NCBI GenBank assembly: GCA_964575345.1
Contig: CAZNQD010000001.1
Location: 100,367-164,366, forward strand
DNA: 64,000 nucleotides
Direction: 5' to 3'
Origin: an uncultured Bacteroidales bacterium
GTDB taxonomy: Bacteria > Bacteroidota > Bacteroidia > Bacteroidales > UBA1402
Shown here: positions 1 to 64,000 of the stretch, one piece after another
How positions within the stretch are numbered: the first letter of the stretch is position 1
Layout of the letters: each line of letters begins with the position of its first letter
Translations under genes and position numbers: made by a program
The notes under the pieces: generated by a model
Told to the model about the DNA's origin: nothing
The model's input: the letters and a program-made list of their open reading frames with translations, nothing else
Databases searched by the model: none

Positions 1-1
1 T

Positions 2-2323
2 AACGACGGGCCTTCGCTGGTTATAGCAGGAGCCGGTTCGGGCAAAACCCGGGTGTTGACTCGCAAGGTGGCTGTTTTGCTTAAACAAGGCCTGGCTCCC
101 TGGAATATCATGGCGCTCACATTTACCAACAAAGCAGCCAGAGAAATGAAAGAGCGTATTGCCGGCCTGGTCGATCCGGCAGCGGCTTCTTTGTTGTGGA
201 TGGGTACTTTTCACTCTGTTTTTTTGCGGATTTTGCGAGCCGAAGCTTCAGCCCTGGGTTATCCTTCGTCTTTTAGCATTTACGATGCTACCGATAGCAA
301 GAACATGATCAAAAGCATTATCCGTGATTTAGGCCTGGACGAAAAGATCTATCGCGAAGGAGCCGTGCATGCCCGTATTTCATCGGCCAAGAACGATTTA
401 ATTTCGGCCACTGCCTATGCGAATAATCCGGCCATGCAGGAAAGGGATTTATTTACCAAAATGCCCCGGATAGCCGAAATTTACCAGCGCTACGTACAAC
501 GTTGCCAACTGGCCTCGGCCATGGATTTTGACGATCTGCTATTCAACACCAATGTCTTATTTCGCGATCATCCCGAAATACTCATAGCCTATCAATCTCG
601 TTTTCAGTTTATTCTGGTTGATGAGTACCAGGACACCAATTTTTCACAACACCTTATAGTCAGTCGTTTAGCTGAGCGACACCACAAAGTTTGCGTGGTG
701 GGCGACGATTCACAGAGTATTTATTCGTTCAGGGGAGCCAACATCGACAATATTCTGAATTTTAAAAAGGCCTATCCCGAATGCCTGCTGTTTAAACTGG
801 AACAGAATTACCGTTCCACCCAGAATATTGTCAATTTAGCCAACAGCCTGATTGCCAAAAATAAGTTGCAAATTCCAAAATCAGTTTTTTCCAAACGGGA
901 AACCGGGAACAAAATACCGGTTCTGAGTGCTTTTTCGGACATGGAAGAAGCCTATATGATCGCCAATAAAATCAATGAGATGCACATGAGTTTGTACGAT
1001 CCCTGGAGTGAATTTGCCGTACTTTATCGTACCAATGCCCAATCACGGATACTGGAAGATGCTCTGCGGAAGCGTGGTATTCCCTATCGCATCTACGGTG
1101 GCATGTCTTTTTACCAACGCAAGGAGATCAAGGATATTATTGCTTACCTGAGGTTGGTTATTAATCCTGCCGACGAGGAAGCTTTTAAACGCGTAGTCAA
1201 TTTTCCCCCCAGGGGTATAGGCAAAACTACGCTGGACAAAATACAGCAGGCGGCCTCCCTACACCAGACCACTTTTTGGGAAATCTGCTCCAGGCCGCTG
1301 TCGTATAACTTGCCTGTGCATAGCGGTACCGAAAACCGATTGAAGCAGTTCAGTACGCTTATCGAGAGCCTGAAGCCTCTGGCTTCGACACTGAATGTGT
1401 ATGAGTTTACCAAAAAGATGGTTGAAGACAGCGGCATCAACAAAGCACTTATGCAAGACAGTTCCGAAGAAGGAGTCAGCCGGCAGGAACATTTGGAATC
1501 ACTGCTTTCGGGTATGCACGATTTATGCCAAAGCCGTCTGGAAGAAGGAAATGAACAGATGCTGCTCCCCGACTACCTGGCAGAAATTTCTCTTTTGACC
1601 GATCAGGACGAAGTTGATGAGGGTGACAAAGTAAATTTAATGACCGTACATGCCGCCAAAGGCCTGGAATTTAAAAATGTATTTGTAAGCGGGCTGGAAG
1701 ATGGTGTCTTTCCCTCCATTCATGATCTGGAATCTGAGCGTGAGCTCGAAGAAGAGCGCCGTCTGCTTTACGTGGCCATTACCAGAGCCGGTGATCATTG
1801 CGTGCTGAGTTATGCCAAAAGCCGTTTTCGCAACGGACAGACAGAATATTCCAGGCCCAGCCGTTTTTTGAACGATCTGGACAAGCACTTGCTTGATTTG
1901 CCCATCCGCCCCTTTGCAGAACAGGAAAATGCCTCCTCCTCTGCCTTAGGAAGCGATCGCAGATCGGCTTCATTTTACAATCCTGAGGCAAAAACCTTCC
2001 AACGGCCCGCAGAGCAGTACACGAAAACGCCAGTCGAAAAAATCGACAGACGTCAGGGTAAGTGGAGCAAACTGTCGGCCAAACCTGCCGGAGCTGTTGC
2101 CGGCAGTAAGGAAGGTTTTACTGCTGAAGCAGTCAGTACGGGCGTCAAGACCTCAAAAGGAGAATTCAGGATGGGACAAAAAGTGTTACACGAACGTTTC
2201 GGTGAAGGCCTGATTCAAAAAATTGAAGGCCAGGGAGACAACTGCAAAATAGGAGTTGAATTTAAGCAGGCTGGTTACAAACTGCTTTTGCTTAAATTTG
2301 CCAGTATGAAAGCTATAAATTAA
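2..2323 (+). CDS. UvrD/PcrA/Rep-family ATP-dependent DNA helicase (5' end lies upstream of the window)
   Basis: The frame is open from base 2. Bases 2-61 translate to NDGPSLVIAGAGSGKTRVLT (Walker A), upstream of the track Met. Later helicase motifs: DEYQDTN, VGDDSQSIYSFRGA, QNYRS, TVHAAKGLEF, LYVAITRA. Confidence 0.9.
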   Translation, partial: NDGPSLVIAGAGSGKTRVLTRKVAVLLKQGLAPWNIMALTFTNKAAREMKERIAGLVDPAAASLLWMGTFHSVFLRILRAEASALGYPSSFSIYDATDSKNMIKSIIRDLGLDEKIYREGAVHARISSAKNDLISATAYANNPAMQERDLFTKMPRIAEIYQRYVQRCQLASAMDFDDLLFNTNVLFRDHPEILIAYQSRFQFILVDEYQDTNFSQHLIVSRLAERHHKVCVVGDDSQSIYSFRGANIDNILNFKKAYPECLLFKLEQNYRSTQNIVNLANSLIAKNKLQIPKSVFSKRETGNKIPVLSAFSDMEEAYMIANKINEMHMSLYDPWSEFAVLYRTNAQSRILEDALRKRGIPYRIYGGMSFYQRKEIKDIIAYLRLVINPADEEAFKRVVNFPPRGIGKTTLDKIQQAASLHQTTFWEICSRPLSYNLPVHSGTENRLKQFSTLIESLKPLASTLNVYEFTKKMVEDSGINKALMQDSSEEGVSRQEHLESLLSGMHDLCQSRLEEGNEQMLLPDYLAEISLLTDQDEVDEGDKVNLMTVHAAKGLEFKNVFVSGLEDGVFPSIHDLESERELEEERRLLYVAITRAGDHCVLSYAKSRFRNGQTEYSRPSRFLNDLDKHLLDLPIRPFAEQENASSSALGSDRRSASFYNPEAKTFQRPAEQYTKTPVEKIDRRQGKWSKLSAKPAGAVAGSKEGFTAEAVSTGVKTSKGEFRMGQKVLHERFGEGLIQKIEGQGDNCKIGVEFKQAGYKLLLLKFASMKAIN

Positions 2324-2329
2324 ACCAAG

Positions 2330-3478
2330 ATGGATCTGAGTCAATGCCCCTGCCCCGCTTACGTGCTCGAAGAAGCTCTGCTAAGAAAGAACCTCGAAAA
2401 AATCGCGGACGTCCGTGACCAAGCCGATGTGGAAATATTATTGGCATTCAAGGCTTTTGCTATGTGGAAAGCCTTTCCTTTGTTCAAAGAATACGGTTTT
2501 TCTGGTACAACATCGAGCTCGTTGAGCGAAGCCCGCCTGGCTTTCGAAGAAATGGGGAAGCTGACTCACAGTTATTTGCCGGCTGTTACCCCACAAGATC
2601 TTCCCAAAGTGTTGCAATACAGTAAACAAATCACTTTCAACTCTCTATCGCAGTTTGAGTTGTATTATCCTCAGGTTAAAGCCAGCAACAATCACTCCAT
2701 TTCCTGTGGCCTACGAATCAATCCTGAATATTCCGAAGTGGAAACCGATTTGTACAATCCGTCCCGTCCCGGAGGCCGCCTCGGTATACCAGCCTCAAGG
2801 CTCAAAGAGGGACTTCCTCCGGGTGTGGAAGGGCTGCATTTTCACAGCCTTTGTGAATCGGATTCTTACGCTCTGGAAAGAACACTGCGGGCGGTTGAAG
2901 ACAAGTTTGGTCATTTATTCGGACAAATTCGCTGGCTGAATATGGGCGGCGGACATCTGATTACCCGCAAAGACTACAATACTGCCCATTTGATCGATGT
3001 ACTCAGGAGTTTTAAGTCCAGATACCCGCATTTGCATCTCATTTTGGAACCGGGCAGTGCCTTTGTATGGCAAACGGGTTTTTTATATGCACAGGTAATG
3101 GATATGGTTAGTAATCAAGGAATTGATACGGCTATGTTGAACGTTTCCTTTGCCTGCCATATGCCCGATTGCCTCGAAATGCCCTATAAGCCGCTGATAA
3201 GGGGGGCAAGTATGCCGGATCAGGATCTTTATCCCTACAAATATCACCTGGGTGGCAACAGTTGCCTGGCCGGAGACAGTTTGGGTTTCTGGACCTTTCC
3301 CCGGCCTCTCAAAACCGGTGACAGCCTGATTTTCGAAGACATGATACATTATACGGTGGTTAAAACCCACACTTTCAACGGAGTCGCTCATCCTGCCATT
3401 TGTTTCTTACGAATGGACAAAAAACTTGAAATTTGGCGTGAGTATACTTATTCCGATTACAAGCACAGAATGGATTGA
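2330..3478 (+). CDS. nspC: carboxynorspermidine/carboxyspermidine decarboxylase
   Basis: 382 aa. N-terminus (PCPAYVLEEALLRKNLE...LLAFKAF) and LNMGGGH match my recollection of the NspC family (Orn/DAP/Arg decarboxylase fold). Starts 7 nt after the helicase stop. Confidence 0.8.
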   Translation: MDLSQCPCPAYVLEEALLRKNLEKIADVRDQADVEILLAFKAFAMWKAFPLFKEYGFSGTTSSSLSEARLAFEEMGKLTHSYLPAVTPQDLPKVLQYSKQITFNSLSQFELYYPQVKASNNHSISCGLRINPEYSEVETDLYNPSRPGGRLGIPASRLKEGLPPGVEGLHFHSLCESDSYALERTLRAVEDKFGHLFGQIRWLNMGGGHLITRKDYNTAHLIDVLRSFKSRYPHLHLILEPGSAFVWQTGFLYAQVMDMVSNQGIDTAMLNVSFACHMPDCLEMPYKPLIRGASMPDQDLYPYKYHLGGNSCLAGDSLGFWTFPRPLKTGDSLIFEDMIHYTVVKTHTFNGVAHPAICFLRMDKKLEIWREYTYSDYKHRMD

Positions 3479-3557
3479 AAGCATAAATTGTCCCCCGTGT
3501 TTGAAAGAAAAAATCAAAAATTTTTTCTGAAGTATTTGCCGAATACAAAAAAGATAG

Positions 3558-3565
3558 TACTTTTG
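3558..3565 (+). promoter_or_regulatory. Bacteroidota sigma-A -7 box candidate (TACTTTTG) for the tRNA cluster
   Basis: Exact TAnnTTTG match 11 nt upstream of the tRNA-Gly 5' end. A TTTG lies about 20 nt further upstream (3535-3538). Confidence 0.55.
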
Positions 3566-3575
3566 CTGCGCAATC

Positions 3576-3648
3576 GCGAAAATAGCTCAGTTGGTAGAGC
3601 ATAACCTTGCCAAGGTTAGGGTCGCGGGTTCGAGTCCCGTTTTTCGCT
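3576..3648 (+). tRNA. tRNA-Gly (anticodon GCC)
   Basis: Hand-folded cloverleaf. Acceptor GCGAAAA/TTTTCGC, D arm GCTC-AGTTGGTA-GAGC, anticodon stem TAACC/GGTTA with loop TTGCCAA, T arm GCGGG-TTCGAGT-CCCGT. Confidence 0.9.
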
Positions 3649-3654
3649 CTAAAT

Positions 3655-3680
3655 TAGCGACAGCGGTCGCTATTATTTTT
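3655..3680 (+). terminator. terminator-like hairpin between tRNA-Gly and tRNA-Leu
   Basis: TAGCGAC-agcg-GTCGCTA (7-bp stem) followed by TTATTTTT. A second hairpin, GGGAAGA...TCTTCCC, follows at about 3681-3709. Confidence 0.4.
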
Positions 3681-3725
3681 GGGAAGACTTCAGGTATCCG
3701 GCTCTTCCCTTTCAAGAGAATACGA

Positions 3726-3809
3726 ACCCAGGTGGTGGAATTGGTAGACACGCTACTTTGAGGGGGTAGTGGGCGTTCGCTCGTGTGAGTTCGAGTCTCA
3801 TCCTGGGTA
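3726..3809 (+). tRNA. tRNA-Leu (anticodon GAG)
   Basis: Acceptor ACCCAGG/CCTGGGT. Anticodon stem CTACT/GGTAG with loop TTGAGGG. Long variable arm. T arm GTGAG-TTCGAGT-CTCAT. Confidence 0.85.
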
Positions 3810-3829
3810 CTTTTTCCCTGCATCATCCT

Positions 3830-3913
3830 GCCCAGATGGTGAAATTGGTAGACACGCTAGTTTCAGGGACTAGTGGCCGAAAGGCTGTGCAGGTTCGAGT
3901 CCTGTTCTGGGCA
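3830..3913 (+). tRNA. tRNA-Leu (anticodon CAG)
   Basis: Acceptor GCCCAGA/TCTGGGC. Anticodon stem CTAGT/ACTAG with loop TTCAGGG. Long variable arm. T loop GGTTCGAGTCC. Confidence 0.85.
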
Positions 3914-3930
3914 CAATTATGTGAGACAAA

Positions 3931-3966
3931 AGCCCCGTAATTCAATGGATTACGGGGCTTTTGTTG
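3931..3966. terminator. bidirectional intrinsic terminator (tRNA cluster / convergent pseudouridine synthase gene)
   Basis: AAAGCCCCGTAA-ttcaatgga-TTACGGGGCTTT hairpin, with an A-run before it and a T-run after it. Confidence 0.7.
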
Positions 3967-3980
3967 TTTAAGTACTGAAA

Positions 3981-4913
3981 CTATTGTGTTTTTTTGTCCA
4001 GTTCCAGCAGGCGTAAGAACTCTTTGGGTGTTTCACTCTCAAAAAGCATTTGTTCTCCGCTGACCGGGTGGGTAAAAGCTAAAACACAGGCATGCAGCGC
4101 CATCCGTTTGATAGGGCTGACGTGTCCTCCGTATTTCAGATCGCCGGCAATCGGATAGCCTATGCTGTTCATTTGTACCCTGATCTGATTCTTTCTTCCA
4201 GTGTCAAGTTTAAATTCGGCTAAGCTGTAATGTTCGCTGCTTTTCAGTAATTTGTAATGAGTCACGGCTTTAAGTCCGTCTTCAGGATTAGGACTGGCAT
4301 ATACGATCAAAGCTTTGCTTTCCCACAAATAAGAAGTCACTGTCCCCTGACCGCTTCCATCGCCTGTTTGCGGAACACCCTCCAGTACTCCGGTGTATTT
4401 GCGCTGATTGACGGCAAAACGCCAGTTGGTTTGCATCAGAGACTGAATGTCCAGATTTTTGGCAAAAAGCATGATGCCCGATGTTTCCCTGTCCAGGCGA
4501 TGTACCACAAATATTTTATTGCCGGCTTGTTGTTTTTTTACATATTCGCTCAGTATGGAGTAAGCTGTCTTACTGCGCTCTTTGGCAGTACCTATCGACA
4601 ATAGGCCGGCGGATTTTTCTACAACGATCAGATACTTGTCTTCGAACAAGATCTTTAGTTTTGGGTGATTCAGGCTTAATTTGCCTTTAGTCCACAGGAT
4701 GTTGACCAGGTCACCTGTTTTGAGGGGATGATCGAATTGACGGATTACCTGTTGGTTGACCAATACTTGTTGATGGGCCAGTAAAGACTTGATACTATTG
4801 CGGGATTGATCCTTAAGTGTGTTTATAAGAAAATTCAACAAGGTCGATTCCTCAGTGACCGGAATACTACTGATTTTTTGTTTTTTGGGCTGAGAGCGCC
4901 CGTTTTTGTCCAT
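3981..4913 (-). CDS. RluA-family pseudouridine synthase with N-terminal S4-like domain
   Basis: HRLDRETSGIMLFAK catalytic-Asp motif. 310 aa, typical RluA/RluD size. Confidence 0.85.
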   Translation of the reverse strand: MDKNGRSQPKKQKISSIPVTEESTLLNFLINTLKDQSRNSIKSLLAHQQVLVNQQVIRQFDHPLKTGDLVNILWTKGKLSLNHPKLKILFEDKYLIVVEKSAGLLSIGTAKERSKTAYSILSEYVKKQQAGNKIFVVHRLDRETSGIMLFAKNLDIQSLMQTNWRFAVNQRKYTGVLEGVPQTGDGSGQGTVTSYLWESKALIVYASPNPEDGLKAVTHYKLLKSSEHYSLAEFKLDTGRKNQIRVQMNSIGYPIAGDLKYGGHVSPIKRMALHACVLAFTHPVSGEQMLFESETPKEFLRLLELDKKTQ

Positions 4914-4929
4914 ATGCTTTATTTTGATG

Positions 4930-4937
4930 CAAAGATA
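4930..4937 (-). promoter_or_regulatory. -7 box candidate (TATCTTTG) for the pseudouridine synthase gene
   Basis: Exact TAnnTTTG on the minus strand, 17 nt upstream of the ATG at 4913. Confidence 0.5.
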
Positions 4938-4981
4938 GAAATCTTTATACTCCCCGGGGGAGCATAGAACAGATTATTTAT

Positions 4982-4989
4982 TACATTTG
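4982..4989 (+). promoter_or_regulatory. -7 box candidate (TACATTTG) for paaK copy 1
   Basis: Exact TAnnTTTG, 32 nt upstream of the ATG at 5021. Confidence 0.5.
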
Positions 4990-5020
4990 CACATTTTTGA
5001 CGTAAAAACCCGTATAAAAG

Positions 5021-6313
5021 ATGTATTTGCATGCTGCCCTGGAAACACTGAGCCGAAACGGAATTGAGAAATTACAGATGGAAAGGCTCGGAAAAACTCT
5101 GAATCATTGCCTGAACTCCCCATTTTACCGTAAACGTTTTGAGGAATACAATCTCAAACCCGGGGATATTAAAACCCTGGACGATCTAAGGAAAATCCCT
5201 TTTACCACCAAAACCGACCTTCGCGACAATTATCCTTTTGGAATGTCTGCAGTGCCTTTGGAGCAGACAGTACGTTTGCATTCCTCCAGCGGTACCACCG
5301 GCAATCCAACTGTTGTGTTGCATACTCAGCACGATTTGGACCAATGGGCGGAAGCCGTGGCGCGATGTCTTTACATGGTCGGTTTGCGAAAATCCGACGT
5401 TTTTCAGAATTCCTCCGGTTATGGCATGTTCACCGGAGGCCTGGGTTTCCAATACGGGGCAGAACGTCTGGGTATGCTCACCGTGCCGGCTGCCGCAGGT
5501 AATACCCTGAGGCAAATTAAATTCATTACCGATTTCGGAACTACCGCCCTGCATGCCATACCAAGTTACGCCAGCCGCCTGTATGAAGTAATGCAGCAAC
5601 AAGGCATTGATCCGCGCGATACGAAATTACGGACACTTCTCATCGGAGCCGAACCCCATTCCGAAGCCCAGCGTAAACGTATAGAAGAAATGCTTGGGGT
5701 CAAAGCATACAATAGCTTCGGGATGTCCGAAATGTGCGGTCCGGGGGTTGCTTTTGAATGTCCTGAACAAAACGGTATGCATATCTGGGAAGATTATTAT
5801 ATTGTTGAAATCATCAATCCGGACACACTCGAACCGGTGACCGAAGGAGAAATGGGAGAAATGGTGTTGACGACCATTAACAGAGAAGCCATGCCCTTGC
5901 TGCGTTACCGTACCCGTGACCTTACACGTATCCTGCCCGGAAAATGCCCCTGTGGCCGGAATCATATACGTTTGGATCGAATGAAAGGCCGGAGTGACGA
6001 CATGATTATTCTGAAAGGGGTCAACATTTTTCCCATCCAGGTAGAAACCATCTTGATGAAATTCAAAGAGTTAAGCTCTAATTATCTTATAGTAATCGAC
6101 ACTGTCAATAACAACGACGAAATGAGCGTCGAGGTAGAACTCGAAGAATTGTTTACCGACGACTATGCCAAATTGCAAAACCTTACCAGAGAGATTACCC
6201 GGCAACTCAAAGATGAACTGCTGGTAACTCCCAAAGTAAAGCTGGTCAAAAAAGACAGCCTCCCCAGAACTGAAGGTAAGGCTGTTCGTGTCAATGATTT
6301 GCGTAACCATTAA
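5021..6313 (+). CDS. paaK: phenylacetate-CoA ligase (adenylate-forming, PaaK family), copy 1
   Basis: SSGTTGNPTV AMP-binding loop. About 430 aa. Collinear with the second copy at 28328-29632. Confidence 0.85.
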   Translation: MYLHAALETLSRNGIEKLQMERLGKTLNHCLNSPFYRKRFEEYNLKPGDIKTLDDLRKIPFTTKTDLRDNYPFGMSAVPLEQTVRLHSSSGTTGNPTVVLHTQHDLDQWAEAVARCLYMVGLRKSDVFQNSSGYGMFTGGLGFQYGAERLGMLTVPAAAGNTLRQIKFITDFGTTALHAIPSYASRLYEVMQQQGIDPRDTKLRTLLIGAEPHSEAQRKRIEEMLGVKAYNSFGMSEMCGPGVAFECPEQNGMHIWEDYYIVEIINPDTLEPVTEGEMGEMVLTTINREAMPLLRYRTRDLTRILPGKCPCGRNHIRLDRMKGRSDDMIILKGVNIFPIQVETILMKFKELSSNYLIVIDTVNNNDEMSVEVELEELFTDDYAKLQNLTREITRQLKDELLVTPKVKLVKKDSLPRTEGKAVRVNDLRNH

Positions 6314-6323
6314 TCCCTACACC

Positions 6324-6752
6324 ATGACTATTCATCAGATTTCCATTTTCATCGAAAACAAGCTGGGCTCTCTCAACGAGATCCTGAACATTATCAAATC
6401 GGAAAGACTGCAGATCATAGCATCCACCGTTTCCGATACAGTGGAATATGGCATTTACAGGGTTATTACTCCCGAACCGCGCAAGGCTTGCCTGGCATTA
6501 AAGAGCCGTGGACTGGCCGTGAACCTGACCGAGGTTTTTGCCATCTCTTTAGCCAATACCGTCGGTACTGCTGCCGAGACCATCTCCTATTTTACCCTGG
6601 CAGGCATCAATATTGAATACATGTATTCCTTTTATCTCGAGAACAGAGGCATCCTGATTATGCGTACCAGCGATACAGCCAGAACCATCGAAGTAATCGC
6701 TGCACACAGGCTGAATTGCCTGACCGAAGAAGAATTATTACAATTTAATTAA
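6324..6752 (+). CDS. ACT-domain protein, copy 1
   Basis: MTIHQISIFIENKLGSLNEIL is an ACT-type start and parallels MMLIKQLSIFLENKTGRLTEV of copy 2. The track ORF begins at 6288 inside paaK, so I prefer the ATG at 6324. Confidence 0.75.
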   Translation: MTIHQISIFIENKLGSLNEILNIIKSERLQIIASTVSDTVEYGIYRVITPEPRKACLALKSRGLAVNLTEVFAISLANTVGTAAETISYFTLAGINIEYMYSFYLENRGILIMRTSDTARTIEVIAAHRLNCLTEEELLQFN

Positions 6753-6763
6753 TACTCGTATTT

Positions 6764-6958
6764 ATGTTTGGAATCTCAGACCCCGGCATTTGGTTAGCCT
6801 ATTTACTGGAAATACTTTGTCTTGTTTTCGGTGCCTGGTACGGAATAAAATACTGGAATCAGAACGACGAAACCACCTCCTCCCGGCAGACGGCAAATGA
6901 CGTCAAACCAAAAGCATCGAAATCAACAAAACTCGCTGACAAGCATAGTCATAACTAA
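6764..6958 (+). CDS. small single-TM accessory protein of a solute:sodium symporter
   Basis: 64 aa with one hydrophobic helix (GIWLAYLLEILCLVFGAWYGI). Lies immediately upstream of the SSS transporter. This resembles the 'symporter small accessory protein' class. Confidence 0.5.
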   Translation: MFGISDPGIWLAYLLEILCLVFGAWYGIKYWNQNDETTSSRQTANDVKPKASKSTKLADKHSHN

Positions 6959-6968
6959 ACTTAGCACT

Positions 6969-8534
6969 ATGAATTATTTTGTATTGGGATTAATCGTTCT
7001 ACTCTATATCTTTACGTTGGCGGCCATTAGCTGGTATGCCTACAAAAATACCAAAAATGCCAACGACTACCTGATAGGCGGCGGCAATATGAGCTCTGCG
7101 GTGATGGCTTTGTCGTACGGAGCTACTTTTATTTCGGCATCGGCCATAGTGGGCTTTGGCGGTGTTTCGGCTGCCTATGGTATGGGTATTCAATGGCTTT
7201 GCCTGTTAAACATTTTGGTTGGTGTAATTATTGCTTTTATCTTTTTCGGCAAAAAAACCCGCAAGCTGGGAGCAGAACTTCAGGCTAAAACCTTTCCCCA
7301 ACTCCTGGGCGGCTATTTCCAATCTAAATCCATACAAGTTATTGCCGCAACAGTGATAGTACTTGGTATGCCTTTGTACGCAGCCGTTGTTATGAAGGGC
7401 GGTGCGGTGTTTATTGAACAGATTTTCAATATCAATTACAATATAGCTCTGCTCATTTTTACTCTGATTACTGCATTGTATGTCATCAGCGGTGGCATGA
7501 AAGGTGTTATGTACACCTCGGCTTTTCAGGCTGTAGTTATGTTTGTTTGTATGTTTTTAATGTTGTTCGGCTTGTACAAATCGCTGGGCATGGGTTTTTC
7601 CGAAGCTAACAGAGCTCTGGATTCCATCGATAGCCTGGTTCCTTCCAATTTCGCCTCGCTGGGGCATCAGGGCTGGGCCAAGATGCCTGTATTGGGATCA
7701 CCTCAATGGTACACATTGGTCACTTCGCTTATTTTGGGCGTGGGCATCGGTTGCCTGGCTCAGCCTCAACTGGTGGTGCGTTTTTTGACGGTTCGCAGCA
7801 GTAAACAATTAAATCAGGGCATTTTTGTCGGATCCTTGTTTCTTCTAATTACGGTTGGGGTGGTCTATCATGCCGGAGCCTTATCCAATTTATTCTTTTT
7901 GAAACACAACGGGCAGGTGGCCACCGAATACATCCCGGACATGGACAAAATCATTCCGGCCTTCATTAATGCGGCCATGCCCAATTGGTTTACAGCCTTG
8001 TTTATGCTGTGTATTTTATCGGCCAGTATGTCAACGCTGAGTTCTCAGTTTCATGTCATGGGGACTTCGGCCGCTTCGGATATCTACGCTGACGTTGTAC
8101 GCAAAAAGGAGCGTCAAAGTATTACCCGCCTGGTCAAAATAGGTGTCCTGGTATCCATACTGATCAGTTATGTCATTTGCTATACCCTCAAAGAAGGCGT
8201 CATTGCACGGGGTACGTCTATTTTTATGGGCTTGTGCGCAGCTACTTTCCTTCCCTCCTATTTTTGTATGCTCTATTGGAAAAAAACAAGCAGTAAAGCA
8301 GTGTTGTGGAGTATGTTGGCAGGAGCCGGCGGCAGTGTGTTTGCCCTTTTGTTTCTGCATCAGAAAGAAGCGGCAGCCATAGGTCTGTGTCAGGCTGTTT
8401 TCGGCCGTCCGGTATTAATCGAAGCGTATCCCTGGCCGGTGATTGATCCTATCTTAGTTGCCCTGCCCTTGTCAATTGTGGTAATTGTCCTGCTTAGTTT
8501 ATTAAACCGCAAACAGGGGCAAAAATCTGCTTAA
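6969..8534 (+). CDS. sodium:solute symporter (SSS) family transporter
   Basis: Polytopic membrane protein of about 520 aa. The start is set at the ATG at 6969 (MNYFVLGLIVLL...), after the stop of the small ORF. Confidence 0.8.
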   Translation: MNYFVLGLIVLLYIFTLAAISWYAYKNTKNANDYLIGGGNMSSAVMALSYGATFISASAIVGFGGVSAAYGMGIQWLCLLNILVGVIIAFIFFGKKTRKLGAELQAKTFPQLLGGYFQSKSIQVIAATVIVLGMPLYAAVVMKGGAVFIEQIFNINYNIALLIFTLITALYVISGGMKGVMYTSAFQAVVMFVCMFLMLFGLYKSLGMGFSEANRALDSIDSLVPSNFASLGHQGWAKMPVLGSPQWYTLVTSLILGVGIGCLAQPQLVVRFLTVRSSKQLNQGIFVGSLFLLITVGVVYHAGALSNLFFLKHNGQVATEYIPDMDKIIPAFINAAMPNWFTALFMLCILSASMSTLSSQFHVMGTSAASDIYADVVRKKERQSITRLVKIGVLVSILISYVICYTLKEGVIARGTSIFMGLCAATFLPSYFCMLYWKKTSSKAVLWSMLAGAGGSVFALLFLHQKEAAAIGLCQAVFGRPVLIEAYPWPVIDPILVALPLSIVVIVLLSLLNRKQGQKSA

Positions 8535-8589
8535 TGTTTGTTTATTAGGGCAATTTATTGTTGATTTGCAGGAATAATCCCAAAAACGT

Positions 8590-9018
8590 ATGAGATTGAT
8601 TGATTTGCCCAAAATTTTAGATAAAAGAGGCAACCTTTCTTTTGTCGAAGAATTAACCCAGATTCCCTTTGAAATTGAACGGGTATACTGGATTTACGAT
8701 GTGCCCGGAGGCGAAAGACGAGGCGGTCATGCTTACAGGGAAAACCAGGAATTTATCGTTGCTCTTTCCGGAAGCTTTGATGTGCTCTTAGACGATGGAA
8801 ACGAAAGGAAGGTGTTTTCCCTTAACAGGTCTTATTACGGTGTTTATGTTCCCAAGGGGATATGGCGCGAAATGAATAACTTTTCGACCAATTCCCTGGC
8901 CCTGATTTTGTCTTCTACTGCTTATTCCAAAGCGGATTATATTTATAATTACGAAGAGTTTCTTAAGTATGCTGCTTCCAGGGCTCCATCCGGCCCGGAT
9001 AAACCTAAGCAAGTATGA
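8590..9018 (+). CDS. FdtA/QdtA (WxcM-like) sugar 3,4-ketoisomerase paralog 1
   Basis: Cupin-type pattern: KRGNLSFVE...IPFEIERVYWIYDVPGGERRGGHAYRE. About 140 aa. Confidence 0.75.
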   Translation: MRLIDLPKILDKRGNLSFVEELTQIPFEIERVYWIYDVPGGERRGGHAYRENQEFIVALSGSFDVLLDDGNERKVFSLNRSYYGVYVPKGIWREMNNFSTNSLALILSSTAYSKADYIYNYEEFLKYAASRAPSGPDKPKQV

Positions 9019-9440
9019 AAAACACGGTTTACGATTGTTCTTTTATTGAATTACCCAGAATAGAATACAGAGCCGGAAACATTACTCCTGTTTACGGCAA
9101 CATAAACATACCTTTCAAAATCAGAAGGGTCTTTTATACCTACGATATTCCCGGAGGCGAAGCCCGCGGGGCTCATGCTCACAGGGAATGCCATCAGTTT
9201 CTGGTGGCAGCAGGGGGCAGTTTTGAAGTGGCTCTGGACGACGGGGTAAACAGACGGACTGTACTACTGAACCGGCCTTTTTACGGCCTGCATATTCCTC
9301 CGGGTATCTGGGCTGCCGAACAGGGTTTTTCGTCCGGTTCCGTTTGTTTGGTGCTGGCTTCGACCCCTTTCGACGAAAACGATTACATCAGGGATTACAA
9401 TGAGTTCAGGAATTTCAGAAAACAAATCGAAAAACAATAG
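9015..9440 (+). CDS. FdtA/QdtA (WxcM-like) sugar 3,4-ketoisomerase paralog 2
   Basis: IPFKIRRVFYTYDIPGGEARGAHAHRE and ENDYIRDYNEF, close to the FdtA pattern RG-HAH. ATGA overlap with paralog 1. Confidence 0.8.
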   Translation: MKNTVYDCSFIELPRIEYRAGNITPVYGNINIPFKIRRVFYTYDIPGGEARGAHAHRECHQFLVAAGGSFEVALDDGVNRRTVLLNRPFYGLHIPPGIWAAEQGFSSGSVCLVLASTPFDENDYIRDYNEFRNFRKQIEKQ

Positions 9441-9495
9441 TATTACTAACAGGCATTTAAGTCTGAGAAAAATAGTTTGGCATTAAAAATTGGCT

Positions 9496-10596
9496 ATGGT
9501 AAAATACCTGGATTTGCAGAAGATAACTGCAAAATACGCAGAAGAGATACATAAGGCCGTTGCTCGTGTCACCGACTCAGGCTGGTATCTTCAGGGCGAA
9601 GAAAACAAACGATTTGAACAACATTATGCCGAATACATAGGAACCAGACATTGTATAGGTGTAGCTAACGGCCTGGACGCATTAATCTGGATTCTGAGAG
9701 CTTACATAGAAATGGGCTTGATGAAAACCGGCGATGAAGTCCTGGTGCCGGCTAATACGTACATTGCCTCCATTCTGGCTATTACCGAAAATGGACTTAA
9801 GCCTGTTTTGATCGAGCCCAGGCTTTCGAGCTACCAGATTGACGAAGATTTAATCGAAAAACACATTACTGAACGCAGTAAGGCGCTGATGATTGTTCAT
9901 CTCTACGGCCAATGCGCCTATAGCGACAAAATTAAGGCCCTCTGCCTGCGTTACGGGCTCAAATTGATAGAAGACAACGCCCAGGCTCACGGCTGCCTTT
10001 ACAGAGGCCGCAAAACCGGTTCTTTGGGCGATGCTGCCGGACACAGTTTTTATCCCGGTAAAAATCTGGGAGCTTTCGGTGACGGTGGAGCTGTTACCAC
10101 CAACGATAATGAGCTGGCAAAAGTTGTACGAACTCTGGCTAATTACGGATCCGAAAGAAAATACGTTTTCAGCTATACCGGCCGCAACAGCAGGCTGGAC
10201 GAAATTCAGGCGGCTGTGCTGGATGTAAAGCTTCGTTATCTGGATCAGGATATTGAATTGCGCAAACAAGTAGCTGCCCGTTATTTGCAGGAAATCCGGC
10301 ATCCCGAAATACAGCTGCCAGTTGTGACTGGCCGCGATCAACACGTCTATCATATTTTTCCTGTCCGTTGCAGCCGTCGTGATGCACTACAAACTTTTTT
10401 GGACAGCAGGGGAATTCAAACCCTGATCCATTACCCCATTCCTCCTCATAAACAAGCCTGTTACCCGGAATGGAACAATATGTCTCTGCCCCTTACCGAA
10501 CAAATTCATCGTGAAGAGCTCAGTTTGCCCCTGAGTCCTGTAATGACCGGGGAAGAAATTGATCAGGTAATTGACGCGGTGAACTCCTTCCACTAA
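9496..10596 (+). CDS. DegT/DnrJ/EryC1-family PLP-dependent sugar aminotransferase (FdtB/QdtB-like)
   Basis: [17 protein letters not shown] (PLP-Lys motif). Start [10 protein letters not shown] is typical of the family. The track start at 9490 is a TTG two codons upstream. Confidence 0.85.
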
Positions 10597-10616
10597 AATG
10601 CACTACCATTCCTAAG

Positions 10617-12140
10617 ATGCACTACCATTCACAGGACATAGAAAAAATATACGTCCGGATAAAGAGGCTGGCCGGGAAAGCCCTCCAAAAAGGGAATATT
10701 GCCCGTGCTTTGCAGGAATACGATCGTGCTGCCATTGTAGCTTCCAACTTGAATCGTTTCTTTAAAGACGACGAAATCGAAGACCGGCTTCAGGCATTAT
10801 CCTCCCGCCTTATTACCAAATCAGCCGCAGCCCCGAAACGTGACAATTGCTTTGTTTTTTACGATCATATAGGCTCCAGTTACGTGTTGGCCTTGCAGTA
10901 CCTGAGAGCTTTGATGAGCTGGGAGGCTGAGATCCTCTATATTTTGGAGCCCAGCCGGCACAGCAGTTCACAGCCTGATTTTATCAAAGAACTTAAGGCT
11001 TACGGCAAGGCCAGAGTTATGATCCTGCCTGAACGGACAGAGGATAAATTGGAGCATTTGAATCAAGTCTATCACAGCATACAAGAGTCCGGAGCGGCAA
11101 AAGCTCTGATACACGCGCCTGCGGAAGGAGCTTTCTGCTGTGTGTTGTGGAATGCCCTGGAAGAGTTGCAACGTTATCGCATAGTGCCGGGCGATCATCA
11201 TTTTTACCTGGGTACTCGTCTGAGTGATTATGTCATTGAATTCAGGAATTTTGGACTTGCTTTGTCGTATAGTCACAGAGCTTACAAAAAAGAACAACTT
11301 CTTTGTCAGCCCTATTATCCAATCGTTAACCGCGAGATTCCTTTCGAAGGTTTTCCGCCTCAGGTCAAAGCCGACAGCATAGTGATTGTTTCGGGTGGAG
11401 CCATGTATAAAATACAGGGTGACGGAGGTCGGTTTTTACACTTAGCCAAAGAATTGCTGGATTACAACAAGAAGGTGCTGCTGCTGTATGCCGGCGAGGG
11501 AAATACGGTGAAAATCAAAGATTTCATCCGAAAGCACAAGCTGGAAGATCGTTTTATCCTTTTGGGGCAACGTCGGGATATTTATCCCCTCATTCAAAAC
11601 AGTGACATATATCTGGGCACTTATCCTTTTTCGGGCGGATTGATGACTCAGCTGGCAGTCGTATGCGAAAAGCCGCTTTTGCTGCTCTCCTATTTTCCGG
11701 CCATCAGAAGTGCAGACAGTTTACTTAATTACGGGAACAAAGCTCAGGAATCGCTTTCGTTTTACAGTGTGGAAGCAATGCTGCCTTACGCCCGAAAATT
11801 GATGGATGATGCAGTTTTTCGCCTTAAGGAAGGAGAAAAAAACCGCGGCAGGGTAATCAGTCCGCAACAGTTCTCAGAAAGCCTGCGCTCTTTGCTCATT
11901 GAAGAAACAAGAGTGAATTTTGTACCTGAAATGCCCGAAGGATTACTCAAAAAAGCCGAAGACTTGTATCTGGAAACAGCTGACCGCTACACTAAAACCT
12001 ATGAATTATTTCTCTTTCAAAGCTATGGCATTAAAACACTTTGGCTATTTCCCAAGGTGTTTTTCAAAGGGATGGGCTCATCCAGTTTTATACGCAGGAT
12101 CTTTTATACCGCCAGTAAAAGACTCATGAACAAGCCTTAG
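10617..12140 (+). CDS. hypothetical protein, possible distant GT-B-fold glycosyltransferase (family unassigned)
   Basis: 507 aa with two Rossmann-like halves. The segment LGTYPFSGGLMTQLAVVCEKPLL resembles the LDTxPYNGxTT..ALWxGVPV region of GT41/SPY-like enzymes. Confidence 0.35.
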   Translation: MHYHSQDIEKIYVRIKRLAGKALQKGNIARALQEYDRAAIVASNLNRFFKDDEIEDRLQALSSRLITKSAAAPKRDNCFVFYDHIGSSYVLALQYLRALMSWEAEILYILEPSRHSSSQPDFIKELKAYGKARVMILPERTEDKLEHLNQVYHSIQESGAAKALIHAPAEGAFCCVLWNALEELQRYRIVPGDHHFYLGTRLSDYVIEFRNFGLALSYSHRAYKKEQLLCQPYYPIVNREIPFEGFPPQVKADSIVIVSGGAMYKIQGDGGRFLHLAKELLDYNKKVLLLYAGEGNTVKIKDFIRKHKLEDRFILLGQRRDIYPLIQNSDIYLGTYPFSGGLMTQLAVVCEKPLLLLSYFPAIRSADSLLNYGNKAQESLSFYSVEAMLPYARKLMDDAVFRLKEGEKNRGRVISPQQFSESLRSLLIEETRVNFVPEMPEGLLKKAEDLYLETADRYTKTYELFLFQSYGIKTLWLFPKVFFKGMGSSSFIRRIFYTASKRLMNKP

Positions 12141-12963
12141 TCCTTTTAATAGCATATAGAAATTTATAATACAAGTATTTAGCCCAGCTGAATCTTTTAA
12201 TTGCCCGGCTCATTTCCAGTGTGGCGCGATTTTCTTTCCAGGTTGCCGTAAGCGATCGGAGCTGCTTAAAATAATGAGCTATCCCTATTTTCCGGGCTCC
12301 AATTTGATTTTCGCCGTGCTGGCGGTACAAAACCGTGGCTTCATGTACGGACTCCAGAATTCCGCCAGCTGCTGCTACTTTGAGCGCAATCCATTTATCG
12401 TGCATCAAGGCCTTTTCACTGATTGGTAAGGCGAGCTCTTTGGCTGCCCGGTTAATCATCATGGTACAGCCGGTAAAGGCATTACAAACAGTCAGGTATT
12501 CAAAACTCCTGAGTAAAACCGGTTTGATCTTGTTATAGGCCCAAAAGGAAGGGTGTATTTCGTTGAGTTGCTCATCCACAACCTTAAGATCGGTATTAAT
12601 TACCACGGCTTTACCGGGCCGGGCTTTTTCGCAGGCCTGCATTTTGGAATAGGTTTTCTCTATTTTATCGTTCAGCCACACATCGTCGTGGTCGCAAAAC
12701 ATATAGTAATCGGCCTGAGTGTTTTCGAGCAACCATATAAAACTGCCTTTGGCCAGTCTGCCGGGCTGCGGATCTTTGCGCAGGATCAATCCGGGGTGTT
12801 TTTGCTGGTATTCGGCCAGTATTTGCAGGGTATCGTCTTTGGAACCATCGTCGTGCACGTGGATTTCAAAATCCTGCACTGTCTGGGTAAACAGCGAGTC
12901 CAGCTGAGGGCGGAGGTATTTCCCGCTGTTGCAGGTGCTGAGCAGTATGGCTATTCCTGACAT
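12124..12963 (-). CDS. family 2 glycosyltransferase
   Basis: AILLSTCNSGKYLRPQLDSL...HVHDDGSKDDT and CDHDDVW (DxD). Confidence 0.85.
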   Translation of the reverse strand: MSGIAILLSTCNSGKYLRPQLDSLFTQTVQDFEIHVHDDGSKDDTLQILAEYQQKHPGLILRKDPQPGRLAKGSFIWLLENTQADYYMFCDHDDVWLNDKIEKTYSKMQACEKARPGKAVVINTDLKVVDEQLNEIHPSFWAYNKIKPVLLRSFEYLTVCNAFTGCTMMINRAAKELALPISEKALMHDKWIALKVAAAGGILESVHEATVLYRQHGENQIGARKIGIAHYFKQLRSLTATWKENRATLEMSRAIKRFSWAKYLYYKFLYAIKRTKACS

Positions 12964-14783
12964 GGTAATTCATAAAACGGCAGAGCAAAAATAGCATAGC
13001 CTTTCAGGGTACTAAAATCTCTGACGTGGTATTTGGCAAAAAAGAAAGACATAGGAGACAACTTATCCACCCCCGAATAGTTGAAAGACAACTTTTGCCA
13101 GCTTCCTTTTTGGCTTAAATCATATACATCCGAAAATTCTTGTCCTGTAGAAGAGTTTGTAAAAATTTGTACTTGAATACCATCAAAATCTTCGCTGACA
13201 TAACACCAGGCCGAAAATGTCCCCTTCCCCCCCGGATGGGGTTGGTAAAAACCGGTTAAAAATTCAATCCGGTCGAAATACGGCTGGTAATATCCCCTGC
13301 AGGTGGATGAAATCTTATAGCCCCAACAATCCTGCAGTTCTTCGGGGGGATTGCCCGGCAATTCCTTGATCAGTTCGTAGTTGTTGCTGGCGTAAGTAGT
13401 CGGATCTTTTGGGTCATAGCCCTTTTTTCCATAGAGCGGATAACAAAAAACCACCAGAGCCATTAAAACCATGGTCGCGTTAACAATCGTAAAAGTCTTA
13501 GGAAAACCGTCAGGTAAAGACAAGTCTTCTTCTTTGCGGCTTCCTGTCTTGGACAAAAACAAAAAGCTCAGGCTAAAGACCAGTAAGCCGCCAATTTGCA
13601 AAAAAACCACTTCAACCATCATCAGCATGGCGAACATAAAACTAATGGTGCCTGCGTACAAGCGTTCCTTTTTGTCGCGAAGGCTGAGCGGAAAAGCGAT
13701 AAGCAACATCAATAAACAAAGCAGTCCAGGTATACCGGTTTCCAATAGTACTTGCAGGTAGGTGTTGTGTACATGCGAATTGCTTTCAATGAATTCGGTA
13801 CTTAAATGGTTCTGTTCGTATTTTTCTTTCAGCAGATCTTTCACGTCTCCTATACCCACTCCAAATAAAAACTGCTTGTCTTCTTCCAGAACCTGCATTC
13901 CGGAATACCAGATGCCCAAACGGGAATCTTTGCTTTGCAGGGAAGAGTTTCCGGCCAGTTCTCCCGGACGTATGGATTCAAAACGGGGATGAAAGGCATA
14001 GAGGGCTATCATAGATAAAACGCCCAACAATACTACCATCAGGGCAAATTTTCGATGTTGATGCTTGTTCAGTGCATTATAGACATAAAAAGAAGCAACC
14101 AGAACCAGTATGATAAGAGCAATCCGCCCACCCAAAACCAGCATCAGCGAGGTATAAACAAGAGCATAAACAATAAAGCACTGCCAGTAATATAATTTAC
14201 CCATCTTTGGAATCAGGTCTTTGCGCAGATACAACAAGCTGAGCAGGGCAAGCATCTGATTAATGCCAAAATAGGTCCTGTGTTTGAAATCGAGGAAAAA
14301 ATGTAAAAAAGCTTTCCAGGGATATTTATGAATCATGTTACGACTCCTGAAATCGCTCAGGTATTCAATGACAGGTATGCCCAAAGAAAAGAGTAAACCA
14401 AACACATTGCCGGCCACAAAAGCCAACAACAAGGGTTTAAGTTTATACTCTTTGCTGAATCCGATGGAAAGCGTCAGGGGAACTGCGGCAATGACCACTC
14501 TCCTTTCTATGATTTTGTAGGCATATCCCAGGTTTTGAGAATAAAAGACAGAAATAAGCATCAACAGAGCATAGGCCCATAAGAGATAGATTACCCAGTG
14601 CTTTTTGTCGAAGCGGAATTCCAGATAGCGTTTACTGAGAACAACATCTATGATCCAGGAAGCCAACCAACAAAAAAAGACCAAAATCAGCCAACGGTCC
14701 TGCAAGCTGAGGTAAAAAGCAAGCAGTAAAGCAAAATAGTAATTCAACTTACCTGTGATGGCTGTTATTTTTGGCATATCCAT
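12951..14783 (-). CDS. O-antigen ligase/polymerase-like (Wzy_C) membrane protein with C-terminal soluble domain
   Basis: More than 10 TM helices. Periplasmic-loop motif NSHVHNTYLQVLLETGIPGL. About 158 non-hydrophobic residues follow the last TM. Confidence 0.7.
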   Translation of the reverse strand: MDMPKITAITGKLNYYFALLLAFYLSLQDRWLILVFFCWLASWIIDVVLSKRYLEFRFDKKHWVIYLLWAYALLMLISVFYSQNLGYAYKIIERRVVIAAVPLTLSIGFSKEYKLKPLLLAFVAGNVFGLLFSLGIPVIEYLSDFRSRNMIHKYPWKAFLHFFLDFKHRTYFGINQMLALLSLLYLRKDLIPKMGKLYYWQCFIVYALVYTSLMLVLGGRIALIILVLVASFYVYNALNKHQHRKFALMVVLLGVLSMIALYAFHPRFESIRPGELAGNSSLQSKDSRLGIWYSGMQVLEEDKQFLFGVGIGDVKDLLKEKYEQNHLSTEFIESNSHVHNTYLQVLLETGIPGLLCLLMLLIAFPLSLRDKKERLYAGTISFMFAMLMMVEVVFLQIGGLLVFSLSFLFLSKTGSRKEEDLSLPDGFPKTFTIVNATMVLMALVVFCYPLYGKKGYDPKDPTTYASNNYELIKELPGNPPEELQDCWGYKISSTCRGYYQPYFDRIEFLTGFYQPHPGGKGTFSAWCYVSEDFDGIQVQIFTNSSTGQEFSDVYDLSQKGSWQKLSFNYSGVDKLSPMSFFFAKYHVRDFSTLKGYAIFALPFYELPCQE

Positions 14784-14785
14784 AA

Positions 14786-15871
14786 CTAAAAAATCAGGGA
14801 GTACTCCCGAATATGTCCCTGAAGAACAAGGTTATAATAAAAGGCTATTCCCACCAGTACAATAATAAGTTCCGGTATCCAGCGAGGTTTTATATAATAG
14901 ATTAATGTTGGAATCAGAAAGATTTGCACTATGCTCAGCATCTCCCAAAGTCTGAAAGCAAATACCGGAAGGCCAAAAAATAAATAAAAAATCCCGATGG
15001 AAATCATATTGATTTTCAGGAACAAAACGCTGTATTTGTTTTTCTCGAGCAAATCCGTTCGATAAAATAATAGAAATACCGAAAGTATGAGTTGAAATAT
15101 GATCGTCAGATTAATTTTATTGATAGCGTGTTTAAGCCTTAATTGTTCTGTGATGTAGATACTTAATTTTTCGGAGTAAATCCCCAGATCGTATTTCAAT
15201 AGCAAGGAAATCGGATCAAAATGAAAGGTGTTCAGCAAAAAAGGGATAATAACGACAGCCAGATAGACTGCCGGATTTATTCTTTTTGTGTTCAAAAAAT
15301 AGAAGGGCAAAAATATAATGGCAGAATAATGGATCAATATTGCCAGGAGCATGATCAACAAAAATTTCCAGGGTTTTCTTTCAACCAAAGGCCCGAAAGC
15401 CATCATTGCCACAGCCGCAGCCAATCCCGCACGAACCTGTATGATTTCGTGCAGCATAAAAGTATTACAGAGATAAATAAACAGAGAAAAAAAGATGAAT
15501 TCCGAATACTTGACTATGGCTTTGACTTTGAGAGCCACCGAAAGGAGAGCAAACAACACCATCAAAAGGGTGAATCCCAAGCCGGGAAGATAGGTTTTGA
15601 TAAAAGAAGCCACTATCAAAAAAGTAGGTTCCACTTTAGCGGCCTTGAAAAACACCCCCGGATTACTGAAAAGTGCCTGAAAAGGCAGTGCCTTGTCGTA
15701 AAAAGCCTGAAAAATGCTGTGGTCCTTGCTTACGTCGTTGCCCCGGAATCCGGCAAAAGCAATCAAAAACAGAGCCATCGCCAGCAACAGCCATTGCTTG
15801 TTTTTTTTTAGCTCCTCACCCGCGAGACAGAGTATCAGGAAAACAGCAATTATAATTATATAGACAGCCAT
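14786..15871 (-). CDS. EpsG-family polytopic membrane protein (putative polysaccharide polymerase)
   Basis: 361 aa, very hydrophobic, AT-rich gene. EpsG-like pattern, and lies in the glycan locus. Confidence 0.6.
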   Translation of the reverse strand: MAVYIIIIAVFLILCLAGEELKKNKQWLLLAMALFLIAFAGFRGNDVSKDHSIFQAFYDKALPFQALFSNPGVFFKAAKVEPTFLIVASFIKTYLPGLGFTLLMVLFALLSVALKVKAIVKYSEFIFFSLFIYLCNTFMLHEIIQVRAGLAAAVAMMAFGPLVERKPWKFLLIMLLAILIHYSAIIFLPFYFLNTKRINPAVYLAVVIIPFLLNTFHFDPISLLLKYDLGIYSEKLSIYITEQLRLKHAINKINLTIIFQLILSVFLLFYRTDLLEKNKYSVLFLKINMISIGIFYLFFGLPVFAFRLWEMLSIVQIFLIPTLIYYIKPRWIPELIIVLVGIAFYYNLVLQGHIREYSLIF

Positions 15872-15935
15872 TCTGAAAAATGAACAATAAATAACACATC
15901 AAACCCAAACCAGGTAAAGGTTTATTTTAAAAGTG

Positions 15936-15943
15936 CAAATGTA
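15936..15943 (-). promoter_or_regulatory. -7 box candidate (TACATTTG) for the epsG-wzy-GT2 unit
   Basis: Exact TAnnTTTG on the minus strand, 65 nt upstream of the ATG at 15871. Confidence 0.45.
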
Positions 15944-16050
15944 CTATTTTTCTGCTCAATAAACCCAACGATAAAATAGTTCACCAACAGATTCACGGCT
16001 GTTGCAGGGCGACTTTAGGCTAATTCTCTAACGAATGTCAGGAACGGGTA

Positions 16051-16257
16051 TCAACTAACCTTATTTCTTGAGCCCAGAATAAAATAGAGTATGGAACCAA
16101 AAATGGGGAAAATCAGTACAATGATAACCCACAAGAGTTTGTCGTTCCCGTAAAACTGACATCTCAAAATATCAATTAACGCGATGAGAGGCAGTAAAAT
16201 AACCGGTAAAAGAATCAGTAAAACGATAAGAAAGGTAAAACCTGCAGCCATTGCCAT
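16051..16257 (-). CDS. PLDc_N-type small membrane protein
   Basis: 68 aa with two TM helices. DKLLWVIIVLIFPIFGSILYFILG is typical of the phospholipase-D-like N-terminal membrane domain family. Confidence 0.6.
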   Translation of the reverse strand: MAMAAGFTFLIVLLILLPVILLPLIALIDILRCQFYGNDKLLWVIIVLIFPIFGSILYFILGSRNKVS

Positions 16258-16406
16258 GGTAATAGAATGAAAGGTTAATGTATAAAATTGCCGGACTCAA
16301 AAGGAGGACCGGAAACGATGCAAATAAAACATAAATTCGAGAAACTACGAAATAAAATTTTTAACTGCCATCAAAAGTGAGCAAATGTCAGGCAATTCAT
16401 TAAATC

Positions 16407-16449
16407 AAAAAAAAGCTAACACCTGAAATACAGTTTGTTAGCTTTTTTC
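16407..16449 (-). terminator. intrinsic terminator downstream of tRNA-Lys
   Basis: AGCTAACA...TGTTAGCT hairpin flanked by an A-run and a T-run. It could work in either direction. Confidence 0.6.
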
Positions 16450-16453
16450 TTAG

Positions 16454-16526
16454 TGACCCCGGAGGGGCTCGAACCCTCGACCCATTGATTAAGAGTCAAT
16501 TGCTCTACCAACTGAGCTACGGAGTC
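16454..16526 (-). tRNA. tRNA-Lys (anticodon CTT)
   Basis: The reverse complement folds as acceptor GACTCCG/CGGGGTC, D arm GCTC-AGTTGGTA-GAGC, anticodon loop CTCTTAA, T arm GAGGG-TTCGAGC-CCCTC. Confidence 0.9.
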
Positions 16527-16550
16527 TTGTTCTGTTTTTCAGAACGGGCG

Positions 16551-16558
16551 CAAAAGTA
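16551..16558 (-). promoter_or_regulatory. -7 box candidate (TACTTTTG) for tRNA-Lys
   Basis: Exact TAnnTTTG on the minus strand, 25 nt upstream of the tRNA 5' end. Confidence 0.45.
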
Positions 16559-16599
16559 CGTTATTTATGCTAAACGGCAAAAGCTTTGAAGCCTTTTTC

Positions 16600-18513
16600 T
16601 TATTTTTTTTCCAGTTCGCCCAGCTCCATCCAGCGCAGGGCTTTTTTGTCGAGCTCCTGATTCAGCCTGGAAAGCTCAATACATTTTTGCTCAATCACGA
16701 CACCCTCCAATAGCCCCGAAGCTAGTTCTTTTTCGAGCAGAACAATATTTTCTTCGGTTTGCGCAATATCTTTTTCGAGCCGGATGAATTCCTGTTCTTC
16801 CCTATAAGTTCGTTTACGGGCAAGGGAGCTGTCGTCTTTTTGTACAGCCATCTCGGCAGGCCTTGTCTTGTTTTTTCGCTCTGATTCTTTTTCTTTTCTG
16901 AGCGTGTTCTCCTGCTGATCTTTCCAACTTCTGTATTGGGTATAATTGCCCGGGAAATCCCGGATGACGGCCTTGCCTTCAAAGACCAGCAAATGATCCA
17001 CAATTTTGTCCATAAAGAAACGGTCATGCGAAACCACCAGTACACAACCCTTGAACGAAGCCAGGTATTCTTCGAGAATATTCAGGCTCAATATGTCCAG
17101 ATCGTTGGTGGGTTCGTCCAAAACCAGAAAATTGGGATTAGTCATCAGTACGGTACACAAATATAGCCGACGCTTTTCACCGCCACTGAGCTTTGAAACG
17201 TAATTGTGCTGAACTTCGGGACTGAACAAAAAATGAGTGAGAAATTGCGAAGCACTCAGTTTCCTGCCGTTTCCCAGGGAAATTTCTTCGGCAATATCGC
17301 GTACCACGTCTATTACTTTTTTATTGTCGTCAAATTGCAGGCCGTCCTGGCTAAAATAACCGAAACGTACCGTACTGCCGATATCTATGCTGCCCCGGTC
17401 GCAAGGCTCCTCTCCCATCAATAATCTGAGAAAGGTGGTTTTACCACTGCCGTTGGCGCCTACTATGCCGACTTTTTCGAAAGGGGCAAACTGATAATAA
17501 AATTCATCCAGAAGTGTAAGGTCGCCGTAGGATTTTGAAATGTATTTGGCTTCGAATATCTTGGAACCGAGGTAACAGGCTTGTACTCCGAGCTGCATCT
17601 GTTCTGTTTTGCGTTGTTGCGACACCCGTTCCTCCAGTTCATAAAAAGCATCGCTGCGGGCTTTGGCCTTAGTCCCTCTGGCCTGTGGCATACGTCTCAT
17701 CCAGTCGAGCTCTTTGCGAAAAAGGTTTTGTGCCCTTTCCAATTCGGTATTTAAATTATCCAGTCTTTCGCGGCGTTTTTCCAGGTAATAGGCATAATTG
17801 CCGTTGTAGCAGTAAAGTTGTTTGTCCTCGAGCTCCAGTATCGTATTGCAGACCCGGTCGAGAAAATACCGGTCGTGAGTAACCATCAAAAGAGTTATTC
17901 CCGATTTGGTCAGGTAATTTTCGAGCCACTCAATCATGTCCAGGTCCAGGTGGTTGGTGGGTTCGTCCAGAATGAGCAGATCGGGCTCGTTAATCAGTAC
18001 GTTGGCCAAAGCCAGCCGCTTCAACTGCCCTCCCGACAGTTGACCGACTTTTTGGGTAAAATTCGGAATCTGTAGTTTACCGAGGATTTGTTTGATTCTG
18101 ACTTCGTAATCCCAGGCTTTGTGGTGGTCCATCAGATGCAACAATTCTTCGGCTTCGGCATCCATCGATTTGCCGGTTATTTCCTGCATCTTGAGCTCGT
18201 AACGGGCTATGGTTTCGGTCACTTCGTTTGCAGCCTGAAAACAGGCCTGAAAAACAGTCAGGTCGGCGGGAAATTCCGGCATTTGCTTTAAATAGGCCAC
18301 TTTCAGGTCACGGCGAAAAACCACTGCACCCCCTTCGTAGTCTTTGTTCCCGGCCAGAATATCCAGCAAGGTAGATTTGCCTTTGCCGTTTTGAGCAATC
18401 AGCGCAACCCGTTGTTGTTGTGCAATGCCAAAGGAGATTTCGTGGAAAAGCACTAAATCACCAAAAGACTTGCTCAGGTTCTCGACTTGAACAAAAGGCT
18501 GTAATTTACTCAT
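16600..18513 (-). CDS. ABC-F family ATPase (two ABC domains, no membrane domain)
   Basis: Walker A GQNGKGKST and GANGSGKTT. Signatures LSGGQLKR and LSGGEKRR. Walker B LLILDEPTNHLD and FLVLDEPTNDLD. Charged coiled-coil C-terminus. Confidence 0.9.
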   Translation of the reverse strand: MSKLQPFVQVENLSKSFGDLVLFHEISFGIAQQQRVALIAQNGKGKSTLLDILAGNKDYEGGAVVFRRDLKVAYLKQMPEFPADLTVFQACFQAANEVTETIARYELKMQEITGKSMDAEAEELLHLMDHHKAWDYEVRIKQILGKLQIPNFTQKVGQLSGGQLKRLALANVLINEPDLLILDEPTNHLDLDMIEWLENYLTKSGITLLMVTHDRYFLDRVCNTILELEDKQLYCYNGNYAYYLEKRRERLDNLNTELERAQNLFRKELDWMRRMPQARGTKAKARSDAFYELEERVSQQRKTEQMQLGVQACYLGSKIFEAKYISKSYGDLTLLDEFYYQFAPFEKVGIVGANGSGKTTFLRLLMGEEPCDRGSIDIGSTVRFGYFSQDGLQFDDNKKVIDVVRDIAEEISLGNGRKLSASQFLTHFLFSPEVQHNYVSKLSGGEKRRLYLCTVLMTNPNFLVLDEPTNDLDILSLNILEEYLASFKGCVLVVSHDRFFMDKIVDHLLVFEGKAVIRDFPGNYTQYRSWKDQQENTLRKEKESERKNKTRPAEMAVQKDDSSLARKRTYREEQEFIRLEKDIAQTEENIVLLEKELASGLLEGVVIEQKCIELSRLNQELDKKALRWMELGELEKK

Positions 18514-21332
18514 ATTAAATCCTTAAGACAGGCTGCCGTATAGCTGTGGTTACCCGAAGCCAGGTCAATGGGCGTACCGCTGAAGAGTATTCTGCCGCCC
18601 TCTTTGCCTCCTTCGGGCCCCATGTCGATGATGTGGTCGGCCATTTTGATGACGTCCGGATTGTGTTCAATAATAATGACTGTATTGCCTTTGTCCACCA
18701 GGCGGTTTACCACCTGCATCAATACCCTGATATCGTCAAAATGCAAACCGGTGGTGGGTTCATCCAAAATGTAGAGGGTGTTGCCTGTATCTCGTTTGGA
18801 AAGCTCGGCGGCCAGCTTGATGCGTTGACATTCGCCGCCGGACAAAGTGTTGGAAGGCTGTCCCAGTTTGATATAGCCCAGGCCCACCTCCTGGATGGTT
18901 TTGATTTTATGCAGGATTTGCGGTTGATTTTCGAAAAAATCTACTGCCATATTAATGGTCATATCCAGCACATCGGCAATGGATTTGCCTTTGAAGCGAA
19001 TCTCCAGGGTTTCGCGGTTGTAGCGTTTGCCCCGGCAAGATTCACAGGGCACAAAAACTTCGGGCAAAAAATTCATTTCTATGGCCATGTAGCCGTTGCC
19101 CTTACAGGTTTCACATCGTCCACCGGCTACGTTAAACGAAAAGCGCCCAGGTTTATAAGCCCGGATTTTTGATTCAGGCAGATTGACAAATAGATTGCGG
19201 ATGTCGGAAAAAACTCCGCAATAGGTAGAGGGATTGGAACGCGGGCTGCGTCCCAGGGGAGACTGATCCACATCTACCACTTTGTCGATAAATTCCAGGC
19301 CTTCTATACGATCGTATGGCAGGGGTTCCAAATGGCTGCCATAAAAATGTTTGCTCAGGGCGGCGTGCAGGGTGTGATTGATCAGGCTGGATTTTCCGCT
19401 GCCTGAAACGCCTGTAACCACAATTAGTTTTCCCAGGGGAAAATCTACATTCACTTGCTTGAGGTTGTTGCCCCGGCAATTTTTCAGGCTCAAAATACGG
19501 CCGTTCCCAGGACGATAGGCTGTGGGAGCTTTTATCTGTAATTTCCCGTTCAGATAATCGGAAGTTAAAGTTGAAGCCTGCAGCAAGTCCCGGGGGCTAC
19601 CTGCAAAACTCAGCTGCCCTCCCAGCCTGCCTGCTCTCGGACCCAGATCCAGTATGTAATCGGAGGCCAGCATCATATCCTTATCGTGTTCTACCACAAT
19701 GACCGAATTGCCTTTGTCCCTGAGGATTTTCAATGAATCTATCAGACGCTGGTTGTCTCTGTGGTGCAGGCCTATACTGGGTTCATCCAGAATATACAGT
19801 ACGTTCACCAGCTGAGAGCCTATTTGCGTAGCCAGTCGTATACGCTGGCTTTCGCCGCCCGAAAGCCCGGCCGAGGGCCTGTTGAGCGAAAGATAATCCA
19901 GTCCTACATCCAGGAGAAATTGCAGGCGTTGCGAAATTTCCTTTATTATCTCGGAGGCTATGCGTTTTTGTTTGTTGCTTAAATGATGTTCCAGGTTATT
20001 AATCCACAGAGCCAGTTCTTTGACATCCATCTCGGCCAGTTCTGCAATGTTTTTGCCGGCCAGGCGATAATGCAGGGCTTCTTTTTTGAGCCGCCTGCCC
20101 TGACATTCGGGACAAGTAGCGGTGCTTATAAATTGTTCGGCCCATTTTTGTGCCTCCGTCGGATTGTCGTCGTCCTGTTGCAGTTGAATGTATTTGATGA
20201 CACCTTCGTAGTGCACATTGTAATTATACAGGCCCAGCGTGGTATTCTTAATAGGCAGCCTTTCTTCGCAACCGTTCAGAATCTCATCCATGGCATCGGG
20301 AGCAATGTCCCTGATGGGGGTTTTGAGCTGAAAACCGTGTTTTTCGCCCAAAGCCTCTATTTGCCAAAATAACATACTGTTTCTGTATTTGCCCAGAGGG
20401 ATTATTCCTCCTTCAAAAACGGATTTGCCGTCGTCGGGAATAATTTTGTTGAAATCGATCTGGTTGATTATGCCCAGCCCCTTGCATCGAGGACAAGCTC
20501 CCTGGGGAGAATTGAACGAAAAAGTATGAGGAGCGGGATCGCTGTAGGAAAGCCCGGTAAGCGGACACATCAGTTGGCTGCTGTAATGCCTGAGTTCTTT
20601 GTGATCTTTGTCGTAAATCATTGTCAGGCCTTTGCCTTGCCTGAAAGCCACCTGCAGGCTTTTTTTAAGCCGGCTGCTGTCGTTAGGGCTGACTATCAAT
20701 TTATCGACAAGCACTTCCACATCGTGATTCTTGTAGCGGTCCAGCTTCATGCCCGGAATGATTTCCTGCAATTCTCCGTCAATACGGACATTTAAATAGC
20801 CTTTTTTCCTGAGTGTTTCAAACAACTCCTTGTAATGACCTTTGCGGGAACGCACTACGGGAGCCAGCACATAAATTGCCTTGTTGTTGTACTTTTCCAA
20901 AATCAGCTCCAGCACTTGTTCTTCGGTGTACCTAACCATCTTTTCGCCGCTCAGATAAGAATAGGCCTCTCCTGCCCTGGCATAGAGCAGGCGGAGATAA
21001 TCGTAGATTTCAGTTTGGGTACCAACAGTGGAGCGGGGATTCTTGTTCGTGGTTTTTTGTTCTATGGAAATGACCGGACTCAGCCCCGTTATCTTATCCA
21101 CGTCGGGGCGTTCGCGATTGCCCAGAAAGTTACGGGCATAGGCCGAGAAAGTTTCTATATAACGACGTTGCCCTTCGGCAAAAATAGTATCAAAGGCCAG
21201 GGAGGATTTACCGCTGCCACTCAGGCCGGTAATCACCGTGAGGCTGTTGCGGGGAATCTGAACGTCAATGTTTTTAAGATTGTGTTCCCGCGCCCCGTAT
21301 ACACAAATATGGTCTTTTGATGCGTCGTTCAT
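18510..21332 (-). CDS. uvrA: excinuclease ABC subunit A
   Basis: 940 aa. GLSGSGKSS and GVSGSGKSS Walker A motifs. LSGGESQR and LSGGECQR signatures. Cys4 zinc modules (CPECQGRR, CETCKGNG). Confidence 0.95.
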   Translation of the reverse strand: MNDASKDHICVYGAREHNLKNIDVQIPRNSLTVITGLSGSGKSSLAFDTIFAEGQRRYIETFSAYARNFLGNRERPDVDKITGLSPVISIEQKTTNKNPRSTVGTQTEIYDYLRLLYARAGEAYSYLSGEKMVRYTEEQVLELILEKYNNKAIYVLAPVVRSRKGHYKELFETLRKKGYLNVRIDGELQEIIPGMKLDRYKNHDVEVLVDKLIVSPNDSSRLKKSLQVAFRQGKGLTMIYDKDHKELRHYSSQLMCPLTGLSYSDPAPHTFSFNSPQGACPRCKGLGIINQIDFNKIIPDDGKSVFEGGIIPLGKYRNSMLFWQIEALGEKHGFQLKTPIRDIAPDAMDEILNGCEERLPIKNTTLGLYNYNVHYEGVIKYIQLQQDDDNPTEAQKWAEQFISTATCPECQGRRLKKEALHYRLAGKNIAELAEMDVKELALWINNLEHHLSNKQKRIASEIIKEISQRLQFLLDVGLDYLSLNRPSAGLSGGESQRIRLATQIGSQLVNVLYILDEPSIGLHHRDNQRLIDSLKILRDKGNSVIVVEHDKDMMLASDYILDLGPRAGRLGGQLSFAGSPRDLLQASTLTSDYLNGKLQIKAPTAYRPGNGRILSLKNCRGNNLKQVNVDFPLGKLIVVTGVSGSGKSSLINHTLHAALSKHFYGSHLEPLPYDRIEGLEFIDKVVDVDQSPLGRSPRSNPSTYCGVFSDIRNLFVNLPESKIRAYKPGRFSFNVAGGRCETCKGNGYMAIEMNFLPEVFVPCESCRGKRYNRETLEIRFKGKSIADVLDMTINMAVDFFENQPQILHKIKTIQEVGLGYIKLGQPSNTLSGGECQRIKLAAELSKRDTGNTLYILDEPTTGLHFDDIRVLMQVVNRLVDKGNTVIIIEHNPDVIKMADHIIDMGPEGGKEGGRILFSGTPIDLASGNHSYTAACLKDLI

Positions 21333-21349
21333 CTGGCTTAATAAAGCGA

Positions 21350-22291
21350 TTACTTATTTTTGACCCAGTTTTTTTGATGGATGTAAAGATTCTTGACATC
21401 AAAATACTGTGAAGATTCCATGGGGATGGCAATGTTGTAGATTTTACCCTGTGGATTCTTCAGTTGGCGGTCGCGCAACCAGGGATTGGCTTCCTTGAAT
21501 TGCAGGTAAGTTAAACCATGCTCCTTGGCAAATTCCACCCAGTCACTAATGGATTTATGAACACTGACGTAGTTGTATTGCAACGGCATATACAAATATT
21601 CGGCAGAAAAGACAAAACCGTACTTGGCGGGATTTTCCATAAAATCTTTGGCGGCCATTACACGGAATACATAACGCGAAGTTTCTTCATTCAAAAACAA
21701 ATCCAGCGCGTTGTCTACGCCCTGCCTTTCCAGTTCGTTGGCTATGCGATTCGTGCCGCCGTTAAAGGCAGCAGCTACCGAACTCCAGTTGCCTAACCTG
21801 CGGTAGGCGTCTTTAAGGTATTTACAGGCTGCCACGGTGGATTTTTCCATGTGATAACGTTCGTCAACCTGATCATCAACCTGCAGGCCGTATTCGCGGG
21901 CTGTTTCGGGCATAAACTGCCAAAGTCCGGCTGCTCCCGAGGGAGACAAAGCTCCCGGATTTAGATTGCTCTCGATGCAAGCCAGGTATTTAAAATCATC
22001 GGGGACATGGTTGCTTTTTAGTATGGGCTCGATGAGGGGAAAAATCCGGTTGGCTTTTTTGATGAGCTGGATCGAAGACGAATGCATGTAATTCATCGCC
22101 AGAAGCTCTCTGTCGAAGCGTTCCCTCAAATCCCAGCGCCTCAGGTCTATGCGTTCGCCGCAAAATTCCGTGCGGAGAGGAAGGTCAATCGGATGTATCA
22201 AAGCCTGAGGATATATGCTCTGAGCCATCGAAAAAAAACCGTTAAACACTAAAAAAACAACACCGATTAGATACTTATTCAATCTCATCAT
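21350..22291 (-). CDS. lytic transglycosylase (SLT/MltD-like) domain protein
   Basis: Signal peptide, then CIESNLNPGALSPSGAAGLWQFMPETAREYGL (catalytic Glu and SLT motif). Confidence 0.8.
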   Translation of the reverse strand: MMRLNKYLIGVVFLVFNGFFSMAQSIYPQALIHPIDLPLRTEFCGERIDLRRWDLRERFDRELLAMNYMHSSSIQLIKKANRIFPLIEPILKSNHVPDDFKYLACIESNLNPGALSPSGAAGLWQFMPETAREYGLQVDDQVDERYHMEKSTVAACKYLKDAYRRLGNWSSVAAAFNGGTNRIANELERQGVDNALDLFLNEETSRYVFRVMAAKDFMENPAKYGFVFSAEYLYMPLQYNYVSVHKSISDWVEFAKEHGLTYLQFKEANPWLRDRQLKNPQGKIYNIAIPMESSQYFDVKNLYIHQKNWVKNK

Positions 22292-23634
22292 TCCAATAAA
22301 TTTATGTCTCCTTTTTTACGGTATTCTATACCATCAGAGCCGGTAGCGCTGATGATGTAAAAGTACACGCCGGGAGATACCGGTTTACCTTTGAAAGTAC
22401 CATCCCAACCAAGGGAAGGATCTGTCCAATCGAACAGCACATTGCCCCAACGATTCAGGATGCGTCCCTGAAATTTAATCAGCGATTTGTAAGCTACTTT
22501 AAATTCATCGTTGTCCCCTGGAGTGGAACGGGGGCTGAAAAAATTGGGGCAATCCAGCGAAGATTCCGTTACCCGTATGGTGAATGCGACAGAATCTTTG
22601 CAAACACTGTTGCTGGCCAGTAATTTAACTTCGAAGCTGCCGGCCTGGTTAAATGTGTAATTGATATCGGCCTCTGTGCGACGCAGGTATTCTTCCTTTG
22701 AACCGGGATTGGTGTAAATGTACCATTCGGTATAACGGGTTGCCGGATTTACATTACTGTAAAAATCCAGTTTAAAGGGAGCTGAGCCTGTAAGCGAACC
22801 GGCTGAGCCTGCTCCTATTTCGTTGTCGGCCTGCTCCTTTTCTTCAGGTACCGCTTTGGCATGGGTGCTTACACGAACAGCCTGATACGTTGTTTCAATA
22901 CTTTTTGCGCTCAGGCCGAAATAGGCGGCAAATTGATCACCTTCAACCCGGAACGTGGTATTCTGCAAAGGAGCATCCACGACAAAACCGGACAAAAAAC
23001 CTTCTTTACTGCTGTTTTTTTCGATCAGATGGTATTGTGCCTGCTCCTCGTCCCATTCCAGATCTGTCCAGCTCAGGCTGTGAATTCTGTCTACGGTCCG
23101 GAGCGCCGGGCTTCCGCTCAGGGCATAATAACTCAGATCTTCCTGAACGCCTTCGGCCACGAGCTGCAGGCTGCTGCAAATGTCTTCGGCGTTGTCAACG
23201 CTCTCAAGCTTTGTGTAATTCAATCTATGTGCCGAATAATCAATGATATAGATGGCCTTGATCTGATCTCCCTGCGATACGTAATAACCGTAAGCCCCCG
23301 GATTCCTTAACACGGTGGCAGCGCTTTCCAGGCTGATGTCGGCAGCGGGAACTGCCTGGGCATCCCCGGGTCCGGTTTGGTAACGATACCAAACCCAGTT
23401 TGACGGATCTGAGGTATTGTAGCGTAATTCTGCTTGTTGAAGCCCGTTAAAGATAAAGACTTTTTCCAGGCCTGTAGCTGCTGCAGGAATGTATTCGTAA
23501 GGCTGTCCGTTAGCTCCCCCGCTAGCCGTGAAAGCTGCAATGGCAGGCAGTTTAAATAGTAAGAATATTGTAAAAACCAAATATTTAAGTGATCCCTTTC
23601 GATACATGTCGGAGCTTCTTGAAAAAGTGGACAA
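22288..23634 (-). CDS. secreted protein with T9SS type-B (gliding-motility CHU_C) C-terminal sorting domain
   Basis: C-terminus CPNFFSPRSTPGDNDEFKV...NRWGNVLFDW...GWDGTFKGKPVSPGVYFYII...GDINLLE. The start could instead be the Met at 23607. Confidence 0.75.
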   Translation of the reverse strand: MSTFSRSSDMYRKGSLKYLVFTIFLLFKLPAIAAFTASGGANGQPYEYIPAAATGLEKVFIFNGLQQAELRYNTSDPSNWVWYRYQTGPGDAQAVPAADISLESAATVLRNPGAYGYYVSQGDQIKAIYIIDYSAHRLNYTKLESVDNAEDICSSLQLVAEGVQEDLSYYALSGSPALRTVDRIHSLSWTDLEWDEEQAQYHLIEKNSSKEGFLSGFVVDAPLQNTTFRVEGDQFAAYFGLSAKSIETTYQAVRVSTHAKAVPEEKEQADNEIGAGSAGSLTGSAPFKLDFYSNVNPATRYTEWYIYTNPGSKEEYLRRTEADINYTFNQAGSFEVKLLASNSVCKDSVAFTIRVTESSLDCPNFFSPRSTPGDNDEFKVAYKSLIKFQGRILNRWGNVLFDWTDPSLGWDGTFKGKPVSPGVYFYIISATGSDGIEYRKKGDINLLE

Positions 23635-23731
23635 AGATAGCTATAAATAATCAAAAACTAAAATTACTCAGTTTGCATTTAAGCTTATGCGGCATTATTC
23701 TACTCCGATTTGCAAAACGACAGATTTTGGC

Positions 23732-23739
23732 TACATTTG
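23732..23739 (+). promoter_or_regulatory. -7 box candidate (TACATTTG) for the LysM/barrel pair
   Basis: Exact TAnnTTTG, 66 nt upstream of the ATG at 23805. Confidence 0.45.
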
Positions 23740-23804
23740 CGCATTGGATTAGTGTCTTTGCCCTGCTGGGGGCTCGGCACTATAGCTAACCAAAACCAAC
23801 GCTG

Positions 23805-25529
23805 ATGAAGTTACGTCCCATAATTGCCTTGTGTGCCTGCCTGATTTTTATTACTCTGGCTGCTGAGGCTCAGGAAAATAGTATTCCGGTAATTAAATTG
23901 TTTGACAAAGAGTATTATAAATACGAGGTGCAAGCTTCTGAAACCTTGTATAGTTTGAGCCGACGCTTCCATGTCAGCCAGGAAGAAATTATAGCCATGA
24001 ACCCTTTTTTGGTCGAAGGGCTCAAAACCGGACAAATCCTGATCATTCCTTTAAGAGCTTTAAAACAGGGCAATGAAGAGCTTCCGGGGAAAAAACCAAC
24101 TAATTTGTCTGAGAAATCTCAGGAAATGATAACAGATAATTCTTCCGAAAACAGCTCTCACAATCCCCTCAGGACAAACGAAGATTCTTTATCGGCAACA
24201 GCTTCAGGCCCTTCGGTGCTATGCGAAAAATGGGAATACAAGTATTATACCGTAGAGAAATGGAGAGAGGATCTATATGATATTGCCAGGCGTTTCGGTA
24301 TGGATGTCGATGAAATCAGACTTCATAATCCGAATGTACCCGACAGGCTGCCAAGAGGCTCCTTGCTCATGATACCGGTCAAGAAGCTTGAAGTCATTTC
24401 CGAAAGCGACACAGAGGAAAAGGAATTTTCCGACGACCTCCGGCCAAAAATTTTTCGCAAGCCCTCTATTGCCCTGCTTTTGCCCTTCATGCTGGACGAT
24501 ACAACCGAAAACTCCACAGAACGCTATGTGGAGTTTTACGAAGGCATACTCCTGGCGGCAGACAGCCTGAAACAACTCAATTTTTCCCTTGATCTGTCTG
24601 TTTTCGATACAGGCAATACGGTGGAATCGCTCAGGAGGGTGTTAACTTCCGGTTGGCTGGACAGAGCCAATTACGTCATTGCCGCAGTCAATAACGAGCA
24701 AATGATGTTTTTGTCCGATTGGTCTGTCCGCGAGAAGAAATACCTTATACTACCTTTCAGCTCCCGGATTCCCGAAACCGGGTTCAATCCCTATATTTAT
24801 CAGGTAAATCCTCCTCAATCGTTGAATCACCAGGCTCTGATGGAGCTGGATACCTCGTACTATGCCCGCAAAAACATTTTATTTATTCGTAGCGCGAATG
24901 AATCATCTGACGAACGTCGCGAGTTGTTTGACACTTTCAGAATCAATTTAAAACACTATGGGATTCCCTACCTGGAATTGACAGATAAAGAACTGCCTGC
25001 CTACATAGCTTACAGTTTTCCCGATACTATTGCCCGCCATTTAAGCCTGGACAAAGAAAACCTGATTATTCCTGCTCCTTTTCCCATGACCGAAAGCAAC
25101 CGGGTAATTACATTGATAGGCTCTGCGGCCAACATAAAGTCTAAAGCCCGTATTACCCTGCTGGGTTATCCGGAATGGCTGGCCCTGAGCAAAAACAACC
25201 TGCCTCAGTTGTATCAGTTGAATACACATGTTTATAGTAACTATTACGCTGATTTTCAAGACGAAATGCTTAAAGAATTCCAAAAGCGCTATGCTTATGA
25301 ATTTGGCAAGGATCTTTTAAATACTTTTCCCCGCTATGCCTTGATGGGTTATGATATAATGATGTATTTTGTGCCCAAAATCTCGGGATCCGACTGGGAA
25401 ACCGAAAGTTTACAACATGGGTTTGATTTTGTACAGACCGGAGAAAAAAGCGGAAAATACAACCGGCATTTGTTTATCATTCAGTTTACTCCTCAGCGCA
25501 AAATAATCTCAAGAACGTTACCCCGCTAA
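23805..25529 (+). CDS. secreted protein with two LysM domains and a type-1 periplasmic-binding-protein-like domain
   Basis: Signal peptide. LysM-like repeats (YEVQASETLYSLSRRFHVSQEEIIAMNP; YTVEKWREDLYDIARRFGMDVDEIRLHNP). The C-terminal ~350 aa resembles the Leu/Ile/Val-binding fold. Confidence 0.65.
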   Translation: MKLRPIIALCACLIFITLAAEAQENSIPVIKLFDKEYYKYEVQASETLYSLSRRFHVSQEEIIAMNPFLVEGLKTGQILIIPLRALKQGNEELPGKKPTNLSEKSQEMITDNSSENSSHNPLRTNEDSLSATASGPSVLCEKWEYKYYTVEKWREDLYDIARRFGMDVDEIRLHNPNVPDRLPRGSLLMIPVKKLEVISESDTEEKEFSDDLRPKIFRKPSIALLLPFMLDDTTENSTERYVEFYEGILLAADSLKQLNFSLDLSVFDTGNTVESLRRVLTSGWLDRANYVIAAVNNEQMMFLSDWSVREKKYLILPFSSRIPETGFNPYIYQVNPPQSLNHQALMELDTSYYARKNILFIRSANESSDERRELFDTFRINLKHYGIPYLELTDKELPAYIAYSFPDTIARHLSLDKENLIIPAPFPMTESNRVITLIGSAANIKSKARITLLGYPEWLALSKNNLPQLYQLNTHVYSNYYADFQDEMLKEFQKRYAYEFGKDLLNTFPRYALMGYDIMMYFVPKISGSDWETESLQHGFDFVQTGEKSGKYNRHLFIIQFTPQRKIISRTLPR

Positions 25530-26186
25530 ATGAAACGAATCAGTTTTTTTTGCAGCTTCTGTATTTTACTGCCGGTTTTGTGTCATAACCTTAGAGCACA
25601 AAATAACCAATTCAGCCCCGAATTCTATTTGGGCGCTACAGCCGGTGCCACTATGTCCAGCATCACCCTGGTTCCCCAATACGTAGACAAAACCTATCAT
25701 TTTGCTGCCAACGCCGGCCTGAGCCTGCGTTATGTCAATGAAAAACACTTTGGAATTCAAGCCGAATTGAATTATTTTCAAAGCGGCTGGAAAGATGATT
25801 TTGGTTATGGTTCAACCAACACCTACCGCAGAGAAATGGCTTTTCTGGAATTGCCTTTTTTGATGCATGCCCGCATTGGCACCAAAGCACTGAATTTTTA
25901 CCTGAATCTGGGTCCGAAGTTCAGCATCTTTCTGTCCGAAAAGGAATACCTGGACAGCGATATAAGCTACGACTACCACGGCAAAGCCCTGGAGCAGCCT
26001 TTTCAATGGGGAGTCTTGGGAGGAGTTGGTTTAGATGTTAAGCTAAAACGACAAAGTATTGGTCTGGAAGGCCGCTATTACTACGGTTTATCCGATATTT
26101 TTGCCAATGCTGTGACGGACGATTTTGTCACTTCCGGCCTACAGCAGATTTCTTTAAATCTGATTTACTATTTCCGCTTACGCTGA
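25530..26186 (+). CDS. small outer-membrane beta-barrel protein (PorT/OmpA-barrel-like porin family)
   Basis: Signal peptide, alternating beta-strand pattern, C-terminal ...LNLIYYFRL.. aromatic ending. The ATG directly abuts the upstream stop. Confidence 0.6.
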   Translation: MKRISFFCSFCILLPVLCHNLRAQNNQFSPEFYLGATAGATMSSITLVPQYVDKTYHFAANAGLSLRYVNEKHFGIQAELNYFQSGWKDDFGYGSTNTYRREMAFLELPFLMHARIGTKALNFYLNLGPKFSIFLSEKEYLDSDISYDYHGKALEQPFQWGVLGGVGLDVKLKRQSIGLEGRYYYGLSDIFANAVTDDFVTSGLQQISLNLIYYFRLR

Positions 26187-26648
26187 TTACCTGAGGCGAT
26201 GGTAACTTTGCACCAGAGCTTCGTCCTTGTTTATGGCCCGCAGTGCCATGAAATTCAAAATCAATGCTATCAATGGCAAAGCTAAACCAAAGTTTAGCCC
26301 GGGGCTTGCATCCAGGCTTTTACGGACATAAATAAAAAAAATCAGGAATACCAGATAAAAGCCAATCAGCAGAATGATGTTAAATACGCAAAAGCGGCTC
26401 TGTAAGGGCCTGTTCTTGAAAAAAAACAGGCATACGAAACTAAGGGCAGCAGCTATTATCAGCAGAGCGCCAAGAGCCCAAAAAGAATAAGACTGTGCCC
26501 CGTTGCCCAGAATGTGTTCAACTTTAAAGGCCTTTAATTGAGACAAATCCCCTTCCTGCCCGAAGAAACTGATCCAGGGCACAAAAAGGGCAAGCGTCAA
26601 CAAGAGGCCTGCCACAAAGAGATACAAGCTTTGAATACGCTGAATCAT
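26187..26648 (-). CDS. DUF4293-family membrane protein
   Basis: The MIQRIQSLYLFVAGLL start and four TM helices match my recollection of DUF4293. Conserved position downstream of rpoZ. Confidence 0.6.
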   Translation of the reverse strand: MIQRIQSLYLFVAGLLLTLALFVPWISFFGQEGDLSQLKAFKVEHILGNGAQSYSFWALGALLIIAAALSFVCLFFFKNRPLQSRFCVFNIILLIGFYLVFLIFFIYVRKSLDASPGLNFGLALPLIALILNFMALRAINKDEALVQSYHRLR

Positions 26649-26983
26649 GCTTTACTTTTTGATTTTTCCCTGAGGGGATTCCGGAAATAGATTTTATCTT
26701 CCAGAAATTCCTGAGTGGCAATCAAAGTAGGCTTGGGTAATTTTTCGTAAAAACGGGAGATCTCAATTTGCTCCCTGTTTTCCGATACTTCTTCCTGATT
26801 GTCGGGATAGGTGGCAAATTCCTGCAATTTGCTTTTGAGTTCCTCTTTCATTTCCGTGCTGATCTGGTTGGCTCTTTTGGCAATTACGACAACACTTTCG
26901 TAAATATTGCCATCTTCGCTGCACAGGGTGTTTAAATCACGGGTTTGTGTGCTGGTCGGTGCAACCGTCTTTTTGTAATCCAT
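26645..26983 (-). CDS. rpoZ: DNA-directed RNA polymerase subunit omega
   Basis: NIYESVVVIAKRANQIS... Rpb6/omega core. Lies between bamD and DUF4293, as in other Bacteroidota. Confidence 0.7.
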   Translation of the reverse strand: MDYKKTVAPTSTQTRDLNTLCSEDGNIYESVVVIAKRANQISTEMKEELKSKLQEFATYPDNQEEVSENREQIEISRFYEKLPKPTLIATQEFLEDKIYFRNPLREKSKSKA

Positions 26984-26996
26984 ACTATTTTACTTT

Positions 26997-27797
26997 TTAC
27001 TTTATATATTTTTTTGCTGTTTCAAACAATTGTTCTGCCTCTTTTTGATAACCGCTTTGCGGAAATTCATTTATAAAGCTGTAATACTCATCAACAACCT
27101 GACGAAAACGTTCTTCTTTGAGGTAGTCGTAACTGTTTTGAGCGAAGGCATAACGTGATTTTAAAATCAGAAAGGCCAGGTCTACTCTGTAACGGGAGCT
27201 TGGGAAATCCTGCAAAGCCAGGATGGACGTTACAATACAGGATTCGTAATTATTCCCCATGTAGTTGCCCAGGTCGTAATAGAGCTGACAGTTTAAGAGG
27301 GCTTTGTAGGCCAGTTTTTCCATCAGGTCGTTCAACATGATTTCTACTTCGGCCCTGCGGTCGCTTTGAGGATAGTATTCCAGAAACACATTCAGTTCAT
27401 CCATAGCCTGTATGGTTCCTTCCTGCGAGAGCCTGGAATCAGGAGCGTTCAAATAAGCAGCTTTGCCCGACATAAAACGGCAGTCTTCCACAAAAGTGCC
27501 GTTGGGAAAAGTTTTGTAATAAAGCTGGTATTCGTGGGAGGCCGAAAAAAAATCTTTGCTTTGGAAGTAGGAATTGCCCAGCATGTACAAGGCTTGTTCG
27601 GCTCTTTCGGTCCCCTTGTAAATGGTTTTGAGTTCATCCATCAACTCGATTACTTTTGTATACTTCCCCTGCTCATAATATTCGTTGGCCTTTTGCCACT
27701 TGGCTTCGTAATCCTGGCTCTTGAGGAGCTTCTGATATTCGCTGCAAGAGGCGAGGCTTAATATAATCAAGAGAATTAAAGGAAATCTTGTTTTCAT
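26997..27797 (-). CDS. bamD: outer membrane protein assembly factor BamD (TPR lipoprotein)
   Basis: Lipobox LSLASCS after MKTRFPLILLIIL, so I prefer the start at 27797 over the track start at 27854. TPR-like repeats throughout. Confidence 0.75.
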   Translation of the reverse strand: MKTRFPLILLIILSLASCSEYQKLLKSQDYEAKWQKANEYYEQGKYTKVIELMDELKTIYKGTERAEQALYMLGNSYFQSKDFFSASHEYQLYYKTFPNGTFVEDCRFMSGKAAYLNAPDSRLSQEGTIQAMDELNVFLEYYPQSDRRAEVEIMLNDLMEKLAYKALLNCQLYYDLGNYMGNNYESCIVTSILALQDFPSSRYRVDLAFLILKSRYAFAQNSYDYLKEERFRQVVDEYYSFINEFPQSGYQKEAEQLFETAKKYIK

Positions 27798-27877
27798 TCT
27801 ATAGTTGAGACCTTCTACTGAAAAAAGCCTGCAAATATACTCAGTATTCTTCAATTATAAAAATGCAAGCCTCTTTT

Positions 27878-28315
27878 TTACTTTTCTTTAAATGCGTAAA
27901 AATCATCGGCTTTAATCAGATCGTAGTGATTCTCTTGCAAGAGCCTGATGCATTCCTGAATTTTATCGGGCCGGATAATTACCTGTGCAAATTCGTTGAC
28001 GGCAAAGGCGTACATGTATTCCACCGAAATTCCGCCGGCTGACAGGAGCTGCAGGGTTTTGTTCAAAGCTCCAGGAGTATTCGGGCATTGCAGGCAGATG
28101 ACATCGGTCAGCGATACGGCTATGCCTTTTTGGGCCAGAATCTGCCTGGCTTTGTCGGGATCAGACACTATAACCCGCATAATACCGAAATCGGAGCTTT
28201 CGGCTATGGTGAAAGCCGATAAATTTATACCGGCATCGCCCAGTAAATCAGTTACCTCGGTAAGGCGACCGGTTTTGTTTTCCAAAAAAATGGATAGTTG
28301 CTTAATTAACATCAT
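27878..28315 (-). CDS. ACT-domain protein, copy 2
   Basis: LSIFLENKTGRLTEVTDLLGDAGINL. Collinear with copy 1. Confidence 0.75.
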   Translation of the reverse strand: MMLIKQLSIFLENKTGRLTEVTDLLGDAGINLSAFTIAESSDFGIMRVIVSDPDKARQILAQKGIAVSLTDVICLQCPNTPGALNKTLQLLSAGGISVEYMYAFAVNEFAQVIIRPDKIQECIRLLQENHYDLIKADDFYAFKEK

Positions 28316-28327
28316 AGTTGTAGCTTA

Positions 28328-29632
28328 TTACTGGTTATACATATTGCGCTTATCGGTCACTCGCCTGGCTTTTCCGGTAGAACGTTCTATGGAGCGTGGT
28401 TCGACCAGTTTGATTTCGGCCGAGATACCCAGGACGCTTTGTACGCGGTGAGCAATCCTTTTTTTGAGATCCAGCATCTGACTTAAATGGTCGCTGAAAA
28501 ATTCTGGACGGACTTCCACGTGAATTTCGAAGACATCGGTGTTGTTAATACGGTCTACAAAAAGATGATAATGGGGAGCTGCTTCCGAAAATTCCAATAA
28601 AACGCTTTCCACCTGCGAGGGAAAGACATTGACACCGCGGATAATCAACATATCGTCGCTGCGTCCGCGAATTTTGTCCATACGTACCAGGGTTCTTCCG
28701 CAGGAACACTTATCGTAATTCAGGCTGGTCAGGTCTTTGGTCCGATAACGCAGGATGGGCATGCCTTCTTTGGTTATGGTTGTGATGACCAACTCTCCCA
28801 CTTCGCCTGCAGGAAGCGGTTGCAGGGTGTCAGGATCAACTATTTCGGGAATAAAATGATCTTCGTTGAAGTGCAGCCCGTTTTGTTCACTGCAATTGTA
28901 GGCCACTCCGGGCCCGATGATCTCGGTCAGTCCAAAAATATCGAAGGCCTTGATGGATAATTTATTTTCAATTTCTTTGCGCATTCCGTCCGTCCAGGGT
29001 TCTGCGCCAAAAAATCCGGCTTTTAGTTTCAATTTGTTTTCTACCCCCATTTTGTTGATCATCTCCGTCAGGTATAAAGCATATGAGGGGGTGCAACACA
29101 AAGCGGTGGTCCCAAAATCGGTCATAAGCTGAATTTGTTTTTCGGTGTTACCCGATGAAATGGGAATCACCGAGGCTCCAATGCGTTCAGCTCCGGCGTG
29201 AGCTCCCAGTCCTCCCGTGAATAAGCCGTAACCGTAGGCAATCTGAAAAATATCGCTCCGGTCGCAATTCCCGGCCGAAAAGGTTCTGGCCATTACTTCG
29301 GACCAGATGTTCAGGTCTTTGCGCGTATATCCTCCGACTATGGGTTTACCTGTTGTGCCCGAAGAGGCATGCAACCTGACAATCTCGGACATGGGCGAGG
29401 AAAACAAGCCGAAAGGATATTGATCTCTTAAATCGTTTTTAACTGTAAAGGGTAATTTTACCAGATCTTCGACCGATTCAATATCCTCGGGAGTAATACC
29501 GAGCTCCTGCATTTTGTTCCTGTAAAAAGGGGAATTGCAATAAACCCGTTCAACGGTGTTGTGTAAACGTTTGCCCTGGAGCTCCAGCATTTCGCCGCGG
29601 CTCAGGCATTCATAAGTTTCGTTCCAAATCAT
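28328..29632 (-). CDS. paaK: phenylacetate-CoA ligase (PaaK family), copy 2
   Basis: SSGTTGKPIV loop. MIWNETYECLSRGEMLELQGKRL is a typical PaaK start. Confidence 0.85.
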   Translation of the reverse strand: MIWNETYECLSRGEMLELQGKRLHNTVERVYCNSPFYRNKMQELGITPEDIESVEDLVKLPFTVKNDLRDQYPFGLFSSPMSEIVRLHASSGTTGKPIVGGYTRKDLNIWSEVMARTFSAGNCDRSDIFQIAYGYGLFTGGLGAHAGAERIGASVIPISSGNTEKQIQLMTDFGTTALCCTPSYALYLTEMINKMGVENKLKLKAGFFGAEPWTDGMRKEIENKLSIKAFDIFGLTEIIGPGVAYNCSEQNGLHFNEDHFIPEIVDPDTLQPLPAGEVGELVITTITKEGMPILRYRTKDLTSLNYDKCSCGRTLVRMDKIRGRSDDMLIIRGVNVFPSQVESVLLEFSEAAPHYHLFVDRINNTDVFEIHVEVRPEFFSDHLSQMLDLKKRIAHRVQSVLGISAEIKLVEPRSIERSTGKARRVTDKRNMYNQ

Positions 29633-29803
29633 ATTGAAAAAATAAAGGAAAGAGGCTATTCCTGTAAAAAATATGTAATTTTATTCAATACCGGCCAGGA
29701 GTCAGTCTTTTGGCCAATAATCTTGCGAAGGAACAATTTTTTTTTGTATTCTGAAAATAATAGAGTCTGCACTGAAGGATTTCGCAAAGCTTTTAAAAAT
29801 GTC

Positions 29804-29811
29804 TACTTTTG
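29804..29811 (+). promoter_or_regulatory. -7 box candidate (TACTTTTG) for uvrB
   Basis: Exact TAnnTTTG, 20 nt upstream of the ATG at 29831. It lies inside the longer track ORF, which argues for the shorter start. Confidence 0.5.
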
Positions 29812-29830
29812 CAGATTATTTTCTGCTCTC

Positions 29831-31843
29831 ATGTTTAAACTTGTTTCAGCTTATCAACCCACCGGAGACCAGCCCGAAGCCATACAATTACTTTCAGAAG
29901 GCATTCAGCAGGGACTTTCTCACCAAACACTGCTTGGAGTGACGGGATCGGGTAAAACTTTTACAGTGGCCAATGTGGTGAAGCAAGTGCAACGTCCTAC
30001 CCTGGTGTTAAGCCACAACAAAACACTGGCCGCTCAATTGTACGGTGAATTCAAAAGCTTTTTCCCTGAAAATGCGGTTGAATACTTTGTGTCTTACTAC
30101 GATTACTACCAACCCGAAGCCTATTTGCCTCACAGCGATACTTACATAGAAAAGGACCTGGCCATTAACGATGAAATTGAGAAACTGAGGTTGTCGGCCA
30201 CTTCTTCCTTGTTATCGGGCCGTAGGGATGTATTGGTGGTTTCCTCGGTGTCCTGCTTGTTTGGCATGGGCAACCCCATAGATTTCCATAACAACATCCA
30301 ACGTGTTCAAAAAGGTCAGTCACTGAGCCGCAATGTTTTTTTGCGCAGTCTGGTCGACAGTCTTTATTCAAGAAATGATGTAGGCCCCGGACGCGGCAAT
30401 TTCCGGGTGAAAGGCGATAATGTAGACATTTTTCTGGCATATTCCGATATGGTGATCCGGGTCAGTTTTTGGGGAGAAGAAATCGAAGCCATAGAGCAAA
30501 TCGACTACCTGACAGGCAGGAGACTGGCCGAATTTGATCGCTTCGATATCTATCCTGCCAATCTGTTTGTCACCACCAAAGAAAGGCAGGCTCAGGCCAT
30601 AAGGCAGATAGAACTTGATCTGGCGGCTCAGGTGGCCTTTTTCCAGTCCATCGACAAAGCATACGAAGCCAGGCGCCTGCAGGAAAGGGTTAGTTACGAT
30701 ATGGAGATGATCAGGGAGCTGGGGCATTGCTCGGGAATTGAGAATTATTCCAGGTATTTTGACGGCCGCGAGCCGGGAATGCGTCCCTTCTGCCTCCTGG
30801 ATTTCTTTCCCGAAGATTTTTTAATGGTCATTGACGAGAGTCATGTAACGGTACCCCAAATCAGAGCAATGTGGGGAGGCGATCATGCCCGCAAACAAAA
30901 TCTGGTTGAATACGGTTTCAGGCTTCCGGCCGCATTGGATAACCGGCCTCTGCGTTTCGATGAATTTGAAGCTATGACTTCTCAGGTTATTTACGTCAGT
31001 GCCACCCCGGCCGATTATGAGCTGGAGAAATCCGGCGGACTTATCGTAGAGCAACTGATTCGTCCCACAGGGCTGTTGGATCCTGTTATGGTAGTACGTC
31101 CCAGTAAGCATCAGGTGGATGATTTAATGGAAGAAATCCGCCAGAGAGTGGAAAACAACGAACGAACTCTGGTGACAACACTCACCAAGCGAATGGCTGA
31201 AGAATTATCGGCTTACCTCAAGCGGCAGGGTGTACTTTGTGAATACATCCATTCCGACGTGGAAACCCTGGAAAGGGTAAACATTATGGACAAGCTGCGC
31301 AAAGGGCTTTTTGACGTACTGATCGGGGTTAATTTATTACGCGAAGGTCTGGATTTACCCGAAGTATCTTTAGTAGCCATTCTGGATGCAGACAAGGAAG
31401 GATTCCTGCGCAATCACCGTTCTTTGACTCAGACAGCCGGCCGGGCTGCCCGTCACATTAACGGTAAAGTAATTTTATACGCAGATAAAATCACCGAAAG
31501 TATGCGGCTTACCCTGGAGGAAACCCAACGGCGAAGAAATAAACAAGAAGAATACAACAGACTCAACAACATCACGCCCACGGCTATCCGTAAAGACAAT
31601 TATTCCGTGCTGGTCAACAGAGCAGCCGAGGATCAGAGCAAGACAAAAGCCTATATTGAACCGGAAGAAATTAATATTCTGACAGATCCTGTGATTCGCT
31701 ACATGGGCCGTCCTCAATTGGAAAAGTTGATAGAAAACACCCGTAAATTAATGTACACAGCCTCCGAAAAAATGGAATTTCTGGAGGCTGCGCAATACCG
31801 AGATGAGCTTTATCGGCTGGAGCAAAGGCTTAAAGAGTTCTAA
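29831..31843 (+). CDS. uvrB: excinuclease ABC subunit B
   Basis: MFKLVSAYQPTGDQPEAI start. GVTGSGKTFT Walker A. DESHVT motif. C-terminal UVR domain (AAQYRDELYRLE). Confidence 0.95.
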   Translation: MFKLVSAYQPTGDQPEAIQLLSEGIQQGLSHQTLLGVTGSGKTFTVANVVKQVQRPTLVLSHNKTLAAQLYGEFKSFFPENAVEYFVSYYDYYQPEAYLPHSDTYIEKDLAINDEIEKLRLSATSSLLSGRRDVLVVSSVSCLFGMGNPIDFHNNIQRVQKGQSLSRNVFLRSLVDSLYSRNDVGPGRGNFRVKGDNVDIFLAYSDMVIRVSFWGEEIEAIEQIDYLTGRRLAEFDRFDIYPANLFVTTKERQAQAIRQIELDLAAQVAFFQSIDKAYEARRLQERVSYDMEMIRELGHCSGIENYSRYFDGREPGMRPFCLLDFFPEDFLMVIDESHVTVPQIRAMWGGDHARKQNLVEYGFRLPAALDNRPLRFDEFEAMTSQVIYVSATPADYELEKSGGLIVEQLIRPTGLLDPVMVVRPSKHQVDDLMEEIRQRVENNERTLVTTLTKRMAEELSAYLKRQGVLCEYIHSDVETLERVNIMDKLRKGLFDVLIGVNLLREGLDLPEVSLVAILDADKEGFLRNHRSLTQTAGRAARHINGKVILYADKITESMRLTLEETQRRRNKQEEYNRLNNITPTAIRKDNYSVLVNRAAEDQSKTKAYIEPEEINILTDPVIRYMGRPQLEKLIENTRKLMYTASEKMEFLEAAQYRDELYRLEQRLKEF

Positions 31844-33297
31844 AACTTAACTCCCAGGCTACATACTATGTTGGCTGTGTTGGTGTTTATATTTGCATAC
31901 TCACCTGCTCCGTCCCAATTGTAATAGGGATAAAAATGTTCCGTTCTGAATTGCTCAACGAAAGCTATGTCAAAAAAGAAGGCTCCTGTCCGATAGCCAA
32001 AACCTAAGGAAGCAGTATGTGCATCTTTTTCCATGAAATATTGTGGAGCCGAGGATGGAGTGTAAATAACCGTGTTGTTTCTTTCGATATGATCGGCCAC
32101 CGGTGATTGATAGAAGGCATAGCCGGCTCTGAAACTGAATTGTTTGTCGAGGCGTATTTCTGTTCCAACTCGCAGGTTGTATCCCAATCTGAAGAATTTA
32201 TTGATATCTTCGTTCACATCTGTATAAGGATAGCCACTACTGTTGCGCATACGGATTTTTCGGTAATCGACTATTTCGTAATCTATACTGAGCAGGCCGA
32301 CTTGTCCAAGTTGAGCAGCTGCACTGATAACGAAAAGTTGTGGAGTTTCCAGTTGATAATAAACAGGATCCGGCTCTTCTTCGGATATATAAATGGTCCT
32401 GTCTTCTACAAGACCGTCATCGTCCGGCATACCAAAAGAGCTCAGGTAGGCATCGTAATCGTCTCTGAGCGCGTAGTAAGTGGGTGTGTGATAAGAAAAG
32501 CCCAGTCTAAATTCGGGTATGGGGCGAAGGATCAGGCCGATTTTTCCATTAATACCGGTTCCTGAGGTTTTTAGCCAATTCCATAACTCCATACTGCCGC
32601 CTTCGTCAAAGAATTCTTTGTAGTAAGTGTCTATTTCATAATTGACCGATTGCACACCCAGAGAGGCACCAAAATACAGTAAATGGTTGTAATTGAATCC
32701 CATACTAAAATTCCATTCGCCAATACTCCCTTTTTCGATGGCGTATTGTTCATTGTCCAATAATTCGCCCTCTTGCAAAACAGGATTGTAATTATCGTCC
32801 AACAGATACGTTTCCCAGGCCATGTTCTCCAGGGTACTGTAAGGGCTAAGGTTATCCAGCAATGAAACGGGTCGGTCAAGGCCAATGACATTCACATTGC
32901 GATTATAGTTTTTCAGCCGGTTGTAAGTAACGCCGAAGTTGTAATTGGCCACTTTGGAATCGTCGTAGGTCCGATATGAACCTACCACACCAAAGTTATT
33001 AACGCCAAAACCCACTTTGGAATCACTGCTCCCGGAACCATTGAAATCGGAATTCAGACCGGCAATGCTCAAAACGGGGCTGAAACTAATTTCAGAACTT
33101 CGGTAGACAGCTATCCCCGCAGGATTGATACCTAAGGCGGTCAAATCACCTCCCAGGGCGCCAAAAGCATTGGCCATACCGATGGAGCGAGCTGTCCCGC
33201 TAACTTCAGATTGTGAATACCTTAATGCATCAAAGGCTTCCTGACCTACCAAGTTGAATGCTGAAAACAGAAAAACTGCAAGAATTGTATTTTTCAT
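31840..33297 (-). CDS. FadL/OmpP1/PorV-like outer-membrane beta-barrel protein
   Basis: Signal peptide. N-terminal segment GTARSIGMANAFGALGGDLTALGINPAGIA is typical of the FadL-like hatch region. C-terminal ...CSLGVKF aromatic ending. Confidence 0.6.
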   Translation of the reverse strand: MKNTILAVFLFSAFNLVGQEAFDALRYSQSEVSGTARSIGMANAFGALGGDLTALGINPAGIAVYRSSEISFSPVLSIAGLNSDFNGSGSSDSKVGFGVNNFGVVGSYRTYDDSKVANYNFGVTYNRLKNYNRNVNVIGLDRPVSLLDNLSPYSTLENMAWETYLLDDNYNPVLQEGELLDNEQYAIEKGSIGEWNFSMGFNYNHLLYFGASLGVQSVNYEIDTYYKEFFDEGGSMELWNWLKTSGTGINGKIGLILRPIPEFRLGFSYHTPTYYALRDDYDAYLSSFGMPDDDGLVEDRTIYISEEEPDPVYYQLETPQLFVISAAAQLGQVGLLSIDYEIVDYRKIRMRNSSGYPYTDVNEDINKFFRLGYNLRVGTEIRLDKQFSFRAGYAFYQSPVADHIERNNTVIYTPSSAPQYFMEKDAHTASLGFGYRTGAFFFDIAFVEQFRTEHFYPYYNWDGAGEYANINTNTANIVCSLGVKF

Positions 33298-33308
33298 TTC
33301 TTAATTAT

Positions 33309-34781
33309 TTAGCGACGACCGGAACTGCCTGATGAGCTACGCCCGGCTGAACCGGAGCTGCTGCCAGAAGAACTCCTGCCGGAAGAACTGCTGCCGGAAG
33401 AATAGGAGCTGCTGCTACTGTTGCTGGGAGTTGAATATGAAGAAGAGGAAGAGGATGAGCTTGATGTAGACACGCTGCTTCTTGTATTACTGCTGCTTGA
33501 ACTGCTTCTTATACTGCTGTTTGTGTTGCTGCTACCGGAACTGCTTCTGACGCCGGTAGAGCTGCTTCTAACACTACTGCTTGAACTTCTGGCAGTTGAA
33601 GGACTTGTCGTTGCAGCACCCGATCTGGAAGACGAAGGTGCGCTTACTGCACTGCTTCGGCTGCTGTTCGCAGAGGAAGAACTTCTGGTTGTAGATTGCC
33701 TGGTACTGGTACCCGAATAACGATTGTCGGTGGTGGAGTTTCTGTAGGTAGCATTGTTGTCGGAAGATCCTGCAGAATTAATTGTTGAGCGGGTGCCGGT
33801 GCCGGTGGACCGGGCAGTGGCTGTTGTGCTTCTGGAAGTACTGGTGCCTCTGGTAAAATTGTCCCCACGGGCATTGGTTGTTCTTGAAGCCAGAGTTTCG
33901 GTACGGCTAAAGTCATTGTAAACGGCCGAAGAACGGCTGTCCGTTCTGCCGGCTACACCTCCGCTGCCGGCTGCCTGCCTGCTGCTGACCGGAATTCCTC
34001 CCCTTGAATTAATCTCATTTCGCGATGCCAGTGCTGTACGGGTGTTAACCGGTTTTCTGGGTGTTTTGATGTAAGAAGGATAACCCCAGGCTGTGTAGGG
34101 AGAGTAATAATTGTAGGGGTGATAACCGTAATAACAATAGTCCCAACCCCAGGAATAGTACCAGGGGCTGTACCAGCTGTAATACCAGGGATCGTAAAAA
34201 CCGTAATACCACCCGTTATAACGCCAGGGGGAATAATATCCGTAATAACCATGGTAGCCCCAGCCGTAATAATAAGGTCTGTAAAAGTCGTCAAAATACC
34301 AGGGGCTCATCCAGGGATTCCAGGAATAATCGTCCATATAATAAATATCCACATCAGCACCTTCTTCAATATAAATATTTACATAACCGTCTTCGGTAAT
34401 GTGCGTTGTGAATTTATCGTTGTGAAAGCGTCTTATTCTTTCGCTGTATTGAAAGTCTTCGTATTCTTCACGGCTTATCAGCACTGAATCGTCCAATAAT
34501 TCCTCTTCTTCGTAATTTTCCGCCTGATTGTTGTTTTTGTATGAAGGCCTGCGGTTGTACACGTCAACATCCATGGATGATTCATTTGTAGCGTAATCAA
34601 CTTCGTTTTCTGTTGCTTTATTTGTCACCAGAGAAGACTGATCCTGAGTGCTTTCGGCCTTAATAAGAGTCGACTCGAATTTAGGATGGTAGTACAGGTC
34701 GTCGTCGTACACTTTTTGTGCACCAAGTGCCCAGGGGATAGCCAAGGCAAGTATAAACAGGTAATTGATTTTGGTTTTCAT
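33309..34781 (-). CDS. secreted low-complexity protein (acidic zone, Tyr/Trp-rich zone, Ser/Thr/Arg-rich tail), function unknown
   Basis: Signal peptide MKTKINYLFILALAIPWALGA. It has its own -7 box and sits 11 nt upstream of the barrel gene. The strong 3-nt periodicity of the Ser-codon-rich DNA supports the frame. Confidence 0.65.
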   Translation of the reverse strand: MKTKINYLFILALAIPWALGAQKVYDDDLYYHPKFESTLIKAESTQDQSSLVTNKATENEVDYATNESSMDVDVYNRRPSYKNNNQAENYEEEELLDDSVLISREEYEDFQYSERIRRFHNDKFTTHITEDGYVNIYIEEGADVDIYYMDDYSWNPWMSPWYFDDFYRPYYYGWGYHGYYGYYSPWRYNGWYYGFYDPWYYSWYSPWYYSWGWDYCYYGYHPYNYYSPYTAWGYPSYIKTPRKPVNTRTALASRNEINSRGGIPVSSRQAAGSGGVAGRTDSRSSAVYNDFSRTETLASRTTNARGDNFTRGTSTSRSTTATARSTGTGTRSTINSAGSSDNNATYRNSTTDNRYSGTSTRQSTTRSSSSANSSRSSAVSAPSSSRSGAATTSPSTARSSSSSVRSSSTGVRSSSGSSNTNSSIRSSSSSSNTRSSVSTSSSSSSSSSYSTPSNSSSSSYSSGSSSSGRSSSGSSSGSAGRSSSGSSGRR

Positions 34782-34830
34782 ATCAGTACTCCCTTCTGTT
34801 TTGGTGAAAACAAGATAAACATGTTTACTA

Positions 34831-34838
34831 CAAAGATA
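34831..34838 (-). promoter_or_regulatory. -7 box candidate (TATCTTTG) for the low-complexity protein / barrel unit
   Basis: Exact TAnnTTTG on the minus strand, 50 nt upstream of the ATG at 34781. Confidence 0.5.
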
Positions 34839-34949
34839 CTTTTTTCGGTAAATCGTTTATTTAAATTATACAGATTTAACAATAATCTCCGCCTCTGACA
34901 GCGATTAAAGGCAGGATGTAAAATTTTTGTAAGGTATGAATTATTTAAT

Positions 34950-34957
34950 TAGTTTTG
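34950..34957 (+). promoter_or_regulatory. -7 box candidate (TAGTTTTG) for the alpha-oxoamine synthase gene
   Basis: Exact TAnnTTTG. It overlaps the track's TTG start at 34955, which argues for a downstream start. Confidence 0.45.
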
Positions 34958-34981
34958 CAGCTGTACAAGAAAACATTCAAG

Positions 34982-36235
34982 GTGGATTTATTCGATCGCA
35001 TACGTACTAACGAAGAGCCTTTGTCAAAAATGGCCAGGCAATTGCACGGGTATTTTACCTATCCAAAACTGGAGGGGCCTCTCGGAGCTCATATGAAGTT
35101 CAGAGGTAAGGATATCTTAAATTGGAATGTAAATGATTATCTGGGTTTTACACAAAACGAGGAGATCCGTAGCATTGACGAGGAGCTGACCCGAAAATGG
35201 GGACTCTCCTATCCCTCGGGTAACCGCATTATGGCCGGACATACCAGTATTCACGAGAAGCTGGAATCGATGCTTGCCGATTTTACACATAAGGAAGATG
35301 CCTTTGTCCTGAATTACGGTTATCAGGGAATTTCCTCCGTCATCGATGCTTTGTGCGAACGTAACGATATCATTATTTACGATATTCAGGTACATGCCTC
35401 CATGATCGATGGCATCCGCCTGCACAGGGGGGAACATTTCAGCTATCAGCACAACGACATGGACAGCCTTGAAAAAGCCCTCAAAAAAGCCGCAAGCAAA
35501 CTCGAGAAGAATCCCAAAGGCGGTATATTGCTACTTACGCAGGGAGTTTTCAGTTCTACCGGCGATTACGGCAAACTGGACCTGATAGTAGCCTTAAAAG
35601 AGCAGTACTCTTTCAGAATTTTACTCAACGATGCAGATGGTTTCGGTATTCAGGGTAAAAATGGCTCCGGCACTGCCGAGCATTTTGGCGTCAGCTCACA
35701 GATTGACTTATACTTGGGCTCTTTTTCCAAAGCCTTTGCTTCCCAGGGCTGTTTTATTTCAGGTCCGGAACTGATAATGAATTATTTAAGATATCATACC
35801 AGAACACAGTTGCATTCCAAAGCTTTGCCTCTGGTTTTTGCTGAAGGCATCATCAAAAGGATGGAATACCTCAAAAAGAATTTGTCGCTGGTAAAAAAGC
35901 TGCACTCCAATGCCAACTATATGAGGAAAGCATTGCTGCAGAAAGGTTTTGATCTGGGAGAATCCAATACGAATATTATCCCTATTTATTTCCCCTGCAA
36001 TATTTACGAAGCCTTGAACATTGTTATCGATTTGAGGGAAAACTACAATATTTTCTGCCCTGTCCTCATTTATCCCTTTATTCTAAAAAATCAGCTTCTG
36101 CTCAGGCTCATGCCTACCGTTTATCATTCCATGGAAGACATGGATTTTACGCTGAATGCTTTTGTAGACATTCAGGAGAACCTTAAAGCCAAAAAATATT
36201 CCACCGAACGTTCGGATTTTTTTAAGGATTTATAG
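34982..36235 (+). CDS. alpha-oxoamine synthase family PLP enzyme (serine palmitoyltransferase / AONS / KBL-like)
   Basis: GSFSKAF PLP-lysine motif and NDYLGF substrate-loop motif. Start uncertain: GTG at 34982 is preferred, alternatives are the TTG at 34955 or the ATG at 35030. Confidence 0.8.
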   Translation: MDLFDRIRTNEEPLSKMARQLHGYFTYPKLEGPLGAHMKFRGKDILNWNVNDYLGFTQNEEIRSIDEELTRKWGLSYPSGNRIMAGHTSIHEKLESMLADFTHKEDAFVLNYGYQGISSVIDALCERNDIIIYDIQVHASMIDGIRLHRGEHFSYQHNDMDSLEKALKKAASKLEKNPKGGILLLTQGVFSSTGDYGKLDLIVALKEQYSFRILLNDADGFGIQGKNGSGTAEHFGVSSQIDLYLGSFSKAFASQGCFISGPELIMNYLRYHTRTQLHSKALPLVFAEGIIKRMEYLKKNLSLVKKLHSNANYMRKALLQKGFDLGESNTNIIPIYFPCNIYEALNIVIDLRENYNIFCPVLIYPFILKNQLLLRLMPTVYHSMEDMDFTLNAFVDIQENLKAKKYSTERSDFFKDL

Positions 36236-36253
36236 GCTCAAACCATTTATAGC

Positions 36254-36928
36254 ATGTCGATAGCATCGAATATTCAGGAAATCAGCAGCACATTGACTCC
36301 GGAATCTAAATTGATTGCGGTTTCCAAGTTTCAGTCCACAGACAGCATTATGCAGGCTTATAAAGCCGGCCAAAAGCGTTTCGGCGAAAACAGGGCTCAG
36401 GAAATGACTGCCAAGCACGAGGTATTGCCTGCTGATATTGAATGGCATTTTATAGGTCATCTGCAGCGGAATAAAATCAAATACATAATTCCTTTCGTTT
36501 CATTGATTCAAAGTGTAGACAGTCCGGCTTTACTGGAAGAAATCAATAAAGCGGCAGAAAAAATAATTCACGTTGTTCCCTGTCTTTTGCAAGTTCACAT
36601 TGCCCGCGAAGAAAGTAAATTTGGTTTTTCTCCCGACGAACTCAGACAATTCATGCGGGAAGGCACCTGGAAAACCTTAAGCCATGTGCAGTTGCATGGC
36701 CTGATGGGTATGGCTACTTTTACCGATAATACGGATCAGGTCAGGCGGGAATTCCGCATGCTTAGGCATTTATTTGACGAAATCCGCTCTGCTTATTTCA
36801 GCGGAAATGAAGGTTTCAGAGAATTGTCCATGGGAATGACAGGTGATTACCAGATCGCCTTGCAGGAAGGAAGCACCATGGTTCGCATAGGAACAGCCCT
36901 ATTCGGTTCACGGAAAAGCGGATTATAA
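36254..36928 (+). CDS. yggS: YggS-family pyridoxal-phosphate homeostasis protein
   Basis: LIAVSKFQ (PLP Lys), HFIGHLQRNK, SMGMTGDY. Confidence 0.9.
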   Translation: MSIASNIQEISSTLTPESKLIAVSKFQSTDSIMQAYKAGQKRFGENRAQEMTAKHEVLPADIEWHFIGHLQRNKIKYIIPFVSLIQSVDSPALLEEINKAAEKIIHVVPCLLQVHIAREESKFGFSPDELRQFMREGTWKTLSHVQLHGLMGMATFTDNTDQVRREFRMLRHLFDEIRSAYFSGNEGFRELSMGMTGDYQIALQEGSTMVRIGTALFGSRKSGL

Positions 36929-37032
36929 AATAAATCACTGCTTAAAAGGAAATTCGTACCCCCCTTATTGTTTTGAGCGGAGGTAGATTATCCGTGCCGG
37001 TCAAAAAGGAATGCTGTTGATTCCGGATAGGT

Positions 37033-37479
37033 TCAAACCGGAATCTTATCGATCCGCGTCTGATGCCTGCCCCCATCGAAACCGGTGTTCATGAATACTT
37101 CAAGTATTTGCACCGCTTCTTCCCGGCTGATGAATCTGGCCGGCAGACAACAAACGTTGGCGTTGTTGTGCTGGCGGGCTAATCGGGCTATTTCGGAATT
37201 CCAGCATAAAGTGCCTCTGATACCGGCGTGTTTATTTACAGTGATGGTCATGCCCTGTCCACTGCCGCAAATAGCTATTCCCATTCTGCATTCATCCTCC
37301 TCGACAGATTCGGCCAGAGGATGCGCAAAGTCGCTGTAGTCGCAACTGTCGGGTGAGTATGTTCCAAAATTTTTAAAAGGAATTTGTTTTTCTGTGAGCC
37401 AGTCACAAAGAAATTCTTTCAATTCAAAGCCGGCATGATCACTGCATATGGCAACCGGCACGTCGTCGTCGGGATTCAT
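37033..37479 (-). CDS. rpiB: ribose-5-phosphate isomerase B
   Basis: 148 aa. CGSGQGMTITVNKH and RHQTRIDKI motifs of RpiB/LacAB. Confidence 0.9.
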   Translation of the reverse strand: MNPDDDVPVAICSDHAGFELKEFLCDWLTEKQIPFKNFGTYSPDSCDYSDFAHPLAESVEEDECRMGIAICGSGQGMTITVNKHAGIRGTLCWNSEIARLARQHNNANVCCLPARFISREEAVQILEVFMNTGFDGGRHQTRIDKIPV

Positions 37480-37555
37480 TTTTATTTTAATATATGGAAT
37501 AATCTCATGTTAAACAGGCTGGAGATCTCAAAATCATAGTATTGATTCCAGTCGG

Positions 37556-37563
37556 CAAAGATA
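37556..37563 (-). promoter_or_regulatory. -7 box candidate (TATCTTTG) for rpiB
   Basis: Exact TAnnTTTG on the minus strand, 77 nt upstream of the ATG. Confidence 0.4.
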
Positions 37564-37645
37564 CAAATTAATTTATTTACACAAGGTCGGGCCGATTATT
37601 TTGTTTGTTGGTAAAAACTTTAAATCCTAAGCCAAAAAAACCTGA

Positions 37646-37653
37646 TATCTTTG
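37646..37653 (+). promoter_or_regulatory. -7 box candidate (TATCTTTG) for the SemiSWEET gene
   Basis: Exact TAnnTTTG, 29 nt upstream of the ATG at 37682. Confidence 0.5.
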
Positions 37654-37681
37654 TGTCTAATTGACCTTATAATTAAAGAAT

Positions 37682-37963
37682 ATGCATTTCACTTCAGTAG
37701 AACTGCTGGGACTGGCCGCCGCCTTGTTCTCGACCATCAACCAGATGCCTCAGGCCTGGAAAATAATCCGTAGTAAAGACACCGGCAGTATCTCATTATA
37801 CACCTACAGTTTGCTGTGGATAGCCGTTACTTTATGGTTGGTTTACGGAATTACCATCAACGACAAACCTCTGATTATTTCGAATACTATCAGTATTATT
37901 CCCATTACCTATATTTATTTTATCAAGCTTAAAAACGCGCTGTCGCGCAAAGAAAAAATTTAA
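37682..37963 (+). CDS. SemiSWEET / PQ-loop family 3-TM transporter
   Basis: 93 aa with three TM helices. PQ motif in NQMPQAWKIIRSKDTGSISL. Confidence 0.7.
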   Translation: MHFTSVELLGLAAALFSTINQMPQAWKIIRSKDTGSISLYTYSLLWIAVTLWLVYGITINDKPLIISNTISIIPITYIYFIKLKNALSRKEKI

Positions 37964-38745
37964 GCTTTAGATGTTCCTGCCACCAGCAGGATACTGATTT
38001 CGTAAAGCAGGAAAATAGGCAGTGAGACAATCGAGAGGGTAAAGATATCACCGGTTGGCGTAATGACGGCGGCAACAATAAGAATTACAACAATGGCGTA
38101 CCTGCGTTTCTTTTTCATAAAATCGGCCTTAAGCAGACCGATTTTAGCAAAGAACCAGGCCAATACCGGTATTTCAAACATTATTCCCATTAGGAGTGAC
38201 AAAACCACCAGGGTTTGCATATAGGAACTCAGGGTAATAGTGTTCACCACTTCCGGACTGACCTGATAAGTGCCTAAAAAACGAAAAGAGAGCGGGAAAA
38301 TAATATAATAGCTCAGCAGCACACCCAGGAAAAACAAACTGTACGCCCAAAAGAGTACTCGTCCGGAATATTTTTTTTCGTTATGGTAAAGTGCCGGCGA
38401 AATATAGCGAAAAAGGATAAATACAATGTATGGTGAGCTCAGCAATAAGGCAGCAAAAAAAGCCGCTTTCATATGTACAAAGAATTGGGCGGCAAGCTCG
38501 GTACTAATCAGTTTTACTTCGAATTCGGGTAAGGACATCTGAGGCCAGGCAAGCGACGAAGACAACTGATTGATAAGCCTGTAAAGTACGAAATCGGCCC
38601 GGTGTGGCGCCAAAATTATAGTAAAAAGGGTTTCTTTAAAGGCAAAAGCAATCATAGTCATAGCTGCCACAACTACGACTACGCGAATTAAAACAACTCT
38701 GAGTTCATCCAAATGTTCCCAGAATGTAAGTTTCTTCTCCGTCAT
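37960..38745 (-). CDS. tatC: twin-arginine translocase subunit TatC
   Basis: 261 aa with six TM helices. FWEHLDELR start is typical of TatC. Confidence 0.9.
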   Translation of the reverse strand: MTEKKLTFWEHLDELRVVLIRVVVVVAAMTMIAFAFKETLFTIILAPHRADFVLYRLINQLSSSLAWPQMSLPEFEVKLISTELAAQFFVHMKAAFFAALLLSSPYIVFILFRYISPALYHNEKKYSGRVLFWAYSLFFLGVLLSYYIIFPLSFRFLGTYQVSPEVVNTITLSSYMQTLVVLSLLMGIMFEIPVLAWFFAKIGLLKADFMKKKRRYAIVVILIVAAVITPTGDIFTLSIVSLPIFLLYEISILLVAGTSKA

Positions 38746-38754
38746 ACAGCTTTT

Positions 38755-38961
38755 TTATTGTTTATCGCTGTCTTTTTCTTTTTTATTGCTAAGCGATTCG
38801 TCGTCGGTACTGTTCATTTCTTTTTTGAAACTTTTGATGCCTTTGCCGATTCCTTTCATGATATCGGGAATCTTGGTGGCTCCAAACAATAAAAGAATAG
38901 CCAGTGCGATAAGAATCAGTTCCGGGGTACCCAACCCCAATAATAATGGCAAGTAATACAT
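38755..38961 (-). CDS. tatA: twin-arginine translocase subunit TatA/E
   Basis: 68 aa. GTPELILIALAILLLFGATKIPDIMKGIGKGIKSFKKEM (TM helix, FG hinge, amphipathic helix). Confidence 0.9.
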   Translation of the reverse strand: MYYLPLLLGLGTPELILIALAILLLFGATKIPDIMKGIGKGIKSFKKEMNSTDDESLSNKKEKDSDKQ

Positions 38962-38978
38962 ATTGTTAGTTTTTAGTG

Positions 38979-40586
38979 TTAAAATCCGAAATCGTCCAGG
39001 ACGACCTCTTCTCTTTCTTCGTCTTCAAAAACCTTGGCAGGCTGTTGAATTTCGTGTCCTTCAACATAAACAGCTTTATAAGGTGCTACGGGGCAAATAA
39101 ACTCACAGCCGCCACAACCAATGCAAATATCCGGATGTGGTTCCGGAATGGTCAGGTTGCCTTTGTAGGGAACCATTCTGAGCGCCTGGGTGGGACAATG
39201 TTCCGAACAGGCCCCACAATGGGTTTCATTACGGTAAACAACGCAGTTTTCAAGCACAAAAACCACCCTGCCCATTTGCGTACGATGTTTTTCTTCTTTG
39301 GTCAGCGTTTTCAGGGCACCGCTGGGACAAACTTCGGTACACAGGGTGCAGTCGTAATTGCAATAGCCCCTGTCAAACAACATTTGAGGTTGCATAAGAC
39401 CTTCGGCGCCGTATTGCAGCAAGCCGGGTTGCAGCACGTTGCCCGGGCATTTGCTGACGCAGAGATGGCAGGAAGTACATAAATTATTGAAACGTGCTCT
39501 GTCTCCGGCGCCGGGAGGCATCAGAGGCACAGTTCTCTTTAAAGGCCGGAGATTGTTGATCAGTTCCGGATTGAAGCCGGCGGCCAAAGCTTTGGGCAGT
39601 AATAAGCTGCTCATCATCAAAACCGAAAGAAATTCCCGTTTGGAGGCATCCGGGTTTGTTTTAGCATTTGTTTTGGCTTTGGTTTCAATTTTTGTATTGG
39701 TCTCGATTTTTTTATTGGTCTCGATTTTTGTCCGGTTCGTGTCGATTTCCTGTTTTTTTACTTTCCAAAAAGGAAGGTACCGCACCGCTTTTTTGTTGCA
39801 GGTTTCCATGCAGTTGAAACAAGCGACGCAACGGCTGTAATCGATGTTTGCTTTTTTATTATCAATACAGGAGGCCTTACAATTGAAACTGCAAAGACCG
39901 CATTGATTACAGGTTTCGTGGTTAATACTCAATCTGAACACGGAAAACTTGCTAAAAAAGCCCAAAACCGTACCTACCGGGCAAATGGTATTACACCAAC
40001 TGCGACCAAAACGCCAGGCCAGAACAGAGACCACCAACAAGCTTAGCAGGGCAAGGCCAAACGAAGTCCAACCCCAGAAAGGAATATCGACTTTGTAAAA
40101 AGTGTAATTATTGAAAGCAGTAAATAAATGCTCCAGGCCGTTGTTGGCAGCCATATATACAGGCTTGAACAAGTGAACAGCTATTCTTCCGTATATACTG
40201 TAGGGGTCAAGTAAATCCAATACCAATCCAAGGCCGCTTACATAGGTAATGACCACCAGTGATAAAACCGACCAGCGTAAAATCGTTTTTGCCTTGCGGA
40301 ATCTATGCCTGAGTTTTTTCTTGCGAAAAAGATTGGCCAGCCTGGAGACCACATCCTGATAGATTCCCAAAGGACAAATTATTGAACAATAAACCCTGCC
40401 AAAAACCAGCGTAAGCAGCAAAAGCAGCAATAAAATGCCCATGGAAAGTGAAAGTAAGGCCGGAACCAGCTGAATCTTTGTTATAGACTGCACACTTTCC
40501 GGAAGAAGATGGGAGAAATCCAGAAAAAAGAATGTCAACACAATAATGGCCACTATTGCCAGACCAATTCTAAGCTTTCTTAGCAT
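38979..40586 (-). CDS. membrane-bound polyferredoxin, apparent NapH-like / NapG-like fusion (six 4Fe-4S motifs)
   Basis: Four N-terminal TM helices with two CX3CP motifs (CSIICP, CNTICP). Two CxxCxxCxxxC motifs. A repeat linker. SKREFL plus a hydrophobic segment. Then four CxxCxxCxxxCP-type motifs. Confidence 0.75.
   Translation of the reverse strand: MLRKLRIGLAIVAIIVLTFFFLDFSHLLPESVQSITKIQLVPALLSLSMGILLLLLLLTLVFGRVYCSIICPLGIYQDVVSRLANLFRKKKLRHRFRKAKTILRWSVLSLVVITYVSGLGLVLDLLDPYSIYGRIAVHLFKPVYMAANNGLEHLFTAFNNYTFYKVDIPFWGWTSFGLALLSLLVVSVLAWRFGRSWCNTICPVGTVLGFFSKFSVFRLSINHETCNQCGLCSFNCKASCIDNKKANIDYSRCVACFNCMETCNKKAVRYLPFWKVKKQEIDTNRTKIETNKKIETNTKIETKAKTNAKTNPDASKREFLSVLMMSSLLLPKALAAGFNPELINNLRPLKRTVPLMPPGAGDRARFNNLCTSCHLCVSKCPGNVLQPGLLQYGAEGLMQPQMLFDRGYCNYDCTLCTEVCPSGALKTLTKEEKHRTQMGRVVFVLENCVVYRNETHCGACSEHCPTQALRMVPYKGNLTIPEPHPDICIGCGGCEFICPVAPYKAVYVEGHEIQQPAKVFEDEEREEVVLDDFGF
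39681..39734. repeat. three imperfect 18-bp in-frame tandem repeats (KIETN-type hexapeptides) in the polyferredoxin linker
   Basis: GGTTTCAATTTTTGTATT / GGTCTCGATTTTTTTATT / GGTCTCGATTTTTGTCCG, with degenerate copies flanking. Confidence 0.7.
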
Positions 40587-40596
40587 TCTTATTTGA

Positions 40597-41529
40597 TTAG
40601 AGCTTAATCCTTTTTATGTTCAGTTTGTTTAAGTCAGTAGTACCCAGACCTAATTCTTCTCCAAATCCCAGGTGTTTAACCACATCCATGGGCATAGAAC
40701 GAATCTGATTGAAAAAGGAAGTGGCGGCGGTATCGACTGCGACAATTTCCGGCGATACGAACAGAGCCTTTGACAAGACCACATCCGATTCAGAACGCCC
40801 CTGAGGTCCGTTGGTCTGCAAGACACGATAGGCATCCACCACATTAAGCACCGGTTTTTTGTTCAGCGTGCAAATGTCGGCAATGCATTGTTGTAAACCT
40901 TTCATATGAAAGGTCCTGCGATCCCAGACAATACCCATGTAATTTTTCATGGAAATGGTCAGTCCTGAACCACCGTGATTTTTGAGTATAGGCACATTGA
41001 TCCAGACGTCACTGTCTAAAATGGCCTGATGAATCTTGGCATCTTTAAGTATCTTTCCCTGAGGCAATTCCACTTGCCGGTAATAAGATTCCTGATTAGC
41101 GGGCAATACTTTGGCTCCGGCTTCTTTAGCGGCAGCTTCGATGCCGCTGTTTTGATAACATTTCACCCAGTCGTCGCAGGTATGATCGAACACGGTTACT
41201 TCGGAAGCTCCGGCAGCAAAACATTGCCTGATGATTTCTGCGATAAGCAGCGGATTGGTGTTTCCGGCTCTTTCGGGCACTCTGTCCCAGCCGATATTGG
41301 GTTTGATGCAAACCTTTTGTCCACTTTTGACAAATCGATTCATGCCTCCGAATTCGGCAATAGCCTTTTTGAACATTTGGTCGGGTTCTCCTCCCATAAC
41401 TGCAACCATATCAACCGCCTGTTCTGCTTTTTTCTCTTCGGGAACAAGAGCGGCCAGCGACTTTGCCGGTTTTACGGCTAATCCTATTCCGGCCAAAGCG
41501 AAAATCTTTAAAAAATTTCTTCTGTTCAT
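40597..41529 (-). CDS. DUF362-domain protein with twin-arginine signal peptide
   Basis: MNRRNFLKIFALAGIGLAVKPAKSLA (RRxFLK plus AxA). The remainder resembles DUF362 from memory. Confidence 0.65.
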   Translation of the reverse strand: MNRRNFLKIFALAGIGLAVKPAKSLAALVPEEKKAEQAVDMVAVMGGEPDQMFKKAIAEFGGMNRFVKSGQKVCIKPNIGWDRVPERAGNTNPLLIAEIIRQCFAAGASEVTVFDHTCDDWVKCYQNSGIEAAAKEAGAKVLPANQESYYRQVELPQGKILKDAKIHQAILDSDVWINVPILKNHGGSGLTISMKNYMGIVWDRRTFHMKGLQQCIADICTLNKKPVLNVVDAYRVLQTNGPQGRSESDVVLSKALFVSPEIVAVDTAATSFFNQIRSMPMDVVKHLGFGEELGLGTTDLNKLNIKRIKL

Positions 41530-41560
41530 GGCTAAATGAATGTAATTTATAAAACAAAAA

Positions 41561-41598
41561 TTCGGGAAACCCTGGCAAATATACCACAGTTTCCCGAA
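41561..41598 (-). terminator. intrinsic terminator downstream of tkt
   Basis: TTCGGGAAAC...GTTTCCCGAA 10-bp stem, followed on the minus strand by ATTTTTGTTTT. Confidence 0.6.
41576..41583 (-). promoter_or_regulatory. -7 box candidate (TATATTTG) for the DUF362-polyferredoxin-tatAC operon
   Basis: Exact TAnnTTTG on the minus strand, 47 nt upstream of the ATG at 41529. It lies in the loop of the tkt terminator hairpin. Confidence 0.45.
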
Positions 41599-41625
41599 AA
41601 AATGTAAGCTATAAACAATTATTAA

Positions 41626-43647
41626 TTAAGCCAAAAAGGATTTTACCTGTTTATAAACATTGGCAGCGTTGAAGCCCAGCTTTTCGTCCAAAACTTTGTA
41701 GGGAGCCGAAAAACCGAACGATTCCAACCCCCAGATCTTCCCTTTGTCGCCAACGAGCCCCAGAAGAGTAACCGGTAAACCGGCGGTCATACCAAAGATT
41801 TTGGATCCGGCAGGCAAAACTTCTTCCTGATAAGCCGGACTTTGGTTACGGAACAAGCCTTCGGAAGGAACCGATACTACGCGCAGTTTAATGCCGTCTT
41901 TGCGTAACAGTTCTGCTCCTTCGACCAGGGTGGATACTTCCGAACCCGAAGCCAGCAGTATAACATCAAAATCACCGTCACAACTGACCACGTAAGCACC
42001 CTTTTGGGCTTGCAAAGCTTGTTTGTACGAACTTCCGGGTAAATTCTTAATATTCTGGCGGCTCAGGATAAAAGCAGTAGGTGTATGCGTATTTTCCAGG
42101 GCCATTTTATAAGCTACGGTGCATTCGTTAGCGTCTGCCGGACGTAAAACCAACATGGAATTGTTGCCTTTGTGATTTTTGAGTTTTTCCATCAGGCGGA
42201 TTTGAGCTTCCTGTTCAACGGGCTCGTGCGTAGGTCCGTCCTCACCTACCCTGAAGGCGTCGTGGGTCCAGATGAATTTAACAGGTACCTCCATCAAAGC
42301 AGCCATACGAACGGCCGGTTTCATGTAATCGGAAAAGACAAAGAAGGTTCCGCAGGCAGGAATCACACCGCCGTGCAGGCCCATACCTATGCAGACGCAA
42401 GCCATGGTCAGCTCGGCAACTCCGGCCTGGAGGAAGGCTCCGCTGAAATCGCCCTTGGTCATGGCCTTGGTTTTTTTGAGGAAACCATCGGTTTTGTCGG
42501 AATTCGACAGGTCGGCCGAAGCCACGATCATGTTCTCAACCTGAGTAGCCAGAGTGCCAAGGACTGCAGCAGAAGCAGCCCGGGTGGCGATGCCTTCTTT
42601 TTGTTCTATAGCTTCCCAGTTAATCTGAGGAACTACTTTGTTGAACCAATCTTCCATTTTTTTGGCCAGTGCAGGTTGTTGAGCAGTCCAGGTTGCTTTT
42701 TTAGCTTTTTTGTCCTTCATTATTACTTCCAGCTCTTTACGCCTGGAGGCATAGAGTTCAGCCACATCGGGGAAAACACGGAATGGATCTGCCGGATTGC
42801 CGCCCAGATTCTCAATGGTTTTAGCGTAACTGGCTCCGGCTTCGCCCAAGGGCATGCCGTGTGTTGAACATTGGTTCTCAAAGGATTTGCCTTCTTCGGT
42901 AAGGCTGCCTTTGCCCATTACGGTATGCCCGATGATCAAAGTGGGTTGAGCTTTGGTTTGCAGGGCTTCGTTCAAAGCTTTACGAATTTCATCAACATCA
43001 TTTCCGTTGATATCAATCACTTTCCAGCCCCAGGCCTGATACTTGGCAGCCGTATTTTCGCTGGTAACAGCGGAAACACCGGTTGAAAGCTGAATGGCGT
43101 TGGAGTCGTAAAACATAACCAGATTATCCAAACCCAGGTGGCCGGCCAAACGTCCTGCTCCTTGAGAAATTTCTTCCTGTACACCCCCGTCAGAAATAAA
43201 GGTATAGATGGTTTGGTTCATCTGTTCGCCAAATTTGCTTTGCAGGAACTTGGCAGCAATGGCCGCACCCACTGCATAGGTATGTCCCTGTCCCAGAGGC
43301 CCTGAAGTGTTTTCGATTCCTCTCTGTATATCCACTTCGGGATGTCCCGGTGTGGGGCTGCCCCATTGACGGAATTGGGCCAGTTCTTCCATGCTGAATT
43401 TTCCGCTCATGGCCAGCACCGAATACAACATGGGTGACATGTGGCCGGGATCCAGAAAGAAGCGGTCGCGTCCTTCCCAGGCAGGATTATGGGGATCGTA
43501 GATCAGGTATTCAGAAAATAGTACGTTGATAAAGTCAGCTCCGCCCATCGCGCCTCCGGGATGGCCAGATTTGGCCTTTTCAACCATAGAGGCAGCCAAT
43601 ATGCGAATATTGTCGGCTGCTTTGTTCATTAATGTAGTTGAATTCAT
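41626..43647 (-). CDS. tkt: transketolase
   Basis: 673 aa. SGHPGGAMGGAD, ISDGGVQEEIS and HEPVEQ motifs. Confidence 0.95.
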   Translation of the reverse strand: MNSTTLMNKAADNIRILAASMVEKAKSGHPGGAMGGADFINVLFSEYLIYDPHNPAWEGRDRFFLDPGHMSPMLYSVLAMSGKFSMEELAQFRQWGSPTPGHPEVDIQRGIENTSGPLGQGHTYAVGAAIAAKFLQSKFGEQMNQTIYTFISDGGVQEEISQGAGRLAGHLGLDNLVMFYDSNAIQLSTGVSAVTSENTAAKYQAWGWKVIDINGNDVDEIRKALNEALQTKAQPTLIIGHTVMGKGSLTEEGKSFENQCSTHGMPLGEAGASYAKTIENLGGNPADPFRVFPDVAELYASRRKELEVIMKDKKAKKATWTAQQPALAKKMEDWFNKVVPQINWEAIEQKEGIATRAASAAVLGTLATQVENMIVASADLSNSDKTDGFLKKTKAMTKGDFSGAFLQAGVAELTMACVCIGMGLHGGVIPACGTFFVFSDYMKPAVRMAALMEVPVKFIWTHDAFRVGEDGPTHEPVEQEAQIRLMEKLKNHKGNNSMLVLRPADANECTVAYKMALENTHTPTAFILSRQNIKNLPGSSYKQALQAQKGAYVVSCDGDFDVILLASGSEVSTLVEGAELLRKDGIKLRVVSVPSEGLFRNQSPAYQEEVLPAGSKIFGMTAGLPVTLLGLVGDKGKIWGLESFGFSAPYKVLDEKLGFNAANVYKQVKSFLA

Positions 43648-43665
43648 ATTGTATAAAATTAAAAA

Positions 43666-45342
43666 TCAAATAGTTGAATAAAATGCCTTTTCGGTCAACT
43701 CTCCCAATTGACAATACTCCCGATATTTAGATTCGTAAAAGCGAACCATTTCGGGATTGGGGCGATACTCCTTGGTGAAGCCCTGTCCCATGGATATCTG
43801 GGCATTCTCTACCTTGTCGTAAACTCCTGCCACTACGGCGGCAAACATGGCAGCACCAAAGGCACAGGTTTGTTCGCAACGGGCTACCTTGATAGGCTGG
43901 TTGAGTACATCGGCCATAATTTGCATTACAAGGGGTGATTTCAGAGAGATACCACCTATACCAATAATGGTGTCGATTTTGACTCCTTCCTGTTCGAAGC
44001 GCTCGGCAATGGCTTTGGATCCGAATGCAGAAGCTTCCACCAGGGCTCTGAACATCATGGGAGCCGTAGTACCCAGAGTCAGGCCGGTGATACTGCCCAT
44101 TACCAGCTGGCTGGCATCGGGAGTGCGCCGTCCGTTCATCCAGTCGGTTGCCAATACGGAACTTTCGTTGGGGTCAACTTTGGCAGCTTGCTCCGAAAGC
44201 AGGGGAATCATTTTGTCCAATGCTTCGTCCACCAGCATTTGTTTGGTCTTGATATCCAGCAGATCCGATTTGGCAATGATTTCTTCCACCGGCCAGGCCA
44301 GGACACGTTTAAACCAGGCATAAATATCTCCAAAAGCAGACTGTCCGGCTTCCAGACCAACGTAGCCCGGAATGACAGAACCATCGACCTGTCCGCAGAT
44401 GCCTTTGACCAATTTGTCTCCCATTTCTTTATAAGAAGCGGTAACTATATCACAGGTAGAAGTGCCTATCACTCTTACCCAGGCGTTGGGAACGATTTCT
44501 GCTCCCACGGCACCCATGTGGCAATCGAAAGCACCAACACCCACAGCCACTTTGGTAGTAAGCCCCAGGCGTTTGGCCCATTCTTCGCTGAGGTGGCCAA
44601 CGCAGACATCGCTGGTGTAAGTGTCTTTATACAGTCGTTCACGATAACCGGCCAGCAGGGGATCAAGTTTGGTCAGGAAATCTTCCGAAGGCAAACCACC
44701 CCATTTTTCATGCCACATGGCTTTGTGGCCCGCTGCACAACGACTGCGTTTCATTTTACCCGGTTGTGCCGTACCACATATGTGGGCAGGCAGCCAATCG
44801 CAATGTTCGGCAACTGAATAAGCGGCTTTGCGTACACTTTCGTCAGTCCGGAGAATATGCAATATTTTTGCCCAGAACCATTCAGAGGAATATACGCCGC
44901 CTTCGTAAGCCGTGTAATCTATTTTCCATTGTTTGGCCAATTCGTTGATTTCTGCCGCTTCTTTAATGGCTGTGTGATCTTTCCACAGAATGAACATGGC
45001 ATTGGGATTCTCCGCAAATTCAGGGCTCAAAGACAAAGGCTGCCCTTGCTTGTCGGTAAAAACCGGAGTGCTGCCGGTGGTGTCAAAAGACATCCCTATT
45101 ACCTTTTCGGCCACTTCAGGATCGCAATTGGCTAATGCTTCTTTGACGGAGGCTTCCAGACATTCCAGATAATCTTTGGGATGTTGGCGGTATTGGTTAG
45201 CTGTCGGTTGACAATATTTGCCTTCGGCCCACCTGGGATAATAGCGCACTGAAGTACCCAATTCTTCTCCGGTAAGGGCATCGACCACCAGAGCACGACA
45301 AGAGTCTGTTCCGTAATCCAGTCCTATAACGTATTTTTTCAT
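43666..45342 (-). CDS. araB: ribulokinase
   Basis: 558 aa FGGY-family kinase (IGLDYGTDSCRALVVD start). Lies in the araBAD context. Confidence 0.9.
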   Translation of the reverse strand: MKKYVIGLDYGTDSCRALVVDALTGEELGTSVRYYPRWAEGKYCQPTANQYRQHPKDYLECLEASVKEALANCDPEVAEKVIGMSFDTTGSTPVFTDKQGQPLSLSPEFAENPNAMFILWKDHTAIKEAAEINELAKQWKIDYTAYEGGVYSSEWFWAKILHILRTDESVRKAAYSVAEHCDWLPAHICGTAQPGKMKRSRCAAGHKAMWHEKWGGLPSEDFLTKLDPLLAGYRERLYKDTYTSDVCVGHLSEEWAKRLGLTTKVAVGVGAFDCHMGAVGAEIVPNAWVRVIGTSTCDIVTASYKEMGDKLVKGICGQVDGSVIPGYVGLEAGQSAFGDIYAWFKRVLAWPVEEIIAKSDLLDIKTKQMLVDEALDKMIPLLSEQAAKVDPNESSVLATDWMNGRRTPDASQLVMGSITGLTLGTTAPMMFRALVEASAFGSKAIAERFEQEGVKIDTIIGIGGISLKSPLVMQIMADVLNQPIKVARCEQTCAFGAAMFAAVVAGVYDKVENAQISMGQGFTKEYRPNPEMVRFYESKYREYCQLGELTEKAFYSTI

Positions 45343-45352
45343 AATGAATGAT

Positions 45353-46855
45353 TTAGCGCAATGCTTTGTTCAACATATAATAAACTTCGTTGGTACGCAT
45401 ATCCTGTTTGAACTGACGAATGGTAGTATCCTTGTCAATAAGCAGCAATTCAATATCAGCGATTTCGGCATAGTCTTCCATGTATTCTTTGGTAAGCGAG
45501 AAAGAGAAGCTGGAATGGTGGGTACCTCCGGCCAGGATCCAGGCTCCTGCTCCCACTTCGAAGTTGGGTTGAGGAATCCAGAGCGCACTGGCCACCGGCA
45601 GTTTAGGCAGAGCCTTGGGTTTGATGACTTTCACATCGTTTACGATCATGCGGAAACGATTGCCCATATCTACTATAGTACAGGCAACTCCTTCGCCTTC
45701 GTGAGCAGTAAAGACCAAACGGGCACAGGTGCCGGCATCCCCGATACCCAGGAAATGTACCTGAATTTTGGGTTTAACTTTCGAAATGGCGGGACTGATC
45801 TCCAACATATGTGCCTGAAGCACGGAACTTTTTTCGCCATCGAAATTCAGGGTATAATCTTCCAGGAAAGAACCTCCGCCTTCGAGCCCAAGGCTCATGA
45901 CGTACATGGTTCTTACCAGAGCAGCAGTCTTCCAGTCTCCTTCGGCGCCGAAACCATAGCCATCGGCCATCAGGCGTTGTGCGGCAAAGCCCATGAGTTG
46001 ATCCATGCCTTCCAGTTCATCGAAACTCGAAGTAAAAGCTTTGGCTCCTTTTTCGTCCAGGAAACGGCGCAGGCCTATTTCCTGAGCAGCGGCGGCACGT
46101 AAATGGCTGTGGTTTTCACCTCCTTTGGCTGCATCGGGAGCAATGTCGTATAATTTATCGTATTCTGCCACCAAAGCATCAATTTCGGCATCGGTAACAG
46201 CATTGACATAAGGTACCAATTTGGCGATGGGAGCATTGTCCACGTGATAACCCAGACGAATTTCGGCTTCCACTTTATCACCGTCGGTCACAGCCACGTT
46301 ATTCATGTTGTCACCGAAGCGAATGATACGCATACTCTGAGCATCTGCCCAGCCGGCGCAAACACGCATCCAGACGGCAATCTTGTCCTGAGTTGACTGA
46401 TCTTTCCAATAACCGACAACCACTTTACGTGGTTTGCGAAGGCGACTGGTAATATGGCCAAATTCCCGGTCTCCGTGAGCACTTTGGTTCAGGTTCATGA
46501 AATCCATATCCATGGTGTCCCAGGGGATTTTTTCGTTGTATTGTGTGTGCAAATGCAGCAAAGGTTTTTTGAAATCCATCAGGCCGTGTATCCACATTTT
46601 GGCCGGCGAAAAAGTATGCATCCAGGTAATTACACCTATACATTTAGTATCAGCATTGGCAGCTCTGAAAGCCGCAGAGATTTCGTCAGACGAATTGACG
46701 GTGCCTTTGTAAATAACTTTCACGGGCAGTCTGCCGGAATCGTTCAAACCCTTTACCATTTCATTGGAATGTGCATCAACTGACACAACTGCATCACCAC
46801 CGTACAACAACTGTGCACCGGTAATGAACCATACTTCAAGATCGCGATAATTCAT
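45353..46855 (-). CDS. araA: L-arabinose isomerase
   Basis: 500 aa. EVWFITGAQLLYG start and MNLNQSAHGDREFG are typical of AraA. Confidence 0.95.
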   Translation of the reverse strand: MNYRDLEVWFITGAQLLYGGDAVVSVDAHSNEMVKGLNDSGRLPVKVIYKGTVNSSDEISAAFRAANADTKCIGVITWMHTFSPAKMWIHGLMDFKKPLLHLHTQYNEKIPWDTMDMDFMNLNQSAHGDREFGHITSRLRKPRKVVVGYWKDQSTQDKIAVWMRVCAGWADAQSMRIIRFGDNMNNVAVTDGDKVEAEIRLGYHVDNAPIAKLVPYVNAVTDAEIDALVAEYDKLYDIAPDAAKGGENHSHLRAAAAQEIGLRRFLDEKGAKAFTSSFDELEGMDQLMGFAAQRLMADGYGFGAEGDWKTAALVRTMYVMSLGLEGGGSFLEDYTLNFDGEKSSVLQAHMLEISPAISKVKPKIQVHFLGIGDAGTCARLVFTAHEGEGVACTIVDMGNRFRMIVNDVKVIKPKALPKLPVASALWIPQPNFEVGAGAWILAGGTHHSSFSFSLTKEYMEDYAEIADIELLLIDKDTTIRQFKQDMRTNEVYYMLNKALR

Positions 46856-46894
46856 AATAGTGGAAAAAATTTATTTATTAATACTGTTTTTTGT

Positions 46895-47581
46895 TTATTG
46901 ACCATAATAGGCACCGGGCCCGTGTTTGCGGAAAAAATGTTTTTTTATGAGCAGAGGGTTCATTGTAAGTTTGGGATTGACCGAAAAGGCTATATGAGCC
47001 ATTTTGGCTACCTGCTCCATAACAACGGCGTTGTGTACGGCGTCGTCAGCCGACTTGCCCCAGGCAAAAGGGCCATGGTTTTTGACCAGGACTCCCGGCA
47101 CCTGAACGGGATTAATGTCTTTGAAAGCCTCCACAATAACCAGGCCGGTTTCTTTTTCATATTCACCCATCACTTCCTCTTCGTTCATGTCGCGGGTGCA
47201 GGGTATTTCCCGGCTGAAATAGTCGGCCTGGGTAGTACCAATATTCGGAATGGCCAGTCCGGCCTGAGCCCAGGCGGTGGCGAAAGTGGAATGGGTATGA
47301 ACCACACCGCCAATTTCGGGAAAGGCTTTGTATAATTCTAGATGGGTGGCAGTGTCGGACGAGGGTTTGAGTTTCCCTTCTACTTTTTGCCCGTTCAGGT
47401 CGAGCACTACCATATCCTCAACCTTCATATCTTCGTAAGCTACTCCCGAAGGTTTTATCACCACCAGTCCTTTTTCCCTGTCGATGGCACTCACGTTGCC
47501 CCAGGTAAAAATAACCAGGCCGTGTTTTACCAAATCGAGGTTGGCCTTAAATACTTTTTCTTTGAGTAATGACAGTTCCAT
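46895..47581 (-). CDS. araD: L-ribulose-5-phosphate 4-epimerase
   Basis: 228 aa class II aldolase/epimerase fold. [16 protein letters not shown] motif. Confidence 0.9.
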
Positions 47582-47601
47582 AAGGATAAATTTCTATATT
47601 C

Positions 47602-48291
47602 TTATAAGTTGAAGCAAAAGCCGTTTTGACTTGCTTTTTCGTATTCTTTGTGATCAAAGGTATATAAAAAGGCTCCCTTCCTTGAACCCTGTTTGTCCTT
47701 TTCATTCAATTTAACCAAAAAGGGCATGGACTTAATTTTCTTGCGAAAATTACGTTTATCCAAAGGCCGGTCATAGATTGCTTCAAACAAGGTTTGCATT
47801 TGAGGGAGCGTGAATTTCTCTGGCAAGAGGTTGAAGCTAACCGGTTTGGTGGATGCAGTATGCCTCAATGTCTTCAAGGCAAAATCAACCATCTCTGGAT
47901 GGTCAAAAATCAAATCGGGCAGTTCGTCGATATTAAACCAATGCGCCTGATAGGAAGGTTTAATTTTGAGAGCTTCCTGCTCCAGGTCAATCAAGGCATA
48001 GAAAGCGACGGAAAGCACTCTTTCTCCGGGATCGCGTCCGGGCTGACTAAACATTTTCAATTGCTCCATATAAATGTTTTCGAGCCCGGTCAGATTGGAT
48101 AAGACTCGTTCTGCGGCTGCTTCGGCGCTCTCGTTTTCTTCGATAAATCCTCCCGGCAGGGACCAGGTGCCTTGTGCCGGTTCCATTTTACGTTTGCACA
48201 CCAAAAGATTCAACTGCCCCTTTGCAAAGCCGAAAACCAGGCAATCGACAGATACAAAAAATCGGGAATGCTCCTTATAGAATGAATTCAT
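47602..48291 (-). CDS. araR: Nudix-domain / winged-helix regulator of the NrtR family (AraR-type arabinose regulator)
   Basis: Nudix box LPGGFIEENESAEAAAERVLSNLTG plus a C-terminal ~90-aa domain. It occupies the same operon position as the Bacteroides thetaiotaomicron AraR. Confidence 0.7.
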   Translation of the reverse strand: MNSFYKEHSRFFVSVDCLVFGFAKGQLNLLVCKRKMEPAQGTWSLPGGFIEENESAEAAAERVLSNLTGLENIYMEQLKMFSQPGRDPGERVLSVAFYALIDLEQEALKIKPSYQAHWFNIDELPDLIFDHPEMVDFALKTLRHTASTKPVSFNLLPEKFTLPQMQTLFEAIYDRPLDKRNFRKKIKSMPFLVKLNEKDKQGSRKGAFLYTFDHKEYEKASQNGFCFNL

Positions 48292-48336
48292 GCCTTCAAT
48301 TGTGTAGGTACAAAAACCGGAAAAGTTTTATATAAT

Positions 48337-48368
48337 CAGGTGAACCCGGCAAAAACCGGGTTCACCTG
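48337..48368 (-). terminator. strong hairpin between the symporter and araR
   Basis: CAGGTGAACCCGG-caaaaa-CCGGGTTCACCTG, a 13-bp perfect stem. The downstream T-tract on the minus strand is interrupted. Confidence 0.5.
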
Positions 48369-48375
48369 AAAAGAA

Positions 48376-50247
48376 TTACCAGAATACAGCGTAAAGAGCG
48401 ACGATGATTACGACTATTCCCATTGCTCCCAGCAGGAAGCCTGTGTCTGTTTTGAATAAGCCGGTATTCATTTCGTAGGCCTTTGCGTCCTTATGGGTGG
48501 AATTGGCATTGGTAAACATCATGATTGAAAGGAAGCCAAGGAGGAAGGTTAACAGTAAGATGGAGTGGAAGCCAATGTGTCTGAGGCTGAGACCAAACCA
48601 ATCTGTTCCGAAAACAGCTGCGCTGATAAGAGTGATACCTGCAGCGATGGCAAAGAACCAGCCGGCTTTTACCAGACCTTTGCGTTTTGCGGGCGATTCC
48701 GGCTCTACGACTACCTGGTGCTTTTTGTCGAGGAAAGTAATGATGACGGCCATTGAAATCAAAATCATACAGACATAACCCATACGAAGAATAAAGGGCA
48801 GATCAGGTAAGGCTATTTTCATAAGAATGCCAACCGGTATGGTTGCAATGGTAGTCCATAAGGCAGAGGTATTGGTTGCTCTTTTCCAAAGAAGCCCCAT
48901 ACCAAACACTACTACCACGCCCGGATAAATAAAGCCTGTAAATTCCTGGATATACTGGAAAGCCTGATCCATTCCTCCCAATAAAGGTTTGGCTGCAACA
49001 ACGGCAATAACCAATGCAACCATTGCCGTTAAACGACCTACGAGAACCAATTGTTTTTCGCTGGCGTTTTTATTAATCTGTTGTTTGTAGATATCCATAG
49101 TGAAAATGGTCGAAGTGGAATTCAGCATCGAAGCCAGTGAAGAGACTACGGCAGCAACCAGGGCAGCAAATGCCAGACCGCGAATGCCCACGGGAGCAAA
49201 GTTGCGCAACAACCAGGGGTAAGCATCGTCTGCCCGTCCTATCGTGCCTGTGAGCGTTTCGTGTAAATTGGGAAATTCGCCCTGATGTTCAAACATGACA
49301 AAGGCGGTGATGCCGGGGATTACTACGATAAGAGGGATCAGTATTTTGAGGAAGCCGGCAAAAATCAAGCCTTTTTTTGCTTCCTGCAGGTTCTTGGCAG
49401 CCAAACCTTTTTGAATAATATATTGGTTGAATCCCCAATAACCAAGGTTGGTAAGCCACATGGCACCAAAAATTACAGCCAGGCCGGGCAATTCTTTGAA
49501 GCGTTCCCCGTCAATGTTCTGGTCAATAATCATGCTGAAATGCAAGTCGCCCTGGGTTTCTTTGATCTTGGTGAAAATGGTTTTGAAGCCTTCGATGGCG
49601 CTGTTGGCATCACCACTGACAGCTGCAAGGGCAAACCAGGCGGTAATAAGTCCGCCGCCCACAAGAAAGACCACCTGCAACACATCGGTCCAGGCTACTG
49701 CTTTCAGGCCGCCGTAAATAGAATAAATACCGGAAAACAACAAGAGGCCGATTACTCCGTACATTTGGGGTATACCCAAAATCTGATTCATTGCCAGTGC
49801 TCCCAGCCAGGCTACCGAAGTCAGATTTACAAACACGTAAACCAACAACCAGAAGAAAGAGAAAAAGAAAGCCACACCTTTTCCATAGCGTTCACGTGCC
49901 AGTTGTGGAATGGTGAAAATCTTTCTGTCCAGCATTATGGGCAAGAGGTATTTTGCCACCAGGATCAAGGTGATGGCCGCCAGCCATTCGTAGGCTGCAA
50001 TACCCAAGCCAATGCGAAAACCGGAACCGGACATTCCGATAAAATGTTCAGCCGAAATATTGGCTGCAATCAGAGAGGCTCCAATAGCCCACCATGAAAG
50101 TTTGCCACCGGCCAGAAAATAATCCTTGGAATCTCTCTCCACTCCTTTTTTGGAACGTGAAAGCCAAAGGCCGAGCCCTACAATCATCACAGCGTACGCG
50201 ACAAAGATGATGTAGTCGAGGGTTGTAAAACCAGCGTTATTAGTCAT
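48376..50247 (-). CDS. sodium:sugar symporter (SGLT/SSS family)
   Basis: 623 aa with about 14 TM helices. KDYFLAGGKLSWWAIGASLIAANISAEHFIG is typical of SGLT-type transporters. Confidence 0.85.
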   Translation of the reverse strand: MTNNAGFTTLDYIIFVAYAVMIVGLGLWLSRSKKGVERDSKDYFLAGGKLSWWAIGASLIAANISAEHFIGMSGSGFRIGLGIAAYEWLAAITLILVAKYLLPIMLDRKIFTIPQLARERYGKGVAFFFSFFWLLVYVFVNLTSVAWLGALAMNQILGIPQMYGVIGLLLFSGIYSIYGGLKAVAWTDVLQVVFLVGGGLITAWFALAAVSGDANSAIEGFKTIFTKIKETQGDLHFSMIIDQNIDGERFKELPGLAVIFGAMWLTNLGYWGFNQYIIQKGLAAKNLQEAKKGLIFAGFLKILIPLIVVIPGITAFVMFEHQGEFPNLHETLTGTIGRADDAYPWLLRNFAPVGIRGLAFAALVAAVVSSLASMLNSTSTIFTMDIYKQQINKNASEKQLVLVGRLTAMVALVIAVVAAKPLLGGMDQAFQYIQEFTGFIYPGVVVVFGMGLLWKRATNTSALWTTIATIPVGILMKIALPDLPFILRMGYVCMILISMAVIITFLDKKHQVVVEPESPAKRKGLVKAGWFFAIAAGITLISAAVFGTDWFGLSLRHIGFHSILLLTFLLGFLSIMMFTNANSTHKDAKAYEMNTGLFKTDTGFLLGAMGIVVIIVALYAVFW

Positions 50248-50298
50248 AACAAAAGATTAATTAGTTAATATTAAGGTTTTTAAAAAATTATTTCTTAC

Positions 50299-51606
50299 TT
50301 AGTTTTTGTTGCAGGGCTTTTTTTCGGAGTTGACGCAATGTTCCGCTTCGGAGCCGGCGCAGGGTTTTTCTTTAACTTCTCCACAGGATTGTTGGCAGCA
50401 GGAATCGGAGCAAGCTGCTCCCTCTTTGTCTTTGCAACATTCCTTGTTCTTATCACAACATTCTTTAGCCTTGTTGCTGCACTTCACGCCAAACTGGTAA
50501 ATACAATGGCTGGTGTATTTTTCGCCGGGACGTAATACTACCGATGGCCAGTCAGCCTTGTTGGGGCTGTCGGGATAATGCTGGGTTTCCAGACAGATGG
50601 CGGCACGCTGATTATAGACGATACCCTTTTTGCCGCTCAAACTGCCGTCCAGGAAATTGCCGGTATATATCTGTACTCCGGGTTCAGAAGTGAAAACCTT
50701 GAGTATACGTCCGCTTTGGGGATCAAGCAACAGACAAGCCGGTTTAGCAGCATCTCCTTCGGTATTTAACACCCAGTTGTGGTCGTAACCGTTGCCGTTT
50801 TTAAGTTGTTCAAAACTAAAGTCGTCAATGCGTTTTCCAATAATTTCGGGTTTGCGGAAATCCATCGGAGTATTGCATACGGGAGCGATTTCGCCGGTGG
50901 TCATAAAGGTCGAATCAACCGGGGTAAAGGCATCGGCATTGATCATCAGAACATGATCGGTTATGCTTTGCGAAGGATCAGCACTCAGATTGAAATAAGA
51001 ATGGTTGGTCAGGTTGACTATGGTCGGTTTATTGGTTTCTGCCTCGTAACGAATGTCAATGCTGTTGTCGTCGGTAAGCGTATAAACGGCTTTAACTTTG
51101 AGCTCGCCCGGGAAGCCCATCTCTCCGTCTTGGGAAACATAGGAAACCTCCAAACTTTGTTCATCCAGCTGTTTGATGTCAAACATGCGGTACTGGAAAC
51201 CCTTTACTCCGCCATGAAGGCTGTGTCCGAAATTGTTCACGGACAATTGGTATTCCACGCTGTCCAGACAGAATTTACCCTGATTGATGCGATTACCGTA
51301 ACGGCCGATAAATGCGCCAAAATCGGTGGAATTGTCCAGGTAATCCTGAATATTGTCAAAACCCAGGACTACGTCGCCGAATTTTCCCTTTTGATCGGGC
51401 ACCATTATAGAAACAATGCGGGCTCCGTAATTAATCATACAAACCTCCATGCCGGCGGCATTTTTTAAAATGTACAAATCGTTTTGCTTGCCATCGATTT
51501 CGGTCTGGAAGTCAATACGGTTTAGTTTTGCCTTGGGGGCATCGTAGCTGGTGCAGGCATTCAGCAATAACACCGCTGACGACAATAAATACACGAACTT
51601 TTTCAT
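50299..51606 (-). CDS. galM: aldose 1-epimerase (mutarotase) lipoprotein with a 60-aa Cys-rich C-terminal extension
   Basis: Lipobox LLLNAC. GFPGEL, NLTNHSYFNL and HYPDSPN mutarotase motifs. The tail starts after ...IYQFGVK. Confidence 0.85.
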   Translation of the reverse strand: MKKFVYLLSSAVLLLNACTSYDAPKAKLNRIDFQTEIDGKQNDLYILKNAAGMEVCMINYGARIVSIMVPDQKGKFGDVVLGFDNIQDYLDNSTDFGAFIGRYGNRINQGKFCLDSVEYQLSVNNFGHSLHGGVKGFQYRMFDIKQLDEQSLEVSYVSQDGEMGFPGELKVKAVYTLTDDNSIDIRYEAETNKPTIVNLTNHSYFNLSADPSQSITDHVLMINADAFTPVDSTFMTTGEIAPVCNTPMDFRKPEIIGKRIDDFSFEQLKNGNGYDHNWVLNTEGDAAKPACLLLDPQSGRILKVFTSEPGVQIYTGNFLDGSLSGKKGIVYNQRAAICLETQHYPDSPNKADWPSVVLRPGEKYTSHCIYQFGVKCSNKAKECCDKNKECCKDKEGAACSDSCCQQSCGEVKEKPCAGSEAEHCVNSEKKPCNKN

Positions 51607-51634
51607 AGCGTACCAATTTAAGATTTATCGAATG

Positions 51635-52414
51635 TTATTTAGGTTGTTTGCCAATGTATGCCAAAATGCCGCCGTCCACATAAAGAATGTGGCCATTCAC
51701 GAAATCCGAGGCAGAAGAAGCCAGAAAAATAGCCGGCCCCTGCAAATCTTCGGGCGTGCCCCAGCGGGCCGCAGGAGTTTTGGCAATAATAAATTCGTTG
51801 AAGGGATGTCCGGGAACCCGTAAAGGAGCTGTTTGCGGAGTAGCAATATAGCCCGGTCCCAGTCCGTTCACCTGAATATTGAATTCACCCCATTCACTGG
51901 CCAGATTGCGTGTTAGCATTTTGAGGCCACCCTTGGCTGAAGCGTATGCAGCTACGGTTTCGCGGCCTAACTCACTCATCATTGAACAGATATTGATTAT
52001 TTTACCAGCTTTTTTCTTTATCATGCCGGGAGCAACGGCTTTGGACACGATAAAGGGCCCGTTCAGGTCGATATCGATCACCTGGCGAAATTCGGCAGCG
52101 GTCATATCAACGGCCGGAATGCGTTTGATGATGCCGGCGTTGTTTACCAGTATATCAATAACGCCTACTTCTTTTTCGATTAGGGCCACCATGGCGTTTA
52201 CCTGATCTTCGTTGGTAACATCACAAACATAGCCTTTGGCTTCGATGCCCGAAGCCTTGTACTCTTCCAGGCCTTTCTCGATCAATTCGGGTTTAATGTC
52301 GTTGAAGATAATTTTGGCACCGGCTTGTGCGTAAGCCTTGGCAATAGCCATTCCAATGCCGTAAGATGCACCGGTTACCAGCGCAATTTTTCCTTCTAAT
52401 GAAAATGGATTCAT
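51635..52414 (-). CDS. SDR-family oxidoreductase (gluconate 5-dehydrogenase / KduD-like)
   Basis: TGASYGIG and YASAKGG motifs. I prefer the ATG at 52414 (MNPFSLEGK) to the track's TTG at 52435. Confidence 0.85.
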   Translation of the reverse strand: MNPFSLEGKIALVTGASYGIGMAIAKAYAQAGAKIIFNDIKPELIEKGLEEYKASGIEAKGYVCDVTNEDQVNAMVALIEKEVGVIDILVNNAGIIKRIPAVDMTAAEFRQVIDIDLNGPFIVSKAVAPGMIKKKAGKIINICSMMSELGRETVAAYASAKGGLKMLTRNLASEWGEFNIQVNGLGPGYIATPQTAPLRVPGHPFNEFIIAKTPAARWGTPEDLQGPAIFLASSASDFVNGHILYVDGGILAYIGKQPK

Positions 52415-52431
52415 GTTAATACTATTTTTTG

Positions 52432-53277
52432 TCAACGTAATTCGGTAAAAGTGAAGAAATCCTGATCTCCGTAATCAAGGTTTTCGCCGCCCATTCCCCA
52501 GATAAAGGTGTAATTGTTGGTGGCAGCAGCTGAATGAATTGACCATTCCGGCGAGAGCACGGCCTGGTTGCGTTTCATCCAGATATGGCGGGTTTCGGCG
52601 GGTTCTCCAAGAAAATGACAAACAGCGTGCTCTTCGGGCAGATCAAAATAAAAATACGCTTCCATACGGCGGCTGTGGATATGAGCGGGCATGGTATTCC
52701 AAATGCTGCCGGGAGCCAGCTCGGTCATTCCCATTTGCAATTGACAGGTAGGTAAAACCTGATTCACGATCATCTTGTTGATGTTTCTGTGGTTGGCGCT
52801 TTCCATGCTGCCCATTTCGGCAACAATAGCGTTTTCTTTGGTGATTTTTTTGTCCGGATAAGTCATGTGAGCTACCAAAGAGTTGAAGTAAAACAAGGCA
52901 GGATTAGTAAGATCTTTGCTTTCGAAGTACACTTCTCTGTCGCCGGCACCCAGATAAAGAGCCTCTTTGTATTTTAAAATAAACTGTTTATCTCCAACCT
53001 TTACAATGCCTTCGCCCAGGCCTACATTGAAAATGCCTAATTCGCGGCGGTGCAGAAAGCAGGGAGCTTTCAGGGCGTCTATTGCCTCCAGTTTCAGAGA
53101 TTCACCCTTGGGCAGAGCGCCCCCTACAATCATTCTGTCGTACATGGAATATACCATGTTTACTTCGTTGGCAACAAAAAGATGGTCGATTAGAAAGTCC
53201 CTTCTAAGCTCTTCCGTGTCGTAACTTTTTACATCCCTGGGATGTGCCGCATAGCGGAGTTCGTAGTTGGTTTTCAT
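52432..53277 (-). CDS. kduI: 5-dehydro-4-deoxy-D-glucuronate isomerase
   Basis: 281 aa. The start MKTNYELRYAAHPRDVKSYDTEELR and the cupin His pattern are typical of KduI. Confidence 0.9.
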   Translation of the reverse strand: MKTNYELRYAAHPRDVKSYDTEELRRDFLIDHLFVANEVNMVYSMYDRMIVGGALPKGESLKLEAIDALKAPCFLHRRELGIFNVGLGEGIVKVGDKQFILKYKEALYLGAGDREVYFESKDLTNPALFYFNSLVAHMTYPDKKITKENAIVAEMGSMESANHRNINKMIVNQVLPTCQLQMGMTELAPGSIWNTMPAHIHSRRMEAYFYFDLPEEHAVCHFLGEPAETRHIWMKRNQAVLSPEWSIHSAAATNNYTFIWGMGGENLDYGDQDFFTFTELR

Positions 53278-53324
53278 GATGGAATATCGTGTTAAGTGTA
53301 AAAAGACCTTTTATTGACAAGTTG

Positions 53325-53332
53325 CAAAAGTA
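53325..53332 (-). promoter_or_regulatory. -7 box candidate (TACTTTTG) for kduI and downstream genes
   Basis: Exact TAnnTTTG on the minus strand, 48 nt upstream of the ATG at 53277. Confidence 0.5.
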
Positions 53333-53526
53333 ACATAAATCTGTTTATAATGAAAAAGCTTCCCATTATTTTTCATTTTTAAACTTAATCGGCTTCAGTT
53401 AATCGGGCTGTATTAACATTAATTGTAGAGTAAATTTTACCCGGGGATTAAACTATTTTTTGAAGCAGGCATCAAAAAGCCGTCATTTTTATTGAGAATC
53501 TATCTTTTTTTCACTTTACACTTATT

Positions 53527-56370
53527 ATGAGAATAAAATTGTTTGCCCTGCTCCTGCTTTTATTTAGCCGGGTCGTCGCATTTGCGGCAGAATACAGTAT
53601 ACAATCAAAGATGTTGGACAAAGCCACCGACGGAGCTATTGAAATGGGTTCTGTCCGCTTGCTGGCTCCGGGAGATTCCAGCCTCGTTGTTGGAACCCTT
53701 AGTGATCAGGCGGGGCGTTTTACTTTATCAAAAATAAGTGTCGGAAAATATATAATGGAATGTCGTTATCTGGGTTATAAAACCGTTTACAAAGACATAG
53801 AAATCAAAGACAAATCCATCATATTACCCAATATATTCATGGAAGAAGAATCCAAACAACTGGACGAAGTACAGGTGACCGGTATGGCAGCCCAGATGAT
53901 TGTAAAAGTGGACACCATTGAATACAATGCGGCAGCTTTTAAAACGGCCGAAAACGCTGTGGTCGAAGATTTGCTCAAACGCTTGCCGGGAGTACAGATC
54001 ACCGATGGAAGCATCACTGTTAACGGTGAAAAAATATCGCGCATCAAAGTAGACGGAAAGAAATTTTTTGACGGTGATATCGAGATGACTACCAAAAACC
54101 TGACGGCCGATATGATCGACAAGATTCAGGTGGTGGACGAAAAATCGGATATGGCCAAATTAACCGGATTTGAGGATGAAAATACCGAACGCATTATCAA
54201 TTTACAATTAAAGCCCAACAGACGCAGAGGCGTTTTCGGCAACGTTAGTGCTGCCGGAGGTGCCGATATCGACAATGGATTTAATTACGACGCTTCAACC
54301 TTTTTGGACGATGACTTTCGTTACAGCGCCAATGCTTTCCTTAATATTATGTCGGCCAATGCCCAAACAGCCGTCATGGGCGGAGCCAATAATATTAACA
54401 GCAGCTTCAGCGGCAGGGGGCGTAGCTTTCGTGGCTGGGGAGGCAACAACGGCATAACCAACACTCAAAATCTTGGCCTGAACAACAACACCCAAATAAA
54501 AGAAGGCCTGATAGTTGGAGGAGACGCTTCTTACAATCATTCCACCAATCATTCCAAAACAGAAAGCTCCCGTGACAGCTGGCTGAGTGGAGACACCATC
54601 AGCAACAACGACAAGAGTGTATCCAATTCACTCAGCGACAATGCCAACCTGAGATTCGAGATGGAATGGAAACTGGACTCGTTCAATACCCTTATCGTAC
54701 AACCATCCGTTTCTTACAACCTGAACCAGACGGATAGAAATCAGGAGTACGATTATTACAACAACGGCGACAGTACCAGCTGGGGTACTTCGGACAATAT
54801 AAACAATTCAGTGAACCTGAATTCCCGATTGAATTTGATTTATAGTCATAAATCCCGTCAAAAAGCCGGTCGCTCCCTTACCTTAAATTTGGGTGGAAGC
54901 TACGGAGAGTCCAACAGCATCGGTTACAACAAGTCCACTAAAAACACACCCGATTCTATCGTAAATATTGACCAAAAGAGCCTCAATACCTCCGGTTCTT
55001 ACGGTATGAATATGCGGGCCTCTTATGTAGAACCTTTGTGGAATCTGCAGAATTTTATCGAAGCAGCCGTTTCGTTCAATTATTCCGGCCGTGATTCAGA
55101 AAAAGAACAATTCGACAACGACGGGCTCGGCAACTATCCTCTTGAAAATAAAGACCTGGAATACAGCAACTCTTTCAAAAATTACAACTTTACGCAGACA
55201 GCCGAATTGAATTACCGTTATGTCAGCCAGGTATGGAATATTATGGCAGGCTTCAGAGCAGAACCCGCCCAAACCTTTAGTTATACCACTTATGGAGACG
55301 GTACTTATTATGAAATTCCACAAAGTGTACTGAATTTTTCTCCTTCTTTGAGTGTACGCTACGTATTGGGGGAACGCAGGAATTTCATTCGCATGGAATA
55401 TCGTGGCCGTACTCAGGAGCCGTCGGTGAGCCAGATGCAGCCCGTCAAAAATAATTCTGACCTCATGAACGAAACGGTAGGTAACGCCCAATTAGTCCCC
55501 TCCTACAATCAAAACCTGAGGTTGATTATGTCCAAATACAATCCCGAAACTTTCGCTTCGTGGAATGCCACTTTATTTGGTGATGTCACCAAGGATGCTT
55601 TAGTGGCCAACAGTATTTACGATCTCAGCGGAAAACAGTACAACCAGACTGTTAATGCCGACCGCTCTCCTTTCAACCTGAATGGAAGGTTTATGTACAA
55701 TACTCCTCTGATTCCCAACCGCCTGCATTTTAACACCGGTACATCAGTCAGTTATACGGAAAGAATTGGTTATTCAAGTAGAAAAGTAAGTGATCTGGAA
55801 ATTGATAATCTGCCGCTTGGAGCCCGCAGCCTTACCAAGATTTACGGATTCAGCGAAGATTTGTCTTTGACTTTTACCCACGACATTATGGAGATAGGTG
55901 CCAGGGGCTCTTTTAGTTATAACAATTCCCTGAATAACTTAAATAATACCGAACAAACCACTCTTAACTGGTCGGGCAGCGGTAATGTGAATTTGCATTT
56001 ACCCAACAGCTTCAATATTTCGACCGATATCAGTTACAGCGATCGCTATGGTTACGCCAATTTCGACCAGACCGAAATTTTGTGGAATGCAACCATAGAC
56101 AAAACTTTCAAAAACAAATTAACCGTATCACTCACCGTAAACGATATTTTACGCCAGAGACTCAACGTCGTACAGAATTACGGAGACAACAACGTCTCTT
56201 ACAATAAATACAATACATTACCTGCCTATTTCCTGCTGAGTTTCAGCTACAAGATTCAGTCTTTCGGAGGCGGATTCAACGAAGGCGATTCAAGCACGCC
56301 TCAGCGCATGGGCCGGGGCATGGGCGGGTATAGAGGAGGCATGGGAGGTTCATTTCCTCCTGGCATGTAA
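53527..56370 (+). CDS. large outer-membrane beta-barrel protein (CarboxypepD_reg-like domain, plug-like domain, barrel; TonB-dependent-receptor-like), paralog 1
   Basis: Signal peptide. Then YSIQSKMLDK..GAIEMGSVRLL, LDEVQVTGMAAQM...VEDLLKRLPGVQI, and a long beta-rich region. Gly-rich tail. Confidence 0.75.
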   Translation: MRIKLFALLLLLFSRVVAFAAEYSIQSKMLDKATDGAIEMGSVRLLAPGDSSLVVGTLSDQAGRFTLSKISVGKYIMECRYLGYKTVYKDIEIKDKSIILPNIFMEEESKQLDEVQVTGMAAQMIVKVDTIEYNAAAFKTAENAVVEDLLKRLPGVQITDGSITVNGEKISRIKVDGKKFFDGDIEMTTKNLTADMIDKIQVVDEKSDMAKLTGFEDENTERIINLQLKPNRRRGVFGNVSAAGGADIDNGFNYDASTFLDDDFRYSANAFLNIMSANAQTAVMGGANNINSSFSGRGRSFRGWGGNNGITNTQNLGLNNNTQIKEGLIVGGDASYNHSTNHSKTESSRDSWLSGDTISNNDKSVSNSLSDNANLRFEMEWKLDSFNTLIVQPSVSYNLNQTDRNQEYDYYNNGDSTSWGTSDNINNSVNLNSRLNLIYSHKSRQKAGRSLTLNLGGSYGESNSIGYNKSTKNTPDSIVNIDQKSLNTSGSYGMNMRASYVEPLWNLQNFIEAAVSFNYSGRDSEKEQFDNDGLGNYPLENKDLEYSNSFKNYNFTQTAELNYRYVSQVWNIMAGFRAEPAQTFSYTTYGDGTYYEIPQSVLNFSPSLSVRYVLGERRNFIRMEYRGRTQEPSVSQMQPVKNNSDLMNETVGNAQLVPSYNQNLRLIMSKYNPETFASWNATLFGDVTKDALVANSIYDLSGKQYNQTVNADRSPFNLNGRFMYNTPLIPNRLHFNTGTSVSYTERIGYSSRKVSDLEIDNLPLGARSLTKIYGFSEDLSLTFTHDIMEIGARGSFSYNNSLNNLNNTEQTTLNWSGSGNVNLHLPNSFNISTDISYSDRYGYANFDQTEILWNATIDKTFKNKLTVSLTVNDILRQRLNVVQNYGDNNVSYNKYNTLPAYFLLSFSYKIQSFGGGFNEGDSSTPQRMGRGMGGYRGGMGGSFPPGM

Positions 56371-56395
56371 TTTTAGGTTTTGATTTAGGTTTTGG

Positions 56396-56430
56396 AAATG
56401 CCTCTCTGTGTTGAGAGGCATTTCTCTTTT
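56396..56430 (+). terminator. intrinsic terminator between the two barrel paralogs
   Basis: AAATGCCTCTC-tgtgtt-GAGAGGCATTT followed by CTCTTTT. Confidence 0.7.
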
Positions 56431-56534
56431 ATGTTTATTGGCATTTATTTTCATTGTTTGTTAATTGCGGAGTTAAACTATGTCTTTGCCTTTGTATCTA
56501 AGCTTGCGTTGATTATTTGTATAATTGTTTTGCG

Positions 56535-59405
56535 ATGAGATTTCTTCTTACTTCATTTATCCTGACTTTTTTTAGTCTGAGTTTATTTTCCCAATACAGT
56601 ATACAAGGCAAATTGCTTGACAAGGAAAGTGATGGACCCATTGAAATGGCCACCATCAGCCTTCTGTCTTCCAAAGATTCCAGCCTGGTAAGCGGTGCCG
56701 TGAGTGATTATGCCGGACGCTATTCTTTTTCGAAGGTAACCAAAGGGGATTACTTTATTTCCTATAAATATTTAGGCTATAAAGAAGTCTTAGTTAAAAT
56801 CGAAGTGGAAGATAAATCGCAAATACTGAAAAATGTCTATCTCGTAGAAGAAGTCACCAATCTGGATGAAGTAGAAATTAAAGGAATGGCTGCCCAAATG
56901 ATTATCAAAGGCGATACAACGGAATACAATGCTGCCGCCTTTAAGATGCAGGAAAATGCCGTAGTAGAGGATTTGTTTAAACGACTGCCCGGTTTTATGA
57001 TAGAATCCGACGGCAGCATTACGGTCAACGGAGAACGCATAGGCCGCATACGCGTCGATGGAAAGCGTTTCTTTGACGGAGACATGGAAATGATTACCAA
57101 AAATTTTACGGCCGACATGGTCGACAAAATACAGGTATTCGACGAATTGTCCGAAATGGCTCAATTGACAGGTATCGAAGACGAAAATACACAACGCATT
57201 ATCAACATCAGTTTGAAGCCCGACAGACGCAAAGGCGTTTTTGGCAATGTATCCGGAGGCCTGGGAGCGGATTTTGACCAAGGTTTACGTTACGATGAAA
57301 ACTTCTTCAGAGATGACTTCCGTTACGATGCCAATACTATGGTTAATCTGTTTAAAGAGAACATCCGTACCACAGTTACCGCGGGAGCCAACAACATCAA
57401 CTCCAGCCGCAGCGGCCGTGGACGGGGCAATCAGGGCTGGAGTGGCGGTAGCGGTATAACATCGACACAAAACATAGGCTTGAACATTAATGCCGAGCCT
57501 AAACCCCAAATGCAGATTGGAGGAAGCACCAGCTACAACCATTCTTCGAATTACGGCAAGACCGAGTCTTTTCGCGAAAGCTGGCTCAAAGACGTCACCA
57601 ACACAAACAATTCCAAATCAGGCTCCAACTCTCAAAGCAATAACGTTCATCTGGGTTTTGAAATGAGGTGGCAAATTGACTCTCTGAATACTATAGTCAT
57701 TCAACCCAGTGCTTCTTATGGACTGAATTCCAGCAACAGCCAGAGAGAATTTGATTACTACACCAACGGCGACAGTACCAGTTGGGGTGATTCCAAAAAC
57801 AACAATATGTCCGATAACCTGAATACTTCCTTGAACGTATTGTTTAGCCATCGCTCAAGCAGGAAAAAAGGCCGGGTGCTTACCTTCAATTTTAGTGGCG
57901 GGATAGCCGAAAATGAGAGTCTGGGATTCAATGAATCCAACAAATTTACCCCCGATACGGCTATTTTGTTGGACCAGAAATCGGTCAACACTTCAGATTC
58001 ATACAATCTGGGACTGAGGGCCTCCTTGGTAGAACCATTATGGGATGTACAGAACTTTTTGGAATTCAATGCTTCGGTGAATTATTCCAATCGAAATTCA
58101 TTCAGAAATCAATACGACAAGGACGAAGACGGAGAGTATACACTGTACAATGCAGAGTACAGCAATGAATTCTGGAACACCAGTTTATCACAAAATGTGG
58201 CTGTGAATTACAATTACCGGGATGAGAAATTGAATATTGTTGCCGGTGTTACAGCCTCTCCCTCTCAAACCTTCAGCTATACCGAATACGGTAACGGAGA
58301 AGTGAGAGATATCGAGAACAAAGTCTTCAATTATTCACCCAACCTGAGCGTACGTTACAACATCGGCGGTTCCCGCAGACATTATGTCAGAGTACAGTAC
58401 CGGGGCCGTTCGTCGGAACCAAGCGTATCACAAATGCAACCGGTCAAAAACAATACCAACCTGATGCGCGAAACCGTAGGAAATCCGAGCTTGCTCCCCG
58501 CTTTCAGCCATAGTCTGAACCTCAATTATTCCAAATCCAACCCGGAATCGCTGGCTTCATTCAGCACTACGCTCAGTGCCGGCATGAACAAAGACGCCCT
58601 GGTGTCCAACAGCATCTACGATGCCTCAGGCAAAGAATACAGCCAAACAGTGAATGTGGACAAAGCCCCTTTTAATTTCAATGGCAGTGTCACCTATAAC
58701 AGGCCTGTCATAAAAAACAGGCTGCATTTTCAAACCAGCACTTCGGCCGGTATGAGACAAAGTATCGGTTATTCCAGCAGAAATGTTTCCAACGATGCCA
58801 TTGATGTGGATAACCTGATCCTGGGTGACCGCAGCATTACCAACACCTACAATGCCGGTGAAAACTTGTCACTGACATTTACCCATACTATTGTCGAAGC
58901 CGGACTCAGAGGCCGTTTTAATTATTCCAGAAGTCAAAACAACCTGAATCCGGAAAGGATTCAGACCACCATCAACTGGTCAGCTAACGGGAATGTGACC
59001 CTTCACCTGCCTTACGACATAAATATTGACAACGATCTGAGTTATAGTGCCCGCCAGGGATACGCCAATTTTGACCAAAATGAATTGCTCTGGAATGCCC
59101 GGATAGACAAAGCCATCTTTAAAAAGAAATTTACCCTGCAGCTCAGAATTAATGATATTCTGAGACAAAGGCAGAACATAAGTCAAAGCATAGGTGACAA
59201 CTCAGTTTCCTATAACAAGTCGGATATGCTGACGGCGTATTACATTATCACCCTGAGTTACCGAATTAGGCAATTCGGAGGCCGGGCTGGCGGTTTCGAC
59301 CGTGGCGGGGGTGCTTCCGGAAGAGGTATGCGGAGTATGCCCGGAGGCGATTTCGAGGGTGGTTCAGGTGGCGGTAATACCGGGGGTGTTGATTTCGGAG
59401 GATAA
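56535..59405 (+). CDS. large outer-membrane beta-barrel protein, paralog 2
   Basis: Collinear with paralog 1 along its whole length. I prefer the ATG at 56535 (MRFLLTSFILTFFSLSLFS) to the track's TTG at 56517. Confidence 0.75.
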   Translation: MRFLLTSFILTFFSLSLFSQYSIQGKLLDKESDGPIEMATISLLSSKDSSLVSGAVSDYAGRYSFSKVTKGDYFISYKYLGYKEVLVKIEVEDKSQILKNVYLVEEVTNLDEVEIKGMAAQMIIKGDTTEYNAAAFKMQENAVVEDLFKRLPGFMIESDGSITVNGERIGRIRVDGKRFFDGDMEMITKNFTADMVDKIQVFDELSEMAQLTGIEDENTQRIINISLKPDRRKGVFGNVSGGLGADFDQGLRYDENFFRDDFRYDANTMVNLFKENIRTTVTAGANNINSSRSGRGRGNQGWSGGSGITSTQNIGLNINAEPKPQMQIGGSTSYNHSSNYGKTESFRESWLKDVTNTNNSKSGSNSQSNNVHLGFEMRWQIDSLNTIVIQPSASYGLNSSNSQREFDYYTNGDSTSWGDSKNNNMSDNLNTSLNVLFSHRSSRKKGRVLTFNFSGGIAENESLGFNESNKFTPDTAILLDQKSVNTSDSYNLGLRASLVEPLWDVQNFLEFNASVNYSNRNSFRNQYDKDEDGEYTLYNAEYSNEFWNTSLSQNVAVNYNYRDEKLNIVAGVTASPSQTFSYTEYGNGEVRDIENKVFNYSPNLSVRYNIGGSRRHYVRVQYRGRSSEPSVSQMQPVKNNTNLMRETVGNPSLLPAFSHSLNLNYSKSNPESLASFSTTLSAGMNKDALVSNSIYDASGKEYSQTVNVDKAPFNFNGSVTYNRPVIKNRLHFQTSTSAGMRQSIGYSSRNVSNDAIDVDNLILGDRSITNTYNAGENLSLTFTHTIVEAGLRGRFNYSRSQNNLNPERIQTTINWSANGNVTLHLPYDINIDNDLSYSARQGYANFDQNELLWNARIDKAIFKKKFTLQLRINDILRQRQNISQSIGDNSVSYNKSDMLTAYYIITLSYRIRQFGGRAGGFDRGGGASGRGMRSMPGGDFEGGSGGGNTGGVDFGG

Positions 59406-59412
59406 GGCCGGA

Positions 59413-60615
59413 TCAAAATCTCCGTTGGCTCCAGGCAAAGCCTGTAATAAATACAAAAGCAAACAGGGGAAGAATAAAGCCCAAAGCCATGCTTTGTTCG
59501 CCAATCAAACCCATTACAACGGGAAAGATGGCCCCACCAATGAGGCTCATTACGATGTAGGATGAAGCCTTTTTGGTATGTACTCCCAGACCTCTTACTC
59601 CTAAGGCAAAAATGGTAGGAAACATAATGGACATCAAAAAGAAACTCAGGTAAAGAGCGTACACCGAAACTATGCCTAATGATAAGATTACCAATACCAT
59701 ACACAGGACCGATAAAGCACCGAACAAGGCCAGCAAGGTGGAGGGTTTCATCTTTTTCATCAGCACTACGCTGCTAAGACGTCCCACCAGGAATATGCCC
59801 ATTCCACCGAAGCTGAGCAAGCGGGAAGCTTGTAAATTCGTAAGATTGTGATCCAGCTCTGTCACGTAATTGATGAAAAAACTAAAGATGCCGGTCTGGG
59901 CGCCCACATACATAAATTGGGCTATAATGGCAAGAATCAGATTCTTGTGTGACCAGATCGAAGTAGCAGGTTTTTGCAGCTGCTCCTCTCCTTCCGTAGG
60001 ATTGATTTCGGGCAGTTTGATGAAAAACAAAACCAGGCCCACCAGCAAGACAGCCAGTCCGATAACAATATATGGTTTGGAAATAGCCATATTGTCGCCC
60101 TGATCGGCTCCGAAAATCAAGGTCCCTCCAATGAGCGGCCCCAGTATCCATCCCACCCCGTTGAAAGCAGCTGCCAGATTAATGCGCTGAGCCGAAGTAG
60201 ATTCACTGCCCATAGATGTTGCATAAGGATGCGCCGCGGTTTCAATTATGCACAAGCCACAGGCAATGATAAACAAAGCGATTAAAAAATAGATGGGTAT
60301 GTGAAAGAAGGCCGCCGGAATAAAAGCAAAGGCACCCAAAGCAAACAAACTTAAACCGCTGATAATACCTCGCTTGTAGCCGACTTTATTCAACAAAAGG
60401 CCGGCCGGAATGGCCATAATAAAATAGCCGATGTAGGTCGAAAACTGAATAAAACCCGATTCAGCTTTGCTCATATTGAAAGTGCCCTGAAATTGTTTAT
60501 TGAGTACATCCAGCAAACCATGGGCTGTACCCCAAAGCAAATACAAACTGGCAATCAGAATAAATGGAATCAGGTAATTTTGGCCGCTACGGCTGGTAAA
60601 CATGTTAGTCTTCAT
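59413..60615 (-). CDS. fucP: MFS sugar:H+ symporter of the FucP / glucose-galactose family
   Basis: YLIPFILIASLYLLWG...GYFIMAIPAG...CGLCIIETAAHPY parallels E. coli FucP. I prefer the start at 60615 (MKTNMF). Confidence 0.8.
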   Translation of the reverse strand: MKTNMFTSRSGQNYLIPFILIASLYLLWGTAHGLLDVLNKQFQGTFNMSKAESGFIQFSTYIGYFIMAIPAGLLLNKVGYKRGIISGLSLFALGAFAFIPAAFFHIPIYFLIALFIIACGLCIIETAAHPYATSMGSESTSAQRINLAAAFNGVGWILGPLIGGTLIFGADQGDNMAISKPYIVIGLAVLLVGLVLFFIKLPEINPTEGEEQLQKPATSIWSHKNLILAIIAQFMYVGAQTGIFSFFINYVTELDHNLTNLQASRLLSFGGMGIFLVGRLSSVVLMKKMKPSTLLALFGALSVLCMVLVILSLGIVSVYALYLSFFLMSIMFPTIFALGVRGLGVHTKKASSYIVMSLIGGAIFPVVMGLIGEQSMALGFILPLFAFVFITGFAWSQRRF

Positions 60616-60632
60616 AGAATTTTTTAAAAGCG

Positions 60633-60640
60633 CAAATATA
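60633..60640 (-). promoter_or_regulatory. -7 box candidate (TATATTTG) for fucP
   Basis: Exact TAnnTTTG on the minus strand, 18 nt upstream of the ATG at 60615. Confidence 0.5.
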
Positions 60641-60672
60641 AGCAAAAACTGCAATCATAGCTTTTAAATAGT

Positions 60673-60680
60673 TATTTTTG
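60673..60680 (+). promoter_or_regulatory. -7 box candidate (TATTTTTG) for rlmD
   Basis: Exact TAnnTTTG. It overlaps the track's TTG start at 60678. Confidence 0.45.
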
Positions 60681-60701
60681 CAGGCAAAAATAGCATCAAC
60701 C

Positions 60702-62114
60702 TTGGCAAAAAGAAAGAAAGAACTCCCTTTGTTGGAGAATATAGAGATCGAAGCCTTTGCTGCCGAAGGCAAAGCGCTGGCAAGAGTAGATAATCTGGTG
60801 GTTTTCGTACCCTTCGCCGCTCCCGGGGATGTGGTGGACATCAGGCTCAGCCGTAAACGCAAGCAATACGCCGAAGGCCGGATTACAACCATTAAGCAGT
60901 ATTCGTCTGACAGGGCCGTACCCTTTTGTACTCATTTTGGCGTTTGCGGAGGTTGTCAGTGGCAACACCTGCCCTATCCCTCCCAATTGAAATACAAACA
61001 GCAACAGGTGCTGGATGTGTTGCAGCGAATCGCCAAAGTTGAATTACCCGAAGCCCTGCCGATTTTGGGTTCTGAAAAAGATCGCTTTTACCGCAACAAA
61101 CTGGAATATACTTTTTCGAACAAACGCTGGCGTACCACAGAAGAAATCCATTCGGCCGATGCATTCAAAAACAACGAGGCTCTGGGCTTTCATATACCCG
61201 GTATGTTTGATAAGGTGCTCGATATTGAAAAATGTTGGCTGCAAGAGGATTTTACCAATCGGGTGAGACTTTCGGTAAAGGCATTTTGCCTGGCAGAGCA
61301 AATGGATTTTTTCGATTTAAAGCTGCAGCAAGGCCTGATGCGCAATCTGATTGTGCGTACAACATCCTCCGGACAAAAAATGCTGATTGTTGTGTTCTTT
61401 CGAGACGAGGTAATGGCCCGGGAAGCATTGTTGAACCACCTCCTGAACGAATTCCCCGAAATCACCAGTCTCATTTATGTCATCAACAACAAAGCCAACG
61501 ACACTATTTTCGACCGGGAGACAGTAGTTTACCACGGCTCAGCTTATATTGTCGAAGAAATGGAGGGACTGCAATTTAAAATCGGGCCGAAATCCTTTTA
61601 CCAGACCAATTCGGAACAGGCATACCGCCTGTATTCATTAGTCAGGGAATTCGCCGGCTTGCAAGGCAATGAATTGGTCTACGATTTATATACCGGCACC
61701 GGCACCATTGCCAATTTTCTGGCCCGTCAATGCCGCAAAGTCATTGGTATCGAATACATCCCCGAAGCCATCGAAGATGCCCGGGCCAACGCCGAACTCA
61801 ACGGCATACACAATACGGCGTTTTTTGCTGCTGATGTCAAAGACCTGCTCAACGAAGCTTTTATGGCCGAATACGGCCGTCCCGATGTGCTTATTACGGA
61901 TCCTCCCCGCGCCGGCATGCACGAGGATGTGGTCAAAACCATTTTGACCGCCGCTCCGGAGCGAATCGTGTACGTAAGCTGTAATCCCGCCACTCAGGCC
62001 AGAGACCTGAGCCTGCTGGACAGCCTGTACAAAGTGGAGGCCCTGCAGGCAGTAGATATGTTTCCCCATACCCAACATGTGGAAAACGTGGTGTTGTTAA
62101 AGCGCAAAAGATAG
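60702..62114 (+). CDS. rlmD: 23S rRNA (uracil-C5)-methyltransferase RlmD/RumA family
   Basis: TRAM domain. Cys cluster CTHFGVCGGCQWQH. SAM motif DLYTGTGTI. C-terminal DMFPHTQHVE. The start is uncertain: TTG at 60702 gives (M)AKRKKELPLL, and 60678 is the alternative. Confidence 0.85.
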   Translation: MAKRKKELPLLENIEIEAFAAEGKALARVDNLVVFVPFAAPGDVVDIRLSRKRKQYAEGRITTIKQYSSDRAVPFCTHFGVCGGCQWQHLPYPSQLKYKQQQVLDVLQRIAKVELPEALPILGSEKDRFYRNKLEYTFSNKRWRTTEEIHSADAFKNNEALGFHIPGMFDKVLDIEKCWLQEDFTNRVRLSVKAFCLAEQMDFFDLKLQQGLMRNLIVRTTSSGQKMLIVVFFRDEVMAREALLNHLLNEFPEITSLIYVINNKANDTIFDRETVVYHGSAYIVEEMEGLQFKIGPKSFYQTNSEQAYRLYSLVREFAGLQGNELVYDLYTGTGTIANFLARQCRKVIGIEYIPEAIEDARANAELNGIHNTAFFAADVKDLLNEAFMAEYGRPDVLITDPPRAGMHEDVVKTILTAAPERIVYVSCNPATQARDLSLLDSLYKVEALQAVDMFPHTQHVENVVLLKRKR

Positions 62115-62126
62115 GCAATACACTGC

Positions 62127-62897
62127 TCAGTGGCGGTGACGCAGCGCTTCGTACATCAGAATGCCGCCCGCCACGGAAACATTGAGCGAAGCAATGTCTC
62201 CCAACACCGGAATTTGTACGATTTCATCGCAGAGCGACAAATGTATCGGAGCAATGCCTTGATCTTCGGCCCCCAGAATCAAAGCCATAGGGCCAGAATA
62301 ATCGGCATCCCTGTAGTTTTTATCAGCCTTTTCGCTGGCCCCGATCAGTTTTAGGCCCGATAGTTTCAAAAAACGCAGGCTTTCTTTCAGATTGCGCTCC
62401 CGGCAAACCGGTAAATGATACAAAGCACCGGCCGAAGTTTTGATGGCATCGGCATTGACACTTACACTGCCGGTCTGGGGCAATATTACGGCGTGAACGC
62501 CCGCGCAGGCACAACTGCGGGCAATGGCACCAAAGTTGCGAACGTCGGTAATACCGTCCAGTACCACCACAAAAGGCATAATGCCCTGATCATAAAGGCT
62601 GGGAATCAGCTGATCCAGACGTTGATAAGTGATGGGAGAAATAAAAGCCACCACTCCCTGATGGTTCTTGGAACTCAGGTGCATTAATTTTTCCTGGGGA
62701 ACCCGCTGAACCGGAATCTCATAGCCTTTGAGGACTTCGCTGAGTTCACGCGAAAGATCGCCTTCCAGATTTTTACGTATCCAGATTTTGTCGATTTCTT
62801 TGCCGGCATTGAGCGCTTCCATTACAGCCCTGATGCCGAAAACCATGTCACTGCCGCCCCCCTGGGGACGTTTTCTGATGTTAAACTGATTATTCAT
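62127..62897 (-). CDS. rlmB: 23S rRNA (guanosine-2'-O)-methyltransferase RlmB (SpoU/TrmH family)
   Basis: GIRAVMEAL start region. NFGAIARSCACAGV, LILGAEDQGI and SLNVSVAGGILMYE SpoU motifs. Confidence 0.85.
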   Translation of the reverse strand: MNNQFNIRKRPQGGGSDMVFGIRAVMEALNAGKEIDKIWIRKNLEGDLSRELSEVLKGYEIPVQRVPQEKLMHLSSKNHQGVVAFISPITYQRLDQLIPSLYDQGIMPFVVVLDGITDVRNFGAIARSCACAGVHAVILPQTGSVSVNADAIKTSAGALYHLPVCRERNLKESLRFLKLSGLKLIGASEKADKNYRDADYSGPMALILGAEDQGIAPIHLSLCDEIVQIPVLGDIASLNVSVAGGILMYEALRHRH

Positions 62898-64000
62898 TTA
62901 TTCTCCGTATATCAAATGACGAGCGTTGTTTATAGCGGCCTGGCTCAAATTGGCGCCGCTTAGCATCAGGGCAATTTCCCTGACTCTTTCTTCTTCGCCG
63001 AGGCGTATGGCCTTGCTTAGGGCCTGTTCGCCCTCTTCGGTTTTAAATACTTTATAATGTTGCTGCCCGCGGGCGGCAATTTGAGGTAAATGGGTAATGC
63101 AGATAACTTGCCGCTTGTGAGCAATCTCTTTCATCAGATCGGCCATTTTATGCGCAATTTCTCCGGAAACGCCGGCATCAATTTCATCAAACAACAAGCA
63201 GGAATAATTGCCTTTGCTTGCCACCAGTGCCTTAAGGCTTAGCATCAGACGGGAGATTTCACCTCCCGAAGCAATTTGGCCAATGGCTTGAGGAGCTATG
63301 TTTTTGTTGGCCGAAAACAAGAAAGTCACTTTGTCCATACCCAGTTCATCGGGCGCCTTTGCTTCTATGTCGATTTTGAAAAGGCCGTGAGGCATACCCA
63401 ACTGTCGCAACTGGGCACTGAGATGGTTTTCGATTTCCCTGCACTGGGCTTTTCTTTTGCCGGATAAGAGTCCGGCTTTTTGAAGGGCAGCCTGAAGGGC
63501 CTCGTCACGCTTTTGCCTGGCGGCATCGAGTAATTCCTGCCCGTGTTCGATAAAAGCGATTCTATCTTCCAGGTCCACTTGTCTGTCCAGCAATTCATCG
63601 AGCTTATTAGCCTTGAATTTTTGCAGCAATTCGTAGAGCAAACTTAGTCTATCCTGAACCTGTTCCCTTAGTTGGGGATTGTATTCCACATCGTTGCACC
63701 AACGGGCAACATCACGCTGCAAATCGTTCAAATCGACAAAAGCGGAATGCATTCTTTCGTGGGCTTCTGTTATCTTAGGCCAAAGCGAAAGCAGTGAGGC
63801 CGATTCCTGTCCGGCCGATTTCAGCAGGCTGCAAATGCCCTGTTCCTCGTCCGAGAGCAGATTTTCTATTTTACTGAGCGCGGCCTTGATTTCTTCGGCA
63901 TGTTCCAATACGGACAATTCCTGTTCCAATTGTTCCTGTTCACCGCTTTTAAAAGCAGCAGAGCGCAGTTGTTCCAGCTGAAAAAGCAGAAAGTCTTGTC
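62898..64000 (-). CDS. recN: DNA repair protein RecN (5' end beyond the window)
   Basis: The frame stays open to base 64000 (...QDFLLFQLEQLRSAAFKSGEQEQLEQEL...). C-terminal SGGEISRLMLSLK and LLFDEIDAGVSG SMC-type motifs. Confidence 0.9.
   Translation of the reverse strand, partial: QDFLLFQLEQLRSAAFKSGEQEQLEQELSVLEHAEEIKAALSKIENLLSDEEQGICSLLKSAGQESASLLSLWPKITEAHERMHSAFVDLNDLQRDVARWCNDVEYNPQLREQVQDRLSLLYELLQKFKANKLDELLDRQVDLEDRIAFIEHGQELLDAARQKRDEALQAALQKAGLLSGKRKAQCREIENHLSAQLRQLGMPHGLFKIDIEAKAPDELGMDKVTFLFSANKNIAPQAIGQIASGGEISRLMLSLKALVASKGNYSCLLFDEIDAGVSGEIAHKMADLMKEIAHKRQVICITHLPQIAARGQQHYKVFKTEEGEQALSKAIRLGEEERVREIALMLSGANLSQAAINNARHLIYGE

Follow-up and report, generated by a model that had tools for sequence, protein, structure and literature searches.

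In Bacteroides fragilis, the outer-membrane protein OmpS (also OMP-S or B1R-S; BF9343_1563, Q5LEV6) is the published receptor of BSAP-1, a MACPF toxin. The extended Arg-rich C-terminal peptide of BSAP-1 (R366..Y369-R370-R371-P372) binds to a negative groove of the receptor's extracellular loops (PMC12853789; 10.64898/2026.08.05.742979). OMP-S alone, expressed in other Bacteroides species, binds BSAP-1 (PMC12853789, PMC4999547), and the resistant allele OMP-R (OmpR/B1R-R, BF638R_1645) lacks the acidic patch that the toxin uses (10.64898/2026.08.05.742979). Deletion of BF9343_1563 leads to a gut colonisation defect, and the strain-variable region takes in the 3' end of the gene upstream of the barrel (PMC4999547). 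The BSAP-1 receptor publications deal with the barrel only and predict that it transports small molecules, with import of hydrophobic or amphipathic molecules assumed; they name the upstream gene (BF638R_1644 / HMPREF1080_01555) once, without a description.

In documented cases of other Bacteroidota FadL-like barrels with a protein partner, the barrel holds a surface protein by a terminal segment, as BamG does with BamH and PorV with its cargo (PMC12578637, PMC12611786). BamG is a 14-stranded barrel of the BAM complex that holds the conserved N terminus of BamH, a folded surface lipoprotein of the DUF4270 type, and the paralogues BamG2 and BamH2 (Bt1785/Bt1786) form a putative operon. PorV, PorQ, and PorP/SprF of the T9SS bind the terminal domain of surface proteins, and in sprB-sprF the cargo gene comes before the barrel gene. 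FadL, TodX, TbuX, and the P. aeruginosa FadL homologue (3DWO) are channels for hydrophobic compounds with no dedicated protein partner, and they sit with catabolic genes. Curli (CsgA/CsgG) and Fap (FapC/FapF) each secrete an aggregation-prone protein and have an outer-membrane protein dedicated to it.

Here, we describe a two-gene unit in a 64,000-nucleotide stretch of DNA (the window) from an uncultured Bacteroidales bacterium with UBA1402 and others as relatives. Coordinates of the two genes and their elements are on the minus strand.

Results

The partner gene (33309..34781) encodes a 490-aa exported protein. It begins with a Sec/SPI signal peptide, MKTKINYLFILALAIPWALGA, followed by Gln22 (34719..34781). 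Residues 22 to 146 form an acidic head with a net charge of -19. The next 91 residues (147 to 237; 34071..34343) contain 32 Tyr, 12 Trp, 9 Pro, 9 Gly, and 8 Ser, so that Tyr and Trp make up 48% of this zone; there is one Pro per 4 to 10 residues, and the composition count found no Leu, Ile, or Val. Residues 238 to 490 (33312..34070) form a polycationic tail (95 Ser, 33 Thr, 29 Arg, 22 Gly, 19 Ala, and 16 Asn) with a net charge of +24, in which residue 352 is the last acidic one. Leu, Ile, Val, and Met account for only about 4.6% of the aromatic zone and tail. The initial annotation had given this ORF, its zones, the Tyr and Trp counts, the loss of acidic residues after about 352, and the end ...SSSGSSGRR, and all of these agreed with our reading to the residue. 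It had also called the Arg spacing regular. Indeed, the spread of Arg-Arg gaps in the window tail is low (3% of shuffles are as low), and it is below that of shuffles in all 105 family tails, with a mode of 6 to 8 residues. The partner is a block polyampholyte, with an acidic head, an uncharged Tyr/Trp/Gly/Pro middle, and an evenly spaced poly-Arg tail.

This composition is a family trait. The aromatic zone averages 21% Y, 16% W, 16% G, 10% P, and 0.1% K, and YDPWY, WGWG, GYYG, and WGPSW recur in it, with W or Y following Pro. The tail is 105 to 284 aa long and holds 12.9% R versus 0.3% K and 2.4% D plus E; its net charge is positive in 104 of 104 members (median, +18). Arg exceeds Lys 40-fold in the tail, whereas the head has no such preference. 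AlphaFold2 (31 sequences) gave a pLDDT of 50.6 and placed secondary structure in the signal peptide only. In the aromatic zone, the pLDDT was 36 to 47, with no β structure. On its own, the partner is predicted to have no fold and is apparently disordered throughout. It has no relative in Pfam, NCBIfam, or PDB and is an undescribed family, as had been suspected. In composition only (aromatic, Gly-rich, disordered, and with Arg strongly over Lys), it resembles cohesive Tyr/Gly- or Phe/Gly-rich domains (the PEX13 YG domain, FG nucleoporins), FUS (a Tyr-plus-Arg "sticker" protein), and loop EL3 of BamA. Unlike the first three, the partner is bacterial and located in the envelope. For the Tyr/Gly/Asn-rich EL3 of Bacteroidota BamA, a YG-hydrogel analogy has been drawn (10.1101/2025.01.31.636011).

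Short motifs are conserved in the head (alignment A1). Gln22 is invariant, and A-x-A|Q is found in at least 174 family members. A Gln at +1 reportedly follows a Bacteroidetes "Q-rule" (pyroglutamate), said to be due to Bochtler et al. in 2018, and Gln22 fits it. The absence of a lipobox, stated in the initial annotation, holds for the window partner but not for the family, in which about 25 orthologues carry one. These leaders show a protein predicted to be exported by Sec and cleaved by SPI before the invariant Gln, and in some lineages lipidated instead. The motif DDDLYY (34689..34706; consensus, DDIYY) follows 0 to 6 residues past Gln in the SPI type and a fixed 11 residues past Cys in the lipobox type, giving the N-terminal signature Q..DDIYY. 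In this motif, D27 and D28 do not vary, and conservation of Y30 is 90% or more. DVDVYNRR (34548..34571; consensus, RDVDEYNRR) has N76 and R77 at least 90% conserved, and YSERIRRFHN (34419..34448; consensus, Y-[TAS]-ERI-x-RFHNP) has an invariant R115 and an F119 conserved in at least 90%. Between these two motifs lies a conserved column of DT or DS plus an aliphatic residue. The Bacteroidetes general O-glycosylation sequon is said to be D-[ST]-[AILVMT], a rule ascribed to Fletcher et al. in 2009. The window D-S-V (34482..34490) matches it, and in 85 of 98 members such a putative sequon follows DVDEYNRR by no more than 80 aa.

The C terminus, RSSSGSSGRR (33312..33341), is also conserved. In the family, a Gly-rich run ends in RR, RRR, RGR, or RRH. 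At least two of the last five residues are Arg in 95 of 98 complete genomic members, and exactly RR closes the sequence in 92 of 150 representatives. Pfam and NCBIfam profiles found no T9SS C-terminal domain, in line with the earlier reading. Surface lipoproteins are recognised by two acidic residues in +1 to +6 (PMC12578637, PMC12045153), and none of 29 lipobox orthologues has this export signal.

The partner layout recurs in 151 representative clusters and about 155 genomic loci, and the dN/dS is well below 1 in every zone. Therefore, the layout is not due to chance. A DNA pattern for the DVDEYNRR motif found 120 loci, almost exclusively in Bacteroidales. The dN/dS ranged from 0.02 to 0.29 by zone. 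The aromatic zone is 92 to 93% identical between close relatives, with a dN/dS (0.02 to 0.03) lower than that of the barrel, and the tail has a dN/dS of 0.25 to 0.29. Relatives of about 90% identity differ at 23 to 30 indel positions, every one in the Ser-rich part of the tail, where TRF found 12- to 15-nt repeats. This slippage-like pattern agrees with the tail length variation proposed initially. Despite these indels, the window, L001, and L002 share RSSSGSSGRR unchanged. The chance that the ORF is no gene and merely arises from repetitive DNA in front of the barrel is negligible. Gene callers at times omit it and call antisense ORFs (L007 and L211), and the exact window protein is missing from a collection of 15 billion proteins. 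However, the frame, signal peptide, motifs, and C terminus are kept in at least 150 loci of different families, the promoter box is conserved, and the dN/dS values contradict such an origin. Judged by its substitutions, the partner is a real gene kept by purifying selection.

The gene has its own promoter box, TATCTTTG (TAnnTTTG, Bacteroidota-type -7; 34831..34838), at the annotated place, 50 nt upstream of the ATG. Box and flank (GAAAAAAGTATCTTTGTA) are conserved in L001 to L003, and L007, with a barrel of 46% identity, has them as well; TAnnTTTG lies within 150 nt upstream in 78 of 98 family loci. The 11-nt spacer ATAATTAAGAA (33298..33308) leads to the barrel gene (31840..33297; 485 aa), which shares its last 4 nt with the convergent uvrB ORF (29723..31843). 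The two genes are probably cotranscribed. A same-strand barrel gene is downstream in 73 of 73 partner loci with room for it (median gap, about 58 nt), and a partner is upstream in 74 of 80 barrel loci. The order is kept in Bacteroides, Prevotella, Parabacteroides, Alistipes, Muribaculaceae, Prolixibacteraceae, and some Flavobacteriales. Family neighbourhoods hold no third conserved gene and no fatty-acid or aromatic catabolism genes; prmA, proS, and uvrB recur beside the pair. The self-contained unit seen in the initial annotation is borne out across the Bacteroidales. Gene-order comparison shows the pair to be real, old, obligate, and co-inherited, and present throughout this order.

The barrel had been called FadL/OmpP1/PorV-like. 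The FadL part stands, since it passes the Pfam Toluene_X cutoff (32.8 versus 29.7 bits). The PorV part does not, since PorV_fam gives a weak N-terminal match of 25.8 bits against a cutoff of 90. AlphaFold2 predicted a 14-stranded barrel (pLDDT, 89; pTM, 0.85) with PaFadL, EcFadL, BamG, and TodX as top Foldseek matches. The family profile matches the P. aeruginosa FadL homologue, TbuX, and TodX but not BamG or PorV. FadL, TodX, TbuX, and 3DWO are the best sequence-profile and fold matches, at only 12 to 14% identity and a TM of 0.5 to 0.6. BamG chains are similar in structure (9HIV_F, E value of 6e-22; 9N2D_B; 9HJM_F), with sequence similarity below detection. An N-terminal hatch (residues 19 to 66; 33100..33243) is helical or coiled, with a pLDDT above 90. 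It contains NPAG (33115-33126), in which N58, P59, and G61 are among 13 invariant positions. We take NPA to be the FadL hatch motif, which the barrel shares with these channels; FadL NPA mutants are among its Foldseek matches. The barrel ends in a β-signal, ...NIVCSLGVKF (31843..31872), with the invariant F485, and aromatic C-terminal β-signals have been noted in Bacteroidota (10.1101/2025.01.31.636011). In the topology of the predicted model, the extracellular loops carry a net charge of -18 in the window barrel (family median, -13), 97% of family members have a negatively charged loop L2, and the periplasmic turns sum to about -2.

By homology and colinearity, the B. fragilis orthologue of the barrel, a distant one, is OmpS/B1R-S. 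BLASTP aligned the window barrel with the B. fragilis-type barrel over the full length, colinearly, at 28 to 34% identity (E value of 2e-33), and the resistant allele belongs to the same family. Tryptic peptides of B1R-S align in colinear order, with 75% identity, to the barrel that follows a partner gene in B. clarus. In the B. fragilis group, a typical partner member ending in ..GGGSSRGRR is followed after 34 nt by barrel P0280. HMPREF1080_01555 is the gene directly upstream of the barrel, because its published reverse primer sits in the barrel start. OmpS shares with the window pair the synteny with the partner gene, the FadL fold with a hatch, and acidic extracellular loops. However, OmpS-type proteins of Bacteroides have about 70 additional aa and a larger extracellular domain. 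We saw no toxin gene beside the window pair.

Discussion

Our leading reading, which we hold tentatively, is that the two genes encode one putative outer-membrane complex, in which the barrel would be a membrane socket, and possibly a conduit, for the disordered partner. The N-terminal motifs may dock the partner onto the barrel. The polycationic tail would reach the cell surface, where it would rest against the acidic crown of the barrel that it is paired with and may also contact anionic LPS or capsule nearby. Cohesive or glycan-binding contacts could come from the Tyr/Trp zone, and BSAP-1 may enter by mimicking the partner's tail. This reading draws on the obligate pairing with its own promoter box and no third conserved neighbour, on a constrained gene (clusters, dN/dS, and motifs) for a protein of predicted disorder, on the match of a cationic tail to acidic predicted extracellular loops, on the BSAP-1 receptor experiments, and on the precedent of BamG and PorV. 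Several points count against it. Acidic extracellular loops are common among outer-membrane proteins generally. There is no recognised route for the partner across the outer membrane, neither a T9SS domain nor the lipoprotein export signal, and a classical hatch with an invariant NPAG suggests that the barrel lumen may be plugged. The groove used by BSAP-1 is not conserved universally, as OMP-R lacks the patch, and it is not permanently occupied, as OMP-S alone binds the toxin. The pair also differs from BamG and BamH: BamH is folded, whereas the partner is disordered and has no export signal beyond Sec, and nothing associates the window barrel with BamA.

A periplasmic role is less probable, yet deserves weight. 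The partner would never cross the outer membrane; either its N-terminal motifs would dock below the barrel or a lipid would anchor it in the inner leaflet, and its aromatic zone and poly-Arg tail would bind peptidoglycan or other anionic envelope polymers, so that it would tether or regulate the barrel from beneath. The lack of an export signal in the partner and in its lipoprotein orthologues, with their fixed Cys-DDIY spacer, and the intact hatch favour this. So does the scarcity of aliphatic residues together with a charged C terminus, which would spare a disordered periplasmic chain given the preferences of E. coli DegP and Prc. However, the charge that complements the tail is on the predicted extracellular loops and not on the periplasmic turns, and the one ligand known from experiment for the barrel family is an extended Arg-rich peptide that binds on the outer side. 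Tethering would need no more than a lipid anchor, yet the barrel is retained in every case. We think it rather unlikely that the barrel is a FadL channel importing hydrophobic or amphipathic molecules and that the partner gathers its substrates, as an aromatic, Arg-rich "fly-paper" that catches anionic amphiphiles or aromatic compounds, by analogy with SusD and BtuG. The Toluene_X score, the profile matches, and the invariant NPA point this way, and Bacteroidota outer-membrane transporters are habitually paired with surface binding proteins (PMC12578637). Against it stand the lack of catabolic genes nearby and of a folded binding domain in the partner as predicted by AlphaFold2. Ligand capture and the outer-membrane complex can coexist.

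The initial annotation had likened the pair to fibre or amyloid export, in which the barrel secretes the partner and the aromatic core polymerises outside. We consider this improbable. The core is under very strong constraint, the barrel is dedicated, the unit is self-contained, and a disordered chain could be threaded. However, the core is rich in Pro and has no predicted β structure, there are no Curlin, CsgG, or Fap-type matches and no nucleator or chaperone genes with the pair, and some orthologues are lipid anchored. The barrel is of another class than those of curli and Fap, with no sequence or fold relation, and we know of no 14-stranded barrel with a hatch that serves as a protein pore. 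By analogy with partnered barrels, a docked or anchored complex would fit better. There is hardly any prospect that the T9SS exports the partner and that the downstream gene supplies a PorP/SprF-like anchor, the arrangement of type-B C-terminal-domain proteins. The gene order resembles sprB-sprF, and PorV_fam matches weakly. However, this is contradicted by the absence of a Por_Secre_tail, type-B domain, or PorP_SprF match at an E value of ≤1, by a PorV_fam score far under its cutoff, and by the presence of the pair in Bacteroides (B. faecis L100, B. clarus L028, and B. fragilis group L214), since the T9SS component PorT is reportedly missing from the proteomes of both Bacteroides species that PMC5445135 names, B. 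thetaiotaomicron and B. fragilis.

For the proposed outer-membrane complex, candidate outputs are surface organisation with envelope robustness, or ligand capture for the channel. The B. fragilis orthologue of the barrel is already known as the BSAP-1 receptor, and the disordered partner is the new part of the pair.

The partner and barrel genes

The partner gene (33309-34781, minus strand) encodes a 490-aa exported protein. It is followed after 11 nt by the barrel gene (31840-33297, minus strand; 485 aa), and the stop codon of the latter overlaps the convergent uvrB ORF by 4 nt. A promoter-type box, TATCTTTG (TAnnTTTG), lies upstream of the partner gene at 34831-34838. The Sec signal peptide of the partner ends in ALGA/Q and is followed by three zones. 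The head (residues 22 to 146) has a net charge of -19. The aromatic zone (residues 147 to 237) contains 32 Tyr and 12 Trp among its 91 residues, with Gly/Pro/Ser spacers and not one Leu, Ile, or Val. The tail (residues 238 to 490) holds 95 Ser, 33 Thr, 29 Arg, 22 Gly, 19 Ala, and 16 Asn, has a net charge of +24 with its final acidic residue at position 352, and ends in RSSSGSSGRR. The hand counts for these zones in the initial annotation proved exact on recount.

The uvrB reading frame in the window (29723-31843, plus strand) is a mechanical ORF of 706 aa starting at a TTG; its relatives are called at 669 to 671 aa from MFKLVS. The true start is probably an internal ATG. Longer uvrB frames also occur at two loci of relatives, L211 (699 aa, called) and L001 (mechanical ORF, 699 aa from TTG).

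A conserved family of predicted disordered partner proteins

A word-index protein search with the partner gave no matches, owing to the low complexity of the family and its sparse representation. However, an exhaustive HMMER search with residues 1 to 260 yielded 151 representative clusters, all of which have the source name "hypothetical." Pfam and NCBIfam searches gave nothing credible for the window partner, no Pfam family matched any of the 31 relatives scanned, and no PDB relative of the partner profile was found.

The layout of the family is constant. The signal peptide ends in A-x-A/Q, with an invariant Gln, and DDIYY follows within 0 to 6 residues. The head continues with a variable Lys/Thr/Glu-rich linker, RDVDEYNRR, usually a D-[ST]-aliphatic triplet, Y-x-ERI-x-RFHNP, and VNIY. 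The aromatic zone has a median length of 78 aa and consists of Tyr (21%), Trp (16%), Gly (16%), and Pro (10%), with 0.1% Lys. Its Pro residues sit between D, S, Y, or G on the N-terminal side and W or Y on the C-terminal side, and the top motifs are YDPWY, WGWG, GYYG, and WGPSW. The Ser/Gly/Arg/Thr/Asn tail is 105 to 284 aa long, contains 12.9% Arg versus 0.3% Lys and 2.4% Asp plus Glu, and has a Gly-rich end that finishes in RR. Arg spacing was more even than chance in all 105 tails. Net charge is negative in 98% of heads and positive in 100% of tails. In an AlphaFold2 model built on a 31-sequence alignment, the partner had a pLDDT of 50.6, with secondary structure only in the signal peptide.

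We compared the window genes with those of two relatives whose barrels are 90 to 91% identical. The dN/dS ratio was 0.15 to 0.22 for the head, 0.25 to 0.29 for the tail, and 0.08 to 0.10 for the barrel; that of the aromatic zone was 0.02 to 0.03, with a dS made noisy by the few synonymous sites in Tyr and Trp codons. Indels (23 to 30 positions) fell only in the Ser-rich tail, where TRF detected short repeats of 12 to 15 nt, and the last ten residues were identical. The partner is a constrained, exported block polyampholyte, predicted to be disordered, with conserved terminal motifs.

Carbohydrate-binding surfaces are rich in Trp, Tyr, His, Asn, and Arg and poor in Lys and aliphatic residues, and the same is true of Tyr/Arg "sticker" domains. 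The matching enrichment and depletion in the partner support, by analogy, two possible readings, a carbohydrate-binding surface or a sticker domain. The aromatic zone ends in His runs (HHHH) in many Bacteroides-type members (for example, protein clusters P0123, P0145, and P0152 and the partner at locus L214), and a few members (P0227) contain several Cys; these residues suggest possible metal binding or redox chemistry. In one MAG (AS10tlH2TH_44, locus L003), an in-frame stop at about 4950, at the codon for partner K123 (RRFHND*FTTHI), interrupts an otherwise intact gene; it reflects either an error in sequencing or recent loss of gene function.

Gene callers sometimes skip the partner gene and instead predict ORFs that are antisense or out of frame (4490-4948, minus strand, at L007 and L008; 289-795, minus strand, at L211). 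The window partner DNA itself contains spurious mechanical ORFs rich in Leu/Glu or in Val/Ile/Thr, at 33421-33720 (plus), 33953-34294 (minus), and 34119-34487 (plus). Contigs often stop inside the gene (L210 to L212 and L215), and a 15-billion-protein collection that includes the window barrel lacks the exact window partner. Given the missed calls, the database absence, and the contig ends within the gene, the family is under-counted in protein databases.

The barrel belongs to the FadL family

The initial annotation had called the barrel FadL/PorV-like, and the two halves of that description fared differently. The window barrel scored 32.8 bits against Pfam PF03349 (Toluene_X; cutoff, 29.7; E, 3.4e-8), and a precomputed PF03349 match is present in most barrel homologues. 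The PorV half was not borne out: the scores were 25.8 bits versus a required 90 for NCBIfam PorV_fam and 13.3 versus 325 for PorV2, and we rejected PorV/PorQ as the family of the barrel. A PorP/SprF barrel with a type-B C-terminal-domain cargo was also rejected, as neither PorP_SprF nor a T9SS sorting domain was matched in Pfam or NCBIfam at an E of ≤1.

The AlphaFold2 model of the barrel (34-sequence alignment; pLDDT, 89.1; pTM, 0.85) has 14 strands joined by alternating long and short connections. The non-strand N-terminal residues 19 to 66 hold 13 invariant positions, including those of an NPAG motif, in which N58, P59, and G61 are invariant and A60 is conserved in at least 90% of the 34 sequences. 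The barrel thus combines a score above the curated HMM threshold, 14 strands with an N-terminal hatch, and an NPA motif, as expected of the FadL family. In Foldseek, it matched FadL, TodX, and TbuX with E values of 1e-24 to 1e-17 and TM scores of 0.5 to 0.64; the nearest structures were the Pseudomonas aeruginosa FadL homologue 3DWO, Escherichia coli FadL, BamG of three Bacteroidota BAM complexes, and TodX/TbuX/CymD. At the sequence level, the only PDB matches were 3DWO, TbuX, TodX, and, marginally, CymD (E, 0.27). No chain of 9HJ3, 9HIV, 9HJM, or 9N2D was matched by the single sequence, the profile, or the Bacteroides clarus orthologue, so the likeness to the BAM subunit BamG is at the fold level only. 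A BamH-type (DUF4270) surface lipoprotein was likewise rejected as an identity for the partner: no Pfam match appeared in the window partner or 31 members, and the window protein has no lipobox. The FadL-type sequence matches and the lack of any to BamG indicate that the barrel is a FadL-family protein and not BamG, PorV, or PorP.

If the long connections are extracellular, as in the model topology, the predicted outer loops carry a charge of -18 in the window barrel (family median, -13), with loop L2 negative in 97% of the family; the short turns sum to about -2. The model thus shows a FadL-fold barrel with a predicted acidic outer crown.

Partner and barrel form an obligate unit

Searches from both genes recovered the same pair. 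Starting from the barrel, an upstream gene with the partner layout was found in all four genomes reached (three close Bacteroidales MAGs and a Flavobacteriales MAG with 32% identity), and also in Ancylomarina longa and three metagenome contigs. Searching for the partner motif DVDEYNRR with a degenerate DNA pattern returned 120 loci, almost all from Bacteroidales, including Bacteroides clarus, B. faecis, B. graminisolvens, Phocaeicola, Parabacteroides distasonis, Alistipes, Prevotella, and Muribaculaceae. A same-strand barrel gene followed the partner gene in 73 of the 73 pattern loci with room downstream. A further search from the barrel side found the partner upstream in 74 of 80 loci, among them Prolixibacteraceae, Marinifilum, Labilibaculum, Mariniphaga, Draconibacterium, Dysgonomonas, and one Flavobacteriales MAG; at the remaining six, the contig was cut or the upstream gene fell just below the partner thresholds.

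Clustering of all neighboring ORFs revealed no third conserved gene; the next most common neighbors were prmA (54 loci) and proS (33 loci). A TAnnTTTG box is located within 150 nt upstream of the partner gene in 78 of 98 loci, and a relative with a barrel of 46% identity still keeps the box and its flank. Partner and barrel are an obligate, co-inherited two-gene unit in every lineage sampled.

Typical Bacteroidales partner genes also lie on contigs labeled Acidaminococcaceae, Bulleidia, Pseudoflavonifractor (a 1.78-Mb scaffold), and Flexilinea (L053, L082, L084, and L121). The barrel gene follows in the last three, and the L053 contig ends directly after the partner gene. These assemblies are probably mis-binned or mislabeled.

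The barrel is an orthologue of the BSAP-1 receptor

The Bacteroides fragilis receptor of the MACPF toxin BSAP-1 (BF9343_1563, or B1R-S; UniProt Q5LEV6) is described as a 62-kDa barrel of the FadL family that has both a hatch and an extracellular domain, and its tryptic peptides are given in a published Table S1 (PMC12853789). Of 25 such peptides, 19 were colinear on the B. clarus barrel downstream of the partner gene (75% identity over 345 residues), the first matching at 29 of 29 positions. A DNA pattern made from one peptide led to B. hominis and a 556-aa barrel with nearly all of the peptides. The corresponding barrel cluster (P0280; 94% identical) lies 34 nt downstream of a typical 442-aa partner, with AQ followed by SNNDDLYFVPSK, then RDVDEYNRRY, DDYEYAERIIRFRNPRF, an aromatic zone with GWGWGWGW, GGYWGGYW, and HHHH, and a Ser/Thr/Arg tail ending in GGGSSRGRR. 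The reverse primer published for HMPREF1080_01555 corresponds to the start of the barrel gene in reverse complement, which identifies HMPREF1080_01555, and BF638R_1644, as the gene directly upstream of the barrel. Over its full length, the window barrel is colinear with the B. fragilis-type barrel (28 to 34% identity; E, 2e-33), and the window partner head aligns with the B. fragilis-group partner. With receptor peptides mapping on family barrels and the same partner gene upstream, the window barrel is an orthologue of BF9343_1563. BSAP-1-type binding is not expected for it, because the long loops are missing, and this binding is allele specific even within B. fragilis (PMC4999547; 10.64898/2026.08.05.742979).

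Deletion of BF9343_1563 abolishes BSAP-1 killing and causes a competitive colonization defect, and deletion of the resistant allele causes a slight growth defect and a colonization defect (PMC4999547). The region in which toxin producers differ from sensitive strains covers the genes for the toxin and the barrel plus the 3′ end of the gene upstream, which was named there without description; its product is SPI exported and alone confers no sensitivity to BSAP-1 (PMC4999547). For binding, BSAP-1 requires its 38-residue C-terminal domain, which also suffices alone (PMC12853789; 10.64898/2026.08.05.742979). This domain contains six Arg, one Lys, and no acidic residue, ends in R366..Y369-R370-R371-P372, and lies as an extended chain in a negative groove of the extracellular loops; charge reversal of the three terminal Arg markedly reduces killing, and with alanine in place of every charged residue, the domain no longer supports receptor binding or killing (PMC12853789; 10.64898/2026.08.05.742979). 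The acidic patch is reported to be lacking in the resistant allele, and neither mechanistic paper discusses the upstream gene, an endogenous ligand, or mimicry (PMC12853789; 10.64898/2026.08.05.742979). Thus, the B. fragilis barrel is the one orthologue shown to be exposed at the surface, to matter for fitness, and to bind an extended, Arg-rich peptide on its outer side.

A MACPF-signature regular expression applied to about 1,500 neighboring ORFs gave nothing convincing beside the pair. On one B. fragilis-group contig (L214), a 525-aa lipoprotein gene (5942-7519, plus strand) with no Pfam match lies between the barrel and cytidine deaminase genes. This is the site of BSAP-1 in strain 638R, and B. 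hominis (L213) has no such gene there. The inserted gene could encode another surface protein or toxin specific to the strain. MAFF (BT2268/2269), a candidate from the literature, is an unrelated SusC/D pair.

Topology of the partner and possible functions

The majority of partner members are SPI substrates with Gln at position +1. In about 25 members from Prolixibacteraceae, Marinifilum-type genera, and Flavobacteriales, a lipobox replaces the SPI site, with 11 residues between the Cys and the DD motif in 20 cases. At least two acidic residues within six positions of the lipobox Cys mark surface-exposed Bacteroidota lipoproteins (PMC12578637; PMC12045153). None of 29 lipobox orthologues had an acidic pair at +1 to +6, and the window partner (A-L-G-A/Q) has neither Cys nor lipobox. 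These variants, the sole topological hint in the partner sequences, point to a membrane-proximal N terminus without export by the lipoprotein route. In Flavobacterium johnsoniae, the lipoprotein Fjoh_4940 and the adjacent FadL homologue Fjoh_4941 are both upregulated on TamL depletion, and the authors suspected a functional link (PMC12045153); the two may be a lipobox-type version of the pair.

We propose that the partner could dock on its own barrel. Its poly-Arg tail would then lie on the acidic crown of the barrel and on neighboring anionic surface polymers, and BSAP-1 would imitate that tail. In its fullest form, the FadL-type barrel would be both anchor and translocation path for a wholly disordered polypeptide, a surface route independent of T9SS. 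The partner would form a cohesive Tyr/Trp-Arg layer on the acidic crown and LPS, a bacterial counterpart of YG/FG-type phases, and the Arg-rich C-terminal domain of BSAP-1 would have evolved as a tail mimic. This would explain why the strain-variable region of B. fragilis takes in the toxin gene, the barrel, and the partner 3′ end together. We consider this joint reading improbable, and we give a minority chance to the idea that the barrel serves to display a disordered, cohesive protein on the surface. For loop EL3 of Bacteroidota BamA, which is rich in Tyr, Gly, and Asn, a BAM preprint likewise invokes a YG hydrogel (10.1101/2025.01.31.636011).

Topology is the main weakness of a surface-exposed tail, and it makes a periplasmic accessory a serious rival: no export route is seen except the barrel itself, the barrel hatch looks classical, and the lipobox variants have no export signal. 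The partner could also catch ligands for a classical FadL channel, a role that is compatible with either topology. Secretion through T9SS is contradicted by the failed Pfam and NCBIfam family tests and by the occurrence of the pair in Bacteroides, two species of which (B. thetaiotaomicron and B. fragilis) are reported to lack PorT, a T9SS component (PMC5445135). The analogy to fibre or amyloid export pairs, drawn when the genes were first noticed, found no positive support, as Pfam matched neither Curlin repeats nor a CsgG/FapF-type exporter and there are no conserved accessory genes of a curli/Fap-type system.

Implications

We regard the unit as a FadL-like barrel of Bacteroidota coupled to its own dedicated partner protein. 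Within its family, of which one representative has been studied experimentally, the barrel is a distant member. The literature searched holds no description of the partner family, of its obligate pairing with the barrel, of the charge complementarity across the family, or of the mimicry hypothesis. The barrel family is already of known weight, as the B. fragilis member governs sensitivity to a gut toxin and is required for gut colonization. The papers examined on the BSAP-1 receptor treat the barrel as a lone channel; here it is half of an obligate pair, found in, among others, Bacteroides, Prevotella, Parabacteroides, Alistipes, and Muribaculaceae. The other half is an extreme, conserved disordered protein that annotation pipelines often overlook. 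The pairing offers an immediate way to test what the receptor does physiologically, how it is recognized by BSAP-1, and why strains differ at this locus. If the partner tail is surface exposed, the pair would represent a new form of protein display in Bacteroidota that uses neither T9SS nor lipoprotein export.

Follow-up and report, generated by a model that had tools for sequence, protein, structure and literature searches.

The window analyzed here, a 64,000-nucleotide stretch from an uncultured Bacteroidales bacterium, carries four minus-strand open reading frames encoding a DUF362 protein, a polyferredoxin (PFD), TatA and TatC, in that order. The intergenic gaps are 10, 17 and 9 nt, and the four same-strand genes with 9–17 nt gaps described in an earlier note on this DNA were all confirmed at their coordinates. 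The layout of the locus is as follows.

41561–41598, minus strand: strong hairpin UUCGGGAAACU...GGUUUCCCGAA with a U-run behind it, in the gap that separates the transketolase stop codon from the start of DUF362
41576–41583, minus strand: candidate -7 promoter box TATATTTG, fitting the Bacteroides consensus TAnnTTTG
40597–41529, minus strand: DUF362 protein, 310 aa; PF04015 E 2e-49; starts MNRRNFLK
38979–40586, minus strand: Fe-S protein (PFD), 535 aa; Fer4_5 twice plus several Fer4 families
39762–40586, minus strand: NapH-like part of PFD, residues 1–275; E. coli NapH residues 71–282, BLASTP E 2e-11
39645–39761, minus strand: cytoplasmic linker (predicted), residues 276–314; Lys/Thr/Asn/Glu-rich, low-complexity, repeat-derived
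39579–39644, minus strand: putative internal Tat-type signal, or fifth transmembrane segment (TM5), residues 315–336; S-K-R-E-F-L, weak h-region, P-K, A-L-A|A
38979–39578, minus strand: NapG-like part, residues 337–535; E. coli NapG residues 5–196, 29% identity, BLASTP E 4e-15; predicted periplasmic
38755–38961, minus strand: tatA, 68 aa; PF02416 E 4e-15; TIGR01411 61.4 bits (cut-off 53.9)
37960–38745, minus strand: tatC, 261 aa; PF00902 E 3e-60; TIGR00945 157.7 bits (cut-off 132.7)
37936–37949, minus strand: terminator-like hairpin and T-run, 11 nt past the tatC stop, from a consensus scan only

Judging only from the short gaps, DUF362, PFD, tatA and tatC are probably one transcription unit. 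The order of the unit would be hairpin/terminator, promoter, DUF362, PFD, tatA, tatC and terminator. The upstream hairpin has a predicted RNA fold of -31.3 kcal/mol (z = -8.3), with 0/200 shuffles as stable, and is nearly unchanged across three close relatives. It is probably the intrinsic terminator of the transketolase gene, tkt, so that the unit would begin downstream of it. The promoter proposed earlier at 41576–41583 stands as an 8-mer that fits the consensus, lies 47 nt before the DUF362 ATG and is kept in relatives. TATATTTG is the sole minus-strand TAnnTTTG match in the 96-nt tkt–DUF362 gap, as well as between 38619 and 41583. However, since matches to the consensus are about as frequent in the window as expected by chance (69 vs 56 ± 8 in shuffles) and the box sits inside the terminator-like hairpin, TATATTTG is plausible but unproven as a promoter. 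The hairpin past tatC is the probable end of the unit.

Sequence comparisons support the view that PFD is a fusion of two parts, one NapH-like and the other NapG-like. The protein contains the motifs CSIICP, CNTICP, CNQCGLCSFNC and CVACFNCMETC and four C-terminal Cys groups. The NCBIfam NapH and NapG models match it with E-values of 3e-19 and 3e-15, respectively, although both scores fall well short of the cut-offs set for these families. In the N-terminal half, where BLASTP aligns residues 31–275 with E. coli NapH, we find four hydrophobic helices (about residues 7–25, 44–62, 107–125 and 172–190) and two CX3CP and two CxxCxxCxxxC motifs, whose predicted location is the cytoplasmic side; the NapH-like character ascribed to this half is upheld. 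The loop at residues 62–103 has 11 K/R, and the positive-inside calculation, from hydrophobicity and K/R counts, agrees with the earlier supposition that the NapH-like part ends in the cytoplasm. The linker that follows differs in length among homologues, with a gapped alignment, and includes an 18-nt unit repeated 2.9 times (39679–39731) and a 12-nt unit repeated 2.6 times (39655–39685), as found by TRF.

Residues 310–498 match NapG, including its signal, with RRRFL aligned on KREFL and VRLRPPGA on VPLMPPGA. The NapG-like part has a basic patch (R347, K350, R351) and an invariant P..PPG. Its four Cys groups would hold four [4Fe-4S] clusters, and its C-terminal tail, D-F-G-F, is likewise invariant, with FGF present in 80/80 orthologues. 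The earlier note had described four CxxCxxCxxxCP clusters. Four Cys groups are indeed present, but only two are canonical; the variant spacings of the other two are the same as those of E. coli NapG. The two Fe-S halves would lie on opposite sides of the membrane, a placement that rests on sequence logic because the AF2 model of PFD (pLDDT 44.6) is unusable.

The internal segment, residues 315–336, maps exactly to nt 39579–39644, and SKREFL aligns on GRRRFL of the Tat signal of E. coli NapG. Among the 120 closest homologues, S315 is found in 118, R317 and F319 in all and L320 in 118, and position 316 is K in 109 and R in 11. Among 147 diverse representatives with less than 50% mutual identity, position 316 is R in 115 and K in 30, and position 317 is R in 140; the pattern [R/K]-R-x-[F/L]-[L/I] holds across this set. 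The internal KR Tat-like segment recognized earlier is real, in that its motif is kept in all homologues examined and aligns on the NapG signal, and the KREFL segment proved to be conserved in orthologues. TM5 is the least hydrophobic of PFD's five segments. Its Hessa-scale sum is +4.4 vs -0.1, -4.4, +2.4 and +0.5 for TM1–4, and the mean over the 120 homologues is +7.1 vs -3.1 to +1.9. The basic positions after it (346, 347, 350 and 351) are kept among these homologues. An RR is missing altogether in 18/77 PFD orthologues, and the window PFD, with K-R-E, is without an Arg pair in any register. TtrB provides a natural, functional Lys in the first position of a Tat motif (PMC1182353). In E. coli, conservative R-to-K changes in Tat motifs are often poorly tolerated (PMC7317946), which, with the K-R-E of the window, would count against the Tat reading.

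The DUF362 protein, in agreement with what was claimed for it, has a twin-arginine signal, N-R-R-N-F-L-K, followed by an h-region and SLA|A, on a PF04015 protein. The RR is kept in 69/73 orthologues at genome loci, and 28/31 orthologues match TIGR01409 TAT_signal_seq. The protein is about 70% identical across Bacteroidales. Its AF2 model has a pTM of 0.72, and the fold search that had been suggested returned LarA-type racemases for all of the top 12 PDB matches (E 4e-6 to 3e-4). The modeled fold is therefore described as LarA-like, and the protein is predicted to be a periplasmic catalytic partner. Other DUF362 proteins bear fused 2x[4Fe-4S] domains, suggesting that ferredoxin-type clusters feed DUF362.

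DUF362 is immediately upstream of PFD in 74/77 informative species loci, and we infer that the two are functional partners. We propose the following model, which as a whole we consider probable. Helices 1–4 would be inserted by Sec, so that the CX3CP pair, both [4Fe-4S] sites of this part and the Lys-rich linker stay on the cytoplasmic side. Sec would be unable to insert the fifth segment, which is weakly hydrophobic and has the basic patch behind it. Four [4Fe-4S] clusters would be loaded into the NapG-like domain in the cytoplasm, and TatAC would then read the internal S-K-R-x-F-L and carry the folded domain to the periplasm. DUF362, with an N-terminal RR signal of its own, would take the Tat route independently and serve as the periplasmic catalytic partner, wired to the menaquinone pool via PFD; the direction of its reaction and its substrate are matters of prediction.

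A variant compatible with this model is that signal peptidase I cuts at A335 after Tat transport. If so, one gene would give rise to two products, a NapH-like protein in the membrane (about 335 residues) and a NapG-like ferredoxin with four clusters (about 200 residues) that is soluble or peripherally bound. There is a Sec-type precedent in Bradyrhizobium japonicum, whose fbcH product is split into cytochromes b and c1 by cleavage at an internal signal. Cleavage at ALA-A, raised in the earlier note, fits a conserved signal-peptidase-like site in homologues. In 119/120 of the closest homologues the residue at position 335 is small (A84/G27/S4/T4), with L/V/A at position 333 and G/P/T at 331. 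The [AGS]|Gln found in 103/120, with Gln at position 336, suggests cleavage, and a Gln at +1 marks signal peptidase I sites specifically in Bacteroidetes (PMC5837995, PMC10653852). In the DUF362 partners, the N-terminal Tat signal has the same kind of ending, [VIL]-L-[AST]|Q, and the Gln is found in 115/121. The equivalent Gln is rare among the diverse family representatives (8/147), PFD2 paralogues read VEA|QQ and IEA|QE, and the window clade retains A-x-A/S|A/T/S. On the other hand, this support is a motif, the window clade has no Gln, and the -3 residue is mostly Leu, which is allowed though not preferred. In addition, Rieske-type Tat signals with similar c-regions remain uncleaved, and Tooke et al. 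treated the segment as a membrane anchor and needed to engineer a cleavage site into their fusions. We regard cleavage as a real possibility, somewhat short of an even chance.

The tatC orthologues across Bacteroidales are 54–62% identical, and tatAC is beside this exact DUF362–PFD pair only in the window's genus. Searches with tblastn and HMMs found no tatA or tatC within 8 kb of the orthologous pair at any of 80 other species loci. It follows that co-location is not needed for function, and that to speak of a module with "its own export machinery" was an overstatement. In a related genome (locus L093), the order araDAB-tkt-(HAD, ApbA)-tatA-tatC-rpiB reproduces the window's flanks without the pair; since tatAC there occupies the same tkt...rpiB position, the window's tatA and tatC look like the cell's general TatAC. 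We suggest that tatA and tatC are the general minimal TatAC, which the pair came to adjoin upstream in the window's genus, so that substrates and translocase would be made together. The same absences, and an adjacency seen only in relatives with 81–86% identical PFD that have the whole neighbourhood in common, would also suit a neutral, one-genus rearrangement beside a housekeeping tatAC, without regulatory or functional meaning. We consider this rather unlikely. Four of six other sampled Bacteroidales tatC contexts have a same-strand PFD-family gene within 8 kb upstream of tatAC, in three cases a paralogous PFD beside a Tat-signal aldo-keto-reductase/Fe-S lipoprotein and in one DUF362–PFD itself, so that the link between Tat and the PFD class is real. 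A 169-aa membrane protein encoded directly upstream of tatA in 4/6 contexts is the orthologue of that upstream of DUF362–PFD in 51/80 loci, and in the window the gaps are short, with no -7 box between PFD and tatA. Synteny of tatAC with these genes thus stands for the window's genus and, as PFD-type modules, elsewhere, but not for the orthologous pair in other species.

As to the electron source, cytoplasmic ferredoxin or flavodoxin, not menaquinol, might deliver electrons at the NapH-like [4Fe-4S] sites, making PFD a transmembrane conduit to the periplasm. The NapH-like part retains both CX3CP motifs as well as two cluster motifs on the cytoplasmic side, and two flavodoxin-family genes are directly upstream of a paralogous PFD at locus L092. 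However, the N-terminus of one of these flavodoxin-like proteins resembles a signal, no membrane-bridging cofactor is evident in the helices, and NapGH and NosGH are taken to be quinol dehydrogenases (PMC5449189). We consider a cytoplasmic donor unlikely.

It is very improbable that the internal segment, with its first-position Lys, Glu at the x position and short, weak h-region, is a relic of a NapG signal in a four-helix protein with a cytoplasmic C-terminal half and no relation to Tat, since decay would then be expected, yet R317, F319 and L320 are (near-)invariant in 120 homologues and the pattern is kept in 147 representatives, the conserved partner DUF362 has a bona fide Tat signal, hence is periplasmic, and the homologous MLMS-1 protein exports a C-terminal reporter by Tat.

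The earlier interpretation is thus partly supported, namely in the fusion, the internal signal, the predicted topology and the cleavage idea. As an example of dual insertion it named only actinobacterial Rieske proteins; in fact, Tooke et al. 2017 (eLife, PMC5449189) tested exactly the NapH–NapG class and showed dual Sec/Tat insertion experimentally for such a polyferredoxin. Dual insertion is already described, so that only part of what is confirmed here is new. What appear to be new are the DUF362–PFD pairing, Lys-Arg in place of Arg-Arg and the signal-peptidase-like site behind the signal. In the polyferredoxin of delta proteobacterium MLMS-1, MBP and AmiA fusions and RR-to-KK mutants showed that TMD5 needs Tat, and the Sec-to-Tat handover depended on low TMD5 hydrophobicity and on positive charges after TMD5 (PMC5449189). 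The window PFD likewise has a fifth helix of low hydrophobicity with a basic patch behind it. The overall layout proposed for DUF362–PFD resembles that of NapGH feeding a periplasmic reductase.

The 535-residue polyferredoxin of the window (hereafter PFD) is a fusion of NapH-like and NapG-like parts with a Tat-type signal in its interior. Its gene is preceded by one for a Tat-signal DUF362 protein and followed by tatA and tatC. The four open reading frames of the earlier note are present on the minus strand, and Pfam and NCBIfam bear out their family assignments. The features of the locus are as follows.

Features of the DUF362-PFD-tatAC locus (window positions)
41561–41598, minus strand: hairpin with U-run, in the 96 nt between the transketolase gene (tkt) and DUF362; −31.3 kcal/mol, z = −8.3
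41583–41576, minus strand: candidate −7 promoter 8-mer TATATTTG, inside the tkt-DUF362 hairpin
40597–41529, minus strand: DUF362 gene, 310 aa; PF04015, E 2e-49
38979–40586, minus strand: Fe-S protein (PFD) gene, 535 aa; two Fer4_5 matches and several Fer4 families
38755–38961, minus strand: tatA, 68 aa; TIGR01411, 61.4 bits (cut-off 53.9)
37960–38745, minus strand: tatC, 261 aa; TIGR00945, 157.7 bits (cut-off 132.7)
37949–37936, minus strand: small terminator-like hairpin 3′ of tatC

The DUF362/PFD, PFD/tatA and tatA/tatC gaps measure 10, 17 and 9 nt. The tatA and tatC genes adjoin and both score above their curated family cut-offs, which qualifies them as a minimal TatAC pair. Across three close relatives the hairpin after tkt hardly varies, less than its flanks do, and it has the look of a tkt terminator. 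Together with the hairpin after tatC, it provides plausible edges for a four-gene unit, and we infer that DUF362, PFD, tatA and tatC are co-transcribed. The 8-mer that had been proposed as a promoter does match the −7 consensus of Bacteroides. It is enclosed by the hairpin, however, and in the window the frequency of the consensus is at chance level (69 matches vs. 56 ± 8). Terminator and promoter may overlap there. A sigma-70 promoter scan was dropped, as it gave a chance-level result with a model unsuited to Bacteroidota. Rfam scans of the window and eight related loci yielded no riboswitch as a clue to a ligand, only tRNAs and the GibS sRNA (RF04182). The latter follows PFD at a distance of a few kb in three Bacteroides genomes (L002, 15036–15179; L008, 12635–12778; L027, 16243–16386) and is probably unrelated to the module. 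A gene for a 93-aa PQ-loop/SWEET-type membrane protein (37682–37963, plus strand) is convergent with tatC, the stops overlapping by 4 nt, and is kept in the close relatives.

In BLASTP, PFD residues 31–275 align with residues 71–282 of E. coli K-12 NapH (22% identity, E 2e-11), across both CX3CP and both cluster motifs, and residues 310–498 align with residues 5–196 of E. coli K-12 NapG (29% identity, E 4e-15). In the latter alignment, S-K-R-E-F-L falls on the NapG Tat motif G-R-R-R-F-L, and V-P-L-M-P-P-G-A falls on V-R-L-R-P-P-G-A. It follows that PFD is a NapH–NapG fusion that keeps the NapG signal peptide as an internal segment. All of the Cys motifs quoted in the earlier note are present, and the 16 Cys of the C-terminal NapG-like domain, forming four [4Fe-4S] motifs, are invariant in 26 sequences. 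Scores against the NCBIfam NapH model (69 bits, cut-off 234) and NapG model (56 bits, cut-off 269) fall far short of the equivalog cut-offs. The neighbours of PFD are arabinose genes, transketolase, tatAC, the PQ-loop protein and rpiB, with napA, napB and napC absent among them, and no molybdoenzyme, cytochrome c or nos gene lies near the window PFD. As judged from sequence and neighbourhood, PFD is NapGH-like in its working yet not Nap.

Hydropathy and charge analysis gives PFD four strong hydrophobic segments, at about residues 7–25, 44–62, 107–125 and 172–190, and a weak fifth at 319–337. There are 11 Lys/Arg residues in the loop 62–103, which carries CSIICP, and 20 in the stretch after helix 4. 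The predicted topology is that of NapH, with the N-terminus inside and the NapH-like part ending in the cytoplasm. By Hessa sums, a position-independent approximation rather than dGpred, the fifth segment (TM5) scores +4.4 in the window PFD as against −4.4 to +2.4 for the other helices; in the same approximation, the means over the 120 best-matching homologues are +7.1 and −3.1 to +1.9, respectively. Positive charges lie at or beyond TM5 (K332, R347, K350 and R351 in the window PFD), and columns 346, 347, 350 and 351 hold K or R in most of the 120 homologues. An AF2 model of the 535-aa PFD from a 26-sequence alignment was unusable (pLDDT 44.6, pTM 0.36), and a PDB sequence search with the PFD profile returned generic ferredoxin domains only, the MvhB and FwdF polyferredoxins being the best. 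The linker between the two parts, predicted to be cytoplasmic (residues about 286–311; 39655–39731, minus strand), is a lineage-specific low-complexity K/T/N/E repeat of IETN.K units. Tandem repeats of 18 and 12 nt gave rise to it, and it differs in length among relatives, whose PFDs run from 515 to 547 aa.

The internal segment, residues 315–336, maps to nt 39579–39644, just as the earlier note had placed it. Its conservation was assessed in the 120 homologues, which are mostly about 50% identical and come from Proteiniphilum, Fermentimonas, Bacteroides and Paludibacteraceae, as follows.

Residues at the internal Tat-type motif of PFD in 120 homologues
Position 315 (S in the window): S in 118
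Position 316: K in 109, R in 11
Position 317 (R in the window): R in all 120
Position 318: R in 110, Q in 4, E in 3, K in 2, S in 1
Position 319 (F in the window): F in all 120
Position 320 (L in the window): L in 118

The earlier note had let its reading depend on conservation of the KREFL segment, and the motif is kept throughout these homologues. Most read S-K-R-R-F-L; the window PFD and its four closest relatives (81–100% identical) read S-K-R-E/Q-F-L. At the species level, residues 316–317 are K-R in 58 of 77 orthologues and R-R in 19, and 18 of the 77 have no R-R in any register. The wider family comprises 1923 relatives at E ≤ 1e-30 among 1.84 billion cluster representatives. In an alignment of 147 diverse full-length ones, position 316 is R in 115 and K in 30, 317 is R in 140 and K in 4, 318 varies, F predominates at 319, and 320 holds L or I. 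This column pattern fixes the register, so that K316-R317 stand at the twin-arginine positions of the canonical S-R-R-x-F-L motif. The putative window signal keeps the place and consensus of S-x-R-x-F-L with Lys for the first Arg, and has no R-R in any register. In E. coli, R-to-K changes in Tat signals are generally ill tolerated (PMC7317946). In three Prevotellaceae MAGs (L061, L064 and L069), the DUF362 N-terminal signals read M-D-R-K-E/D-F-L-R, with R-K for R-R; this second natural variant with one arginine in the module also suggests that a single arginine is tolerated in this lineage. Since K-R is the majority form in the PFD subfamily, predictors based on R-R, such as TATFIND, would miss members, and lists of Bacteroidota Tat substrates are probably incomplete.

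After the hydrophobic region of the signal, the 120 homologues have G/P/T at position 331, K/S/N at 332 and L/V/A at 333. Position 335 is small in 119, and position 336 is Gln in 103. Signal peptidase I sites with Gln at +1 are a hallmark specific to Bacteroidetes (PMC5837995, PMC10653852). The same ending, [VIL]-L-[AST]/Q (the slash marks the predicted site), is seen in the N-terminal Tat signals of the partner DUF362 proteins, with Gln in 115 of 121, and Gln at the column equivalent to 336 is rare among the diverse representatives (8 of 147). The earlier note had raised cleavage at A-L-A/A. The small residue at 335 and the Gln at 336 in homologues favour that idea; the window clade itself, with A-L-A/A, lacks the Gln. 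On these motifs, we hold signal-peptidase cleavage after the internal PFD signal to be a serious possibility, somewhat short of an even chance. Should such cleavage occur, it would be a new route to a two-subunit membrane complex from a single gene. A cleavage-site heuristic was discarded in favour of the column counts, as it chose alanines inside the hydrophobic region. The length of the uncharged run was tried as a means of separating a long anchor helix, in distant relatives, from a short signal peptide, in Bacteroidales; it gave no discrimination, and that argument was dropped.

The DUF362 protein matches PF04015 at 168.6 bits (gathering score 24) over profile positions 1–199 of 200. Its N-terminus, M-N-R-R-N-F-L-K-IFALAGIGLAV-KPAK-SLA/A, has a Tat motif, a moderately hydrophobic region and an A-x-A-type site. 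R3 is invariant and R4 is present in 119 of 121 sequences; R-R signals occur in 69 of 73 DUF362 orthologues, and TIGR01409 is matched by 28 of 31, the window copy not being among the reported matches. Pairing with PFD is conserved: a DUF362 gene lies directly upstream of the orthologous PFD gene in 74 of the 80 loci from other species, contig edges accounting for three of the six exceptions, and the DUF362 orthologues, at about 70% identity, are better conserved than the PFDs. An AF2 model (pLDDT 64.8, pTM 0.72, moderate in quality) went into the fold search that the earlier note had suggested; its 12 best PDB matches by Foldseek are LarA-type lactate/malate racemases (E 4e-6 to 3e-4), in agreement with the Pfam clan, CL0471, in which DUF362 is placed with the LarA superfamily (DUF2088) (PMC11770544). 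A sequence search of the PDB gave no solved DUF362 relative, and a literature search found no functional study of DUF362/PF04015 or of a Bacteroides polyferredoxin.

Elsewhere there are DUF362 proteins with 2x[4Fe-4S] domains inserted in them, a fusion which argues that DUF362 enzymes draw electrons from ferredoxin-type clusters. For the window DUF362, the clusters would be supplied in trans by the NapG-like domain of PFD. The conserved pairing yields a hypothesis for the large DUF362 family: an enzyme of the periplasm that receives electrons through an Fe-S wire linked to quinol. PFD ends in D-D-F-G-F (residues 531–535; 38979–38993, minus strand). The F-G-F ending is found in all 80 DUF362-paired PFDs and is absent from the paralogues paired with an aldo-keto-reductase/Fe-S protein; this tail may be a partner-docking motif. 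In 11 of the 80 loci, a second DUF362 gene lies about 2 kb upstream of the pair (2611–3732 in L033); its product is of cytoplasmic type, with 373 aa and an inserted 2x[4Fe-4S] domain.

The linkage to tatAC has a different distribution. The whole neighbourhood is common to relatives whose PFD is 81–86% identical, but in the 80 other species loci neither tatA nor tatC was found within 8 kb of the pair by tblastn and HMMs. TatC orthologues are 54–62% identical across Bacteroidales, and six further tatC contexts were surveyed, as follows.

Further tatC contexts in Bacteroidales
L093 (GCA_017464285.1), 3665–9338: araD-araA-araB-tkt-(HAD, ApbA)-tatA-tatC-rpiB, the window flanks without the pair
L086: 169-aa membrane protein alone upstream of tatA
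L088 (Butyricimonas), 1–4282; L090 (Paludibacteraceae MAG), 715–4008; L092, 932–7255: paralogous PFD module on one strand with tatA-tatC
L094 (Azobacteroides contig): TonB receptor-DUF362-PFD about 5 kb upstream of tatAC
169–170-aa membrane protein gene: L086, 5133–5642; L088, 5292–5804; L090, 4012–4521; L092, 7268–7780; L039 (one of the 80 species loci), 2076–2585

L093 and positions 37033–43647 of the window have araDAB-tkt, tatA-tatC-rpiB-YggS and UvrB in common, a HAD hydrolase and an ApbA-type reductase replacing DUF362-PFD in L093, which marks where insertion or replacement took place. It follows that the tat genes occupy a conserved general position, where the pair either arrived by insertion or, in L093, has been lost. 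These flanks without the pair, and the absence of tatAC within 8 kb in the other species, make the earlier phrase "its own export machinery" too strong; our comparison makes the window tatAC look like a single general translocase. Within the 64-kb window, DUF362 is the sole credible protein with an N-terminal R-R signal, the only other candidate being a spurious antisense ORF.

Beside the PFD of the paralogous module come an aldo-keto-reductase/Fe-S protein that has an R-R signal as well as a lipobox, a TM1506 protein, in some cases a BtuB-like TonB receptor, and the 169-aa protein, then tatA-tatC. This PFD is 41% identical and has the internal sequence S-R-R-K-F-L ... VEA/QQ. The module in L092 also includes two flavodoxin-family genes. 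The conserved polytopic membrane protein of 169–170 aa lies directly upstream of tatA in four of the six contexts and is absent from the window. In 51 of the 80 loci, a gene preceding (phosphoribosyltransferase)-DUF362-PFD encodes a protein 59–64% identical to the copy next to tatA. The membrane protein has no significant NCBIfam or Pfam family, its one weak Pfam match being ECF S-component-like, and it may transport the module's substrate or act as a Tat-associated factor. Linkage of Tat genes to PFD-type substrates recurs in Bacteroidales, and this repeated placement is a genetic handle on the role of Tat in the order.

The new elements here are a Bacteroidales subfamily whose internal signal is Lys-Arg, the conserved partnership with DUF362, recurrent tatAC linkage and a candidate peptidase site after the internal signal. 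Dual Sec/Tat insertion is known from very few protein classes; the present one would be a large and abundant group that includes human-gut Bacteroides. A wider reading, which we consider unlikely, is that Bacteroidales would keep Tat mainly for a few NapH–NapG-type PFD modules, explaining the recurrent tatAC; that the fused gene would be a Tat-type case of "one gene, two proteins", in which the internal K-R signal, once exported through Tat, would undergo a signal peptidase I cut, with Gln or pyroglutamate as the new N-terminus in most species; and that DUF362 would be a new class of periplasmic, Fe-S-fed, LarA-fold enzyme, taking up a nutrient or cofactor reductively together with a BtuB-like TonB receptor and a small membrane protein that resembles an S-component.

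The closest known system is that of Tooke et al. (eLife 2017; PMC5449189), who looked for proteins in which a twin-arginine motif follows an even number of helices. Their polytopic polyferredoxin Q1NSB0, from delta proteobacterium MLMS-1, is described as a NapH–NapG fusion (PMC5449189). With MBP and AmiA as fusion partners, the fifth helix (338–359) and the part that follows were shown to be exported by Tat, export being lost on R-R to K-K substitution, and release from Sec depended on low helix hydrophobicity and downstream positive charges (PMC5449189). Like the window PFD, Q1NSB0 has a NapH-like four-helix part, cytoplasmic Fe-S motifs, a fused NapG-like four-cluster domain, a Tat-type motif directly before a weakly hydrophobic fifth segment that is similarly placed (338–359 vs. 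319–337, likened by the published description) and positive charges after it; Sec-then-Tat insertion has been demonstrated by experiment for Q1NSB0. The observation in the earlier note was correct and its mechanistic reading largely right: the proposed dual insertion is well founded, given the weak fifth segment and the basic patch, but the central idea was published in 2017, and the belief that such insertion is known only from actinobacterial Rieske proteins is outdated. The differences are that the motif of Q1NSB0 is R-R and that of the window PFD K-R-E, and that members of the Bacteroidales subfamily end invariantly in D-F-G-F and show an [AGS]/Q site of signal-peptidase type. Bacteroidota are not among the phyla given for polytopic polyferredoxins, and the conserved DUF362 partner and tatAC linkage seen here are not described in that work (PMC5449189).

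The quinol dehydrogenase NapGH, in E. coli as in Wolinella succinogenes, and also NosGH have the same two modules with the same predicted sidedness, and the Tat signal of NapG aligns residue for residue with the internal PFD segment. The modules there are separate polypeptides, with gene order G then H, serving NapAB or NosZ, whereas the window PFD is fused in the order H–G. The actinobacterial Rieske proteins (Sco2149, QcrA) are likewise polytopic, with a last helix that is a Tat signal and an Fe-S domain moved by Tat after Sec insertion, but they differ in protein family, cluster type and helix number.

The chloroplast Rieske protein has a natural Lys-Arg Tat signal. Salmonella TtrB, an Fe-S protein, has a natural Lys at the first twin-arginine position of a functional signal (PMC1182353). 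Both of these signals are N-terminal; that of PFD is internal, and K-R is the majority form in its subfamily (58 of 77 species loci). The window DUF362 resembles LarA in fold only, with no LarA model match and no PDB sequence match, and differs in its length (310 vs. about 420 aa), its predicted periplasmic location and its linkage to Fe-S proteins. In LarA, the nickel-pincer cofactor is bound by Lys and His residues (K183, H185, K195 and H208). Finally, tatAd-tatCd of Bacillus subtilis adjoin phoD, and tatAC of Staphylococcus aureus adjoin fepABC. As in the window, a minimal TatAC there lies beside, and is probably co-expressed with, one of few Tat substrates; the B. subtilis pair is a dedicated second translocase, unlike the apparently general one of the window.
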